DNA from: Epithemia pelagica
Taxonomy: Eukaryota; Protista; Bacillariophyta
Assembly (NCBI GenBank): GCA_946965045.2
Contig: OX337238.1
Location: forward strand, 1,426,001-1,490,000
Reading direction: 5' to 3'
DNA: 64,000 nucleotides
The notes under the pieces were generated by a model. It was not told the origin of the DNA and did not search any database. It saw nothing but the letters and a program-made list of their open reading frames with translations. A program made the position numbers and the translations under genes. How positions within the stretch are numbered: position 1 is the first letter of the stretch; the number at the start of each line of letters is the position of its first letter. Positions 1-64,000 of this stretch are shown here, in pieces.

Positions 1-152
1 ACTTCCGCATATATGTTTTGTATTTCAGTGATTGTTGTTTCTTTTGCATGGAAGGTACGCAAGTGGCGTGTCACAGAATCCATGTCCGAGTATTCTTCGC
101 GATCCCCGAGATGATCTTTCTTGCGCTTTCTGGTACGACGGAAACTTGCCAT
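1..152 (-). CDS. 5' end of the nuclease-kinase gene, upstream copy (partial at window edge)
   Basis: Identical to 8203-8354, the first ~50 codons of the 789-aa ORF. Confidence 0.85.
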   Translation of the reverse strand, partial: MASFRRTRKRKKDHLGDREEYSDMDSVTRHLRTFHAKETTITEIQNIYAE

Positions 153-204
153 TGTTGCTCTCGTGTCCTGACCAATCTGCTGTGTCGTTTATGACAACCC
201 AACG

Positions 205-253
205 CCACCACCCAACCCCCCCAACTAGTCCACCCCCAACTCCTCCACCCCCC
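205..253 (-). other. G-tract cluster with G-quadruplex potential upstream of the nuclease-kinase ATG (in every unit)
   Basis: Minus strand reads GGGGGGtggaggagttGGGGGtggactagttGGGGGGGttGGGtggtgg, about 50-100 nt upstream of the ATG at 152. Confidence 0.45.
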
Positions 254-1097
254 AAATAAATCTTGGTGTCTTCTCCGTTGCGCTCGTCGTTCGCCGTCGT
301 TCGTGGGTAGAGGTACCCCCTAGCATAAGGGGGTCTCCAGGTTAATCGTACTCAGATTACACCCATACCCATTCACGAGCAGGACTCACGCCTCTGCTAG
401 GGGTAATGGCATGGCCGGCGTGGTGGTTGACACGCGTCGTCGTGATGATATGGAGTGTGTGGGCAGGTGCGTGCACCCGGGATTCCCTGATACGACTCCA
501 ATTCAGGAATACAACGTCACCCAGACCCGGGTTTTTCTTTCATGTTCGACGAGAAATTCTATCGGAGCTCTAGCTAACCTTACGCCTCATCCCAGCTCTA
601 GAGCAATATCCTCCGAAACTCTATCTGGCACTCTCTATTCTACCTCCATACTTACCCCCAAGCGGAAGGGCGAGCGAGAATTCAGTGCGCATTCTCATAC
701 TCACCCCCAAGGCGCGATCCGCAAAATCGGCGATTTTCGCCGTCTTTGACAAAAAATCACAACAACAACAACGCAATCACTACGATACGGATCTTGTTGC
801 GGTTGTTACAACACCCATGGGCCCTCCCCATCCGACCCGAGTTGTTTGCCCTGTCCATAGCAACCCAAGGGACCATCCTGGCGTGGAAACCGACCACTCC
901 GACCTGCTGATTCCAGTTACATCTCAGTACCAAGACACTGCAATGGGAAGCAACAACAACCCGAATGAAAACCATCCATCCGACACCCTCCCAATCCCAC
1001 CCGTGTTGTTGATACTATCTCTACCCACCTCATGGACCGTCCTGGCCTGGAAACCAACCCGTCGGCGCTACACGAGGCCATCAACTCCGCTTTCCGT

Positions 1098-1642
1098 TGT
1101 TAGGATTCTCACCAAAAACTAGGTGGCGAAACCTAAGGTACAACTCTCATCGAATGATGCTAGTATTTTATGGCATCCGTGTTAGAATTCTCACCGTCTA
1201 TGGTGGTTAGATTCTACATCTCATCGATTCCCCATGTCACATAGCCTCATGCTATCGCATCATGCCATCTAGCTTCGAGCTATGTTCCCTAGCTTCGCGC
1301 TATATCGACCTATATTTCTTCGCAAATCATGAAAAGTAAGAATAGATTGACGAACTCACTCTCAAGACTAAACTGGGTCGTGCGGTATTACAACGGACGT
1401 AAATTTGGCCGTTGCTCGGACATTATACTAACGCCCTAAGCGTACGCGCCCGAAATCATCGAGCGCGCCCAAGCGACATCCGATGGCCTTGATACTACTC
1501 CCAGCTAAAAGCTAAAGGTATAAGGTGGAATTCAAACTTCGAACCCCAGGAACGTACGTCATTCCCTTCCTCCAAGTCTAGGCACTGTGGTCAACGAGTT
1601 TTGTGTTGTGAGAATGATTCACCTGTGGTGAGAAACCAAACA
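1098..1642. mobile_element. Element A: solo-LTR-like/TIR element, interrupted and partly deleted in the units (also +8202n)
   Basis: Left end TGTTAGGATTCTCACCA; right end TGGTGAGAAACC(A/T)AACA, an inverted repeat of about 17 bp. Uninterrupted version at 50309-50855. No target-site duplication found. Confidence 0.55.
1180..1478 (+). mobile_element. Element B: 299-bp TG...CA solo-LTR-like insertion nested in element A (also 9382-9680, 17584-17882, 25786-26084, 33988-34286, 42190-42488)
   Basis: TGTTAG...GCGACA flanked by TCCG/TCCG. The empty site ggcaTCCGatg is present at 50383-50393. Homologous to the first ~300 nt of element C on the minus strand. Confidence 0.65.
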
Positions 1643-1868
1643 ACAACGACTGTGCGAGTTCCTGGAATGGTATCATGACCAACGCGCATGTCAAACGCTG
1701 AACCGAAAACGCCACCACGTAGAAGGTCTAACGCAGTGGGATACTTGGTTGGTCATGAGAACTACCAGCACACGTCTCGATGGCATGTCATGGAGCGATT
1801 CATCGTCCAGTTACGTTCATCGATGGTCCTCTCCGGGGAGAAACCATTGCTGCGCAAGGGTACCAACT

Positions 1869-2634
1869 TAGTAGAATTCCGTCAGTACACGCTCTAGAAG
1901 AGCCACAATCGATTACCAACTGATACCAAGGTTCTCCACGGGTCAGAGAACAAAGGAAACCCAAGGGTTCTATCGTAGGGATAGTCAGGACACTGAAGAC
2001 GTGATGATATGGTAATGTTAATGATTGTGAGCTTACTACTAGGTTTGGTGTGTGAGGTTTCCATTCTTGTTGTCGATCGTGTGAAATAGGTTCTTGGCGG
2101 TGATAGGACTGGAATGGTTGGAGTTGATGTATGTGAGGTATATAACATGTATATGTGCTTGTATATCATATACAGCCTCAACGATTCTTGGCTAAAGTTG
2201 GTATATGTAGTTTTGTTGGCGCGTCCTTGTTCGCAATCTTGAAATAGTGGGAACGATGATGTGGTCCCGTGTGATCGTGATTCGAGCCTTGTGTACTTAG
2301 ACCGTTGGGTCGGATACATGATCGCCACGCTCTGATAGTTCTTGCGCGCATCTTGACGAATTTGGGCGCGCACGCTTAGGGCATAGGTCAGGCTCGGATG
2401 TTCAACCGATGATCATCCGTTGATGGGATATCAAGACCAAAGTTGATTCTTGATAGCACGTTTGTCAATCTGTTCTCACTTTTTGGTATATGCGACCGAA
2501 ATATAGGTTGAGCTAGCGCAAAGCTAGGTATGTAGTGTGGATGTAGGTGATGTAGGTGATGTTTGAAGCCACGGGACTCGACTAACCGATGAGGTGCCGA
2601 ACCTAACCGATGATTTTCGGTGAGAGTTCTACTA
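1869..2634 (-). mobile_element. Element C: 766-bp solo LTR-like element with TA...TA ends and a 5-bp TSD (also 10071-10836, 18273-19038, 26475-27240, 34677-35442, 42879-43644)
   Basis: CAACT|TAGTAGAATTC...GAGTTCTACTA|CAACT. The paralogous flank near 51075-51090 has a single CAACT (empty site). Confidence 0.8.
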
Positions 2635-3402
2635 CAACTGATTTGGAGGATGCCATTGTCGTACCAAAACTACATTTGGTGTGGAGACGTGTAGTGCGCG
2701 CAAGCCGATGGAGCTCACGCAGAAGCGTAGTTGGACATGCCTCTGTTGTATTCGACCGAGGGCAGTTCCGCTACCGTGGTGCATGTCTCTCTCGTTTGCC
2801 CTTGCACGGGCATAGAGGTGGACGGCGATACATGGTTTTCACGGTTTGTGGAGGACACACAATGTGAAGAGTCGAATACGATTTCACTCTTGTGGGGAAA
2901 ATTCCCTTGAGCAGAGTGGTCCTTCTACTACAGTAGAGCAAGTCGAGAAGTGTTGGGAACAAAGCGTACCCTTTCACCACGAGACTCGGGTCATAGGTTA
3001 TCAAGGTAGGTAGTTGATTCCTAGTTGAGAGCCAACAATTTTCCACCTCCCAATTGGTCGAGCAAATCCACAGATCCTCGATTGAATATAAAATGTCCTT
3101 TCCAAAGACCGAATCTGGTATCATGTGTCGCTCACAGTTTCAGTACACAGCAAATAGGGAGTACACAGCAACCTGGAATGCTACCTCTCTTCCTCTTTCG
3201 TTTTGCCACGCAGTCTCGTCGTGTATCGCCTACAGCGAAAGATACTTCTTGGGGCTTGTCATGTAGTCTATGTGCGATTGACTCACCTGCACCATCGTAC
3301 GCATGACAGGCACACCTTGCTCTTCCACGCGTTGCTGTCTATTAGATTGTACAGACTCTCTCGTGCTGCCATTTCTTGTCGACGTTGTAAAGCGCCGTGA
3401 CC

Positions 3403-4622
3403 ATGCCCACGACATTGAAAGACCAAGCATGGCAGTCGGGCCTTGTCCTGTTGAACGAGACACCAGAGTGAAATCTAAATGACTGGACTCCTCTTGTGGG
3501 TGGATGGCGTTTGCGTCATGCTTCTGTCGTACATGATCATCCTGATCAGGACATGAACAACCACAACAACAACAACAAGAGACAAACGGTCGTCGTGTTG
3601 GGAGGAATCGACGAAGGATATTATAGTACCAATTCCGTTCTGGTCCTAAATTTATCAGAATTGGACAAACAGTGGCGAGAAGGGCCACCAATAAACAAGG
3701 CACGTTGTGGACACGCCGCTGTTGTGTGCAACGGAGGCGTCTACGTGATAGGAGGATACCATGACAATGAAGACAATGACGCAACTGCTACTTTAGGTTT
3801 CATGGAAAGAATTGATGCCAACGATATGCTGCAATCATTTTCGACAACAAGAAGCACATATGAGAGCCATTGAACGACATTAAATTGCCGATTATCAACG
3901 GAACGACAAGGATGTTGTGCTGTTGTGGTTCACAATCGATATATTGTGGTAATGGGTGGAAGGAACAGCGGGCAACACTTATGGTCGGTGGATGTAATTG
4001 ATGCCAGTACTCACACTGTCGCTGCAGCGCCATGCATGAACGTTACTCGATCAAATTTTGCCAGTGCGGTCATTGGTCACTGTATCTTAGTCGCTGGAGG
4101 CCAAAACGATGAGGGAAGACATGATTCCGTGGAGTATTTGGACTTCGCGGAGGAGAGGAAAGACGACACTTTGACTACAGTCATTTCCTTCTCGTCAACA
4201 TGGATGACTCATTGCTCTCCATTGCACAAGGGTGTTGTGGAATGGTTGCCGTGGGATCTTGTCTGGTTGTGGCGGGAGTAGAATCTCGAAGGGTGCAAGT
4301 CTTGGATACGCACCGCAACCGCATGTGGAATCTCCCGCGATTAAGAAATGATGCTCTAAGCCGTGGTATGGTGGCTGCTGTTGATCGAATTGCCGTGATT
4401 GGTGGATGGGGCTATCCGTCCTGTGGGACATTACCACTTATGGATAGGAATTCGTGGTGTTTTCGTCAACTCTGTCAGCAGCAACCCAGCGGATGGTATC
4501 ATTTTCGGGAAGGAATGGATACCCAACATGGTGATATTTTACCCTTGTCCAAATCGACCTCAGCTCGTAAACGCGCAAGGCCCAATACGCTCCGTGGTGA
4601 TGAAGGGAAGGATGAAGCCTAG
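3403..4622 (+). pseudogene. Kelch-repeat protein pseudogene, unit 1
   Basis: Kelch blades (VVVLGG, VYVIGG, IVVMGG, ILVAGG, IAVIGG, GHAAVV). In-frame TGA at 3469-3471 and 3871-3873, and a 10-bp deletion near 4213 relative to the paralog at ~59.9 kb. Confidence 0.85.
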
Positions 4623-5340
4623 ACGTTTTGTTTAAGTCGTTGACTTGTTTTCAATGTTCGATTGCAATCGTAGAACCTAGTAAGTGGCTACTCAAAAGAA
4701 GAAAGAACACGTTGCAAGATAGAATGTATTTGTTTGTTATCAAAGGCGTGGAAGGAATGACCCAGCTTTGTGTGTCTACAAGTGGTACTGCGCTTTGGTG
4801 GCCTTACCTGTGGTGACCTGACAGTTGTGGGACAGAGCCACCACCGTGGTGGTGCGGGTCGTGAGACAAGAATCGGGGGCGTTGTGGTGGCACTTTGCAG
4901 GACAAAGTCATTGTCCAAACACAGAGTCATTGTCCATGGATCGGTAGACGCCAGAATCCGACAGTGGTGGTGAATTCCAGAAAGGAAGAGTTTTGTATAA
5001 ATGTCGTAGTCAAGGACAATCCGCCATTTTGTGTCCATTACGATTTTGCAGGAGTGCCGAGTTCTATTCTTGTTCGTGACAGGGCAGTTCCATACCTGTT
5101 TCTAGACATGGTGGTTGCTAGGATTGTCATGGGGGTTCCGTCCTGTCGTTTCTTGGTGGCATGTGATGCTGCTGCTACGACACAAGTTTTGCTGTTGACC
5201 ACGACCAATCATCTGTCATACCACCCAAACAATATATACTGGAAGACGGTGGAGGAAGACACTCCGCAGTGGTCGGTAGCGGTAGTATTGGTGGACTTTG
5301 TGTCTACTGGGTTAAGTCAGAACTTCTTTCCGCCACATAT

Positions 5341-5650
5341 GGGTGGGGCGACGCCAATGCGGAACCGGGGGAATATTGTGGTGGGGGATAGGTGGTCCCG
5401 GTCGCTTTGGCAAAGCAGTCCCATTTCGCATCATCCTTCACAATGGCATTCCAGTCCAAGCGGGGAAAGGATTTGGTCATGTACTCTTTGATTTCCGGTC
5501 CCGTGGTGAGGGACCAGATTTTGTGATTGGGTCGCGTAATGATATTGGCCGGTCGAATCAAAGTGGGATCCTTGACGTGCAAGAGTCCCAAACTCAACCC
5601 TTGGTCGCCGGTATTGACGGATCGAAATCGAATGACAGAGGTCATAAGTA
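5341..5650 (-). pseudogene. Internal fragment of a FAD monooxygenase, paralog of 56580-58472 (also 13543-13852, 21745-22054, 29947-30256, 38149-38458, 46350-46659)
   Basis: Translates SVNTGDQGLSLGLL(H/P)VKDPTLIRPANIITRPNHKIWSLTTGP...PQYSPGSA, matching about 57635-57931. Lacks the GxGxxG and GD motifs. Confidence 0.9.
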
Positions 5651-5984
5651 TTAATCGAGCATTATACGTTATATGCATGGAATACTGAATTCTGTGACGC
5701 CGCAGAGTGTGTTGGCGCAAGTAGCAAAGGTTTTTCTTTCAATTACGAGTATCATACAAGATAACGAATTGAAGATGCCTTCTTCAAGAATGCTGCACTG
5801 CGGAATGGTACTCCTAGATATAAAACTAATAGTAGCAACAGAACCCAATCCAACTACTCTAGTGGCACTATTGCATCTAGCATATCCCCCCTTGCCAATA
5901 CATGTTCCGAGTCGACGGGTCGATTTCCCCCGTTTCCGTCAGGATGGGTTTGTTGGGTTCTACCCATCAAAGATTTTTCAAGAA

Positions 5985-8354
5985 TCATGCAGTGTTGAGA
6001 ATTGAACCGGCCGTCTTCAAAAATTTTGCACTGCGCTCATTCCGGACGGTCAAGTTCAAGGCTCTCAACGATTTCATGGTTTGCTCGCGACGATCTAAAA
6101 AGCACGTAGTATCAGGGTTTCGCTCATAGAACCCTTGCCAAGGAATCGGCACACCTGTGCTCAAGGCACAAATGGTAAACAGCAATGATGCGGTATCGTG
6201 TTTCGGCATGGGACGCCAAGCCGTCCTGTTCCGCTTTTGGTGCACTTCTCGATGGGCAAATGCAAGGCTGCCTCGAAAACCCATGGCTTTTTCACCAACC
6301 CCATAAACTGAGCAACCCCAGTCAATGAGGACAAACTTTTTACATTTTTTGTCAAAAATGATGTTTCGAGCACAGACATCCAAATGGAAGACATTCCGTC
6401 CATGCGCAAAGTCCAAAGCAGACTGGATATCTGTGTATAGGCACTGCAGTTGCTCCTTATCAAGCTTGCCGTTCACGAGGGATCCTTTTGGTGAGAACGT
6501 GAAGGCAGGGACGTTGATCGTAGTTCCTCGAATCGTGTAGCAGATGCTTCCGAAGTCTTTAAGCACTGGAATCGACGGTCGATCGGAGTCAGGTTTTTCG
6601 TTAAGAGCCCTCAGAGCTCTCAGCTCCCTTTCGATGTATTGAACCTCCCCCACGACGGAAGATTTCACTACGAAGTTCTCATTTTTTGTTCCTCTGTTTT
6701 CCACCTCCTTTCCTTGGTACACAATCCCATGCGTTCCGTATCCAATGACATCATGAAGTTCTAGCGGCTGTACCTGTGCAACATGTGTAGATTGATTGTG
6801 CACATGGTAGGTGGCATTTGCTGCCGAGTCTCCACCGAAGAACTGCAACCCAAGAACTTTGTCGTCTGAACAAACCAGTCTGAACAGCTCCTGCATCCCG
6901 ACCGGCACAGACGTATTGTTGGCAGGAAAAGGACAAGAGGCATTTCTCGTTAGATATTTTTGGTCGCCCTCTTTTGTGACAAACTTCTTCAAGGCAACTT
7001 CCGAAACCAAGGGGAGAATTCCAGATCGCTCGACATCCAGGGACACGTCGCCGGTGTCCATTCCTGACAAGGTCATTGTTATCACCTCCAAATAAACCGG
7101 AGTGATAGCCAGAGCAATGGACTTGAGATTAATACCCACTCCACCAAGATTGAAGGCAACAAGAGTCCGCTTCGCCAGATGACCTACGCATTGATGAATG
7201 GCCTCCTTATGTGTGTCTTGGGGTTTTTTCGTCCCGCGTCTAACGTTTTTGGCTTCCACAAGTAATGACATTTCATGAGCAAGAAGATAAGGATTGAAAG
7301 CCATGAGCTGATTGACTTCATAGTCCACAAATCGCTTGGTACCATAACTACCCGTTTTTGGAATATAGCGCTCCTTTCGCACATCGGATCGAACCGCCGG
7401 CTCCAATGTGTATTTGACACGCTCCTGTTGCCATGCCGGCACCGCTGCTGCTGGCACCGCGACATCCTGCTCGATTCCGTCTTCCTCGTCCGCCGTTTTC
7501 TCGGCAGTGCCGATGAGTGACAAGGCTCGAAACAGACACGCTAGGATAGGCTGTACCGCATTCTTCTCCGCTGATGAGTAGGATGGAAACGTGCATTTGC
7601 ATTTCTTGTCTGCCGCCTGAGTGTTCCATCCGAGAATGTGGCTGACAGTCCTGCTGATTTGTGCGCTTGTTGGGTTCTCGTTGATATTTGACTGTTTCAT
7701 GGTGTCATTCCAAAAGGAGGCAAACTTAAGCAAATTTGCAGGTTGCGTGTCTTGTTTCGGAGGGGCTTTAACAGCGGCGAGATGTTTTTCGGCCATCTGT
7801 TGTTTACTGCCAGGGCTGTTGATGTGAACACCCCTCATCATGTACTCAAAATGCTCTTTGGTGCAGTCATCCTCGGTTGCAATGACGGCTGAGTTTATCT
7901 CTGTTTTGTTTGCAAAATCAGCCATGGTCTTGAGGTCGTCGCTCACTCCTGAGAACTTCTTCATGGTCGTTTCTAGTGGCTCGGCAACGTCGTTAAACAG
8001 AAAAAGATGTAAAGCCCAATAATCAGGGTAACCATCATCACTTGAAAAACTTTGCAACTTTTGGATATGCAAATTGGGGAACCGAGCTTTTAGACTGTTT
8101 AGATTTCTCCCCGAGAGGAACTCCTCGAGACTTGTTCTTTGTCCTTCGTCCACCTCGTTTCGTCCAGATGCAAGTCCAAAAACCACGCGAAGGTGAAGGC
8201 GGACTTCCGCATATATGTTTTGTATTTCAGTGATTGTTGTTTCTTTTGCATGGAAGGTACGCAAGTGGCGTGTCACAGAATCCATGTCCGAGTATTCTTC
8301 GCGATCCCCGAGATGATCTTTCTTGCGCTTTCTGGTACGACGGAAACTTGCCAT
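5985..8354 (-). CDS. 789-aa PD-(D/E)XK nuclease-like + atypical protein kinase fusion (Crinkler/Spok-like architecture), unit 1
   Basis: Kinase motifs IGYGTHGIVY (537-546), VVK564, E577, HLDVCARN (657-664) and IDWG (677-680). Nuclease-like E328...D344...E367AK369...Q388 pattern. Basic N-terminus RRTRKRKK. Confidence 0.9.
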   Translation of the reverse strand: MASFRRTRKRKKDHLGDREEYSDMDSVTRHLRTFHAKETTITEIQNIYAEVRLHLRVVFGLASGRNEVDEGQRTSLEEFLSGRNLNSLKARFPNLHIQKLQSFSSDDGYPDYWALHLFLFNDVAEPLETTMKKFSGVSDDLKTMADFANKTEINSAVIATEDDCTKEHFEYMMRGVHINSPGSKQQMAEKHLAAVKAPPKQDTQPANLLKFASFWNDTMKQSNINENPTSAQISRTVSHILGWNTQAADKKCKCTFPSYSSAEKNAVQPILACLFRALSLIGTAEKTADEEDGIEQDVAVPAAAVPAWQQERVKYTLEPAVRSDVRKERYIPKTGSYGTKRFVDYEVNQLMAFNPYLLAHEMSLLVEAKNVRRGTKKPQDTHKEAIHQCVGHLAKRTLVAFNLGGVGINLKSIALAITPVYLEVITMTLSGMDTGDVSLDVERSGILPLVSEVALKKFVTKEGDQKYLTRNASCPFPANNTSVPVGMQELFRLVCSDDKVLGLQFFGGDSAANATYHVHNQSTHVAQVQPLELHDVIGYGTHGIVYQGKEVENRGTKNENFVVKSSVVGEVQYIERELRALRALNEKPDSDRPSIPVLKDFGSICYTIRGTTINVPAFTFSPKGSLVNGKLDKEQLQCLYTDIQSALDFAHGRNVFHLDVCARNIIFDKKCKKFVLIDWGCSVYGVGEKAMGFRGSLAFAHREVHQKRNRTAWRPMPKHDTASLLFTICALSTGVPIPWQGFYERNPDTTCFLDRREQTMKSLRALNLTVRNERSAKFLKTAGSILNTA

Positions 8355-11300
8355 TGTTGCTCTCGTGTCCTGACCAATCTGCTGTGTCGTTTATGACAAC
8401 CCAACGCCACCACCCAACCCCCCCAACTAGTCCACCCCCAACTCCTCCACCCCCCAAATAAATCTTGGTGTCTTCTCCGTTGCGCTCGTCGTTCGCCGTC
8501 GTTCGTGGGTAGAGGTACCCCCTAGCATAAGGGGGTCTCCAGGTTAATCGTACTCAGATTACACCCATACCCATTCACGAGCAGGACTCACGCCTCTGCT
8601 AGGGGTAATGGCATGGCCGGCGTGGTGGTTGACACGCGTCGTCGTGATGATATGGAGTGTGTGGGCAGGTGCGTGCACCCGGGATTCCCTGATACGACTC
8701 CAATTCAGGAATACAACGTCACCCAGACCCGGGTTTTTCTTTCATGTTCGACGAGAAATTCTATCGGAGCTCTAGCTAACCTTACGCCTCATCCCAGCTC
8801 TAGAGCAATATCCTCCGAAACTCTATCTGGCACTCTCTATTCTACCTCCATACTTACCCCCAAGCGGAAGGGCGAGCGAGAATTCAGTGCGCATTCTCAT
8901 ACTCACCCCCAAGGCGCGATCCGCAAAATCGGCGATTTTCGCCGTCTTTGACAAAAAATCACAACAACAACAACGCAATCACTACGATACGGATCTTGTT
9001 GCGGTTGTTACAACACCCATGGGCCCTCCCCATCCGACCCGAGTTGTTTGCCCTGTCCATAGCAACCCAAGGGACCATCCTGGCGTGGAAACCGACCACT
9101 CCGACCTGCTGATTCCAGTTACATCTCAGTACCAAGACACTGCAATGGGAAGCAACAACAACCCGAATGAAAACCATCCATCCGACACCCTCCCAATCCC
9201 ACCCGTGTTGTTGATACTATCTCTACCCACCTCATGGACCGTCCTGGCCTGGAAACCAACCCGTCGGCGCTACACGAGGCCATCAACTCCGCTTTCCGTT
9301 GTTAGGATTCTCACCAAAAACTAGGTGGCGAAACCTAAGGTACAACTCTCATCGAATGATGCTAGTATTTTATGGCATCCGTGTTAGAATTCTCACCGTC
9401 TATGGTGGTTAGATTCTACATCTCATCGATTCCCCATGTCACATAGCCTCATGCTATCGCATCATGCCATCTAGCTTCGAGCTATGTTCCCTAGCTTCGC
9501 GCTATATCGACCTATATTTCTTCGCAAATCATGAAAAGTAAGAATAGATTGACGAACTCACTCTCAAGACTAAACTGGGTCGTGCGGTATTACAACGGAC
9601 GTAAATTTGGCCGTTGCTCGGACATTATACTAACGCCCTAAGCGTACGCGCCCGAAATCATCGAGCGCGCCCAAGCGACATCCGATGGCCTTGATACTAC
9701 TCCCAGCTAAAAGCTAAAGGTATAAGGTGGAATTCAAACTTCGAACCCCAGGAACGTACGTCATTCCCTTCCTCCAAGTCTAGGCACTGTGGTCAACGAG
9801 TTTTGTGTTGTGAGAATGATTCACCTGTGGTGAGAAACCAAACAACAACGACTGTGCGAGTTCCTGGAATGGTATCATGACCAACGCGCATGTCAAACGC
9901 TGAACCGAAAACGCCACCACGTAGAAGGTCTAACGCAGTGGGATACTTGGTTGGTCATGAGAACTACCAGCACACGTCTCGATGGCATGTCATGGAGCGA
10001 TTCATCGTCCAGTTACGTTCATCGATGGTCCTCTCCGGGGAGAAACCATTGCTGCGCAAGGGTACCAACTTAGTAGAATTCCGTCAGTACACGCTCTAGA
10101 AGAGCCACAATCGATTACCAACTGATACCAAGGTTCTCCACGGGTCAGAGAACAAAGGAAACCCAAGGGTTCTATCGTAGGGATAGTCAGGACACTGAAG
10201 ACGTGATGATATGGTAATGTTAATGATTGTGAGCTTACTACTAGGTTTGGTGTGTGAGGTTTCCATTCTTGTTGTCGATCGTGTGAAATAGGTTCTTGGC
10301 GGTGATAGGACTGGAATGGTTGGAGTTGATGTATGTGAGGTATATAACATGTATATGTGCTTGTATATCATATACAGCCTCAACGATTCTTGGCTAAAGT
10401 TGGTATATGTAGTTTTGTTGGCGCGTCCTTGTTCGCAATCTTGAAATAGTGGGAACGATGATGTGGTCCCGTGTGATCGTGATTCGAGCCTTGTGTACTT
10501 AGACCGTTGGGTCGGATACATGATCGCCACGCTCTGATAGTTCTTGCGCGCATCTTGACGAATTTGGGCGCGCACGCTTAGGGCATAGGTCAGGCTCGGA
10601 TGTTCAACCGATGATCATCCGTTGATGGGATATCAAGACCAAAGTTGATTCTTGATAGCACGTTTGTCAATCTGTTCTCACTTTTTGGTATATGCGACCG
10701 AAATATAGGTTGAGCTAGCGCAAAGCTAGGTATGTAGTGTGGATGTAGGTGATGTAGGTGATGTTTGAAGCCACGGGACTCGACTAACCGATGAGGTGCC
10801 GAACCTAACCGATGATTTTCGGTGAGAGTTCTACTACAACTGATTTGGAGGATGCCATTGTCGTACCAAAACTACATTTGGTGTGGAGACGTGTAGTGCG
10901 CGCAAGCCGATGGAGCTCACGCAGAAGCGTAGTTGGACATGCCTCTGTTGTATTCGACCGAGGGCAGTTCCGCTACCGTGGTGCATGTCTCTCTCGTTTG
11001 CCCTTGCACGGGCATAGAGGTGGACGGCGATACATGGTTTTCACGGTTTGTGGAGGACACACAATGTGAAGAGTCGAATACGATTTCACTCTTGTGGGGA
11101 AAATTCCCTTGAGCAGAGTGGTCCTTCTACTACAGTAGAGCAAGTCGAGAAGTGTTGGGAACAAAGCGTACCCTTTCACCACGAGACTCGGGTCATAGGT
11201 TATCAAGGTAGGTAGTTGATTCCTAGTTGAGAGCCAACAATTTTCCACCTCCCAATTGGTCGAGCAAATCCACAGATCCTCGATTGAATATAAAATGTCC

Positions 11301-11604
11301 TTTCCAAAGACCGAATCTGGTATCATGTGTCGCTCACAGTTTCAGTACACAGCAAATAGGGAGTACACAGCAACCTGGAATGCTACCTCTCTTCCTCTTT
11401 CGTTTTGCCACGCAGTCTCGTCGTGTATCGCCTACAGCGAAAGATACTTCTTGGGGCTTGTCATGTAGTCTATGTGCGATTGACTCACCTGCACCATCGT
11501 ACGCATGACAGGCACACCTTGCTCTTCCACGCGTTGCTGTCTATTAGATTGTACAGACTCTCTCGTGCTGCCATTTCTTGTCGACGTTGTAAAGCGCCGT
11601 GACC

Positions 11605-12824
11605 ATGCCCACGACATTGAAAGACCAAGCATGGCAGTCGGGCCTTGTCCTGTTGAACGAGACACCAGAGTGAAATCTAAATGACTGGACTCCTCTTGTG
11701 GGTGGATGGCGTTTGCGTCATGCTTCTGTCGTACATGATCATCCTGATCAGGACATGAACAACCACAACAACAACAACAAGAGACAAACGGTCGTCGTGT
11801 TGGGAGGAATCGACGAAGGATATTATAGTACCAATTCCGTTCTGGTCCTAAATTTATCAGAATTGGACAAACAGTGGCGAGAAGGGCCACCAATAAACAA
11901 GGCACGTTGTGGACACGCCGCTGTTGTGTGCAACGGAGGCGTCTACGTGATAGGAGGATACCATGACAATGAAGACAATGACGCAACTGCTACTTTAGGT
12001 TTCATGGAAAGAATTGATGCCAACGATATGCTGCAATCATTTTCGACAACAAGAAGCACATATGAGAGCCATTGAACGACATTAAATTGCCGATTATCAA
12101 CGGAACGACAAGGATGTTGTGCTGTTGTGGTTCACAATCGATATATTGTGGTAATGGGTGGAAGGAACAGCGGGCAACACTTATGGTCGGTGGATATAAT
12201 TGATGCCAGTACTCACACTGTCGCTGCAGCGCCATGCATGAACGTTACTCGATCAAATTTTGCCAGTGCGGTCATTGGTCACTGTATCTTAGTCGCTGGA
12301 GGCCAAAACGATGAGGGAAGACATGATTCCGTGGAGTATTTGGACTTCGCGGAGGAGAGGAAAGACGACACTTTGACTACAGTCATTTCCTTCTCGTCAA
12401 CATGGATGACTCATTGCTCTCCATTGCACAAGGGTGTTGTGGAATGGTTGCCGTGGGATCTTGTCTGGTTGTGGCGGGAGTAGAATCTCGAAGGGTGCAA
12501 GTCTTGGATACGCACCGCAACCGCATGTGGAATCTCCCGCGATTAAGAAATGATGCTCTAAGCCGTGGTATGGTGGCTGCTGTTGATCGAATTGCCGTGA
12601 TTGGTGGATGGGGCTATCCGTCCTGTGGGACATTACCACTTATGGATAGGAATTCGTGGTGTTTTCGTCAACTCTGTCAGCAGCAACCCAGCGGATGGTA
12701 TCATTTTCGGGAAGGAATGGATACCCAACATGGTGATATTTTACCCTTGTCCAAATCGACCTCAGCTCGTAAACGCGCAAGGCCCAATACGCTCCGTGGT
12801 GATGAAGGGAAGGATGAAGCCTAG
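11605..12824 (+). pseudogene. Kelch-repeat pseudogene, unit 2
   Basis: Copy of 3403-4622 with the same lesions. Confidence 0.85.
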
Positions 12825-14186
12825 ACGTTTTGTTTAAGTCGTTGACTTGTTTTCAATGTTCGATTGCAATCGTAGAACCTAGTAAGTGGCTACTCAAAAG
12901 AAGAAAGAACACGTTGCAAGATAGAATGTATTTGTTTGTTATCAAAGGCGTGGAAGGAATGACCCAGCTTTGTGTGTCTACAAGTGGTACTGCGCTTTGG
13001 TGGCCTTACCTGTGGTGACCTGACAGTTGTGGGACAGAGCCACCACCGTGGTGGTGCGGGTCGTGAGACAAGAATCGGGGGCGTTGTGGTGGCACTTTGC
13101 AGGACAAAGTCATTGTCCAAACACAGAGTCATTGTCCATGGATCGGTAGACGCCAGAATCCGACAGTGGTGGTGAATTCCAGAAAGGAAGAGTTTTGTAT
13201 AAATGTCGTAGTCAAGGACAATCCGCCATTTTGTGTCCATTACGATTTTGCAGGAGTGCCGAGTTCTATTCTTGTTCGTGACAGGGCAGTTCCATACCTG
13301 TTTCTAGACATGGTGGTTGCTAGGATTGTCATGGGGGTTCCGTCCTGTCGTTTCTTGGTGGCATGTGATGCTGCTGCTACGACACAAGTTTTGCTGTTGA
13401 CCACGACCAATCATCTGTCATACCACCCAAACAATATATACTGGAAGACGGTGGAGGAAGACACTCCGCAGTGGTCGGTAGCGGTAGTATTGGTGGACTT
13501 TGTGTCTACTGGGTTAAGTCAGAACTTCTTTCCGCCACATATGGGTGGGGCGACGCCAATGCGGAACCGGGGGAATATTGTGGTGGGGGATAGGTGGTCC
13601 CGGTCGCTTTGGCAAAGCAGTCCCATTTCGCATCATCCTTCACAATGGCATTCCAGTCCAAGCGGGGAAAGGATTTGGTCATGTACTCTTTGATTTCCGG
13701 TCCCGTGGTGAGGGACCAGATTTTGTGATTGGGTCGCGTAATGATATTGGCCGGTCGAATCAAAGTGGGATCCTTGACGTGCAAGAGTCCCAAACTCAAC
13801 CCTTGGTCGCCGGTATTGACGGATCGAAATCGAATGACAGAGGTCATAAGTATTAATCGAGCATTATACGTTATATGCATGGAATACTGAATTCTGTGAC
13901 GCCGCAGAGTGTGTTGGCGCAAGTAGCAAAGGTTTTTCTTTCAATTACGAGTATCATACAAGATAACGAATTGAAGATGCCTTCTTCAAGAATGCTGCAC
14001 TGCGGAATGGTACTCCTAGATATAAAACTAATAGTAGCAACAGAACCCAATCCAACTACTCTAGTGGCACTATTGCATCTAGCATATCCCCCCTTGCCAA
14101 TACATGTTCCGAGTCGACGGGTCGATTTCCCCCGTTTCCGTCAGGATGGGTTTGTTGGGTTCTACCCATCAAAGATTTTTCAAGAA

Positions 14187-16556
14187 TCATGCAGTGTTGA
14201 GAATTGAACCGGCCGTCTTCAAAAATTTTGCACTGCGCTCATTCCGGACGGTCAAGTTCAAGGCTCTCAACGATTTCATGGTTTGCTCGCGACGATCTAA
14301 AAAGCACGTAGTATCAGGGTTTCGCTCATAGAACCCTTGCCAAGGAATCGGCACACCTGTGCTCAAGGCACAAATGGTAAACAGCAATGATGCGGTATCG
14401 TGTTTCGGCATGGGACGCCAAGCCGTCCTGTTCCGCTTTTGGTGCACTTCTCGATGGGCAAATGCAAGGCTGCCTCGAAAACCCATGGCTTTTTCACCAA
14501 CCCCATAAACTGAGCAACCCCAGTCAATGAGGACAAACTTTTTACATTTTTTGTCAAAAATGATGTTTCGAGCACAGACATCCAAATGGAAGACATTCCG
14601 TCCATGCGCAAAGTCCAAAGCAGACTGGATATCTGTGTATAGGCACTGCAGTTGCTCCTTATCAAGCTTGCCGTTCACGAGGGATCCTTTTGGTGAGAAC
14701 GTGAAGGCAGGGACGTTGATCGTAGTTCCTCGAATCGTGTAGCAGATGCTTCCGAAGTCTTTAAGCACTGGAATCGACGGTCGATCGGAGTCAGGTTTTT
14801 CGTTAAGAGCCCTCAGAGCTCTCAGCTCCCTTTCGATGTATTGAACCTCCCCCACGACGGAAGATTTCACTACGAAGTTCTCATTTTTTGTTCCTCTGTT
14901 TTCCACCTCCTTTCCTTGGTACACAATCCCATGCGTTCCGTATCCAATGACATCATGAAGTTCTAGCGGCTGTACCTGTGCAACATGTGTAGATTGATTG
15001 TGCACATGGTAGGTGGCATTTGCTGCCGAGTCTCCACCGAAGAACTGCAACCCAAGAACTTTGTCGTCTGAACAAACCAGTCTGAACAGCTCCTGCATCC
15101 CGACCGGCACAGACGTATTGTTGGCAGGAAAAGGACAAGAGGCATTTCTCGTTAGATATTTTTGGTCGCCTTCTTTTGTGACAAACTTCTTCAAGGCAAC
15201 TTCCGAAACCAAGGGGAGAATTCCAGATCGCTCGACATCCAGGGACACGTCGCCGGTGTCCATTCCTGACAAGGTCATTGTTATCACCTCCAAATAAACC
15301 GGAGTGATAGCCAGAGCAATGGACTTGAGATTAATACCCACTCCACCAAGATTGAAGGCAACAAGAGTCCGCTTCGCCAGATGACCTACGCATTGATGAA
15401 TGGCCTCCTTATGTGTGTCTTGGGGTTTTTTCGTCCCGCGTCTAACGTTTTTGGCTTCCACAAGTAATGACATTTCATGAGCAAGAAGATAAGGATTGAA
15501 AGCCATGAGCTGATTGACTTCATAGTCCACAAATCGCTTGGTACCATAACTACCCGTTTTTGGAATATAGCGCTCCTTTCGCACATCGGATCGAACCGCC
15601 GGCTCCAATGTGTATTTGACACGCTCCTGTTGCCATGCCGGCACCGCTGCTGCTGGCACCGCGACATCCTGCTCGATTCCGTCTTCCTCGTCCGCCGTAT
15701 TCTCGGCAGTGCCGATGAGTGACAAGGCTCGAAACAGACACGCTAGGATAGGCTGTACCGCATTCTTCTCCGCTGATGAGTAGGATGGAAACGTGCATTT
15801 GCATTTCTTGTCTGCCGCCTGAGTGTTCCATCCGAGAATGTGGCTGACAGTCCTGCTGATTTGTGCGCTTGTTGGGTTCTCGTTGATATTTGACTGTTTC
15901 ATGGTGTCATTCCAAAAGGAGGCAAACTTAAGCAAATTTGCAGGTTGCGTGTCTTGTTTCGGAGGGGCTTTAACAGCGGCGAGATGTTTTTCGGCCATCT
16001 GTTGTTTACTGCCAGGGCTGTTGATGTGAACACCCCTCATCATGTACTCAAAATGCTCTTTGGTGCAGTCATCCTCGGTTGCAATGACGGCTGAGTTTAT
16101 CTCTGTTTTGTTTGCAAAATCAGCCATGGTCTTGAGGTCGTCGCTCACTCCTGAGAACTTCTTCATGGTCGTTTCTAGTGGTTCGGCAACGTCGTTAAAC
16201 AGAAAAAGATGTAAAGCCCAATAATCAGGGTAACCATCATCACTTGAAAAACTTTGCAACTTTTGGATATGCAAATTGGGGAACCGAGCTTTTAGACTGT
16301 TTAGATTTCTCCCCGAGAGGAACTCCTCGAGACTTGTTCTTTGTCCTTCGTCCACCTCGTTTCGTCCAGATGCAAGTCCAGAAACCACGCGAAGGTGAAG
16401 GCGGACTTCCGCATATATGTTTTGTATTTCAGTGATTGTTGTTTCTTTTGCATGGAAGGTACGCAAGTGGCGTGTCACAGAATCCATGTCCGAGTATTCT
16501 TCGCGATCCCCGAGATGATCTTTCTTGCGCTTTCTGGTACGACGGAAACTTGCCAT
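14187..16556 (-). CDS. Nuclease-kinase fusion, unit 2 (S59, N286)
   Basis: Intact 789-aa ORF with the same motifs. Confidence 0.9.
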   Translation of the reverse strand: MASFRRTRKRKKDHLGDREEYSDMDSVTRHLRTFHAKETTITEIQNIYAEVRLHLRVVSGLASGRNEVDEGQRTSLEEFLSGRNLNSLKARFPNLHIQKLQSFSSDDGYPDYWALHLFLFNDVAEPLETTMKKFSGVSDDLKTMADFANKTEINSAVIATEDDCTKEHFEYMMRGVHINSPGSKQQMAEKHLAAVKAPPKQDTQPANLLKFASFWNDTMKQSNINENPTSAQISRTVSHILGWNTQAADKKCKCTFPSYSSAEKNAVQPILACLFRALSLIGTAENTADEEDGIEQDVAVPAAAVPAWQQERVKYTLEPAVRSDVRKERYIPKTGSYGTKRFVDYEVNQLMAFNPYLLAHEMSLLVEAKNVRRGTKKPQDTHKEAIHQCVGHLAKRTLVAFNLGGVGINLKSIALAITPVYLEVITMTLSGMDTGDVSLDVERSGILPLVSEVALKKFVTKEGDQKYLTRNASCPFPANNTSVPVGMQELFRLVCSDDKVLGLQFFGGDSAANATYHVHNQSTHVAQVQPLELHDVIGYGTHGIVYQGKEVENRGTKNENFVVKSSVVGEVQYIERELRALRALNEKPDSDRPSIPVLKDFGSICYTIRGTTINVPAFTFSPKGSLVNGKLDKEQLQCLYTDIQSALDFAHGRNVFHLDVCARNIIFDKKCKKFVLIDWGCSVYGVGEKAMGFRGSLAFAHREVHQKRNRTAWRPMPKHDTASLLFTICALSTGVPIPWQGFYERNPDTTCFLDRREQTMKSLRALNLTVRNERSAKFLKTAGSILNTA

Positions 16557-19500
16557 TGTTGCTCTCGTGTCCTGACCAATCTGCTGTGTCGTTTATGACA
16601 ACCCAACGCCACCACCCAACCCCCCCAACTAGTCCACCCCCAACTCCTCCACCCCCCAAATAAATCTTGGTGTCTTCTCCGTTGCGCTCGTCGTTCGCCG
16701 TCGTTCGTGGGTAGAGGTACCCCCTAGCATAAGGGGGTCTCCAGGTTAATCGTACTCAGATTACACCCATACCCATTCACGAGCAGGACTCACGCCTCTG
16801 CTAGGGGTAATGGCATGGCCGGCGTGGTGGTTGACACGCGTCGTCGTGATGATATGGAGTGTGTGGGCAGGTGCGTGCACCCGGGATTCCCTGATACGAC
16901 TCCAATTCAGGAATACAACGTCACCCAGACCCGGGTTTTTCTTTCATGTTCGACGAGAAATTCTATCGGAGCTCTAGCTAACCTTACGCCTCATCCCAGC
17001 TCTAGAGCAATATCCTCCGAAACTCTATCTGGCACTCTCTATTCTACCTCCATACTTACCCCCAAGCGGAAGGGCGAGCGAGAATTCAGTGCGCATTCTC
17101 ATACTCACCCCCAAGGCGCGATCCGCAAAATCGGCGATTTTCGCCGTCTTTGACAAAAAATCACAACAACAACAACGCAATCACTACGATACGGATCTTG
17201 TTGCGGTTGTTACAACACCCATGGGCCCTCCCCATCCGACCCGAGTTGTTTGCCCTGTCCATAGCAACCCAAGGGACCATCCTGGCGTGGAAACCGACCA
17301 CTCCGACCTGCTGATTCCAGTTACATCTCAGTACCAAGACACTGCAATGGGAAGCAACAACAACCCGAATGAAAACCATCCATCCGACACCCTCCCAATC
17401 CCACCCGTGTTGTTGATACTATCTCTACCCACCTCATGGACCGTCCTGGCCTGGAAACCAACCCGTCGGCGCTACACGAGGCCATCAACTCCGCTTTCCG
17501 TTGTTAGGATTCTCACCAAAAACTAGGTGGCGAAACCTAAGGTACAACTCTCATCGAATGATGCTAGTATTTTATGGCATCCGTGTTAGAATTCTCACCG
17601 TCTATGGTGGTTAGATTCTACATCTCATCGATTCCCCATGTCACATAGCCTCATGCTATCGCATCATGCCATCTAGCTTCGAGCTATGTTCCCTAGCTTC
17701 GCGCTATATCGACCTATATTTCTTCGCAAATCATGAAAAGTAAGAATAGATTGACGAACTCACTCTCAAGACTAAACTGGGTCGTGCGGTATTACAACGG
17801 ACGTAAATTTGGCCGTTGCTCGGACATTATACTAACGCCCTAAGCGTACGCGCCCGAAATCATCGAGCGCGCCCAAGCGACATCCGATGGCCTTGATACT
17901 ACTCCCAGCTAAAAGCTAAAGGTATAAGGTGGAATTCAAACTTCGAACCCCAGGAACGTACGTCATTCCCTTCCTCCAAGTCTAGGCACTGTGGTCAACG
18001 AGTTTTGTGTTGTGAGAATGATTCACCTGTGGTGAGAAACCAAACAACAACGACTGTGCGAGTTCCTGGAATGGTATCATGACCAACGCGCATGTCAAAC
18101 GCTGAACCGAAAACGCCACCACGTAGAAGGTCTAACGCAGTGGGATACTTGGTTGGTCATGAGAACTACCAGCACACGTCTCGATGGCATGTCATGGAGC
18201 GATTCATCGTCCAGTTACGTTCATCGATGGTCCTCTCCGGGGAGAAACCATTGCTGCGCAAGGGTACCAACTTAGTAGAATTCCGTCAGTACACGCTCTA
18301 GAAGAGCCACAATCGATTACCAACTGATACCAAGGTTCTCCACGGGTCAGAGAACAAAGGAAACCCAAGGGTTCTATCGTAGGGATAGTCAGGACACTGA
18401 AGACGTGATGATATGGTAATGTTAATGATTGTGAGCTTACTACTAGGTTTGGTGTGTGAGGTTTCCATTCTTGTTGTCGATCGTGTGAAATAGGTTCTTG
18501 GCGGTGATAGGACTGGAATGGTTGGAGTTGATGTATGTGAGGTATATAACATGTATATGTGCTTGTATATCATATACAGCCTCAACGATTCTTGGCTAAA
18601 GTTGGTATATGTAGTTTTGTTGGCGCGTCCTTGTTCGCAATCTTGAAATAGTGGGAACGATGATGTGGTCCCGTGTGATCGTGATTCGAGCCTTGTGTAC
18701 TTAGACCGTTGGGTCGGATACATGATCGCCACGCTCTGATAGTTCTTGCGCGCATCTTGACGAATTTGGGCGCGCACGCTTAGGGCATAGGTCAGGCTCG
18801 GATGTTCAACCGATGATCATCCGTTGATGGGATATCAAGACCAAAGTTGATTCTTGATAGCACGTTTGTCAATCTGTTCTCACTTTTTGGTATATGCGAC
18901 CGAAATATAGGTTGAGCTAGCGCAAAGCTAGGTATGTAGTGTGGATGTAGGTGATGTAGGTGATGTTTGAAGCCACGGGACTCGACTAACCGATGAGGTG
19001 CCGAACCTAACCGATGATTTTCGGTGAGAGTTCTACTACAACTGATTTGGAGGATGCCATTGTCGTACCAAAACTACATTTGGTGTGGAGACGTGTAGTG
19101 CGCGCAAGCCGATGGAGCTCACGCAGAAGCGTAGTTGGACATGCCTCTGTTGTATTCGACCGAGGGCAGTTCCGCTACCGTGGTGCATGTCTCTCTCGTT
19201 TGCCCTTGCACGGGCATAGAGGTGGACGGCGATACATGGTTTTCACGGTTTGTGGAGGACACACAATGTGAAGAGTCGAATACGATTTCACTCTTGTGGG
19301 GAAAATTCCCTTGAGCAGAGTGGTCCTTCTACTACAGTAGAGCAAGTCGAGAAGTGTTGGGAACAAAGCGTACCCTTTCACCACGAGACTCGGGTCATAG
19401 GTTATCAAGGTAGGTAGTTGATTCCTAGTTGAGAGCCAACAATTTTCCACCTCCCAATTGGTCGAGCAAATCCACAGATCCTCGATTGAATATAAAATGT

Positions 19501-19806
19501 CCTTTCCAAAGACCGAATCTGGTATCATGTGTCGCTCACAGTTTCAGTACACAGCAAATAGGGAGTACACAGCAACCTGGAATGCTACCTCTCTTCCTCT
19601 TTCGTTTTGCCACGCAGTCTCGTCGTGTATCGCCTACAGCGAAAGATACTTCTTGGGGCTTGTCATGTAGTCTATGTGCGATTGACTCACCTGCACCATC
19701 GTACGCATGACAGGCACACCTTGCTCTTCCACGCGTTGCTGTCTATTAGATTGTACAGACTCTCTCGTGCTGCCATTTCTTGTCGACGTTGTAAAGCGCC
19801 GTGACC

Positions 19807-21026
19807 ATGCCCACGACATTGAAAGACCAAGCATGGCAGTCGGGCCTTGTCCTGTTGAACGAGACACCAGAGTGAAATCTAAATGACTGGACTCCTCTTG
19901 TGGGTGGATGGCGTTTGCGTCATGCTTCTGTCGTACATGATCATCCTGATCAGGACATGAACAACCACAACAACAACAACAAGAGACAAACGGTCGTCGT
20001 GTTGGGAGGAATCGACGAAGGATATTATAGTACCAATTCCGTTCTGGTCCTAAATTTATCAGAGTTGGACAAACAGTGGCGAGAAGGGCCACCAATAAAC
20101 AAGGCACGTTGTGGACACGCCGCTGTTGTGTGCAACGGAGGCGTCTACGTGATAGGAGGATACCATGACAATGAAGACAATGACGCAACTGCTACTTTAG
20201 GTTTCATGGAAAGAATTGATGCCAACGATATGCTGCAATCATTTTCGACAACAAGAAGCACATATGAGAGCCATTGAACGACATTAAATTGCCGATTATC
20301 AACGGAACGACAAGGATGTTGTGCTGTTGTGGTTCACAATCGATATATTGTGGTAATGGGTGGAAGGAACAGCGGGCAACACTTATGGTCGGTGGATATA
20401 ATTGATGCCAGTACTCACACTGTCGCTGCAGCGCCATGCATGAACGTTACTCGATCAAATTTTGCCAGTGCGGTCATTGGTCACTGTATCTTAGTCGCTG
20501 GAGGCCAAAACGATGAGGGAGGACATGATTCCGTGGAGTATTTGGACTTCGCGGAGGAGAGGAAAGACGACACTTTGACTACAGTCATTTCCTTCTCGTC
20601 AACATGGATGACTCATTGCTCTCCATTGCACAAGGGTGTTGTGGAATGGTTGCCGTGGGATCTTGTCTGGTTGTGGCGGGAGTAGAATCTCGAAGGGTGC
20701 AAGTCTTGGATACGCACCGCAACCGCATGTGGAATCTCCCGCGATTAAGAAATGATGCTCTAAGCCGTGGTATGGTGGCTGCTGTTGATCGAATTGCCGT
20801 GATTGGTGGATGGGGCTATCCGTCCTGTGGGACATTACCACTTATGGATAGGAATTCGTGGTGTTTTCGTCAACTCTGTCAGCAGCAACCCAGCGGATGG
20901 TATCATTTTCGGGAAGGAATGGATACCCAACATGGTGATATTTTACCCTTGTCCAAATCGACCTCAGCTCGTAAACGCGCAAGGCCCAATACGCTCCGTG
21001 GTGATGAAGGGAAGGATGAAGCCTAG
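19807..21026 (+). pseudogene. Kelch-repeat pseudogene, unit 3
   Basis: Copy of 3403-4622. Confidence 0.85.
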
Positions 21027-22388
21027 ACGTTTTGTTTAAGTCGTTGACTTGTTTTCAATGTTCGATTGCAATCGTAGAACCTAGTAAGTGGCTACTCAAA
21101 AGAAGAAAGAACACGTTGCAAGATAGAATGTATTTGTTTGTTATCAAAGGCGTGGAAGGAATGACCCAGCTTTGTGTGTCTACAAGTGGTACTGCGCTTT
21201 GGTGGCCTTACCTGTGGTGACCTGACAGTTGTGGGACAGAGCCACCACCGTGGTGGTGCGGGTCGTGCGACAAGAATCGGGGGCGTTGTGGTGGCACTTT
21301 GCAGGACAAAGTCATTGTCCAAACACAGAGTCATTGTCCATGGATCGGTAGACGCCAGAATCCGACAGTGGTGGTGAATTCCAGAAAGGAAGAGTTTTGT
21401 ATAAATGTCGTAGTCAAGGACAATCCGCCATTTTGTGTCCATTACGATTTTGCAGGAGTGCCGAGTTCTATTCTTGTTCGTGACAGGGCAGTTCCATACC
21501 TGTTTCTAGACATGGTGGTTGCTAGGATTGTCATGGGGGTTCCGTCCTGTCGTTTCTTGGTGGCATGTGATGCTGCTGCTACGACACAAGTTTTGCTGTT
21601 GACCACGACCAATCATCTGTCATACCACCCAAACAATATATACTGGAAGACGGTGGAGGAAGACACTCCGCAGTGGTCGGTAGCGGTAGTATTGGTGGAC
21701 TTTGTGTCTACTGGGTTAAGTCAGAACTTCTTTCCGCCACATATGGGTGGGGCGACGCCAATGCGGAACCGGGGGAATATTGTGGTGGGGGATAGGTGGT
21801 CCCGGTCGCTTTGGCAAAGCAGTCCCATTTCGCATCATCCTTCACAATGGCATTCCAGTCCAAGCGGGGAAAGGATTTGGTCATGTACTCTTTGATTTCC
21901 GGTCCCGTGGTGAGGGACCAGATTTTGTGATTGGGTCGCGTAATGATATTGGCCGGTCGAATCAAAGTGGGATCCTTGACGTGCAAGAGTCCCAAACTCA
22001 ACCCTTGGTCGCCGGTATTGACGGATCGAAATCGAATGACAGAGGTCATAAGTATTAATCGAGCATTATACGTTATATGCATGGAATACTGAATTCTGTG
22101 ACGCCGCAGAGTGTGTTGGCGCAAGTAGCAAAGGTTTTTCTTTCAATTACGAGTATCATACAAGATAACGAATTGAAGATGCCTTCTTCAAGAATGCTGC
22201 ACTGCGGAATGGTACTCCTAGATATAAAACTAATAGTAGCAACAGAACCCAATCCAACTACTCTAGTGGCACTATTGCATCTAGCATATCCCCCCTTGCC
22301 AATACATGTTCCGAGTCGACGGGTCGATTTCCCCCGTTTCCGTCAGGATGGGTTTGTTGGGTTCTACCCATCAAAGATTTTTCAAGAA

Positions 22389-24758
22389 TCATGCAGTGTT
22401 GAGAATTGAACCGGCCGTCTTCAAAAATTTTGCACTGCGCTCATTCCGGACGGTCAAGTTCAAGGCTCTCAACGATTTCATGGTTTGCTCGCGACGATCT
22501 AAAAAGCACGTAGTATCAGGGTTTCGCTCATAGAACCCTTGCCAAGGAATCGGCACACCTGTGCTCAAGGCACAAATGGTAAACAGCAATGATGCGGTAT
22601 CGTGTTTCGGCATGGGACGCCAAGCCGTCCTGTTCCGCTTTTGGTGCACTTCTCGATGGGCAAATGCAAGGCTGCCTCGAAAACCCATGGCTTTTTCACC
22701 AACCCCATAAACTGAGCAACCCCAGTCAATGAGGACAAACTTTTTACATTTTTTGTCAAAAATGATGTTTCGAGCACAGACATCCAAATGGAAGACATTC
22801 CGTCCATGCGCAAAGTCCAAAGCAGACTGGATATCTGTGTATAGGCACTGCAGTTGCTCCTTATCAAGCTTGCCGTTCACGAGGGATCCTTTTGGTGAGA
22901 ACGTGAAGGCAGGGACGTTGATCGTAGTTCCTCGAATCGTGTAGCAGATGCTTCCGAAGTCTTTAAGCACTGGAATCGACGGTCGATCGGAGTCAGGTTT
23001 TTCGTTAAGAGCCCTCAGAGCTCTCAGCTCCCTTTCGATGTATTGAACCTCCCCCACGACGGAAGATTTCACTACGAAGTTCTCATTTTTTGTTCCTCTG
23101 TTTTCCACCTCCTTTCCTTGGTACACAATCCCATGCGTTCCGTATCCAATGACATCATGAAGTTCTAGCGGCTGTACCTGTGCAACATGTGTAGATTGAT
23201 TGTGCACATGGTAGGTGGCATTTGCTGCCGAGTCTCCACCGAAGAACTGCAACCCAAGAACTTTGTCGTCTGAACAAACCAGTCTGAACAGCTCCTGCAT
23301 CCCGACCGGCACAGACGTATTGTTGGCAGGAAAAGGACAAGAGGCATTTCTCGTTAGATATTTTTGGTCGCCTTCTTTTGTGACAAACTTCTTCAAGGCA
23401 ACTTCCGAAACCAAGGGGAGAATTCCAGATCGCTCGACATCCAGGGACACGTCGCCGGTGTCCATTCCTGACAAGGTCATTGTTATCACCTCCAAATAAA
23501 CCGGAGTGATAGCCAGAGCAATGGACTTGAGATTAATACCCACTCCACCAAGATTGAAGGCAACAAGAGTCCGCTTCGCCAGATGACCTACGCATTGATG
23601 AATGGCCTCCTTATGTGTGTCTTGGGGTTTTTTCGTCCCGCGTCTAACGTTTTTGGCTTCCACAAGTAATGACATTTCATGAGCAAGAAGATAAGGATTG
23701 AAAGCCATGAGCTGATTGACTTCATAGTCCACAAATCGCTTGGTACCATAACTACCCGTTTTTGGAATATAGCGCTCCTTTCGCACATCGGATCGAACCG
23801 CCGGCTCCAATGTGTATTTGACACGCTCCTGTTGCCATGCCGGCACCGCTGCTGCTGGCACCGCGACATCCTGCTCGATTCCGTCTTCCTCGTCCGCCGT
23901 ATTCTCGGCAGTGCCGATGAGTGACAAGGCTCGAAACAGACACGCTAGGATAGGCTGTACCGCATTCTTCTCCGCTGATGAGTAGGATGGAAACGTGCAT
24001 TTGCATTTCTTGTCTGCCGCCTGAGTGTTCCATCCGAGAATGTGGCTGACAGTCCTGCTGATTTGTGCGCTTGTTGGGTTCTCGTTGATATTTGACTGTT
24101 TCATGGTGTCATTCCAAAAGGAGGCAAACTTAAGCAAATTTGCAGGTTGCGTGTCTTGTTTCGGAGGGGCTTTAACAGCGGCGAGATGTTTTTCGGCCAT
24201 CTGTTGTTTACTGCCAGGGCTGTTGATGTGAACACCCCTCATCATGTACTCAAAATGCTCTTTGGTGCAGTCATCCTCGGTTGCAATGACGGCTGAGTTT
24301 ATCTCTGTTTTGTTTGCAAAATCAGCCATGGTCTTGAGGTCGTCGCTCACTCCTGAGAACTTCTTCATGGTCGTTTCTAGTGGCTCGGCAACGTCGTTAA
24401 ACAGAAAAAGATGTAAAGCCCAATAATCAGGGTAACCATCATCACTTGAAAAACTTTGCAACTTTTGGATATGCAAATTGGGGAACCGAGCTTTTAGACT
24501 GTTTAGATTTCTCCCCGAGAGGAACTCCTCGAGACTTGTTCTTTGTCCTTCGTCCACCTCGTTTCGTCCAGATGCAAGTCCAGAAACCACGCGAAGGTGA
24601 AGGCGGACTTCCGCATATATGTTTTGTATTTCAGTGATTGTTGTTTCTTTTGCATGGAAGGTACGCAAGTGGCGTGTCACAGAATCCATGTCCGAGTATT
24701 CTTCGCGATCCCCGAGATGATCTTTCTTGCGCTTTCTGGTACGACGGAAACTTGCCAT
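22389..24758 (-). CDS. Nuclease-kinase fusion, unit 3 (S59, N286)
   Basis: Intact 789-aa ORF. Confidence 0.9.
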   Translation of the reverse strand: MASFRRTRKRKKDHLGDREEYSDMDSVTRHLRTFHAKETTITEIQNIYAEVRLHLRVVSGLASGRNEVDEGQRTSLEEFLSGRNLNSLKARFPNLHIQKLQSFSSDDGYPDYWALHLFLFNDVAEPLETTMKKFSGVSDDLKTMADFANKTEINSAVIATEDDCTKEHFEYMMRGVHINSPGSKQQMAEKHLAAVKAPPKQDTQPANLLKFASFWNDTMKQSNINENPTSAQISRTVSHILGWNTQAADKKCKCTFPSYSSAEKNAVQPILACLFRALSLIGTAENTADEEDGIEQDVAVPAAAVPAWQQERVKYTLEPAVRSDVRKERYIPKTGSYGTKRFVDYEVNQLMAFNPYLLAHEMSLLVEAKNVRRGTKKPQDTHKEAIHQCVGHLAKRTLVAFNLGGVGINLKSIALAITPVYLEVITMTLSGMDTGDVSLDVERSGILPLVSEVALKKFVTKEGDQKYLTRNASCPFPANNTSVPVGMQELFRLVCSDDKVLGLQFFGGDSAANATYHVHNQSTHVAQVQPLELHDVIGYGTHGIVYQGKEVENRGTKNENFVVKSSVVGEVQYIERELRALRALNEKPDSDRPSIPVLKDFGSICYTIRGTTINVPAFTFSPKGSLVNGKLDKEQLQCLYTDIQSALDFAHGRNVFHLDVCARNIIFDKKCKKFVLIDWGCSVYGVGEKAMGFRGSLAFAHREVHQKRNRTAWRPMPKHDTASLLFTICALSTGVPIPWQGFYERNPDTTCFLDRREQTMKSLRALNLTVRNERSAKFLKTAGSILNTA

Positions 24759-27700
24759 TGTTGCTCTCGTGTCCTGACCAATCTGCTGTGTCGTTTATGA
24801 CAACCCAACGCCACCACCCAACCCCCCCAACTAGTCCACCCCCAACTCCTCCACCCCCCAAATAAATCTTGGTGTCTTCTCCGTTGCGCTCGTCGTTCGC
24901 CGTCGTTCGTGGGTAGAGGTACCCCCTAGCATAAGGGGGTCTCCAGGTTAATCGTACTCAGATTACACCCATACCCATTCACGAGCAGGACTCACGCCTC
25001 TGCTAGGGGTAATGGCATGGCCGGCGTGGTGGTTGACACGCGTCGTCGTGATGATATGGAGTGTGTGGGCAGGTGCGTGCACCCGGGATTCCCTGATACG
25101 ACTCCAATTCAGGAATACAACGTCACCCAGACCCGGGTTTTTCTTTCATGTTCGACGAGAAATTCTATCGGAGCTCTAGCTAACCTTACGCCTCATCCCA
25201 GCTCTAGAGCAATATCCTCCGAAACTCTATCTGGCACTCTCTATTCTACCTCCATACTTACCCCCAAGCGGAAGGGCGAGCGAGAATTCAGTGCGCATTC
25301 TCATACTCACCCCCAAGGCGCGATCCGCAAAATCGGCGATTTTCGCCGTCTTTGACAAAAAATCACAACAACAACAACGCAATCACTACGATACGGATCT
25401 TGTTGCGGTTGTTACAACACCCATGGGCCCTCCCCATCCGACCCGAGTTGTTTGCCCTGTCCATAGCAACCCAAGGGACCATCCTGGCGTGGAAACCGAC
25501 CACTCCGACCTGCTGATTCCAGTTACATCTCAGTACCAAGACACTGCAATGGGAAGCAACAACAACCCGAATGAAAACCATCCATCCGACACCCTCCCAA
25601 TCCCACCCGTGTTGTTGATACTATCTCTACCCACCTCATGGACCGTCCTGGCCTGGAAACCAACCCGTCGGCGCTACACGAGGCCATCAACTCCGCTTTC
25701 CGTTGTTAGGATTCTCACCAAAAACTAGGTGGCGAAACCTAAGGTACAACTCTCATCGAATGATGCTAGTATTTTATGGCATCCGTGTTAGAATTCTCAC
25801 CGTCTATGGTGGTTAGATTCTACATCTCATCGATTCCCCATGTCACATAGCCTCATGCTATCGCATCATGCCATCTAGCTTCGAGCTATGTTCCCTAGCT
25901 TCGCGCTATATCGACCTATATTTCTTCGCAAATCATGAAAAGTAAGAATAGATTGACGAACTCACTCTCAAGACTAAACTGGGTCGTGCGGTATTACAAC
26001 GGACGTAAATTTGGCCGTTGCTCGGACATTATACTAACGCCCTAAGCGTACGCGCCCGAAATCATCGAGCGCGCCCAAGCGACATCCGATGGCCTTGATA
26101 CTACTCCCAGCTAAAAGCTAAAGGTATAAGGTGGAATTCAAACTTCGAACCCCAGGAACGTACGTCATTCCCTTCCTCCAAGTCTAGGCACTGTGGTCAA
26201 CGAGTTTTGTGTTGTGAGAATGATTCACCTGTGGTGAGAAACCAAACAACAACGACTGTGCGAGTTCCTGGAATGGTATCATGACCAACGCGCATGTCAA
26301 ACGCTGAACCGAAAACGCCACCACGTAGAAGGTCTAACGCAGTGGGATACTTGGTTGGTCATGAGAACTACCAGCACACGTCTCGATGGCATGTCATGGA
26401 GCGATTCATCGTCCAGTTACGTTCATCGATGGTCCTCTCCGGGGAGAAACCATTGCTGCGCAAGGGTACCAACTTAGTAGAATTCCGTCAGTACACGCTC
26501 TAGAAGAGCCACAATCGATTACCAACTGATACCAAGGTTCTCCACGGGTCAGAGAACAAAGGAAACCCAAGGGTTCTATCGTAGGGATAGTCAGGACACT
26601 GAAGACGTGATGATATGGTAATGTTAATGATTGTGAGCTTACTACTAGGTTTGGTGTGTGAGGTTTCCATTCTTGTTGTCGATCGTGTGAAATAGGTTCT
26701 TGGCGGTGATAGGACTGGAATGGTTGGAGTTGATGTATGTGAGGTATATAACATGTATATGTGCTTGTATATCATATACAGCCTCAACGATTCTTGGCTA
26801 AAGTTGGTATATGTAGTTTTGTTGGCGCGTCCTTGTTCGCAATCTTGAAATAGTGGGAACGATGATGTGGTCCCGTGTGATCGTGATTCGAGCCTTGTGT
26901 ACTTAGACCGTTGGGTCGGATACATGATCGCCACGCTCTGATAGTTCTTGCGCGCATCTTGACGAATTTGGGCGCGCACGCTTAGGGCATAGGTCAGGCT
27001 CGGATGTTCAACCGATGATCATCCGTTGATGGGATATCAAGACCAAAGTTGATTCTTGATAGCACGTTTGTCAATCTGTTCTCACTTTTTGGTATATGCG
27101 ACCGAAATATAGGTTGAGCTAGCGCAAAGCTAGGTATGTAGTGTGGATGTAGGTGATGTAGGTGATGTTTGAAGCCACGGGACTCGACTAACCGATGAGG
27201 TGCCGAACCTAACCGATGATTTTCGGTGAGAGTTCTACTACAACTGATTTGGAGGATGCCATTGTCGTACCAAAACTACATTTGGTGTGGAGACGTGTAG
27301 TGCGCGCAAGCCGATGGAGCTCACGCAGAAGCGTAGTTGGACATGCCTCTGTTGTATTCGACCGAGGGCAGTTCCGCTACCGTGGTGCATGTCTCTCTCG
27401 TTTGCCCTTGCACGGGCATAGAGGTGGACGGCGATACATGGTTTTCACGGTTTGTGGAGGACACACAATGTGAAGAGTCGAATACGATTTCACTCTTGTG
27501 GGGAAAATTCCCTTGAGCAGAGTGGTCCTTCTACTACAGTAGAGCAAGTCGAGAAGTGTTGGGAACAAAGCGTACCCTTTCACCACGAGACTCGGGTCAT
27601 AGGTTATCAAGGTAGGTAGTTGATTCCTAGTTGAGAGCCAACAATTTTCCACCTCCCAATTGGTCGAGCAAATCCACAGATCCTCGATTGAATATAAAAT

Positions 27701-28008
27701 GTCCTTTCCAAAGACCGAATCTGGTATCATGTGTCGCTCACAGTTTCAGTACACAGCAAATAGGGAGTACACAGCAACCTGGAATGCTACCTCTCTTCCT
27801 CTTTCGTTTTGCCACGCAGTCTCGTCGTGTATCGCCTACAGCGAAAGATACTTCTTGGGGCTTGTCATGTAGTCTATGTGCGATTGACTCACCTGCACCA
27901 TCGTACGCATGACAGGCACACCTTGCTCTTCCACGCGTTGCTGTCTATTAGATTGTACAGACTCTCTCGTGCTGCCATTTCTTGTCGACGTTGTAAAGCG
28001 CCGTGACC

Positions 28009-29228
28009 ATGCCCACGACATTGAAAGACCAAGCATGGCAGTCGGGCCTTGTCCTGTTGAACGAGACACCAGAGTGAAATCTAAATGACTGGACTCCTCT
28101 TGTGGGTGGATGGCGTTTGCGTCATGCTTCTGTCGTACATGATCATCCTGATCAGGACATGAACAACCACAACAACAACAACAAGAGACAAACGGTCGTC
28201 GTGTTGGGAGGAATCGACGAAGGATATTATAGTACCAATTCCGTTCTGGTCCTAAATTTATCAGAGTTGGACAAACAGTGGCGAGAAGGGCCACCAATAA
28301 ACAAGGCACGTTGTGGACACGCCGCTGTTGTGTGCAACGGAGGCGTCTACGTGATAGGAGGATACCATGACAATGAAGACAATGACGCAACTGCTACTTT
28401 AGGTTTCATGGAAAGAATTGATGCCAACGATATGCTGCAATCATTTTCGACAACAAGAAGCACATATGAGAGCCATTGAACGACATTAAATTGCCGATTA
28501 TCAACGGAACGACAAGGATGTTGTGCTGTTGTGGTTCACAATCGATATATTGTGGTAATGGGTGGAAGGAACAGCGGGCAACACTTATGGTCGGTGGATA
28601 TAATTGATGCCAGTACTCACACTGTCGCTGCAGCGCCATGCATGAACGTTACTCGATCAAATTTTGCCAGTGCGGTCATTGGTCACTGTATCTTAGTCGC
28701 TGGAGGCCAAAACGATGAGGGAAGACATGATTCCGTGGAGTATTTGGACTTCGCGGAGGAGAGGAAAGACGACACTTTGACTACAGTCATTTCCTTCTCG
28801 TCAACATGGATGACTCATTGCTCTCCATTGCACAAGGGTGTTGTGGAATGGTTGCCGTGGGATCTTGTCTGGTTGTGGCGGGAGTAGAATCTCGAAGGGT
28901 GCAAGTCTTGGATACGCACCGCAACCGCATGTGGAATCTCCCGCGATTAAGAAATGATGCTCTAAGCCGTGGTATGGTGGCTGCTGTTGATCGAATTGCC
29001 GTGATTGGTGGATGGGGCTATCCGTCCTGTGGGACATTACCACTTATGGATAGGAATTCGTGGTGTTTTCGTCAACTCTGTCAGCAGCAACCCAGCGGAT
29101 GGTATCATTTTCGGGAAGGAATGGATACCCAACATGGTGATATTTTACCCTTGTCCAAATCGACCTCAGCTCGTAAACGCGCAAGGCCCAATACGCTCCG
29201 TGGTGATGAAGGGAAGGATGAAGCCTAG
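28009..29228 (+). pseudogene. Kelch-repeat pseudogene, unit 4
   Basis: Copy of 3403-4622. Confidence 0.85.
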
Positions 29229-30590
29229 ACGTTTTGTTTAAGTCGTTGACTTGTTTTCAATGTTCGATTGCAATCGTAGAACCTAGTAAGTGGCTACTCA
29301 AAAGAAGAAAGAACACGTTGCAAGATAGAATGTATTTGTTTGTTATCAAAGGCGTGGAAGGAATGACCCAGCTTTGTGTGTCTACAAGTGGTACTGCGCT
29401 TTGGTGGCCTTACCTGTGGTGACCTGACAGTTGTGGGACAGAGCCACCACCGTGGTGGTGCGGGTCGTGCGACAAGAATCGGGGGCGTTGTGGTGGCACT
29501 TTGCAGGACAAAGTCATTGTCCAAACACAGAGTCATTGTCCATGGATCGGTAGACGCCAGAATCCGACAGTGGTGGTGAATTCCAGAAAGGAAGAGTTTT
29601 GTATAAATGTCGTAGTCAAGGACAATCCGCCATTTTGTGTCCATTACGATTTTGCAGGAGTGCCGAGTTCTATTCTTGTTCGTGACAGGGCAGTTCCATA
29701 CCTGTTTCTAGACATGGTGGTTGCTAGGATTGTCATGGGGGTTCCGTCCTGTCGTTTCTTGGTGGCATGTGATGCTGCTGCTACGACACAAGTTTTGCTG
29801 TTGACCACGACCAATCATCTGTCATACCACCCAAACAATATATACTGGAAGACGGTGGAGGAAGACACTCCGCAGTGGTCGGTAGCGGTAGTATTGGTGG
29901 ACTTTGTGTCTACTGGGTTAAGTCAGAACTTCTTTCCGCCACATATGGGTGGGGCGACGCCAATGCGGAACCGGGGGAATATTGTGGTGGGGGATAGGTG
30001 GTCCCGGTCGCTTTGGCAAAGCAGTCCCATTTCGCATCATCCTTCACAATGGCATTCCAGTCCAAGCGGGGAAAGGATTTGGTCATGTACTCTTTGATTT
30101 CCGGTCCCGTGGTGAGGGACCAGATTTTGTGATTGGGTCGCGTAATGATATTGGCCGGTCGAATCAAAGTGGGATCCTTGACGTGCAAGAGTCCCAAACT
30201 CAACCCTTGGTCGCCGGTATTGACGGATCGAAATCGAATGACAGAGGTCATAAGTATTAATCGAGCATTATACGTTATATGCATGGAATACTGAATTCTG
30301 TGACGCCGCAGAGTGTGTTGGCGCAAGTAGCAAAGGTTTTTCTTTCAATTACGAGTATCATACAAGATAACGAATTGAAGATGCCTTCTTCAAGAATGCT
30401 GCACTGCGGAATGGTACTCCTAGATATAAAACTAATAGTAGCAACAGAACCCAATCCAACTACTCTAGTGGCACTATTGCATCTAGCATATCCCCCCTTG
30501 CCAATACATGTTCCGAGTCGACGGGTCGATTTCCCCCGTTTCCGTCAGGATGGGTTTGTTGGGTTCTACCCATCAAAGATTTTTCAAGAA

Positions 30591-32960
30591 TCATGCAGTG
30601 TTGAGAATTGAACCGGCCGTCTTCAAAAATTTTGCACTGCGCTCATTCCGGACGGTCAAGTTCAAGGCTCTCAACGATTTCATGGTTTGCTCGCGACGAT
30701 CTAAAAAGCACGTAGTATCAGGGTTTCGCTCATAGAACCCTTGCCAAGGAATCGGCACACCTGTGCTCAAGGCACAAATGGTAAACAGCAATGATGCGGT
30801 ATCGTGTTTCGGCATGGGACGCCAAGCCGTCCTGTTCCGCTTTTGGTGCACTTCTCGATGGGCAAATGCAAGGCTGCCTCGAAAACCCATGGCTTTTTCA
30901 CCAACCCCATAAACTGAGCAACCCCAGTCAATGAGGACAAACTTTTTACATTTTTTGTCAAAAATGATGTTTCGAGCACAGACATCCAAATGGAAGACAT
31001 TCCGTCCATGCGCAAAGTCCAAAGCAGACTGGATATCTGTGTATAGGCACTGCAGTTGCTCCTTATCAAGCTTGCCGTTCACGAGGGATCCTTTTGGTGA
31101 GAACGTGAAGGCAGGGACGTTGATCGTAGTTCCTCGAATCGTGTAGCAGATGCTTCCGAAGTCTTTAAGCACTGGAATCGACGGTCGATCGGAGTCAGGT
31201 TTTTCGTTAAGAGCCCTCAGAGCTCTCAGCTCCCTTTCGATGTATTGAACCTCCCCCACGACGGAAGATTTCACTACGAAGTTCTCATTTTTTGTTCCTC
31301 TGTTTTCCACCTCCTTTCCTTGGTACACAATCCCATGCGTTCCGTATCCAATGACATCATGAAGTTCTAGCGGCTGTACCTGTGCAACATGTGTAGATTG
31401 ATTGTGCACATGGTAGGTGGCATTTGCTGCCGAGTCTCCACCGAAGAACTGCAACCCAAGAACTTTGTCGTCTGAACAAACCAGTCTGAACAGCTCCTGC
31501 ATCCCGACCGGCACAGACGTATTGTTGGCAGGAAAAGGACAAGAGGCATTTCTCGTTAGATATTTTTGGTCGCCTTCTTTTGTGACAAACTTCTTCAAGG
31601 CAACTTCCGAAACCAAGGGGAGAATTCCAGATCGCTCGACATCCAGGGACACGTCGCCGGTGTCCATTCCTGACAAGGTCATTGTTATCACCTCCAAATA
31701 AACCGGAGTGATAGCCAGAGCAATGGACTTGAGATTAATACCCACTCCACCAAGATTGAAGGCAACAAGAGTCCGCTTCGCCAGATGACCTACGCATTGA
31801 TGAATGGCCTCCTTATGTGTGTCTTGGGGTTTTTTCGTCCCGCGTCTAACGTTTTTGGCTTCCACAAGTAATGACATTTCATGAGCAAGAAGATAAGGAT
31901 TGAAAGCCATGAGCTGATTGACTTCATAGTCCACAAATCGCTTGGTACCATAACTACCCGTTTTTGGAATATAGCGCTCCTTTCGCACATCGGATCGAAC
32001 CGCCGGCTCCAATGTGTATTTGACACGCTCCTGTTGCCATGCCGGCACCGCTGCTGCTGGCACCGCGACATCCTGCTCGATTCCGTCTTCCTCGTCCGCC
32101 GTATTCTCGGCAGTGCCGATGAGTGACAAGGCTCGAAACAGACACGCTAGGATAGGCTGTACCGCATTCTTCTCCGCTGATGAGTAGGATGGAAACGTGC
32201 ATTTGCATTTCTTGTCTGCCGCCTGAGTGTTCCATCCGAGAATGTGGCTGACAGTCCTGCTGATTTGTGCGCTTGTTGGGTTCTCGTTGATATTTGACTG
32301 TTTCATGGTGTCATTCCAAAAGGAGGCAAACTTAAGCAAATTTGCAGGTTGCGTGTCTTGTTTCGGAGGGGCTTTAACAGCGGCGAGATGTTTTTCGGCC
32401 ATCTGTTGTTTACTGCCAGGGCTGTTGATGTGAACACCCCTCATCATGTACTCAAAATGCTCTTTGGTGCAGTCATCCTCGGTTGCAATGACGGCTGAGT
32501 TTATCTCTGTTTTGTTTGCAAAATCAGCCATGGTCTTGAGGTCGTCGCTCACTCCTGAGAACTTCTTCATGGTCGTTTCTAGTGGCTCGGCAACGTCGTT
32601 AAACAGAAAAAGATGTAAAGCCCAATAATCAGGGTAACCATCATCACTTGAAAAACTTTGCAACTTTTGGATATGCAAATTGGGGAACCGAGCTTTTAGA
32701 CTGTTTAGATTTCTCCCCGAGCGGAACTCCTCGAGACTTGTTCTTTGTCCTTCGTCCACCTCGTTTCGTCCAGATGCAAGTCCAGAAACCACGCGAAGGT
32801 GAAGGCGGACTTCCGCATATATGTTTTGTATTTCAGTGATTGTTGTTTCTTTTGCATGGAAGGTACGCAAGTGGCGTGTCACAGAATCCATGTCCGAGTA
32901 TTCTTCGCGATCCCCGAGATGATCTTTCTTGCGCTTTCTGGTACGACGGAAACTTGCCAT
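30591..32960 (-). CDS. Nuclease-kinase fusion, unit 4 (S59, R80, N286)
   Basis: Intact 789-aa ORF with a private L80R change. Confidence 0.9.
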   Translation of the reverse strand: MASFRRTRKRKKDHLGDREEYSDMDSVTRHLRTFHAKETTITEIQNIYAEVRLHLRVVSGLASGRNEVDEGQRTSLEEFRSGRNLNSLKARFPNLHIQKLQSFSSDDGYPDYWALHLFLFNDVAEPLETTMKKFSGVSDDLKTMADFANKTEINSAVIATEDDCTKEHFEYMMRGVHINSPGSKQQMAEKHLAAVKAPPKQDTQPANLLKFASFWNDTMKQSNINENPTSAQISRTVSHILGWNTQAADKKCKCTFPSYSSAEKNAVQPILACLFRALSLIGTAENTADEEDGIEQDVAVPAAAVPAWQQERVKYTLEPAVRSDVRKERYIPKTGSYGTKRFVDYEVNQLMAFNPYLLAHEMSLLVEAKNVRRGTKKPQDTHKEAIHQCVGHLAKRTLVAFNLGGVGINLKSIALAITPVYLEVITMTLSGMDTGDVSLDVERSGILPLVSEVALKKFVTKEGDQKYLTRNASCPFPANNTSVPVGMQELFRLVCSDDKVLGLQFFGGDSAANATYHVHNQSTHVAQVQPLELHDVIGYGTHGIVYQGKEVENRGTKNENFVVKSSVVGEVQYIERELRALRALNEKPDSDRPSIPVLKDFGSICYTIRGTTINVPAFTFSPKGSLVNGKLDKEQLQCLYTDIQSALDFAHGRNVFHLDVCARNIIFDKKCKKFVLIDWGCSVYGVGEKAMGFRGSLAFAHREVHQKRNRTAWRPMPKHDTASLLFTICALSTGVPIPWQGFYERNPDTTCFLDRREQTMKSLRALNLTVRNERSAKFLKTAGSILNTA

Positions 32961-35900
32961 TGTTGCTCTCGTGTCCTGACCAATCTGCTGTGTCGTTTAT
33001 GACAACCCAACGCCACCACCCAACCCCCCCAACTAGTCCACCCCCAACTCCTCCACCCCCCAAATAAATCTTGGTGTCTTCTCCGTTGCGCTCGTCGTTC
33101 GCCGTCGTTCGTGGGTAGAGGTACCCCCTAGCATAAGGGGGTCTCCAGGTTAATCGTACTCAGATTACACCCATACCCATTCACGAGCAGGACTCACGCC
33201 TCTGCTAGGGGTAATGGCATGGCCGGCGTGGTGGTTGACACGCGTCGTCGTGATGATATGGAGTGTGTGGGCAGGTGCGTGCACCCGGGATTCCCTGATA
33301 CGACTCCAATTCAGGAATACAACGTCACCCAGACCCGGGTTTTTCTTTCATGTTCGACGAGAAATTCTATCGGAGCTCTAGCTAACCTTACGCCTCATCC
33401 CAGCTCTAGAGCAATATCCTCCGAAACTCTATCTGGCACTCTCTATTCTACCTCCATACTTACCCCCAAGCGGAAGGGCGAGCGAGAATTCAGTGCGCAT
33501 TCTCATACTCACCCCCAAGGCGCGATCCGCAAAATCGGCGATTTTCGCCGTCTTTGACAAAAAATCACAACAACAACAACGCAATCACTACGATACGGAT
33601 CTTGTTGCGGTTGTTACAACACCCATGGGCCCTCCCCATCCGACCCGAGTTGTTTGCCCTGTCCATAGCAACCCAAGGGACCATCCTGGCGTGGAAACCG
33701 ACCACTCCGACCTGCTGATTCCAGTTACATCTCAGTACCAAGACACTGCAATGGGAAGCAACAACAACCCGAATGAAAACCATCCATCCGACACCCTCCC
33801 AATCCCACCCGTGTTGTTGATACTATCTCTACCCACCTCATGGACCGTCCTGGCCTGGAAACCAACCCGTCGGCGCTACACGAGGCCATCAACTCCGCTT
33901 TCCGTTGTTAGGATTCTCACCAAAAACTAGGTGGCGAAACCTAAGGTACAACTCTCATCGAATGATGCTAGTATTTTATGGCATCCGTGTTAGAATTCTC
34001 ACCGTCTATGGTGGTTAGATTCTACATCTCATCGATTCCCCATGTCACATAGCCTCATGCTATCGCATCATGCCATCTAGCTTCGAGCTATGTTCCCTAG
34101 CTTCGCGCTATATCGACCTATATTTCTTCGCAAATCATGAAAAGTAAGAATAGATTGACGAACTCACTCTCAAGACTAAACTGGGTCGTGCGGTATTACA
34201 ACGGACGTAAATTTGGCCGTTGCTCGGACATTATACTAACGCCCTAAGCGTACGCGCCCGAAATCATCGAGCGCGCCCAAGCGACATCCGATGGCCTTGA
34301 TACTACTCCCAGCTAAAAGCTAAAGGTATAAGGTGGAATTCAAACTTCGAACCCCAGGAACGTACGTCATTCCCTTCCTCCAAGTCTAGGCACTGTGGTC
34401 AACGAGTTTTGTGTTGTGAGAATGATTCACCTGTGGTGAGAAACCAAACAACAACGACTGTGCGAGTTCCTGGAATGGTATCATGACCAACGCGCATGTC
34501 AAACGCTGAACCGAAAACGCCACCACGTAGAAGGTCTAACGCAGTGGGATACTTGGTTGGTCATGAGAACTACCAGCACACGTCTCGATGGCATGTCATG
34601 GAGCGATTCATCGTCCAGTTACGTTCATCGATGGTCCTCTCCGGGGAGAAACCATTGCTGCGCAAGGGTACCAACTTAGTAGAATTCCGTCAGTACACGC
34701 TCTAGAAGAGCCACAATCGATTACCAACTGATACCAAGGTTCTCCACGGGTCAGAGAACAAAGGAAACCCAAGGGTTCTATCGTAGGGATAGTCAGGACA
34801 CTGAAGACGTGATGATATGGTAATGTTAATGATTGTGAGCTTACTACTAGGTTTGGTGTGTGAGGTTTCCATTCTTGTTGTCGATCGTGTGAAATAGGTT
34901 CTTGGCGGTGATAGGACTGGAATGGTTGGAGTTGATGTATGTGAGGTATATAACATGTATATGTGCTTGTATATCATATACAGCCTCAACGATTCTTGGC
35001 TAAAGTTGGTATATGTAGTTTTGTTGGCGCGTCCTTGTTCGCAATCTTGAAATAGTGGGAACGATGATGTGGTCCCGTGTGATCGTGATTCGAGCCTTGT
35101 GTACTTAGACCGTTGGGTCGGATACATGATCGCCACGCTCTGATAGTTCTTGCGCGCATCTTGACGAATTTGGGCGCGCACGCTTAGGGCATAGGTCAGG
35201 CTCGGATGTTCAACCGATGATCATCCGTTGATGGGATATCAAGACCAAAGTTGATTCTTGATAGCACGTTTGTCAATCTGTTCTCACTTTTTGGTATATG
35301 CGACCGAAATATAGGTTGAGCTAGCGCAAAGCTAGGTATGTAGTGTGGATGTAGGTGATGTAGGTGATGTTTGAAGCCACGGGACTCGACTAACCGATGA
35401 GGTGCCGAACCTAACCGATGATTTTCGGTGAGAGTTCTACTACAACTGATTTGGAGGATGCCATTGTCGTACCAAAACTACATTTGGTGTGGAGACGTGT
35501 AGTGCGCGCAAGCCGATGGAGCTCACGCAGAAGCGTAGTTGGACATGCCTCTGTTGTATTCGACCGAGGGCAGTTCCGCTACCGTGGTGCATGTCTCTCT
35601 CGTTTGCCCTTGCACGGGCATAGAGGTGGACGGCGATACATGGTTTTCACGGTTTGTGGAGGACACACAATGTGAAGAGTCGAATACGATTTCACTCTTG
35701 TGGGGAAAATTCCCTTGAGCAGAGTGGTCCTTCTACTACAGTAGAGCAAGTCGAGAAGTGTTGGGAACAAAGCGTACCCTTTCACCACGAGACTCGGGTC
35801 ATAGGTTATCAAGGTAGGTAGTTGATTCCTAGTTGAGAGCCAACAATTTTCCACCTCCCAATTGGTCGAGCAAATCCACAGATCCTCGATTGAATATAAA

Positions 35901-36210
35901 ATGTCCTTTCCAAAGACCGAATCTGGTATCATGTGTCGCTCACAGTTTCAGTACACAGCAAATAGGGAGTACACAGCAACCTGGAATGCTACCTCTCTTC
36001 CTCTTTCGTTTTGCCACGCAGTCTCGTCGTGTATCGCCTACAGCGAAAGATACTTCTTGGGGCTTGTCATGTAGTCTATGTGCGATTGACTCACCTGCAC
36101 CATCGTACGCATGACAGGCACACCTTGCTCTTCCACGCGTTGCTGTCTATTAGATTGTACAGACTCTCTCGTGCTGCCATTTCTTGTCGACGTTGTAAAG
36201 CGCCGTGACC

Positions 36211-37430
36211 ATGCCCACGACATTGAAAGACCAAGCATGGCAGTCGGGCCTTGTCCTGTTGAACGAGACACCAGAGTGAAATCTAAATGACTGGACTCCT
36301 CTTGTGGGTGGATGGCGTTTGCGTCATGCTTCTGTCGTACATGATCATCCTGATCAGGACATGAACAACCACAACAACAACAACAAGAGACAAACGGTCG
36401 TCGTGTTGGGAGGAATCGACGAAGGATATTATAGTACCAATTCCGTTCTGGTCCTAAATTTATCAGAATTGGACAAACAGTGGCGAGAAGGGCCACCAAT
36501 AAACAAGGCACGTTGTGGACACGCCGCTGTTGTGTGCAACGGAGGCGTCTACGTGATAGGAGGATACCATGACAATGAAGACAATGACGCAACTGCTACT
36601 TTAGGTTTCATGGAAAGAATTGATGCCAACGATATGCTGCAATCATTTTCGACAACAAGAAGCACATATGAGAGCCATTGAACGACATTAAATTGCCGAT
36701 TATCAACGGAACGACAAGGATGTTGTGCTGTTGTGGTTCACAATCGATATATTGTGGTAATGGGTGGAAGGAACAGCGGGCAACACTTATGGTCGGTGGA
36801 TATAATTGATGCCAGTACTCACACTGTCGCTGCAGCGCCATGCATGAACGTTACTCGATAAAATTTTGCCAGTGCGGTCATTGGTCACTGTATCTTAGTC
36901 GCTGGAGGCCAAAACGATGAGGGAAGACATGATTCCGTGGAGTATTTGGACTTCGCGGAGGAGAGGAAAGACGACACTTTGACTACAGTCATTTCCTTCT
37001 CGTCAACATGGATGACTCATTGCTCTCCATTGCACAAGGGTGTTGTGGAATGGTTGCCGTGGGATCTTGTCTGGTTGTGGCGGGAGTAGAATCTCGAAGG
37101 GTGCAAGTCTTGGATACGCACCGCAACCGCATGTGGAATCTCCCGCGATTAAGAAATGATGCTCTAAGCCGTGGTATGGTGGCTGCTGTTGATCGAATTG
37201 CCGTGATTGGTGGATGGGGCTATCCGTCCTGTGGGACATTACCACTTATGGATAGGAATTCGTGGTGTTTTCGTCAACTCTGTCAGCAGCAACCCAGCGG
37301 ATGGTATCATTTTCGGGAAGGAATGGATACCCAACATGGTGATATTTTACCCTTGTCCAAATCGACCTCAGCTCGTAAACGCGCAAGGCCCAATACGCTC
37401 CGTGGTGATGAAGGGAAGGATGAAGCCTAG
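36211..37430 (+). pseudogene. Kelch-repeat pseudogene, unit 5
   Basis: Copy with an extra TCA>TAA at 36859-36861. Confidence 0.85.
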
Positions 37431-38792
37431 ACGTTTTGTTTAAGTCGTTGACTTGTTTTCAATGTTCGATTGCAATCGTAGAACCTAGTAAGTGGCTACT
37501 CAAAAGAAGAAAGAACACGTTGCAAGATAGAATGTATTTGTTTGTTATCAAAGGCGTGGAAGGAATGACCCAGCTTTGTGTGTCTACAAGTGGTACTGCG
37601 CTTTGGTGGCCTTACCTGTGGTGACCTGACAGTTGTGGGACAGAGCCACCACCGTGGTGGTGCGGGTCGTGAGACAAGAATCGGGGGCGTTGTGGTGGCA
37701 CTTTGCAGGACAAAGTCATTGTCCAAACACAGAGTCATTGTCCATGGATCGGTAGACGCCAGAATCCGACAGTGGTGGTGAATTCCAGAAAGGAAGAGTT
37801 TTGTATAAATGTCGTAGTCAAGGACAATCCGCCATTTTGTGTCCATTACGATTTTGCAGGAGTGCCGAGTTCTATTCTTGTTCGTGACAGGGCAGTTCCA
37901 TACCTGTTTCTAGACATGGTGGTTGCTAGGATTGTCATGGGGGTTCCGTCCTGTCGTTTCTTGGTGGCATGTGATGCTGCTGCTACGACACAAGTTTTGC
38001 TGTTGACCACGACCAATCATCTGTCATACCACCCAAACAATATATACTGGAAGACGGTGGAGGAAGACACTCCGCAGTGGTCGGTAGCGGTAGTATTGGT
38101 GGACTTTGTGTCTACTGGGTTAAGTCAGAACTTCTTTCCGCCACATATGGGTGGGGCGACGCCAATGCGGAACCGGGGGAATATTGTGGTGGGGGATAGG
38201 TGGTCCCGGTCGCTTTGGCAAAGCAGTCCCATTTCGCATCATCCTTCACAATGGCATTCCAGTCCAAGCGGGGAAAGGATTTGGTCATGTACTCTTTGAT
38301 TTCCGGTCCCGTGGTGAGGGACCAGATTTTGTGATTGGGTCGCGTAATGATATTGGCCGGTCGAATCAAAGTGGGATCCTTGACGTGCAAGAGTCCCAAA
38401 CTCAACCCTTGGTCGCCGGTATTGACGGATCGAAATCGAATGACAGAGGTCATAAGTATTAATCGAGCATTATACGTTATATGCATGGAATACTGAATTC
38501 TGTGACGCCGCAGAGTGTGTTGGCGCAAGTAGCAAAGGTTTTTCTTTCAATTACGAGTATCATACAAGATAACGAATTGAAGATGCCTTCTTCAAGAATG
38601 CTGCACTGCGGAATGGTACTCCTAGATATAAAACTAATAGTAGCAACAGAACCCAATCCAACTACTCTAGTGGCACTATTGCATCTAGCATATCCCCCCT
38701 TGCCAATACATGTTCCGAGTCGACGGGTCGATTTCCCCCGTTTCCGTCAGGATGGGTTTGTTGGGTTCTACCCATCAAAGATTTTTCAAGAA

Positions 38793-41162
38793 TCATGCAT
38801 TGTTGAGAATTGAACCGGCCGTCTTCAAAAATTTTGCACTGCGCTCATTCCGGACGGTCAAGTTCAAGGCTCTCAACGATTTCATGGTTTGCTCGCGACG
38901 ATCTAAAAAGCACGTAGTATCAGGGTTTCGCTCATAGAACCCTTGCCAAGGAATCGGCACACCTGTGCTCAAGGCACAAATGGTAAACAGCAATGATGCG
39001 GTATCGTGTTTCGGCATGGGACGCCAAGCCGTCCTGTTCCGCTTTTGGTGCACTTCTCGATGGGCAAATGCAAGGCTGCCTCGAAAACCCATGGCTTTTT
39101 CACCAACCCCATAAACTGAGCAACCCCAGTCAATGAGGACAAACTTTTTACATTTTTTGTCAAAAATGATGTTTCGAGCACAGACATCCAAATGGAAGAC
39201 ATTCCGTCCATGCGCAAAGTCCAAAGCAGACTGGATATCTGTGTATAGGCACTGCAGTTGCTCCTTATCAAGCTTGCCGTTCACGAGGGATCCTTTTGGT
39301 GAGAACGTGAAGGCAGGGACGTTGATCGTAGTTCCTCGAATCGTGTAGCAGATGCTTCCGAAGTCTTTAAGCACTGGAATCGACGGTCGATCGGAGTCAG
39401 GTTTTTCGTTAAGAGCCCTCAGAGCTCTCAGCTCCCTTTCGATGTATTGAACCTCCCCCACGACGGAAGATTTCACTACGAAGTTCTCATTTTTTGTTCC
39501 TCTGTTTTCCACCTCCTTTCCTTGGTACACAATCCCATGCGTTCCGTATCCAATGACATCATGAAGTTCTAGCGGCTGTACCTGTGCAACATGTGTAGAT
39601 TGATTGTGCACATGGTAGGTGGCATTTGCTGCCGAGTCTCCACCGAAGAACTGCAACCCAAGAACTTTGTCGTCTGAACAAACCAGTCTGAACAGCTCCT
39701 GCATCCCGACCGGCACAGACGTATTGTTGGCAGGAAAAGGACAAGAGGCATTTCTCGTTAGATATTTTTGGTCGCCTTCTTTTGTGACAAACTTCTTCAA
39801 GGCAACTTCCGAAACCAAGGGGAGAATTCCAGATCGCTCGACATCCAGGGACACGTCGCCGGTGTCCATTCCTGACAAGGTCATTGTTATCACCTCCAAA
39901 TAAACCGGAGTGATAGCCAGAGCAATGGACTTGAGATTAATACCCACTCCACCAAGATTGAAGGCAACAAGAGTCCGCTTCGCCAGATGACCTACGCATT
40001 GATGAATGGCCTCCTTATGTGTGTCTTGGGGTTTTTTCGTCCCGCGTCTAACGTTTTTGGCTTCCACAAGTAATGACATTTCATGAGCAAGAAGATAAGG
40101 ATTGAAAGCCATGAGCTGATTGACTTCATAGTCCACAAATCGCTTGGTACCATAACTACCCGTTTTTGGAATATAGCGCTCCTTTCGCACATCGGATCGA
40201 ACCGCCGGCTCCAATGTGTATTTGACACGCTCCTGTTGCCATGCCGGCACCGCTGCTGCTGGCACCGCGACATCCTGCTCGATTCCGTCTTCCTCGTCCG
40301 CCGTATTCTCGGCAGTGCCGATGAGTGACAAGGCTCGAAACAGACACGCTAGGATAGGCTGTACCGCATTCTTCTCCGCTGATGAGTAGGATGGAAACGT
40401 GCATTTGCATTTCTTGTCTGCCGCCTGAGTGTTCCATCCGAGAATGTGGCTGACAGTCCTGCTGATTTGTGCGCTTGTTGGGTTCTCGTTGATATTTGAC
40501 TGTTTCATGGTGTCATTCCAAAAGGAGGCAAACTTAAGCAAATTTGCAGGTTGCGTGTCTTGTTTCGGAGGGGCTTTAACAGCGGCGAGATGTTTTTCGG
40601 CCATCTGTTGTTTACTGCCAGGGCTGTTGATGTGAACACCCCTCATCATGTACTCAAAATGCTCTTTGGTGCAGTCATCCTCGGTTGCAATGACGGCTGA
40701 GTTTATCTCTGTTTTGTTTGCAAAATCAGCCATGGTCTTGAGGTCGTCGCTCACTCCTGAGAACTTCTTCATGGTCGTTTCTAGTGGCTCGGCAACGTCG
40801 TTAAACAGAAAAAGATGTAAAGCCCAATAATCAGGGTAACCATCATCACTTGAAAAACTTTGCAACTTTTGGATATGCAAATTGGGGAACCGAGCTTTTA
40901 GACTGTTTAGATTTCTCCCCGAGAGGAACTCCTCGAGACTTGTTCTTTGTCCTTCGTCCACCTCGTTTCGTCCAGATGCAAGTCCAGAAACCACGCGAAG
41001 GTGAAGGCGGACTTCCGCATATATGTTTTGTATTTCAGTGATTGTTGTTTCTTTTGCATGGAAGGTACGCAAGTGGCGTGTCACAGAATCCATGTCCGAG
41101 TATTCTTCGCGATCCCCGAGATGATCTTTCTTGCGCTTTCTGGTACGACGGAAACTTGCCAT
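38793..41162 (-). CDS. Nuclease-kinase fusion, unit 5 (S59, N286, N788)
   Basis: Intact 789-aa ORF. Confidence 0.9.
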   Translation of the reverse strand: MASFRRTRKRKKDHLGDREEYSDMDSVTRHLRTFHAKETTITEIQNIYAEVRLHLRVVSGLASGRNEVDEGQRTSLEEFLSGRNLNSLKARFPNLHIQKLQSFSSDDGYPDYWALHLFLFNDVAEPLETTMKKFSGVSDDLKTMADFANKTEINSAVIATEDDCTKEHFEYMMRGVHINSPGSKQQMAEKHLAAVKAPPKQDTQPANLLKFASFWNDTMKQSNINENPTSAQISRTVSHILGWNTQAADKKCKCTFPSYSSAEKNAVQPILACLFRALSLIGTAENTADEEDGIEQDVAVPAAAVPAWQQERVKYTLEPAVRSDVRKERYIPKTGSYGTKRFVDYEVNQLMAFNPYLLAHEMSLLVEAKNVRRGTKKPQDTHKEAIHQCVGHLAKRTLVAFNLGGVGINLKSIALAITPVYLEVITMTLSGMDTGDVSLDVERSGILPLVSEVALKKFVTKEGDQKYLTRNASCPFPANNTSVPVGMQELFRLVCSDDKVLGLQFFGGDSAANATYHVHNQSTHVAQVQPLELHDVIGYGTHGIVYQGKEVENRGTKNENFVVKSSVVGEVQYIERELRALRALNEKPDSDRPSIPVLKDFGSICYTIRGTTINVPAFTFSPKGSLVNGKLDKEQLQCLYTDIQSALDFAHGRNVFHLDVCARNIIFDKKCKKFVLIDWGCSVYGVGEKAMGFRGSLAFAHREVHQKRNRTAWRPMPKHDTASLLFTICALSTGVPIPWQGFYERNPDTTCFLDRREQTMKSLRALNLTVRNERSAKFLKTAGSILNNA

Positions 41163-44100
41163 TGTTGCTCTCGTGTCCTGACCAATCTGCTGTGTCGTTT
41201 ATGACAACCCAACGCCACCACCCAACCCCCCCAACTAGTCCACCCCCAACTCCTCCACCCCCCAAAGAAATCTTGGTGTCTTCTCCGTTGCGCTCGTCGT
41301 TCGCCGTCGTTCGTGGGTAGAGGTACCCCCTAGCATAAGGGGGTCTCCAGGTTAATCGTACTCAGATTACACCCATACCCATTCACGAGCAGGACTCACG
41401 CCTCTGCTAGGGGTAATGGCATGGCCGGCGTGGTGGTTGACACGCGTCGTCGTGATGATATGGAGTGTGTGGGCAGGTGCGTGCACCCGGGATTCCCTGA
41501 TACGACTCCAATTCAGGAATACAACGTCACCCAGACCCGGGTTTTTCTTTCATGTTCGACGAGAAATTCTATCGGAGCTCTAGCTAACCTTACGCCTCAT
41601 CCCAGCTCTAGAGCAATATCCTCCGAAACTCTATCTGGCACTCTCTATTCTACCTCCATACTTACCCCCAAGCGGAAGGGCGAGCGAGAATTCAGTGCGC
41701 ATTCTCATACTCACCCCCAAGGCGCGATCCGCAAAATCGGCGATTTTCGCCGTCTTTGACAAAAAATCACAACAACAACAACGCAATCACTACGATACGG
41801 ATCTTGTTGCGGTTGTTACAACACCCATGGGCCCTCCCCATCCGACCCGAGTTGTTCGCCCTGTCCATAGCAACCCAAGGGACCATCCTGGCGTGGAAAC
41901 CGACCACTCCGACCTGCTGATTCCAGTTACATCTCAGTACCAAGACACTGCAATGGGAAGCAACAACAACCCGAATGAAAACCATCCATCCAACACCCTC
42001 CCAATCCCACCCGTGTTGTTGATACTATCTCTACCCACCTCATGGACCGTCCTGGCCTGGAAACCAACCCGTCAGCGCTACACGAGGCCATCAACTCCGC
42101 TTTCCGTTGTTAGGATTCTCACCAAAAACTAGGTGGCAAAACCTAAGGTACAACTCTCATCAAATGATGCTAGTATTTTATGGCATCCGTGTTAGAATTC
42201 TCACCGTCTATGGTGGTTAGATTCTACATCTCATCGATTCCCCATGTCACATAGCCTCATGCTATCGCATCATGCCATCTAGCTTCGAGCTATGTTCCCT
42301 AGCTTCGCGCTATATCGACCTATATTTCTTCGCAAATCATGAAAAGTAAGAATAGATTGACGAACTCACTCTCAAGACTAAACTGGGTCGTGCGGTATTA
42401 CAACGGACGTAAATTTGGCCGTTGCTCGGACATTATACTAACGCCCTAAGCGTACGCGCCCGAAATCATCGAGCGCGCCCAAGCGACATCCGATGGCCTT
42501 GATACTACTCCCAGCTAAAAGCTAAAGGTATAAGGTGGAATTCGAACTTCGAACCCCAGGAACGTACGTCATTCCCTTCCTCCAAGTCTAGGCACTGTGG
42601 TCAACGAGTTTTGTGTTGTGAGAATGATTCACCTGTGGTGAGAAACCTAACAACAACGACTGTGCGAGTTCCTGGAATGGTATCATGACCAACGCGCATG
42701 TCAAACGCTGAACCGAAAACGCCACCACGTAGAAGGTCTAACGCAGTGGGATACTTGGTTGGTCATGAGAACTACCAGCACACGTCTCGATGGCATGTCA
42801 TGGAGCGATTCATCGTCCAGTTACGTTCATCGATGGTCCTCTCCGGGGAGAAACCATTGCTGCGCAAGGGTACCAACTTAGTAGAATTCCGTCAGTACAC
42901 GCTCTAGAAGAGCCACAATCGATTACCAACTGATACCAAGGTTCTCCACGGGTCAGAGAACAAAGGAAACCCAAGGGTTCTATCGTAGGGATAGTCAGGA
43001 CACTGAAGACTTGATGATATGGTAATGTTAATGATTGTGAGCTTACTACTAGGTTTGGTGTGTGAGGTTTCCATTCTTGTTGTCGATCGTGTGAAATAGG
43101 TTCTTGGCGGTGATAGGACTGGAATGGTTGGAGTTGATGTATGTGAGGTATATAACATGTATATGTGCTTGTATATCATATACAGCCTCAACGATTCTTG
43201 GCTAAAGTTGGTATATGTAGTTTTGTTGGCGCGTCCTTGTTCGCAATCTTGAAATAGTGGGAACGATGATATGGTCCCGTGTGATCGTGATTCGTGCCTT
43301 GTGTACTTAGACCGTTGGGTCGGATACATGATCGCCACGCTCTGATAGTTCTTGCGCGCATCTTGACGAATTTGGGCGCGCACGCTTAGGGCATAGGTCA
43401 GGCTCGGATGTTCAACCGATGATCATCCGTTGATGGGATATCAAGACCAAAGTTGATTCTTGATAGCACGTTTGTCAATCTGTTCTCACTTTTTGGTATA
43501 TGCGACCGAAATATAGGTTGAGCTAGCGCAAAGCTAGGTATGTAGTGTGGATGTAGGTGATGTAGGTGATGTTTGAAGCCACGGGACTCGACTAACCGAT
43601 GAGGTGCCGAACCTAACCGATGATTTTCGGTGAGAGTTCTACTACAACTGATTTGGAGGATGCCATTGTCGTACCAAAACTACATTTGGTGTGGAGACGT
43701 GTAGTGCGCGCAAGCCGATGGAGCTCACGCAGAAGCGTAGTTGGACATGCCTCTGTTGTATTCGACCGAGGGCAGTTCCGCTACCGTGGTGCATGTCTCT
43801 CTCGTTTGCCCTTGCACGGGCATAGAGGTGGACGGCGATACATGGTTTTCACGGTTTGTGGAGGACACACAATGTGAAGAGTCGAATACGATTTCACTCT
43901 TGTGGGGAAATTCCCTTGAGCAGAGTGGTCCTTCTACTACAGTAGAGCGAGTCAAGAAGTGTTGGGAACAAAGCGTACCCTTTCACCACGAGACTCGGGT
44001 CATAGGTTATCAAGGTAGGTAGTTGATTCCTAGTTGAGAGCCAACAATTTTCCACCTCCCAATTGGTCGAGCAAATCCACAGATCCTCGATTGAATATAA

Positions 44101-44411
44101 AATGTCCTTTCCAAAGACCGAATCTGGTATCATGTGTCGCTCACAGTTTCAGTACACAGCAAATAGGGAGTACACAGCAACCTGGAATGCTACCTCTCTT
44201 CCTCTTTCGTTTTGCCACGCAGTCTCGTCGTGTATCGCCTACAGCGAAAGATACTTCTTGGGGCTTGTCATGTAGTCTATGTGCGATTGACTCACCTGCA
44301 CCATCGTACGCATGACAGGCACACCTTGCTCTTCCACGCGTTGCTGTCTATTAGATTGTACAGACTCTCTCGTGCTGCCATTTCTTGTCGACGTTGTAAA
44401 GCGCCGTGACC

Positions 44412-45631
44412 ATGCCCACGACATTGAAAGACCAAGCATGGCAGTCGGGCCTTGTCCTGTTGAACGAGACACCAGAGTGAAATCTAAATGACTGGACTCC
44501 TCTTGTGGGTGGATGGCGTTTGCGTCATGCTTCTGTCGTACATGATCATCCTGATCAGGACATGAACAACCACAACAACAACAACAAGAGACAAACGGTC
44601 GTCGTGTTGGGAGGAATCGACGAAGGATATTATAGTACCAATTCCGTTCTGGTCCTAAATTTATCAGAATTGGACAAACAGTGGCGAGAAGGGCCACCAA
44701 TAAACAAGGCACGTTGTGGACACGCCGCTGTTGTGTGCAACGGAGGCGTCTACGTGATAGGAGGATACCATGACAATGAAGACAATGACGCAACTGCTAC
44801 TTTAGGTTTCATGGAAAGAATTGATGCCAACGATATGCTGCAATCATTTTCGACAACAAGAAGCACATATGAGAGCCATTGAACGACATTAAATTGCCGA
44901 TTATCAACGGAACGACAAGGATGTTGTGCTGTTGTGGTTCACAATCGATATATTGTGGTAATGGGTGGAAGGAACAGCGGGCAACACTTATGGTCGGTGG
45001 ATATAATTGATGCCAGTACTCACACTGTCGCTGCAGCGCCATGCATGAACGTTACTCGATCAAATTTTGCCAGTGCGGTCATTGGTCACTGTATCTTAGT
45101 CGCTGGAGGCCAAAACGATGAGGGAAGACATGATTCCGTGGAGTATTTGGACTTTGCGGAGGAGAGGAAAGACGACTTTTTGACTACAGTCATTTCCTTC
45201 TCGTCAACATGGATGACTCATTGCTCTCCATTGCACAAGGGTGTTGTGGAATGGTTGCCGTGGGATCTTGTCTGGTTGTGGCGGGAGTAGAATCTCGAAG
45301 GGTGCAAGTCTTGGATACGCACCGCAACCGCATGTGGAATCTCCCGCGATTAAGAAATGATGCTCTAAGCCGTGGTATGGTGGCTGCTGTTGATCGAATT
45401 GCCGTGATTGGTGGATGGGGCTATCCGTCCTGTGGGACATTACCACTTATGGATAGGAATTCGTTGTGTTTTCGTCAACTCTGTCAGCAGCAACCCAGCG
45501 GATAGTATCATTTTCGGGAAGGAATGGATACCCAACATGGTGATATTTTACCCTTGTCCAAATCGACCTCAGCTCGTAAACGCGCAAGGCCCAATACGCT
45601 CCGTGGTGATGAAGGGAAGGATGAAGCCTAG
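44412..45631 (+). pseudogene. Kelch-repeat pseudogene, unit 6
   Basis: Copy with an extra TGG>TAG at 45503-45505. Confidence 0.85.
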
Positions 45632-46993
45632 ACGTTTTGTTTAAGTCGTTGACTTGTTTTCAATGTTCGATTGCAATCGTAGAACCTAGTAAGTGGCTAC
45701 TCAAAAGAAGAAAGAACACGTTGCAAGATAGAATGTATTTGTTTGTTATCAAAGGCGTGGAAGGAATGACCCAGCTTTGTGTGTCTACAAGTGGTACTGC
45801 GCTTTGGTGGCCTTACCTGTGGTGACCTGACAGTTGTGGGACAGAGCCACCACCGTGGTGGTGCGGGTCGTGAGACAAGAATCGGGGGCGTTGTGGTGGC
45901 ACTTTGCAGGACAAAGTCATTGTCCAAACACAGAGTCATTGTCCATGGATCGGTAGACGCCAGAATCCGACAGTGGTGGTGAATTCCAGAAAGGAAGAGT
46001 TTTGTATAAATGTCGTAGTCAAGGACAATCCGCCATTTTGTGTCCATTACGATTTTGCAGGAGTGCCGAGTTCTATTCTTGTTCGTGACAGGGCAGTTCC
46101 ATACCTGTTTCTAGACATGGTGGTTGCTAGGATTGTCATGGGGGTTCCGTCCTGTCGTTTCTTGGTGGCATGTGATGCTGCTGCTACGACACAAGTTTTG
46201 CTGTTGACCACGACCAATCATCTGTCATACCACCCAAACAATATATACTGGAAGACGGTGGAGGAAGACACTCCGCAGTGGTCGGTAGCGGTAGTATTGG
46301 TGGACTTTGTGTCTACTGGGTTAAGTCAGAACTTCTTTCCGCCACATATGGGTGGGGCGACGCCAATGCGGAACCGGGGGAATATTGTGGTGGGGGATAG
46401 GTGGTCCCGGTCGCTTTGGCAAAGCAGTCCCATTTCGCATCATCCTTCACAATGGCATTCCAGTCCAAGCGGGGAAAGGATTTGGTCATGTACTCTTTGA
46501 TTTCCGGTCCCGTGGTGAGGGACCAGATTTTGTGATTGGGTCGCGTAATGATATTGGCCGGTCGAATCAAAGTGGGATCCTTGACGTGCAAGAGTCCCAA
46601 ACTCAACCCTTGGTCGCCGGTATTGACGGATCGAAATCGAATGACAGAGGTCATAAGTATTAATCGAGCATTATACGTTATATGCATGGAATACTGAATT
46701 CTGTGACGCCGCAGAGTGTGTTGGCGCAAGTAGCAAAGGTTTTTCTTTCAATTACGAGTATCATACAAGATAACGAATTGAAGATGCCTTCTTCAAGAAT
46801 GCTGCACTGCGGAATGGTACTCCTAGATATAAAACTAATAGTAGCAACAGAACCCAATCCAACTACTCTAGTGGCACTATTGCATCTAGCATATCCCCCC
46901 TTGCCAATACATGTTCCGAGTCGACGGGTCGATTTCCCCCGTTTCCGTCAGGATGGGTTTGTTGGGTTCTACCCATCAAAGATTTTTCAAGAA

Positions 46994-49363
46994 TCATGCA
47001 TTGTTGAGAATTGAACCGGCCGTCTTCAAAAATTTTGCACTGCGCTCATTCCGGACGGTCAAGTTCAAGGCTCTCAACGATTTCATGGTTTGCTCGCGAC
47101 GATCTAAAAAGCACGTAGTATCAGGGTTTCGCTCATAGAACCCTTGCCAAGGAATCGGCACACCTGTGCTCAAGGCACAAATGGTAAACAGCAATGATGC
47201 GGTATCGTGTTTCGGCATGGGACGCCAAGCCGTCCTGTTCCGCTTTTGGTGCACTTCTCGATGGGCAAATGCAAGGCTGCCTCGAAAACCCATGGCTTTT
47301 TCACCAACCCCATAAACTGAGCAACCCCAGTCAATGAGGACAAACTTTTTACATTTTTTGTCAAAAATGATGTTTCGAGCACAGACATCCAAATGGAAGA
47401 CATTCCGTCCATGCGCAAAGTCCAAAGCAGACTGGATATCTGTGTATAGGCACTGCAGTTGCTCCTTATCAAGCTTGCCGTTCACGAGGGATCCTTTTGG
47501 TGAGAACGTGAAGGCAGGGACGTTGATCGTAGTTCCTCGAATCGTGTAGCAGATGCTTCCGAAGTCTTTAAGCACTGGAATCGACGGTCGATCGGAGTCA
47601 GGTTTTTCGTTAAGAGCCCTCAGAGCTCTCAGCTCCCTTTCGATGTATTGAACCTCCCCCACGACGGAAGATTTCACTACGAAGTTCTCATTTTTTGTTC
47701 CTCTGTTTTCCACCTCCTTTCCTTGGTACACAATCCCATGCGTTCCGTATCCAATGACATCATGAAGTTCTAGCGGCTGTACCTGTGCAACATGTGTAGA
47801 TTGATTGTGCACATGGTAGGTGGCATTTGCTGCCGAGTCTCCACCGAAGAACTGCAACCCAAGAACTTTGTCGTCTGAACAAACCAGTCTGAACAGCTCC
47901 TGCATCCCGACCGGCACAGACGTATTGTTGGCAGGAAAAGGACAAGAGGCATTTCTCGTTAGATATTTTTGGTCGCCTTCTTTTGTGACAAACTTCTTCA
48001 AGGCAACTTCCGAAACCAAGGGGAGAATTCCAGATCGCTCGACATCCAGGGACACGTCGCCGGTGTCCATTCCTGACAAGGTCATTGTTATCACCTCCAA
48101 ATAAACCGGAGTGATAGCCAGAGCAATGGACTTGAGATTAATACCCACTCCACCAAGATTGAAGGCAACAAGAGTCCGCTTCGCCAGATGACCTACGCAT
48201 TGATGAATGGCCTCCTTATGTGTGTCTTGGGGTTTTTTCGTCCCGCGTCTAACGTTTTTGGCTTCCACAAGTAATGACATTTCATGAGCAAGAAGATAAG
48301 GATTGAAAGCCATGAGCTGATTGACTTCATAGTCCACAAATCGCTTGGTACCATAACTACCCGTTTTTGGAATATAGCGCTCCTTTCGCACATCGGATCG
48401 AACCGCCGGCTCCAATGTGTATTTGACACGCTCCTGTTGCCATGCCGGCACCGCTGCTGCTGGCACCGCGACATCCTGCTCGATTCCGTCTTCCTCGTCC
48501 GCCGTTTTCTCGGCAGTGCCGATGAGTGACAAGGCTCGAAACAGACACGCTAGGATAGGCTGTACCGCATTCTTCTCCGCTGATGAGTAGGATGGAAACG
48601 TGCATTTGCATTTCTTGTCTGCCGCCTGAGTGTTCCATCCGAGAATGTGGCTGACAGTCCTGCTGATTTGTGCGCTTGTTGGGTTCTCGTTGATATTTGA
48701 CTGTTTCATGGTGTCATTCCAAAAGGAGGCAAACTTAAGCAAATTTGCAGGTTGCGTGTCTTGTTTCGGAGGGGCTTTAACAGCGGCGAGATGTTTTTCG
48801 GCCATCTGTTGTTTACTGCCAGGGCTGTTGATGTGAACACCCCTCATCATGTACTCAAAATGCTCTTTGGTGCAGTCATCCTCGGTTGCAATGACGGCTG
48901 AGTTTATCTCTGTTTTGTTTGCAAAATCAGCCATGGTCTTGAGGTCGTCGCTCACTCCTGAGAACTTCTTCATGGTCGTTTCTAGTGGCTCGGCAACGTC
49001 GTTAAACAGAAAAAGATGTAAAGCCCAATAATCAGGGTAACCATCATCACTTGAAAAACTTTGCAACTTTTGGATATGCAAATTGGGGAACCGAGCTTTT
49101 AGACTGTTTAGATTTCTCCCCGAGAGGAACTCCTCGAGACTTGTTCTTTGTCCTTCGTCCACCTCGTTTCGTCCAGATGCAAGTCCAAAAACCACGCGAA
49201 GGTGAAGGCGGACTTCCGCATATATGTTTTGTATTTCAGTGATTGTTGTTTCTTTTGCATGGAAGGTACGCAAGTGGCGTGTCACAGAATCCATGTCCGA
49301 GTATTCTTCGCGATCCCCGAGATGATCTTTCTTGCGCTTTCTGGTACGACGGAAACTTGCCAT
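46994..49363 (-). CDS. Nuclease-kinase fusion, unit 6 (F59, K286, N788)
   Basis: Intact 789-aa ORF. Confidence 0.9.
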   Translation of the reverse strand: MASFRRTRKRKKDHLGDREEYSDMDSVTRHLRTFHAKETTITEIQNIYAEVRLHLRVVFGLASGRNEVDEGQRTSLEEFLSGRNLNSLKARFPNLHIQKLQSFSSDDGYPDYWALHLFLFNDVAEPLETTMKKFSGVSDDLKTMADFANKTEINSAVIATEDDCTKEHFEYMMRGVHINSPGSKQQMAEKHLAAVKAPPKQDTQPANLLKFASFWNDTMKQSNINENPTSAQISRTVSHILGWNTQAADKKCKCTFPSYSSAEKNAVQPILACLFRALSLIGTAEKTADEEDGIEQDVAVPAAAVPAWQQERVKYTLEPAVRSDVRKERYIPKTGSYGTKRFVDYEVNQLMAFNPYLLAHEMSLLVEAKNVRRGTKKPQDTHKEAIHQCVGHLAKRTLVAFNLGGVGINLKSIALAITPVYLEVITMTLSGMDTGDVSLDVERSGILPLVSEVALKKFVTKEGDQKYLTRNASCPFPANNTSVPVGMQELFRLVCSDDKVLGLQFFGGDSAANATYHVHNQSTHVAQVQPLELHDVIGYGTHGIVYQGKEVENRGTKNENFVVKSSVVGEVQYIERELRALRALNEKPDSDRPSIPVLKDFGSICYTIRGTTINVPAFTFSPKGSLVNGKLDKEQLQCLYTDIQSALDFAHGRNVFHLDVCARNIIFDKKCKKFVLIDWGCSVYGVGEKAMGFRGSLAFAHREVHQKRNRTAWRPMPKHDTASLLFTICALSTGVPIPWQGFYERNPDTTCFLDRREQTMKSLRALNLTVRNERSAKFLKTAGSILNNA

Positions 49364-50308
49364 TGTTGCTCTCGTGTCCTGACCAATCTGCTGTGTCGTT
49401 TATGACAACCCAACGCCACCACCCAACCCCCCCAACTAGTCCACCCCCAACTCCTCCACCCCCCAAATAAATCTTGGTGTCTTCTCCGTTGCGCTCGTCG
49501 TTCGCCGTCGTTCGTGGGTAGAGGTACCCCCTAGCATAAGGGGGTCTCCAGGTTAATCGTACTCAGATTACACCCATACCCATTCACGAGCAGGACTCAC
49601 GCCTCTGCTAGGGGTAATGGCATGGCCGGCGTGGTGGTTGACACGCGTCGTCGTGATGATATGGAGTGTGTGGGCAGGTGCGTGCACCCGGGATTCCCTG
49701 ATACGACTCCAATTCAGGAATACAACGTCACCCAGACCCGGGTTTTTCTTTCATGTTCGACGAGAAATTCTATCGGAGCTCTAGCTAACCTTACGCCTCA
49801 TAACAGCTCTAGAGCAATATCCTCCGAAACTCTATCTGGCACTCTCTATTCTACCTCCATACTTACCCCCAAGCGGAAGGGCGAGCGAGAATTCAGTGCG
49901 CATTCTCATACTCACCCCCAAGGCGCGATCCGCAAAATCGGCGATTTTCGCCGTCTTTGACAAAAAATCACAACAACAACAACGCAATCACTACGATACG
50001 GATCTTGTTGCGGTTGTTACAACACCCATGGGCCCTCCCCATCCGACCCGAGTTGTTCGCCCTGTCCATAGCAACCCAAGGGACCATCCTGGCGTGGAAA
50101 CCGACCACTCCGACCTGCTGATTCCAGTTACATCTCAGTACCAAGACACTGCAATGGGAAGCAACAACAACCCGAATGAAAACCATCCATCCAACACCCT
50201 CCCAATCCCACCCGTGTTGTTGATACTATCTCTACCCACCTCATGGACCGTCCTGGCCTGGAAACCAACCCGTCAGCGCTACACGAGGCCATCAACTCCG
50301 CTTTCCGT

Positions 50309-50855
50309 TGTTAGGATTCTCACCAAAAACTAGGTGGCGAAACCTAAGGTACAACTCTCATCAAATGATGCTAGTATTTTATGGCATCCGATGACATTTT
50401 CCTAACAGTGAGAAAAGAATGACGGCATGAATCCGGAAGGTCGGAACGGAATCAACCTGGATGGGACTTCTAAGTAAAAGTGGCAACGCGGGACTTATTT
50501 GGCATTCCCATGCCAAAATAGTCTTCCAAGACCAAAAGATCCGGTATGAAATTTTATCAAATGATTTCTTTACGATGGCCGGCGCTTGGGGGACTTCGGA
50601 GTCTACACTACAATACAAACAGTGATTCCCATTTCCTCTTCTCCTCTCATTGAATGAGATTTTTCCGTAAACTCCTGACCTCCTCCCTCTCAATCTCGGC
50701 CTTGATACTATTCCCAGCTAAAAGCTAAAGGTATAAGGTGGAATTCAAACTTCAAACCCCAGGAACGTACGTCATTCCCTTCCTCCAAGTCTAGGCACCG
50801 TGGTCAACGAGTTTTGTGTTGTGAGAATGATTCACCTGTGGTGAGAAACCTAACA
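50309..50855. mobile_element. Element A, uninterrupted 547-bp copy at the array border
   Basis: TGTTAGGATTCTCACCA...TGGTGAGAAACCTAACA (16/17 inverted match). Carries about 305 bp that the units lack. Confidence 0.6.
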
Positions 50856-51690
50856 ACAACGACTGTGCGAGTTCCTGGAATGGTATCATGACCAACGCGC
50901 ATGTTAAACACTGAACCGAAAACGCCACCACGTAGAAGGTCTAACGCAGTGGTATACTTGGTTGGTCATGAGAACTACCAGCACACGTCTCGATGGCATG
51001 TCATGGGGCGATTTATCGTCCAGTTACGTTCATCGATGGTCCTCTCCGGGGGGAGAGACAATTTCTGCGCAAGGGTCCCAACTGATGTGGAGGATGCCAT
51101 TGTCGTACCAAAACGACAGTTTGTGTGGAGACGTGTAGTGCGCGCAAGCCGAAGCTCACGCAGAAACGTAGTTGGACATGCCTTTGTTGTATTCGACCGA
51201 GGCTTGTTCAGCTCCGTTGATGGGTATCTCTCTCGTTTGCCCGTGCACGGGCATGATGGCATGGGTGGTGGACGATGCACAGTTTCCATGGTTTGTAAAC
51301 GACACACAATGAAGAATCGAATACGAAATCACTCTCGTGGAAAAAGCCCTTGGCTCCCTCGGAATTCGAGAACTGTGGGGAACAACGCGTACTATTTCAC
51401 AAAGAGACTCCATCACGGAGAGACTCGGGCCATCTAGTTTATAATAGGTTGAGAGCCAGCAATTTTCCACCTCCCACCAACAAATCGACAGAAGCTCGAT
51501 TGAATCTAAGTCCTTTCCAAAGACCGAATCTGTAATCATGTGTCGCTGAATGCAACCTCTCTTCCTCTTTCGTTTTGCCACCCAGTTGTACCTCGTCGTA
51601 TCCTACATCTCTTGGTTCTTGTCATGTAGTCTATGTGCGATTGACTGACCTGCAACATCGTGCGCATGACAGGCACACCTGCTCGCGTTT
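50698..51690 (+). repeat. Direct paralog of unit positions ~1485-1868 and ~2635-3325 (lacks element C)
   Basis: Aligns by eye. Near-identical over the first ~340 bp, clearly more diverged with indels afterwards. Confidence 0.9.
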
Positions 51691-52035
51691 TTCACGCGGG
51701 TTTGGCATGCTGGTTGGTCGGCCGGCTCGCACATAGTCACCTTAGTCGCACTCTAGTAGAGGTGATGACTGGGACATGGGACAGATGAGAGAATCTGGAA
51801 GAGAGTTCCATTGAATTCCAAAGATTCGTGCCTGGGTAAAGTCTTTCTCGATGTTCAATGAACCAGCGACATGTTGCTCGTCCGTCATCATCATCTTGTT
51901 TGTTGGTGTGTGCATTCTCCTCCTACATCATTCCTGTAACCAAAAGTGAACAACCACACGGCCATTGAGAGAGGCAGCAAAGCAGTTCTTGTGAATCGCA
52001 TCATTGTCCTTTGAATCCACAACACGATACACAGT

Positions 52036-53418
52036 ATGGACGAAACAACCTTGCTGTTTGCTGCTGCCCGGTTTGCTTCAGCCGTGGGTCGTCTGTGTTT
52101 GGGTCCCTTCTTGCCTCTCTTGACGGAAGCTTTTGACTTTCCCGAGTCTTCCAAACCGACCTTGTTGTCCTCGTATTCCTCGGGTTACATTTTGACGCAA
52201 ATTGTGGGAGGCTATTTGGCCGATGTTTATGGTTTTGCCATTGTCACAGCCGTCTCGGTTGGTTTGTCCGCGATGATTGTCTTTTATGTGTCGAGTCTGG
52301 CATCCACAGTCACGCAATGGACCCATGCCTTTTTCCTGCTCGGTCTCTTGGCCGGACCCTTGTTTCCGGCTGGTTCGGCCGCCATTTCCTCGCGGGTTCC
52401 CTTGGCACGTCGGGCCGCATCGGCCGCCATGATTGATGCCTCGGCCAGTGCGGGGACCACGGTGGCCTCCTTGGCACCCCTCTTGGCGGTCACTTGGGGA
52501 TGGCGATGGATCTATCACATGACGGGTCTCTGTCTGGCCGGAGTGGCGGTCGCGGCCTGGAAGATGCGACCGGACACCACCACGAATACGAAACGATCCT
52601 ACCACTCACCGGCCATGCTTCCACAAAAGAATGAGAATGGGAGTGTCCCTGGAACAAACGGGGTCAGTAGCAACAACAACCACAAGTCTCTGTGCAGCAG
52701 TAGCAACAACAACAACAACCCTCCCTTGTCGGCGCTCTTTCTTCCCGTCGCCTCGTGTGCCTACTTGTGTCACTGTGTCGACAATTTCACCAAGTACAGT
52801 CTCAATGCGTGGGCGGCCACCATGTTGGTGACCAAACATGGTGCCTCGCAAGAATTAATTGGTTCCATCTTGGGCTTTCAAGAAGCGGTCGGTGTCTTAT
52901 CCAAGGCCTTGGTGGGTATTTGGTGTTCCTCCTTGCCCGCTTCGTTTCAATTGCGCGGCACGGTTTCCGCCATGGCCTTTTTGGTCCAAGCCGGTGCCTT
53001 GGCCACGTGTTTTGTGGCACAGGATTGGACCGTGGCGGCCTTGTGCATGGTAGTCTCCTCCTGTGCGGTCGGGGCCCATTCCATTGGATTTCGACCCATT
53101 TACTTTGAAGCCTCTCCTTCTCATGCCGGAGCGGTCAGTGGCATGGGCAATACCATTGCCAGTTTTGCGTCCATTTTGGGACCCGTTGTGATTGGATCCT
53201 TTATTCCTCAGGATGCACCCGAACCACACCAACAACCGTCCCCACATCATCATGGGGATACCTGGTGGAATGTCGCCTTGTGGATGTTGTGTGTCAATGG
53301 GTTGGGGGCTGTGGCCGCCAGTGCCATTACCTTGTTTGTCAAAGGAGGAGGAGGAGGAGGAGGAGGGCGTTCTTCGCTTTGGTGGGCGGGAGGAACTGGA
53401 AAAGCCATTAGTACCTGA
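52036..53418 (+). CDS. MFS transporter, SLC17/anion:cation symporter-like
   Basis: 460 aa with multiple hydrophobic helices. GYILTQIVGGYLADVYG resembles the ACS-family loop; also HAGAVSGMGNTIASFASILGP. Confidence 0.85.
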   Translation: MDETTLLFAAARFASAVGRLCLGPFLPLLTEAFDFPESSKPTLLSSYSSGYILTQIVGGYLADVYGFAIVTAVSVGLSAMIVFYVSSLASTVTQWTHAFFLLGLLAGPLFPAGSAAISSRVPLARRAASAAMIDASASAGTTVASLAPLLAVTWGWRWIYHMTGLCLAGVAVAAWKMRPDTTTNTKRSYHSPAMLPQKNENGSVPGTNGVSSNNNHKSLCSSSNNNNNPPLSALFLPVASCAYLCHCVDNFTKYSLNAWAATMLVTKHGASQELIGSILGFQEAVGVLSKALVGIWCSSLPASFQLRGTVSAMAFLVQAGALATCFVAQDWTVAALCMVVSSCAVGAHSIGFRPIYFEASPSHAGAVSGMGNTIASFASILGPVVIGSFIPQDAPEPHQQPSPHHHGDTWWNVALWMLCVNGLGAVAASAITLFVKGGGGGGGGRSSLWWAGGTGKAIST

Positions 53419-54064
53419 AACTACTGCAGAGTCGGAGTGGACGTTTCTGTGTTGTGTGTTGAAAACCACTGGATAATGCGGACAACCACAGGGTCCCTGG
53501 GCGGCGACCCACAAGAATTTTCTCTACGAAACAGCACTCTTTGACACCAACACACGCACACAGTAGCGCACACTGTCACACTCGCCATACGTCTCTCCAA
53601 TGAGGAACCAACTCTTCATACCTGTATTCTCGTGTTTCATAGTCGTACAATCGAGTAAACTGTCATGGGATGTCTTGGGGTACAATGCGTGGAAACCAAT
53701 CGTTGGACACTCTCTAGTACGAATACTCACACAGACCACAACCGACCCGCAAGACTCTCCATTCTGAAGCGTGCAGTGTTCCAGAAAACACCCAGCTATC
53801 TTTGGCATGCCAGAAGAAAAAGCGACAACTATGCATTGACAGTACACGAACAAAAGGAAGAACATTTCTATAGTAAAACGTGTATCTCTGACAAACTCTT
53901 TCGACTCATAGGCCGAAATCATTCAAGGTCTTGTCCGTTTCTGCGGGGAAAACGGTAGCTGGACCAAAGAGCGTTGCATGGTGTATGTTGTAGAGAGTAG
54001 AAAGTATGAATGGGACAGACACTCGGTGGATGCAAATGGTGGTTTGTGGAATGATCCACACTTG

Positions 54065-56215
54065 TTAAGAATCGTTCGTTACGGTGTCGTCATTCTTTTT
54101 GTCGTTGCGCCTCCCCAAACACCAACGGGAAACGGACAACGACGACACGATGGAGGACATGGATCCACCACCCCCGCAGACTCCCCATCCTACCAACCCA
54201 ATGGCCAAACCTGCCACGGTTTGCAAGATGCGAGTGGTTCGATCGGCTTGTTCCATGACTTGTCGATAGGTCAAGGCGGGGGGTGTTTTTTGCGATTCAA
54301 AACATTGTACAATCGCCGCGGGATGAATGCCCCAGACTCCCGCCGAATGCAAGATTTTGCGCAGAGCAACATTGGCAAACCACAAGGCCGATCCAATTCG
54401 GTCGGTATACCACGATTGGCGATATTGATAGGGAGCTCCGCATTGGGACAAGCGTACCAAGGCCTTGTGTTCGGGTTGACGATTTTGTTCGTAGCGTTGC
54501 AAGGCACCCACAAGTGTGGTTGGTTCGGTACTGGTCAAGGGTTGACCGGTGCGAATATCCTGGCCTTGCAAACACCGATCCAACACCAGGACATCACTCA
54601 AACCGGCATTGATGCCTTGTCCAATATCGGGTGGAAAGGCATGACAGGCATCTCCCACCAAGACAATTCCCACGTCCTGGGGATGGTGGGGCGACGACAA
54701 GACGGTCCCCGGAGAGTATTGCGGAATGGGAAAGGTAGTACCGGTCGCCGTGGCAAACCGATCCCATTCGGCATCATTGGTAATGATTTCATCCCAGACA
54801 ATGCGAGGAAAGGACGTTTGAAAAAAGGCCTTCATGGTGGGTCCATCTGTAATGGACCACACTTTGTGATTGTACCGAGTATTGAGATTGACGGGTCGAA
54901 TTTGATTGGGATCCTTGACGGGCAACAACCCCAAGGACATGCGTCGTCGTCCTTTATTGATGGATCGAATGACATAGGCATTGGTCGATACCGATTCAAT
55001 CGAGGATCCATCGGTATCTCGCAAGGTGAAATTGGGAGGAAATTGCAAACACTTGAGTTTGATCCCACTGGCCGGAGACGGATATTTTCGAACCGTAAAT
55101 GCTCGTGGACGAGAGTGCAACCACGAGGACGACGAGGCTTGAGCCGCTGCTGTGCGATTGGCCAAAATGGTTCGAACGGCCGAATCAATGCCATCGGCGG
55201 CTAACAGGAGTGTGGCATTGTAGGTACTCCCATCGTGACATTGTACTTGAAGCCACTGCATCGTGTCATTGTCGTCATTCGATGATGACACGGTCGTTTC
55301 TCGAAGGGCCACGACTTGCTTGTCATTGTACACTTGAATCGAACCACAGCGGTCGTCGTCGTGCTTTCCATTCGAGTAGTCCTCGGGTTCTTCATGTTGT
55401 GGTGGTCGTCGTCGTTGCGGCTGGTCGGGGTGTTGGTCCGCACACGTTTCCAAGAGCAATTGGACCATTTGATGACGAGGAATCCAAATGGCCGAGGTTT
55501 CCAATTCCTCATCCGTCATGGTTGGTGGTGTCGTATCTTCTTCTTCTTCTTCTTGTTCGTCCTCTGGCGTGTCGACTGGTTCTTGTGTGGATGATGGTGG
55601 TTGTTCTTTGTCGTCGTCCTCCTCCTCTTGTGCCTCCTCATTGGTCGTCGTCCTGTTGGTGGCGGTGGAACGCACAACATGATGATGGTCCCAGTCGAGG
55701 GGTGTTTGGGGATTGGCGGGTACCGTGTACATGGCCATGGTGGGTCGTCCTCCTCGCAAATAGCGAGTCGTTGAGGCAAAGGTTCCCCACTGCAACAAGC
55801 GTCGAGTGGCGGTACCAAAGTCTCGAAACCAGGCCAATCCCCGAGGATTGACTTGATACAAATAGGCGCGCGTGGGATCGTAGCCTTGCACGGCCGAGGA
55901 TTGTTCCAAGACCGTGACATTGTAATTGTGCGGTGCATTGGACAAGGTGAGAGCCGTGGCCAACCCCACCGGACCACCACCGACAATGACACAATGACGA
56001 GGACGGCAAGGACCACTCGGTGGGTCCAGTGCAGTCGTTTCAGCCACATCCGTCGTCGTAGAAAGAGGAGTGATGGGAGTGGCAGCAGCAGATGAAGCCG
56101 CCGAGACTGGTTCGCTCGCGGACACTCCACCCACAACCAGTGTCACTGACAACAACCAGAGAATCGGGAGCGTCCCCGGACGGAACCGACGAGATCCACC
56201 AAGTTTCATCCTCAT
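54065..56215 (-). CDS. FAD-dependent monooxygenase (kynurenine 3-monooxygenase-like fold), with N-terminal leader
   Basis: IVGGGPVGLA, AADGIDS and LVGDACHAFPPDIGQGINAG motifs. First ATG at 56215 (the ORF track starts at a TTG at 56248). Acidic low-complexity insert. Confidence 0.9.
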   Translation of the reverse strand: MRMKLGGSRRFRPGTLPILWLLSVTLVVGGVSASEPVSAASSAAATPITPLSTTTDVAETTALDPPSGPCRPRHCVIVGGGPVGLATALTLSNAPHNYNVTVLEQSSAVQGYDPTRAYLYQVNPRGLAWFRDFGTATRRLLQWGTFASTTRYLRGGRPTMAMYTVPANPQTPLDWDHHHVVRSTATNRTTTNEEAQEEEDDDKEQPPSSTQEPVDTPEDEQEEEEEDTTPPTMTDEELETSAIWIPRHQMVQLLLETCADQHPDQPQRRRPPQHEEPEDYSNGKHDDDRCGSIQVYNDKQVVALRETTVSSSNDDNDTMQWLQVQCHDGSTYNATLLLAADGIDSAVRTILANRTAAAQASSSSWLHSRPRAFTVRKYPSPASGIKLKCLQFPPNFTLRDTDGSSIESVSTNAYVIRSINKGRRRMSLGLLPVKDPNQIRPVNLNTRYNHKVWSITDGPTMKAFFQTSFPRIVWDEIITNDAEWDRFATATGTTFPIPQYSPGTVLSSPHHPQDVGIVLVGDACHAFPPDIGQGINAGLSDVLVLDRCLQGQDIRTGQPLTSTEPTTLVGALQRYEQNRQPEHKALVRLSQCGAPYQYRQSWYTDRIGSALWFANVALRKILHSAGVWGIHPAAIVQCFESQKTPPALTYRQVMEQADRTTRILQTVAGLAIGLVGWGVCGGGGSMSSIVSSLSVSRWCLGRRNDKKNDDTVTNDS

Positions 56216-56579
56216 GGTTTTGGTTGGTTGGTAGGAGTCTTGGTGCAATGATAGTTATACCCAAGAGTTGTCTTTGGTTTTGGGCAGTAGAGTATCTTTG
56301 GGTGAAACCACAACTGCCGCAAGTACGTGTTCTCAAGAATTTGAGGCGTCTTAAGCACGACTGATGCGATAACGGGCTACCTAAAAGCGACTTTGGTAGT
56401 ATTATGATCATATAGGTACTGTTGTCAGATACTGAATAGAACGGAAAGTACGAGTATAGAAGCAATTGTTAATAATGCTTTTGTGCCGATGACATCATCG
56501 ATTGATGATCTTCTCTCTCATTTCTGTCTCATTGCAGCACAGTGTTGCAATTTGCAACTTGCAACATACAACATATTGT

Positions 56580-58472
56580 ATGGCAACAGTGTTGGATTCG
56601 AATCGAACAGTAGCACCGAGAGCTCCGCTCATTCGTCGTCCTAACATGATGGTTTCCTCTGTTTCGTCGTCGTGGTGGTGGTTCAACCTCGGCGTCGTCG
56701 GCGTCCTTGTCTGGTTTGGAGGGCGACAGTCGGTCCATGCCTTGTCGTCGTCGTCGTCGTCCGTGTCCTCGTCCCAGCAACCGCTTCCACGGTGTGTGGT
56801 TGTCGGTGGTGGTCCAGTTGGGTTGGCCACGGCCTTGACCTTGTCCAATCCGCCCCACCATTACAATGTCACGGTATTGGAACAATCCTCGACCGTCCAA
56901 CGGTACGATCCCACGCGCGCCTATTTGTACAATGTCAATCCTCGAGGATTGGAATGGCTCGAGGAATTTCCCGCCGCCGCTCGTCGCTTGATTCGAGACG
57001 GGGTGGATATTTCGCAGTATGGACCTATGGGAGCCTGTACCGTTCCGGCCAATCCACAGGAACCCATTGTCGGAATGCAAACCATGGGAGGTGTCTTTAA
57101 TACATCGAGAACGTTGGAGGATGCGGCCCCCCTCAACAACAAAGACGAGAATGATTCGTCTCCACCCTTTTTCAATCGCTCGTCCTCCATCTGGGTGCAA
57201 CGTCATCAAATGGTGCAATTGTTGTTGGAAACCTGTCACGAACAAGCCCAATCGTCCACCAGTTTGCGACGAGACGCGTCCTCGTCACCCATGATGCAGC
57301 AAGGATCCATTCAAGTCTTGCATGGCAAACAAGTGACGAATCTCGCGGAGGAGAATGACAACGGTTTGTTGCAAGTGCACTGTGCCGATGGAACCGAGTA
57401 TGCGGCTCACTTGGTGGTGGCGGCCGATGGCATTGATTCGCAGGTGCGAACCACCTTGGCCGCCGAATCGTCGACATTGTCCTCGTGGTTGCAGTCGCGG
57501 TCCCAAGACTTTCGGGTGCGCCAATTTGTGTCACCCTCGGCCGGGGTCAAACTCAAGTGTTTGCAATTTCCTCCTGGGTTTCCCTTGACCAATACGAGTC
57601 TGGAAGAGGATGTGATTCCCACCACATCCACGACGACCTATGTCATTCGATCCGTCAATACGGGCGACCAAGGATTGAGTTTGGGATTGTTGCCCGTCAA
57701 GGATCCGACCTTGATTCGACCGGCCAACATCATTACCCGACCCAACCACAAGATTTGGTCCCTCACGACGGGACCGGCAATCAAAGAGTACATGACAAAA
57801 TCCTTTCCCCGCTTGCAATGGGATGCCATTGTGCAGGACGAGGCGGAATGGGACCGCTTTGCCAAGGCGACGGGGACGACCTATCCCAAACCGCAATATT
57901 CCCCCGGGTCCGCCGTGGCGTCGCCCCACCATCCCGACACGGTCGGCATTGCCTTGGTGGGAGATGCCTGTCATGCCTTTCCACCCGATATTGGACAAGG
58001 CATTAATTCTGGTCTCAATGATGTCCTTGCCTTGGATCGGTGTTTGCAAGGCAAGGACGTGGTCACCAATCAACCCTTGACGACGACAACGACAACGAAT
58101 CGTCGTCCGACCCTCTCCGAGGCCTTGGAACGGTATCAAGCCAATCGTGGACCGGAACATGCCGCCTTGATTCGCTTGGCTCGATTTGGTGCTCCCTATC
58201 AATATCGACAATCCTGGTTGCGCGATCGGATTGGGGCCAAATTGTGGTTGGCCAATGTCATTTTGCGACAAGTCTTGACCAAAGTCACCAAGGGATGGAT
58301 TACACCCGCGGCCATGATTCAAACCTATCAAATCGAAACGGAACGACCCTATACCTATCGACAAGTCATGCAACAAGCCGATTCCACCACACTCAAATTG
58401 CAAGTCTTGGCCGCCGCCTGTTTGACAGTCGTGTGTTGGGCCATCAAAAGAGTGCTGCTAGGAGGACGGTAA
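56580..58472 (+). CDS. FAD-dependent monooxygenase paralog (kynurenine 3-monooxygenase-like fold), with N-terminal leader
   Basis: VVGGGPVGLA, AADGIDS and LVGDACHAFPPDIGQGINSG motifs. Start uncertain (ATG at 56505, 56580 or 56646). Hydrophobic leader ending VHA-LSSSS. Confidence 0.9.
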   Translation: MATVLDSNRTVAPRAPLIRRPNMMVSSVSSSWWWFNLGVVGVLVWFGGRQSVHALSSSSSSVSSSQQPLPRCVVVGGGPVGLATALTLSNPPHHYNVTVLEQSSTVQRYDPTRAYLYNVNPRGLEWLEEFPAAARRLIRDGVDISQYGPMGACTVPANPQEPIVGMQTMGGVFNTSRTLEDAAPLNNKDENDSSPPFFNRSSSIWVQRHQMVQLLLETCHEQAQSSTSLRRDASSSPMMQQGSIQVLHGKQVTNLAEENDNGLLQVHCADGTEYAAHLVVAADGIDSQVRTTLAAESSTLSSWLQSRSQDFRVRQFVSPSAGVKLKCLQFPPGFPLTNTSLEEDVIPTTSTTTYVIRSVNTGDQGLSLGLLPVKDPTLIRPANIITRPNHKIWSLTTGPAIKEYMTKSFPRLQWDAIVQDEAEWDRFAKATGTTYPKPQYSPGSAVASPHHPDTVGIALVGDACHAFPPDIGQGINSGLNDVLALDRCLQGKDVVTNQPLTTTTTTNRRPTLSEALERYQANRGPEHAALIRLARFGAPYQYRQSWLRDRIGAKLWLANVILRQVLTKVTKGWITPAAMIQTYQIETERPYTYRQVMQQADSTTLKLQVLAAACLTVVCWAIKRVLLGGR

Positions 58473-60060
58473 CGAAGGACGATACCCGTGTGTTTGTTGG
58501 GAGGTTTTGCAAGGGTTCGTGTGTAATGGTAGAACCGTACCAAGTGAAATAATGTGTGTGTTTGGTCCACGCTTGTGTGTGTTTCCATATCCCCCTTTTA
58601 GAAAACTAGGACGTTCCACACAAGCGAGTGTGTGACGCGTTTGGGTGCGGAAACGTCGGTAGGTTCGATTGTGCGGCCGTACGATCACGGCTCTGGCAAT
58701 ACTATATGTTTGCCATGTGGCTGAAACAAGTTTTTACTACTCAACCCAGACAACACGTCCACCAATCCCGCTACCGACCATTGCGGGGAGTCTCCCACCC
58801 GCGTTCTTCAAGTAGTATTGTTTGGGTGGTAACAAATGATCGGCCAAGGGTCGTGGTCGACCGCAAAATTGTGTCGTAGCAACAGCATCACACATGCCAA
58901 GAAACGACAGGATGGAACCCTCATGACAATCACAGCAACCACCATGTCAAGAAACAGGAATGGAACTGCCCTGTCACGAACAGGAAAAGTACTCTGCACT
59001 ATACGCTGCAATCGGTATGGACACAAAATGGCGACCAACCGGATTGCCCTTGACTAATACGACATATACGAAACTCTTCCTTTTTTTGGAATTCACCACT
59101 GTCGGATTCGGGCGTCTACCGATCCATGGACCATGACTCTGTGTTTGTGGACCATGACTCAGATTCGTGTCTCACACACAACCGCACAACCACACGGTGG
59201 TGGCACTGTCCCACAACTGTCAGGCCAAAGCGCAGTACCACTTGTAGACACACAAAAGCTGTATACTCATGATTTTACGACTATCCTGGTCCGCGTTATA
59301 CGCTGGGGGAATCGTCGACCGGAGCGATGGGTTTAGAGACACACAAAAGCTGGGTCATTCCTTCCACGCCTTTGACAACAAACAAGCAAATTCTATCTTG
59401 CAACATGTTCTTTCTACTTTTGAGCAACTACTTACTACGTTCAAGGAGTGCAATCGAACATAGAAAACAAGTCAACGACTTGAGAACAAAACGTCTACGC
59501 TTCGTCCTTCCCTTCATCACCACGGTGCGTATTGGGCCTTGCGCGTTTACGAGCTGATGTCGATTTGGACAAGGGTAAAATATCAGCATGTTGAATATCC
59601 ATTCCTTCCTGAAAATGATACCATCCGCTGGGTTGCTGCTGACAGAGTTGACGAAAACACCACGAATTCCTATGATCCATAAGTGGTAATGTCCCACAGG
59701 ACGGATAGCCCCATCCACCAATCACGGCAATTTGATTGACAGCAGCCACCATACTCTGAATCGCGGGAGATTCCACACGCAGTTGCGGTGGTATCCAAGA
59801 AATGCACGCTTCGAATTTCTCCTTCCGCCACAACCAGACAAGATCCCACGGCAACCATTCCACAACACCTTTGTGCATTGGAAAGCACCAAATCAGAATG
59901 AGTCATCCAAGTTGACGAGAAGGAAATGACTGAAGACTGAGTGTCGTCTTTCCTCTCCTCTGCAAAGTCCAAATACTCCACGGAATCATGTCTTTCCTCG
60001 CCATTTTGGCCTCCACCGACAAAGATGCTGTGGCCAACAAGGCAACCAGTTGTTGTTCGC
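57635..60060 (-). repeat. Inverted paralog of unit positions ~4050-5650
   Basis: The reverse complement aligns to the unit's Kelch 3' half, intergenic DNA and monooxygenase fragment. About 780 bp (~57933-58716) is absent from the unit. Confidence 0.9.
59495..60060 (-). pseudogene. 5'-truncated, frameshifted Kelch paralog
   Basis: GHSIFVGGGQNGEERHDSVEYLDFAEE...IAVIGGWGYPSCGTLPL is split over two frames; the 5' blades are missing. Confidence 0.85.
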
Positions 60061-60098
60061 CGTGAATCATGATTGCACTGCACTACCGAAAGCCTCAA

Positions 60099-60200
60099 TC
60101 ATGCCGCGGAGGCTTTCGATGAAAAAACCCATTCCTGGTACACCTGGAACGACTGTTCCAGTACCCACACCGGTCCCGTTGCGGAGTTGCTTGAGCATGT
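60099..60200 (-). pseudogene. Duplicated, diverged C-terminal fragment of the STAND gene
   Basis: VLEQSFQVYQEWVFSSKASAA* versus YLEQSLKLYQEWGATVKVKELAA* at 60397-60470. Confidence 0.6.
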
Positions 60201-60396
60201 GAGAAATACCCGTCAGTGTTTAGGATTGCCCGTGTTTGCCAATATCCACAGCCACACCAAGGTCCGTTGGGATTTTGTGATCCAGAGCGGATGCCACACT
60301 ATCATACCTCTCTCTTCCCAGAATGGTCGTGCCAGCTGGTTCCGGTAGGATTGGAGGGGCAGTGTTTGGTCCAGTTGGCAGCAGCCGTTCCTGATA

Positions 60397-63300
60397 CTAT
60401 GCCGCGAGTTCCTTGACTTTGACCGTTGCACCCCATTCCTGGTACAACTTGAGCGACTGTTCCAGATATTCTTTTCCCCAGTACTCGTCCCGGTGCGGAG
60501 GTTGCAACAGGAATCGTCCCGCACGCTCATATGCTAGAGCGCCGTGGTGACAAAGACCAGCTCGAACCAACGACGCAATGGCTTTCTCATACAAGCCCTT
60601 GACCATATCCACTTTTTGTGGTTGGCGTACGGGCCATCCATTCGGCCTCCACAAGTTGCAACAATGGAAAACTATTCAGAGAATTCATTTTTCTCAAATC
60701 CTTCCTTCCATTTCGAAATAACCGCAGATACTTGGACTGACCCGTTTCCTTATAGGATACAGCCTCCAAGACCATCCAAGAAAGCGAACAGGTAGTTTCC
60801 ATAGTGTGAAACGACAAACCGTCGGCGTTTCGGTGGAAGGACCACGATGCTGTTCATTGCGTCCTCAAGGAATTCCACATCATTGAGGATGATAGCAAGA
60901 GAAAGACGATAATACCGAAGTATCATGCGACCCAGGGATCGCTCAAACACTGGTATGAGCTCTGCATCATCGAATATGTTGAGATACAAAGCCTTCTCCC
61001 AAGACAAGTCACGAGGATTATCACACTGTCCAGTAAGATTAAGTGCCAGGAGCAGAGGGGCAATCTCATAGGCCGCATGCTTTTGCTGATTCAACAACTT
61101 TAACTGGCCGATAAAGTTCTTCATGTCCGACACGTAGGGTTTCAGGGGGAGACCACAGCAAATGTATAAGTTGGCGTACTCGGTGAGGCACAGAACACCG
61201 TAAAAGATATCGCCTCTTTTGAGGCCGATACGGTAACCACACAAAGTTGGATCTAACGCAGATGGCAGAGGTTTCTTGAAATGAAAGCACATAACTTGCG
61301 TAAAAGCAATGGTGGACGGACTGGGATCTTGGTAATTGTCGACTTGCAATGCCAGTTCTGAAAAGCGAAGAGCTTCTTGTCTATGTCCTGTTGTTGATAG
61401 GAGTTGGGCGTAGGAAGCATATGTATTTGAGGTTTCTCGGCATGACCCATACTTCAATGTAAGCTCCATCAGCTTGCAGTCGATCAAACCACTACCTATA
61501 GCATCTTCGGTTCCGAACGTAAACATCAACGTTGACACAAGAATTTGTATGGCTTTCTTGATGTGCATCTCTGAAATGGGGGGAAGATTGAGCAAATCAT
61601 GGTTCGATTTCCCACGAAGCATTCGCTTTATTCGCTTTGACTCAATCAACAAATACACATAGGACGAGGGCCGTAGATGTACACAAACCGCTGCCAAGGC
61701 TTCCCTTGATTTTTGCAACCCGTTCTTAGATTTGTCCAACTCTAAGATGCATGTTATAGGGCATGAATTGCCAATGCAGCAGCTTTATCTTCGGAGTGTC
61801 GTGAATGCTTGACCATGGCTTCAACTAGAGCATTGCTGCGAGTAGGATTATTTCGCATCGACTCCATCTCGGCTAATCGATGATGCACCTCCATCACTAC
61901 ATCATAAGAGCTTGTCCAATCAGTATCCAGAATGAGTTTAAAAGCCTTGTTCAAGAACTCCATAACCAAACCCTCCGCAGATCTCTTTCGAGCCATTCTA
62001 CTCGCCTCCAAATTCAATTTTATCAAGAGAACACGGTCGTCGTCTTGATCACAGATTGAAGTACCGCGGTTCAGTTGGTCCGCAATCAGCATGACATACG
62101 TAGACTTGCCTCCATAAAGCTCATAAAGATATTTTCCAATGGTATAGTGAAGGGAACTCCGTCTCGGACCCTGCAAAATGAGCTCGTAGGCAAATTGACG
62201 AATCCGGTCATGAGAAAATTTAATTGAAGATCCAACAGTCTCAATCAAGTTCTCACTTTCAGCAAGTGCAATAATATGGTCAAAGTTGTAATCCTCTCCC
62301 TCAATGGTTTTTTCCTCCAATGACGGGGAAAGGGGAGCTTCTCCACCTCCCAAATCCATTCCAGATAGGGAATCATCAATACGATCCAACAATGCTTTGT
62401 TGCTGTATACACTTTGAAGCAAACTCCGATCTAGTTGGAAACCAAGACAAGCCGCCAAATACAACAACCGTCGAACTTCAGGAACCACGCCTTCGAGACG
62501 GCGCGTCACTATCTCGGCAACATTCTCCGACACACTTGTGGTTGCTAAAATCTCAGATATGTTCCATGTCCATGCTCCCTGCAAAGGGTTGTAAAGCAAA
62601 ACTTGCTCATGTTCCGGCATCTGAACAAATTGAACGACAAAGAAGGGATTGCCCATGGTTTTTCGATGAACGACAGATTCCAGGTCAAGTAGCAACGCTT
62701 CTTCCTTTTCGTCACGGTAGTTCAGTGAAAGAGCAGACGCCAGCAGATCACAGATCGAGTTCATATTCAAATTTGATACAGCAACATTTTCAATTTGGAC
62801 CATTGTCAAACTCTCCAGAAAGGGCTTGACAAGATTCTGTGTACCCTCATCTTCGTCGCGATATCCACCCAGCAACAACAGATTATGAGCATCCGCATCA
62901 TTCACAATTGCCGAGAGTACATCAAGTGAGTTTGGGTCAGCCCATTGCATGTCATCAATAAACAAAATGACCGGTCGCATGGAGGAACAGAAGGACTTGA
63001 AGAACGCTCTGAACGCCAGAGCGACGCGTTTTGAAGCAAGCACCAATCTCTTCACTTCTGATTGTTGATGCGACAGGCGATGCCTCAAGTTTTCATCCGA
63101 TGTGTCGTCATAGTCGGCGGCTGTGTCAGATTTATCACCAAGCATGACTTCACCTAAGCTTGGAACCACTTCCGTCAGGATTTTCCCTTCAGTTTCCAGA
63201 AACATTTTCATGGTATCCAGAGCTTCGTCGTTTTCTCGTCCATTATCCGCCAAACTCTTGACGATTTGGGCCGCCAGAGAATCCAAGGCATGAACAAGAG

Positions 63301-63562
63301 CGGAATATGGTATGGAAGAATCCAAGTACTGATCAAACTTCCCTTCCAAAAAGTACAATTTCTCATTTTCGACCAGCATATTGTCTGATGATTCTTTTAT
63401 CACTCGACATAGAGACGTTTTGCCTGAACCTGACAATCCATGAACAAAACAAGCTTGAACAGGCGCGTTTTCGACAAAAAGGCGTTGCCTGATGTCACAT
63501 AGCTTCTCGATTTCGTCTTTTCTCCCAAACAAGTTGCCGTTGAGGCATAATTTCCATTTCAT
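60397..63562 (-). pseudogene. STAND/AAA_16 P-loop ATPase with helical C-terminus, three frameshifts
   Basis: Walker A GLSGSGKT, Walker B ILFIDDMQWAD, MGNPFF, SHDRIRQ and the C-terminal YQEWGATVK. Frame breaks at about 61755, 60752 and 60615. Confidence 0.8.
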
Positions 63563-64000
63563 TGTTCCGTACCATCATTAGCTACAAACGCGGCTGTGTT
63601 TTGGTTTTCTTTTAGAAATCCTGTGGTTCGTCGCAATCGTAAACACAAATGTACCATGGTCGATTGTTTGTAATTCGGAAAATAGGGGGACGAAATAGTT
63701 TGGGTCCCTTTTTACGCAACGGGGGAGGAAAAAGGGGGTTGAGAAAGGATCACAGATACAGATACCTTAGCAATCATAGCTTGTTAGATCCGAAATGTTT
63801 TCACAATGAGAGATCCAAAGTCGAGACCTTGATCAAACGTGGCACTTTTTTGGCTCATAAGGTAACATGTCGAGCGAGAACCAACCCATGGCAACGCCAC
63901 TCCACAATTGTACTTACAGCCGCTCCAAGCTGCTGTAGTTTGTCATACGCACAATCAAATCCCATTAAAGGTATTCAGGAAACGATAGTAACCGCCACCA

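Follow-up and report, generated by a model that had tools for sequence, protein, structure and literature searches.

A tandemly amplified gene in the diatom Epithemia pelagica encodes a protein kinase joined to a predicted nuclease domain

A 64,000-nucleotide stretch of the genome of the diatom Epithemia pelagica (the window) contains six intact copies of a gene whose product joins a predicted nuclease domain to a protein kinase domain. Our preferred explanation, in which we have moderate confidence, is that the gene encodes a kinase-gated nuclear nuclease, that it belongs to a fast-evolving, multi-copy, transposon-associated family of conflict genes, and that it was recently amplified by segmental duplication. 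The first-pass annotation of this DNA had proposed a candidate toxin-antidote gene that resembles Spok or Crinkler proteins. The architecture of the protein and its conservation across the family fit this proposal, but the cysteine cluster of Spok and the header of Crinklers are both absent.

The tandem array

The window's first base lies inside the array. The features of the array and its right flank are listed by their positions in the window, with the strand where one applies:

1..50390: array in which an 8,202-bp unit is repeated in tandem, with six full units (1-49211) and the first 1,179 bp of a seventh
1179..2528: part of the unit that derives from a transposon and contains nested inverted repeats of 31 nt
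3496..4622, plus strand: Kelch-repeat gene remnant of unit 1 (repeated in every unit), with one in-frame stop and one frameshift
5342..5626: fragment of a FAD-monooxygenase gene, 89% identical, inverted, to the flank at 57646-57930
5985..8354, minus strand: copy 1 of the nuclease-kinase gene (the focal gene), an intact 789-aa ORF with an ATG start and its stop codon at 5985-5987
14187..16556, minus strand: copy 2, intact, with 2 amino-acid differences from copy 1
22389..24758, minus strand: copy 3, intact, encoding the same protein as copy 2
30591..32960, minus strand: copy 4, intact, with 3 amino-acid differences from copy 1
38793..41162, minus strand: copy 5, intact, with 3 amino-acid differences from copy 1
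46994..49363, minus strand: copy 6, intact, with 1 amino-acid difference from copy 1
50391..51684: incomplete and degenerate unit on the array's right edge, where identity to the unit drops from 96% to 78-83%
52036..53418, plus strand: flanking MFS transporter gene, whose relatives help to place the host

As had been described, the gene is amplified: six open 789-aa ORFs recur every 8,202 bp (8,201 bp for one interval). The spacing of the units is 8,202 bp five times and then 8,201 bp, and base composition varies with a period of about 8.2 kb. (This period suggested an rRNA array, which we rejected, as a search of Rfam at its gathering thresholds was empty.) Identity to unit 2 is 99.72-100%, and the units carry 0-22 substitutions of their own each, plus one indel. 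Among the substitutions between the copies of the ORF, 4 of 6 are non-synonymous. Because the units are nearly identical, the presence of an open ORF in every copy is uninformative about selection.

The array might be an artefact of assembly, as near-identical repeats are hard to assemble, and in a public assembly of the same sample, the array is at the ends of contigs. We consider this very improbable. The unit-specific substitutions and the indel argue against it, and so does the unique sequence that anchors both edges of the array. Also, an independent allelic contig contains the same unit, but with a different copy number and with retrotransposon insertions, so the locus is polymorphic between haplotypes. 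(The last array copy on the allelic contig encodes a protein identical to that of copy 6.) The strict head-to-tail arrangement, the fixed period, and the edges that fade into old flanking sequence point to unequal crossing-over, not transposition. The best reading is that unequal recombination recently turned an 8.2-kb segment into a tandem array.

Apart from the nuclease-kinase gene, the unit consists of dead DNA, with transposon debris, a disrupted Kelch gene, and a piece of a monooxygenase gene. When the pieces of the Kelch remnant are searched separately, they match Kelch_1 (E = 5.6e-9 and 2e-14), and no other Pfam family was found in the other ORFs of the unit. Within the transposon-derived segment (for which we took the positions of the inverted repeats from the coordinates in copy 2 minus 8202), a 305-bp stretch matches, at 98.7% identity, a sequence next to a copia-type gene on another contig. 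Because dead gene fragments were co-amplified along with the gene, the array could be a neutral segmental duplication. In the flank, the best named relatives of the MFS transporter are from Epithemia clementina (62%), Pseudo-nitzschia, Nitzschia, Craspedostauros, and Seminavis. The flanking genes assign the window to a raphid pennate diatom.

A protein kinase and a predicted nuclease domain in one chain

The focal protein has these regions, all encoded on the minus strand:

8319..8342, minus strand: basic NLS-like cluster, residues 5-12, read from the translation
7590..8279, minus strand: N-terminal helical region, residues 26-255, variable across the family (AlphaFold2 secondary structure)
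7005..7589, minus strand: predicted PD-(D/E)XK (restriction-endonuclease-fold) domain, residues 256-450 (conservation, topology, and weak Foldseek matches)
6765..7004, minus strand: linker, residues 451-530, with P484 and G486 conserved and the cysteine cluster absent
5988..6764, minus strand: protein kinase domain, residues 531-789 (Pfam, profile search, Foldseek, and conservation)

Every residue that the first-pass annotation had named in the ORF at 5985-8354 is present at the number it was given. The basic N-terminus that it described is present as well: residues 5-12 are RRTRKRKK, and K and R make up 8 of the first 20 residues. A basic cluster within the first 60 residues is limited to close relatives (7 of 100 family members). 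The focal protein has no hydrophobic N-terminus, signal peptide, or transmembrane-grade segment. The helical region that had been described also appears in the AlphaFold2 model (built from an alignment of 51 sequences; pLDDT 83, pTM 0.85), with helices predicted up to about residue 150 and again at 206-288. This region varies across the family, as conservation among 51 relatives starts at P257/E263, and dN peaks in it.

At the C-terminal end, residues 534-708 match the Pkinase family of Pfam (33.0 bits, with a cut-off of 31.7; E = 5.5e-8), the profile of the family matches CK2 alpha (E = 3e-22), and Foldseek finds kinase matches for this domain with E values as low as 1.8e-9. All six elements of eukaryotic protein kinases (the Gly loop, the VAIK Lys, the alphaC Glu, the HRD Asp, the Asn, and the DFG Asp) are conserved. 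The key residues are G538/G540, K564, E577, H657-x-D659, N664, D678-W-G, H701, D720, and R755. The catalytic residues had been described as intact, and this holds across the family: among 51 relatives, K564, D659, and N664 are each found in all 51, and D678 is found in 50. Two unusual motifs were also read correctly. First, the focal protein has D678-W679-G680; across the 51 relatives, the middle residue of DFG is F in 25 proteins, W in 21, and neither in 5. Second, A-H701-R-E takes the place of the APE motif, and H701 is present in 48 of 51 relatives. CK2 alpha, which gave the strongest kinase match to the sequence profile and one of the strongest by structure, also has D-W-G for D-F-G. However, the diatom protein is not a CK2 orthologue: it is about 20% identical to CK2 alpha, it has A-H-R-E for APE, and it is fused to a nuclease-like domain.

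Residues 256-450 are predicted to adopt the restriction-endonuclease (REase) fold, given their motif, their modelled topology, and weak Foldseek matches. The motif residues are E263, D344, E367-x-K369, and Q388-x3-H392. Most of the PD-(D/E)XK-like core that had been proposed stands up, as D344 is conserved in 50 of 51 relatives, E367 in 47, K369 in 49, and Q388 in all 51, but E328 is weaker (28 of 51). In a second set of 49 relatives, the same motif columns are conserved at 90% or more. Across about 100 relatives, E263, D344, E367, K369, and Q388 are 92-100% conserved, even though these proteins have only 17-25% identity. In the AlphaFold2 model, the elements of the domain are a helix at 263-288, strands at 324-331, 341-348, and 364-368, a helix at 378-405, and a strand at 410-417 (pLDDT is mostly above 85). 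This gives a predicted alpha-beta-beta-beta-alpha-beta core with the catalytic residues on beta2, beta3, and alpha2; D344 and E367-x-K369 would sit on strands 2 and 3. PD-(D/E)XK nucleases of the RecE, RecB, Cas4, or HsdR type share this core, and strands 2 and 3 likewise carry their Asp and their E-x-K. On the other hand, the diatom domain has no detectable sequence similarity to these nucleases and no helicase or methylase partner, and it is fused to a kinase.

The first-pass annotation had proposed comparing the structure of this domain to restriction-endonuclease folds. The nuclease matches from Foldseek are consistent, but each one is weak (E = 4e-3 to 0.6, TM 0.1-0.4). The best matches from PDB are mitoribosome chains (E = 4e-3, probability 0.96), which we take to be mL37 and mL65. 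These two proteins have been called repurposed endonucleases (PMC8998825). The next matches from PDB are RecE, SduA, LHK-Exo, MGME1, and DrdV. The named nucleases have E values of 0.02-0.6, yet they account for most of the named matches. In a library of viral structures, about 19 of the top 50 matches are named nucleases, and many of these are explicitly of the PD-(D/E)XK, RecE, RecB, or Cas4 type. By sequence, no nuclease family in Pfam matched the whole focal protein, an alignment of just the domain gave no meaningful nuclease match in Pfam at E ≤ 10, and a profile of just the domain gave none among the sequences in PDB.

Alternatively, the protein could be an ordinary signalling kinase whose N-terminal domain is not catalytic, and the array could be a neutral and recent segmental duplication in a repeat-rich region. 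The databases support the kinase only, the nuclease call is not statistically secure, and besides the dead fragments in the unit, the differences between its copies look neutral. However, a non-catalytic domain is hard to reconcile with the retention of E263, D344, E367, K369, and Q388 at such low identity. Also, a search of 5.8 billion proteins gave very few close homologues, with a patchy distribution, which does not suggest an ordinary kinase. We consider this explanation improbable.

The family and its genomic settings

A search for the family gave 379 matches, including 191 at E ≤ 1e-10, and residues ~320-770 were covered as one module. This nuclease-plus-kinase module is common to about 190 protein clusters (one named source is Fragilaria crotonensis). 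A scan of metagenomes found two family loci only. Relative to a distant family member, for which dS is saturated, dN/dS is about 0.15-0.19, which suggests that the family has been under long-term purifying selection. Relative to a close paralogue, dN/dS is 0.67. We also considered a viral origin for the gene and rejected it: two patterns for the family matched no relative in viral contigs.

The same assembly contains several paralogues, one of which is interrupted. For paralogues at unrelated loci, the similarity stops just outside the ORF. One paralogue has ordinary cellular neighbours, and a distant paralogue lies beside a PIF1-helicase fragment and copia genes; no further Pfam family was found among the neighbours of the paralogues. 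A second diatom has a 6.8-kb unit, duplicated at 99%, that consists of the gene and a Harbinger/PIF DDE transposase gene, and the pair recurs 57 kb away. A hairpin-bearing repeat of ~110 bp flanks the nuclease-kinase gene in that diatom.

These settings raise the possibility that the gene is transposon cargo or a component of a mobile element, so that its copy number would follow the activity of the element and not a function in the cell. The pairing with Harbinger/PIF, the hairpin-bearing repeat, and the PIF1-helicase fragment and copia genes by the distant paralogue would fit, and the toxin domains of CR effectors are thought to derive from transposon nucleases (PMC5289972). But we found no transposase within the window's repeat unit, whose head-to-tail arrangement at a fixed period points to unequal crossing-over. 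Similarly, no terminal inverted repeats were found at the ends of the second diatom's gene-plus-Harbinger unit, and one paralogue lies among ordinary cellular genes. We doubt that this explanation is correct. More broadly, fast evolution, multiple copies, and the frequent location in transposon-rich DNA are the signature of a genetic-conflict gene, as in our preferred explanation.

Spok, Crinklers, and the proposed kinase control of a nuclease

If our preferred explanation is correct, then the gene encodes an intracellular and probably nuclear protein with two enzymatic activities. The REase-fold nuclease would have a complete metal-binding and catalytic set (E263, D344, E367, and K369), along with the invariant Q388, and would be the activity that damages nucleic acid. 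Its most likely controller would be the kinase of the same chain, either by autophosphorylation or by phosphorylating a shared target. This would parallel the proposals for Crinkler-type REase-kinase modules and for Spok. The family, which is from pennate diatoms and is often in transposon-rich DNA, would consist of genetic conflict genes (either selfish elements or defence genes).

The literature agrees with how the first-pass annotation described these two precedents. The predicted nuclease domain of Spok3 kills, and its kinase confers resistance (PMC6660238). REase plus kinase is a recognised C-terminal module of Crinkler/RHS effectors, according to PMC5289972, which cites Zhang et al. 2016.

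Spok2, Spok3, and Spok4 from Podospora anserina have a helical N-terminus, a predicted PD-(D/E)XK domain (D...ExK and a downstream Q-x3), and a C-terminal kinase with an intact Asp, all in one chain (PMC6660238). The diatom gene might be a true meiotic driver of this kind: the nuclease would kill cells or gametes without the gene, the kinase would protect carriers, and the array would raise the dose. The order of the domains is the same as in SPOK3. Downstream of the nuclease core, Spok and HsdR have Q-x3-Y; the diatom family keeps the Gln (Q388 is invariant) but has a conserved Q-x3-H, as the fourth residue after Q388 is His, not Tyr, in 40 of 51 relatives. Like the Spok genes, the diatom gene is multi-copy, at different loci, and in repeat-rich DNA. 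The abrupt ends of similarity around paralogues at unrelated loci, the transposon-rich settings, the allelic versions that differ in copy number and insertions, and the fast evolution of the protein between paralogues would also be expected of a driver.

However, Spok has a C-x3-C-x13-C-x5-H-x7-H cluster, which is necessary for resistance according to Vogan et al. (PMC6660238), and the diatom protein lacks it. Even a relaxed form of this pattern matched just 1 of 226 proteins, and the focal protein was not matched. From the Lys of ExK to the kinase Asp is 290 residues in the diatom protein versus 427 in SPOK3 (K240 and D667; PMC6660238), so the linker between them is 137 residues shorter. The diatom kinase resembles eukaryotic protein kinases of the CK2 type, while the kinase of Spok, whose host is an ascomycete, has been described as closer to eukaryotic-like kinases. 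Also, named Spok proteins were absent from the matches of our protein, family, and profile searches. We think that a true Spok-like driver is unlikely. By the same token, we give little credence to the boldest reading, in which the gene would be the first single-gene killer-rescue element of the Spok type outside fungi and would distort its own transmission or eliminate non-carriers, with the haplotype-variable array setting the dose. That strength would scale with copy number, as had been proposed, is purely speculative.

The comparison to Crinklers is similarly mixed. According to the summary of Zhang et al. 2016 in PMC5289972, CRN8 of Phytophthora, like other CR effectors of its class, combines a nuclease of the REase superfamily with a protein kinase, as the diatom protein does. 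CR effectors have a nuclear-targeting signal, and the diatom protein has the NLS-like cluster; head-to-tail copies and association with transposons are reported for CRN genes, as in the diatom family; and CR headers may be alpha-helical, not ubiquitin-like, while the N-terminus of the diatom protein is predicted to be helical. But no Crinkler family from Pfam was found in the focal protein (E ≤ 1) or in 100 relatives (E ≤ 0.01). LxLFLAK and HVLVxxP are in 0 of 100 family members, and there is no ubiquitin-like header. Unlike CR effectors, the diatom protein shows no sign of secretion, and its host is a free-living phototroph.

Kinase-coupled nucleases are also a recurrent immune design. In Ire1 and RNase L, a kinase or pseudokinase gates a nuclease in the same chain. 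That nuclease is a KEN-domain RNase and is C-terminal to the kinase, whereas the REase-fold domain of the diatom protein is N-terminal to its kinase, and the nuclease parts are not homologous. By analogy, the diatom protein could be a host defence effector: the kinase would be a sensor or switch that unleashes the nuclease on invading DNA from viruses or transposons, or on that of the cell itself (abortive infection), and an arms race would have driven the amplification. The family expands and evolves quickly, with copies being born and lost, and its variable N-terminal regions could serve as sensor or targeting modules. Also, 11 kb separate the array from a STAND/AAA_16 NLR-like ORF. However, its proximity may be a coincidence, and this ORF is missing on the allelic contig. 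The protein has no recognisable sensor domain, and the lack of any relative in viral contigs means that there is no sign of a viral counterpart. We consider a role in defence to be a serious possibility, but not a likely one.

Diatoms have a sexual cycle and are major primary producers, yet in the literature that we searched, no selfish toxin-antidote gene or nuclease-based immune effector was described in them. This family offers a concrete candidate: it is conserved, its catalytic residues are clear, it has several paralogues per genome, and its locus varies between haplotypes. Thus, expression and population data could be used to test questions of genetic conflict, gene amplification, and the control of nucleases by kinases in stramenopiles. 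If the family has a true kinship with Spok or with the REase-kinase modules of Crinklers, then fungal drivers, oomycete effectors, and these algal genes would share one ancient toxin design.

Sequence and predicted structure of the protein

The first-pass annotation described a protein with a basic, NLS-like N-terminus and a kinase that has its catalytic residues but reads DWG and lacks the APE motif. These points were borne out. The focal ORF (window 5985..8354, minus strand) runs for 789 codons from an ATG without interruption, and the protein reads RRTRKRKK at residues 5-12. Because its first 30 residues are strongly hydrophilic and transmembrane hydropathy is not reached in any stretch of 19 residues, it has neither a signal peptide nor a membrane anchor.

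Pfam finds a protein kinase domain alone (residues 534-708, 33.0 bits against a cut-off of 31.7). The family profile matches CK2 alpha (E = 3e-22), and every Foldseek match to a model of the whole protein was a kinase (among them CK2, VRK2, and a CMGC kinase; E of about 1e-9 to 1e-8). In an alignment of 51 relatives (17-75% identity), the kinase residues G538/G540, K564, E577, H657, D659, N664, and D678 are conserved as strongly as the nuclease-type motif of the middle domain. The DFG position is D-W-G in the focal protein; across the family it holds F in 25/51, W in 21/51, and something else in 5/51. In place of APE, the protein has A-H701-R-E (H701 is found in 48/51), and D720 and R755, which lie downstream in the C-lobe of a normal kinase, are retained.

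The middle domain was claimed to have a PD-(D/E)XK-like core. D344 (50/51), E367-x-K369 (47/51 and 49/51), and Q388 (51/51) are almost invariant, but E328, which was part of the claim, is weaker (28/51). E263 (50/51) and H392 (40/51) are also conserved. In a second, non-overlapping set of 49 relatives, the same nuclease and kinase columns are conserved at 90% or above.

AlphaFold2, given the 51-sequence alignment, modeled the whole protein with a pLDDT of 83 and a pTM of 0.85, and a separate model of residues 200-505 had a pLDDT of 86.6. The predicted middle domain has a helix (263-288), three strands (324-331, 341-348, and 364-368), another helix (378-405), and another strand (410-417). This predicted topology is that of the alpha-beta-beta-beta-alpha-beta core of PD-(D/E)XK nucleases, and the model puts D344 on strand 2, E367-x-K369 on strand 3, and Q388 on the next helix.

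The first-pass annotation had also suggested comparing the predicted structure of this domain to known folds. In a Foldseek search with the model of this domain, the best matches in PDB were chains of the mammalian mitoribosome (E = 4e-3, probability 0.96), which we take to be mL37 and mL65. According to a review, mL37 and mL65 are repurposed endonucleases (PMC8998825). These were followed by RecE, SduA, LHK-Exo, MGME1, and DrdV (E = 0.4-0.6). When predicted viral structures were searched, named nucleases made up about 19 of the best 50 matches (E = 0.02-0.2), and many of these were of the exodeoxyribonuclease 8, PD-(D/E)XK, RecB-family, or Cas4 type. Each of these matches is weak, with a large rmsd, but the class of fold that they return is consistent. 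Sequence searches, including a profile of the domain alone, gave no match to a nuclease. Because the structural matches are weak but agree on the class, and no sequence match accompanies them, we consider the restriction-endonuclease (REase) fold to be probable, not proven.

When 1.84 billion representatives were searched exhaustively with phmmer, 379 matched at E ≤ 1e-3, and 191 did so at E ≤ 1e-10. In most cases the match spans residues ~320-770 unbroken, so the kinase and the middle domain move as a single module. A search of viral contigs with two family patterns found no relatives. The gene thus joins a conserved D/ExK/Q domain to a complete kinase in one intact ORF, and both are conserved across the family.

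A polymorphic tandem array

The amplification reported in the first-pass annotation is evident in the window: six ORFs of equal length (789 codons) are spaced 8,202 bp apart. The window starts within the array, which comprises six full units here and breaks off 1,179 bp into a seventh. Identity between units is 99.72-100%; each has 0-22 substitutions, and there is a single indel. An rDNA array was ruled out as the source of the 8.2-kb period (Rfam finds no RNA gene in the window). At the right edge (49212-51684), identity to the unit drops stepwise from 99.5% to 96% and then to 78-83%, and unique flank follows. Unit positions 1869-2634 are missing from this right-edge copy, and a terminal unit with this deletion also closes the opposite end of the array, on contig ctg1294l (L003 15716-16101).

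Other features of the unit and its right flank, in window coordinates
3496-4622, plus strand, every 8202 bp: remnant of a Kelch-repeat gene (Kelch_1, E = 5.6e-9 and 2e-14, pieces matched separately)
1179-2528, in every unit: transposon-derived segment with nested 31-nt inverted repeats
54065-56248, minus strand, and 56502-58472, plus strand: two paralogous FAD-dependent monooxygenases, head to head, ~69% identical as DNA
60750-63562, minus strand: AAA_16/STAND ATPase ORF of 602 aa, then an ORF of 329 aa on the same strand

All units share the two lesions that disrupt the Kelch remnant, an in-frame stop and a frameshift. (The flank has a second Kelch-like stretch, also in fragments and in inverted orientation, at about 58715-60098.) A 285-bp piece of the unit (5342-5626) is 89% identical, inverted, to a part of the flanking monooxygenase gene (57646-57930), and about 1.3 kb more (4073-5338) matches 58715-60037 at 75-87%, also inverted. 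These inverted copies of the right flank indicate that the unit was pieced together from earlier local duplications and only then amplified. The transposon-derived segment includes 305 bp that match, at 98.7% identity, sequence adjoining a copia-type gene on another contig (L013 17945-18664); the segment also encloses a 159-aa ORF of no known family. Given the broken Kelch gene, the monooxygenase piece, and the transposon-derived stretch, the unit is a patchwork: when it was amplified, its only live gene was the nuclease-kinase ORF, and the rest of it is non-functional DNA.

The right flank also carries an MFS transporter, whose best named relatives are from Epithemia clementina (62%), Pseudo-nitzschia multistriata (50%), Nitzschia, Craspedostauros, and Seminavis. 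All of these are raphid pennate diatoms, and the nuclease-kinase family has an annotated member in the araphid pennate Fragilaria crotonensis (KAI2509378.1), which agrees with the original call of a probable diatom. A 408-aa ORF (53978-55204, plus strand), antisense to the first monooxygenase, belongs to no family and is therefore probably spurious. The STAND ORF and its neighbor may be one NLR-like gene that is split by a stop or an intron.

Contigs from a public sample (ERZ21939226) carry the same 8,202-bp unit. One of them is colinear with the window at 99.63% (L015 762-17371 with 42797-59362) and is therefore allelic. It has four copies of the gene, against six in the window, and two copia-type retrotransposon insertions between its copies, against none in the window. 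Rightward of 59362 the two are unrelated, and the STAND ORF pair is missing from the allelic contig. Another contig from that sample ends in two copies and supplies the left-hand flank of the array. (Contigs L004, L005, and L007 were also set beside the window.) These other versions of the locus, with a different copy number and insertions, indicate that the array is real and structurally polymorphic, and make it highly improbable that it is an artefact of assembly.

Every copy of the gene read in the ERZ21939226 contigs is open. The six ORFs in the window differ at six nucleotide positions, of which four are non-synonymous, and all four amino-acid changes lie outside residues 320-770. With so little divergence, the open frames in all copies are uninformative about selection.

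Paralogues and turnover of the family

The same assembly has an intact, single-copy paralogue amid ordinary cellular genes. It is 73% identical to the array gene as protein and 83% as DNA, with similarity ending ~16 bp upstream of the ATG and ~175 bp past the stop. A third close paralogue (L014 9062-11809; 86% nucleotide identity) has one interruption and is called as two ORFs, which suggests birth-and-death turnover. A distant member adjoins a PIF1-helicase fragment and a copia gene (L013); a separate gene for a 339-aa protein kinase (L013 13508-14527, minus strand) lies nearby and is convergent to it.

The array gene compared to its close paralogue has a dN/dS of 0.67 (dS of 0.23), with 0.49 for the kinase and 0.70 for the nuclease domain. 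Compared to a distant member, the ratio falls to about 0.15-0.19, and dS is saturated. The two comparisons together indicate long-term constraint, yet fast change between recent copies. We think it quite unlikely that this is a plain kinase in neutral duplication.

Might the gene be linked to a transposon? A second diatom sample has a 6.8-kb unit made up of a family gene and a gene for a Harbinger/PIF transposase; this unit is duplicated at 99% with an LTR element in between, and the pair recurs 57 kb away (loci L008 9906-16749 and 20436 onward, and L009 5936-13016). However, we found no terminal inverted repeats bounding this unit, and a transposon-linked gene seems doubtful. (The gene is flanked on each side by a ~110-bp repeat that contains a hairpin, at L008 9712-9818 and 13102-13210.) Copies of the gene have been amplified recently, undergo birth and death, and lie in repeat-rich settings.

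Comparison to Spok and Crinkler proteins

The combination of a nuclease and a kinase is already known. Genetic evidence on SPOK3 shows that killing depends on the nuclease lysine, and resistance on the kinase Asp and a Cys cluster (PMC6660238). For REase-kinase modules of Crinkler/RHS-type effectors (CR), it has been proposed that the REase is toxic and the kinase regulates it; some CR headers are described as alpha-helical (PMC5289972).

The protein had been described as Spok/Crinkler-like. It shares the REase-kinase module with CR, but neither it nor 100 relatives have the ubiquitin-like header, LxLFLAK, or HVLVxxP. To Spok it is alike on paper. It lacks the Cys/His cluster, which is one of the defining features of Spok; it has Q-x3-H instead of Q-x3-Y; its nuclease lysine and kinase Asp are 290 residues apart instead of 427; and its kinase is of the eukaryotic-protein-kinase, CK2-like type. 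The searches returned no named Spok protein. A selfish killer-rescue element like Spok is improbable in diatoms. A defensive role is rather unlikely as well, though less so.

In the literature that we searched, a conserved multi-copy diatom family without the Crinkler header or the Spok Cys cluster, in a polymorphic 8.2-kb array, is undescribed, although Zhang et al. 2016 may list the family. The protein would enter the nucleus, where the middle domain would cut nucleic acid, and the kinase would either gate the nuclease in cis or shield a shared target. This last step is the model proposed for the CR modules and demonstrated genetically for SPOK3. We lean slightly towards a kinase-gated nuclear nuclease that serves genetic conflict.
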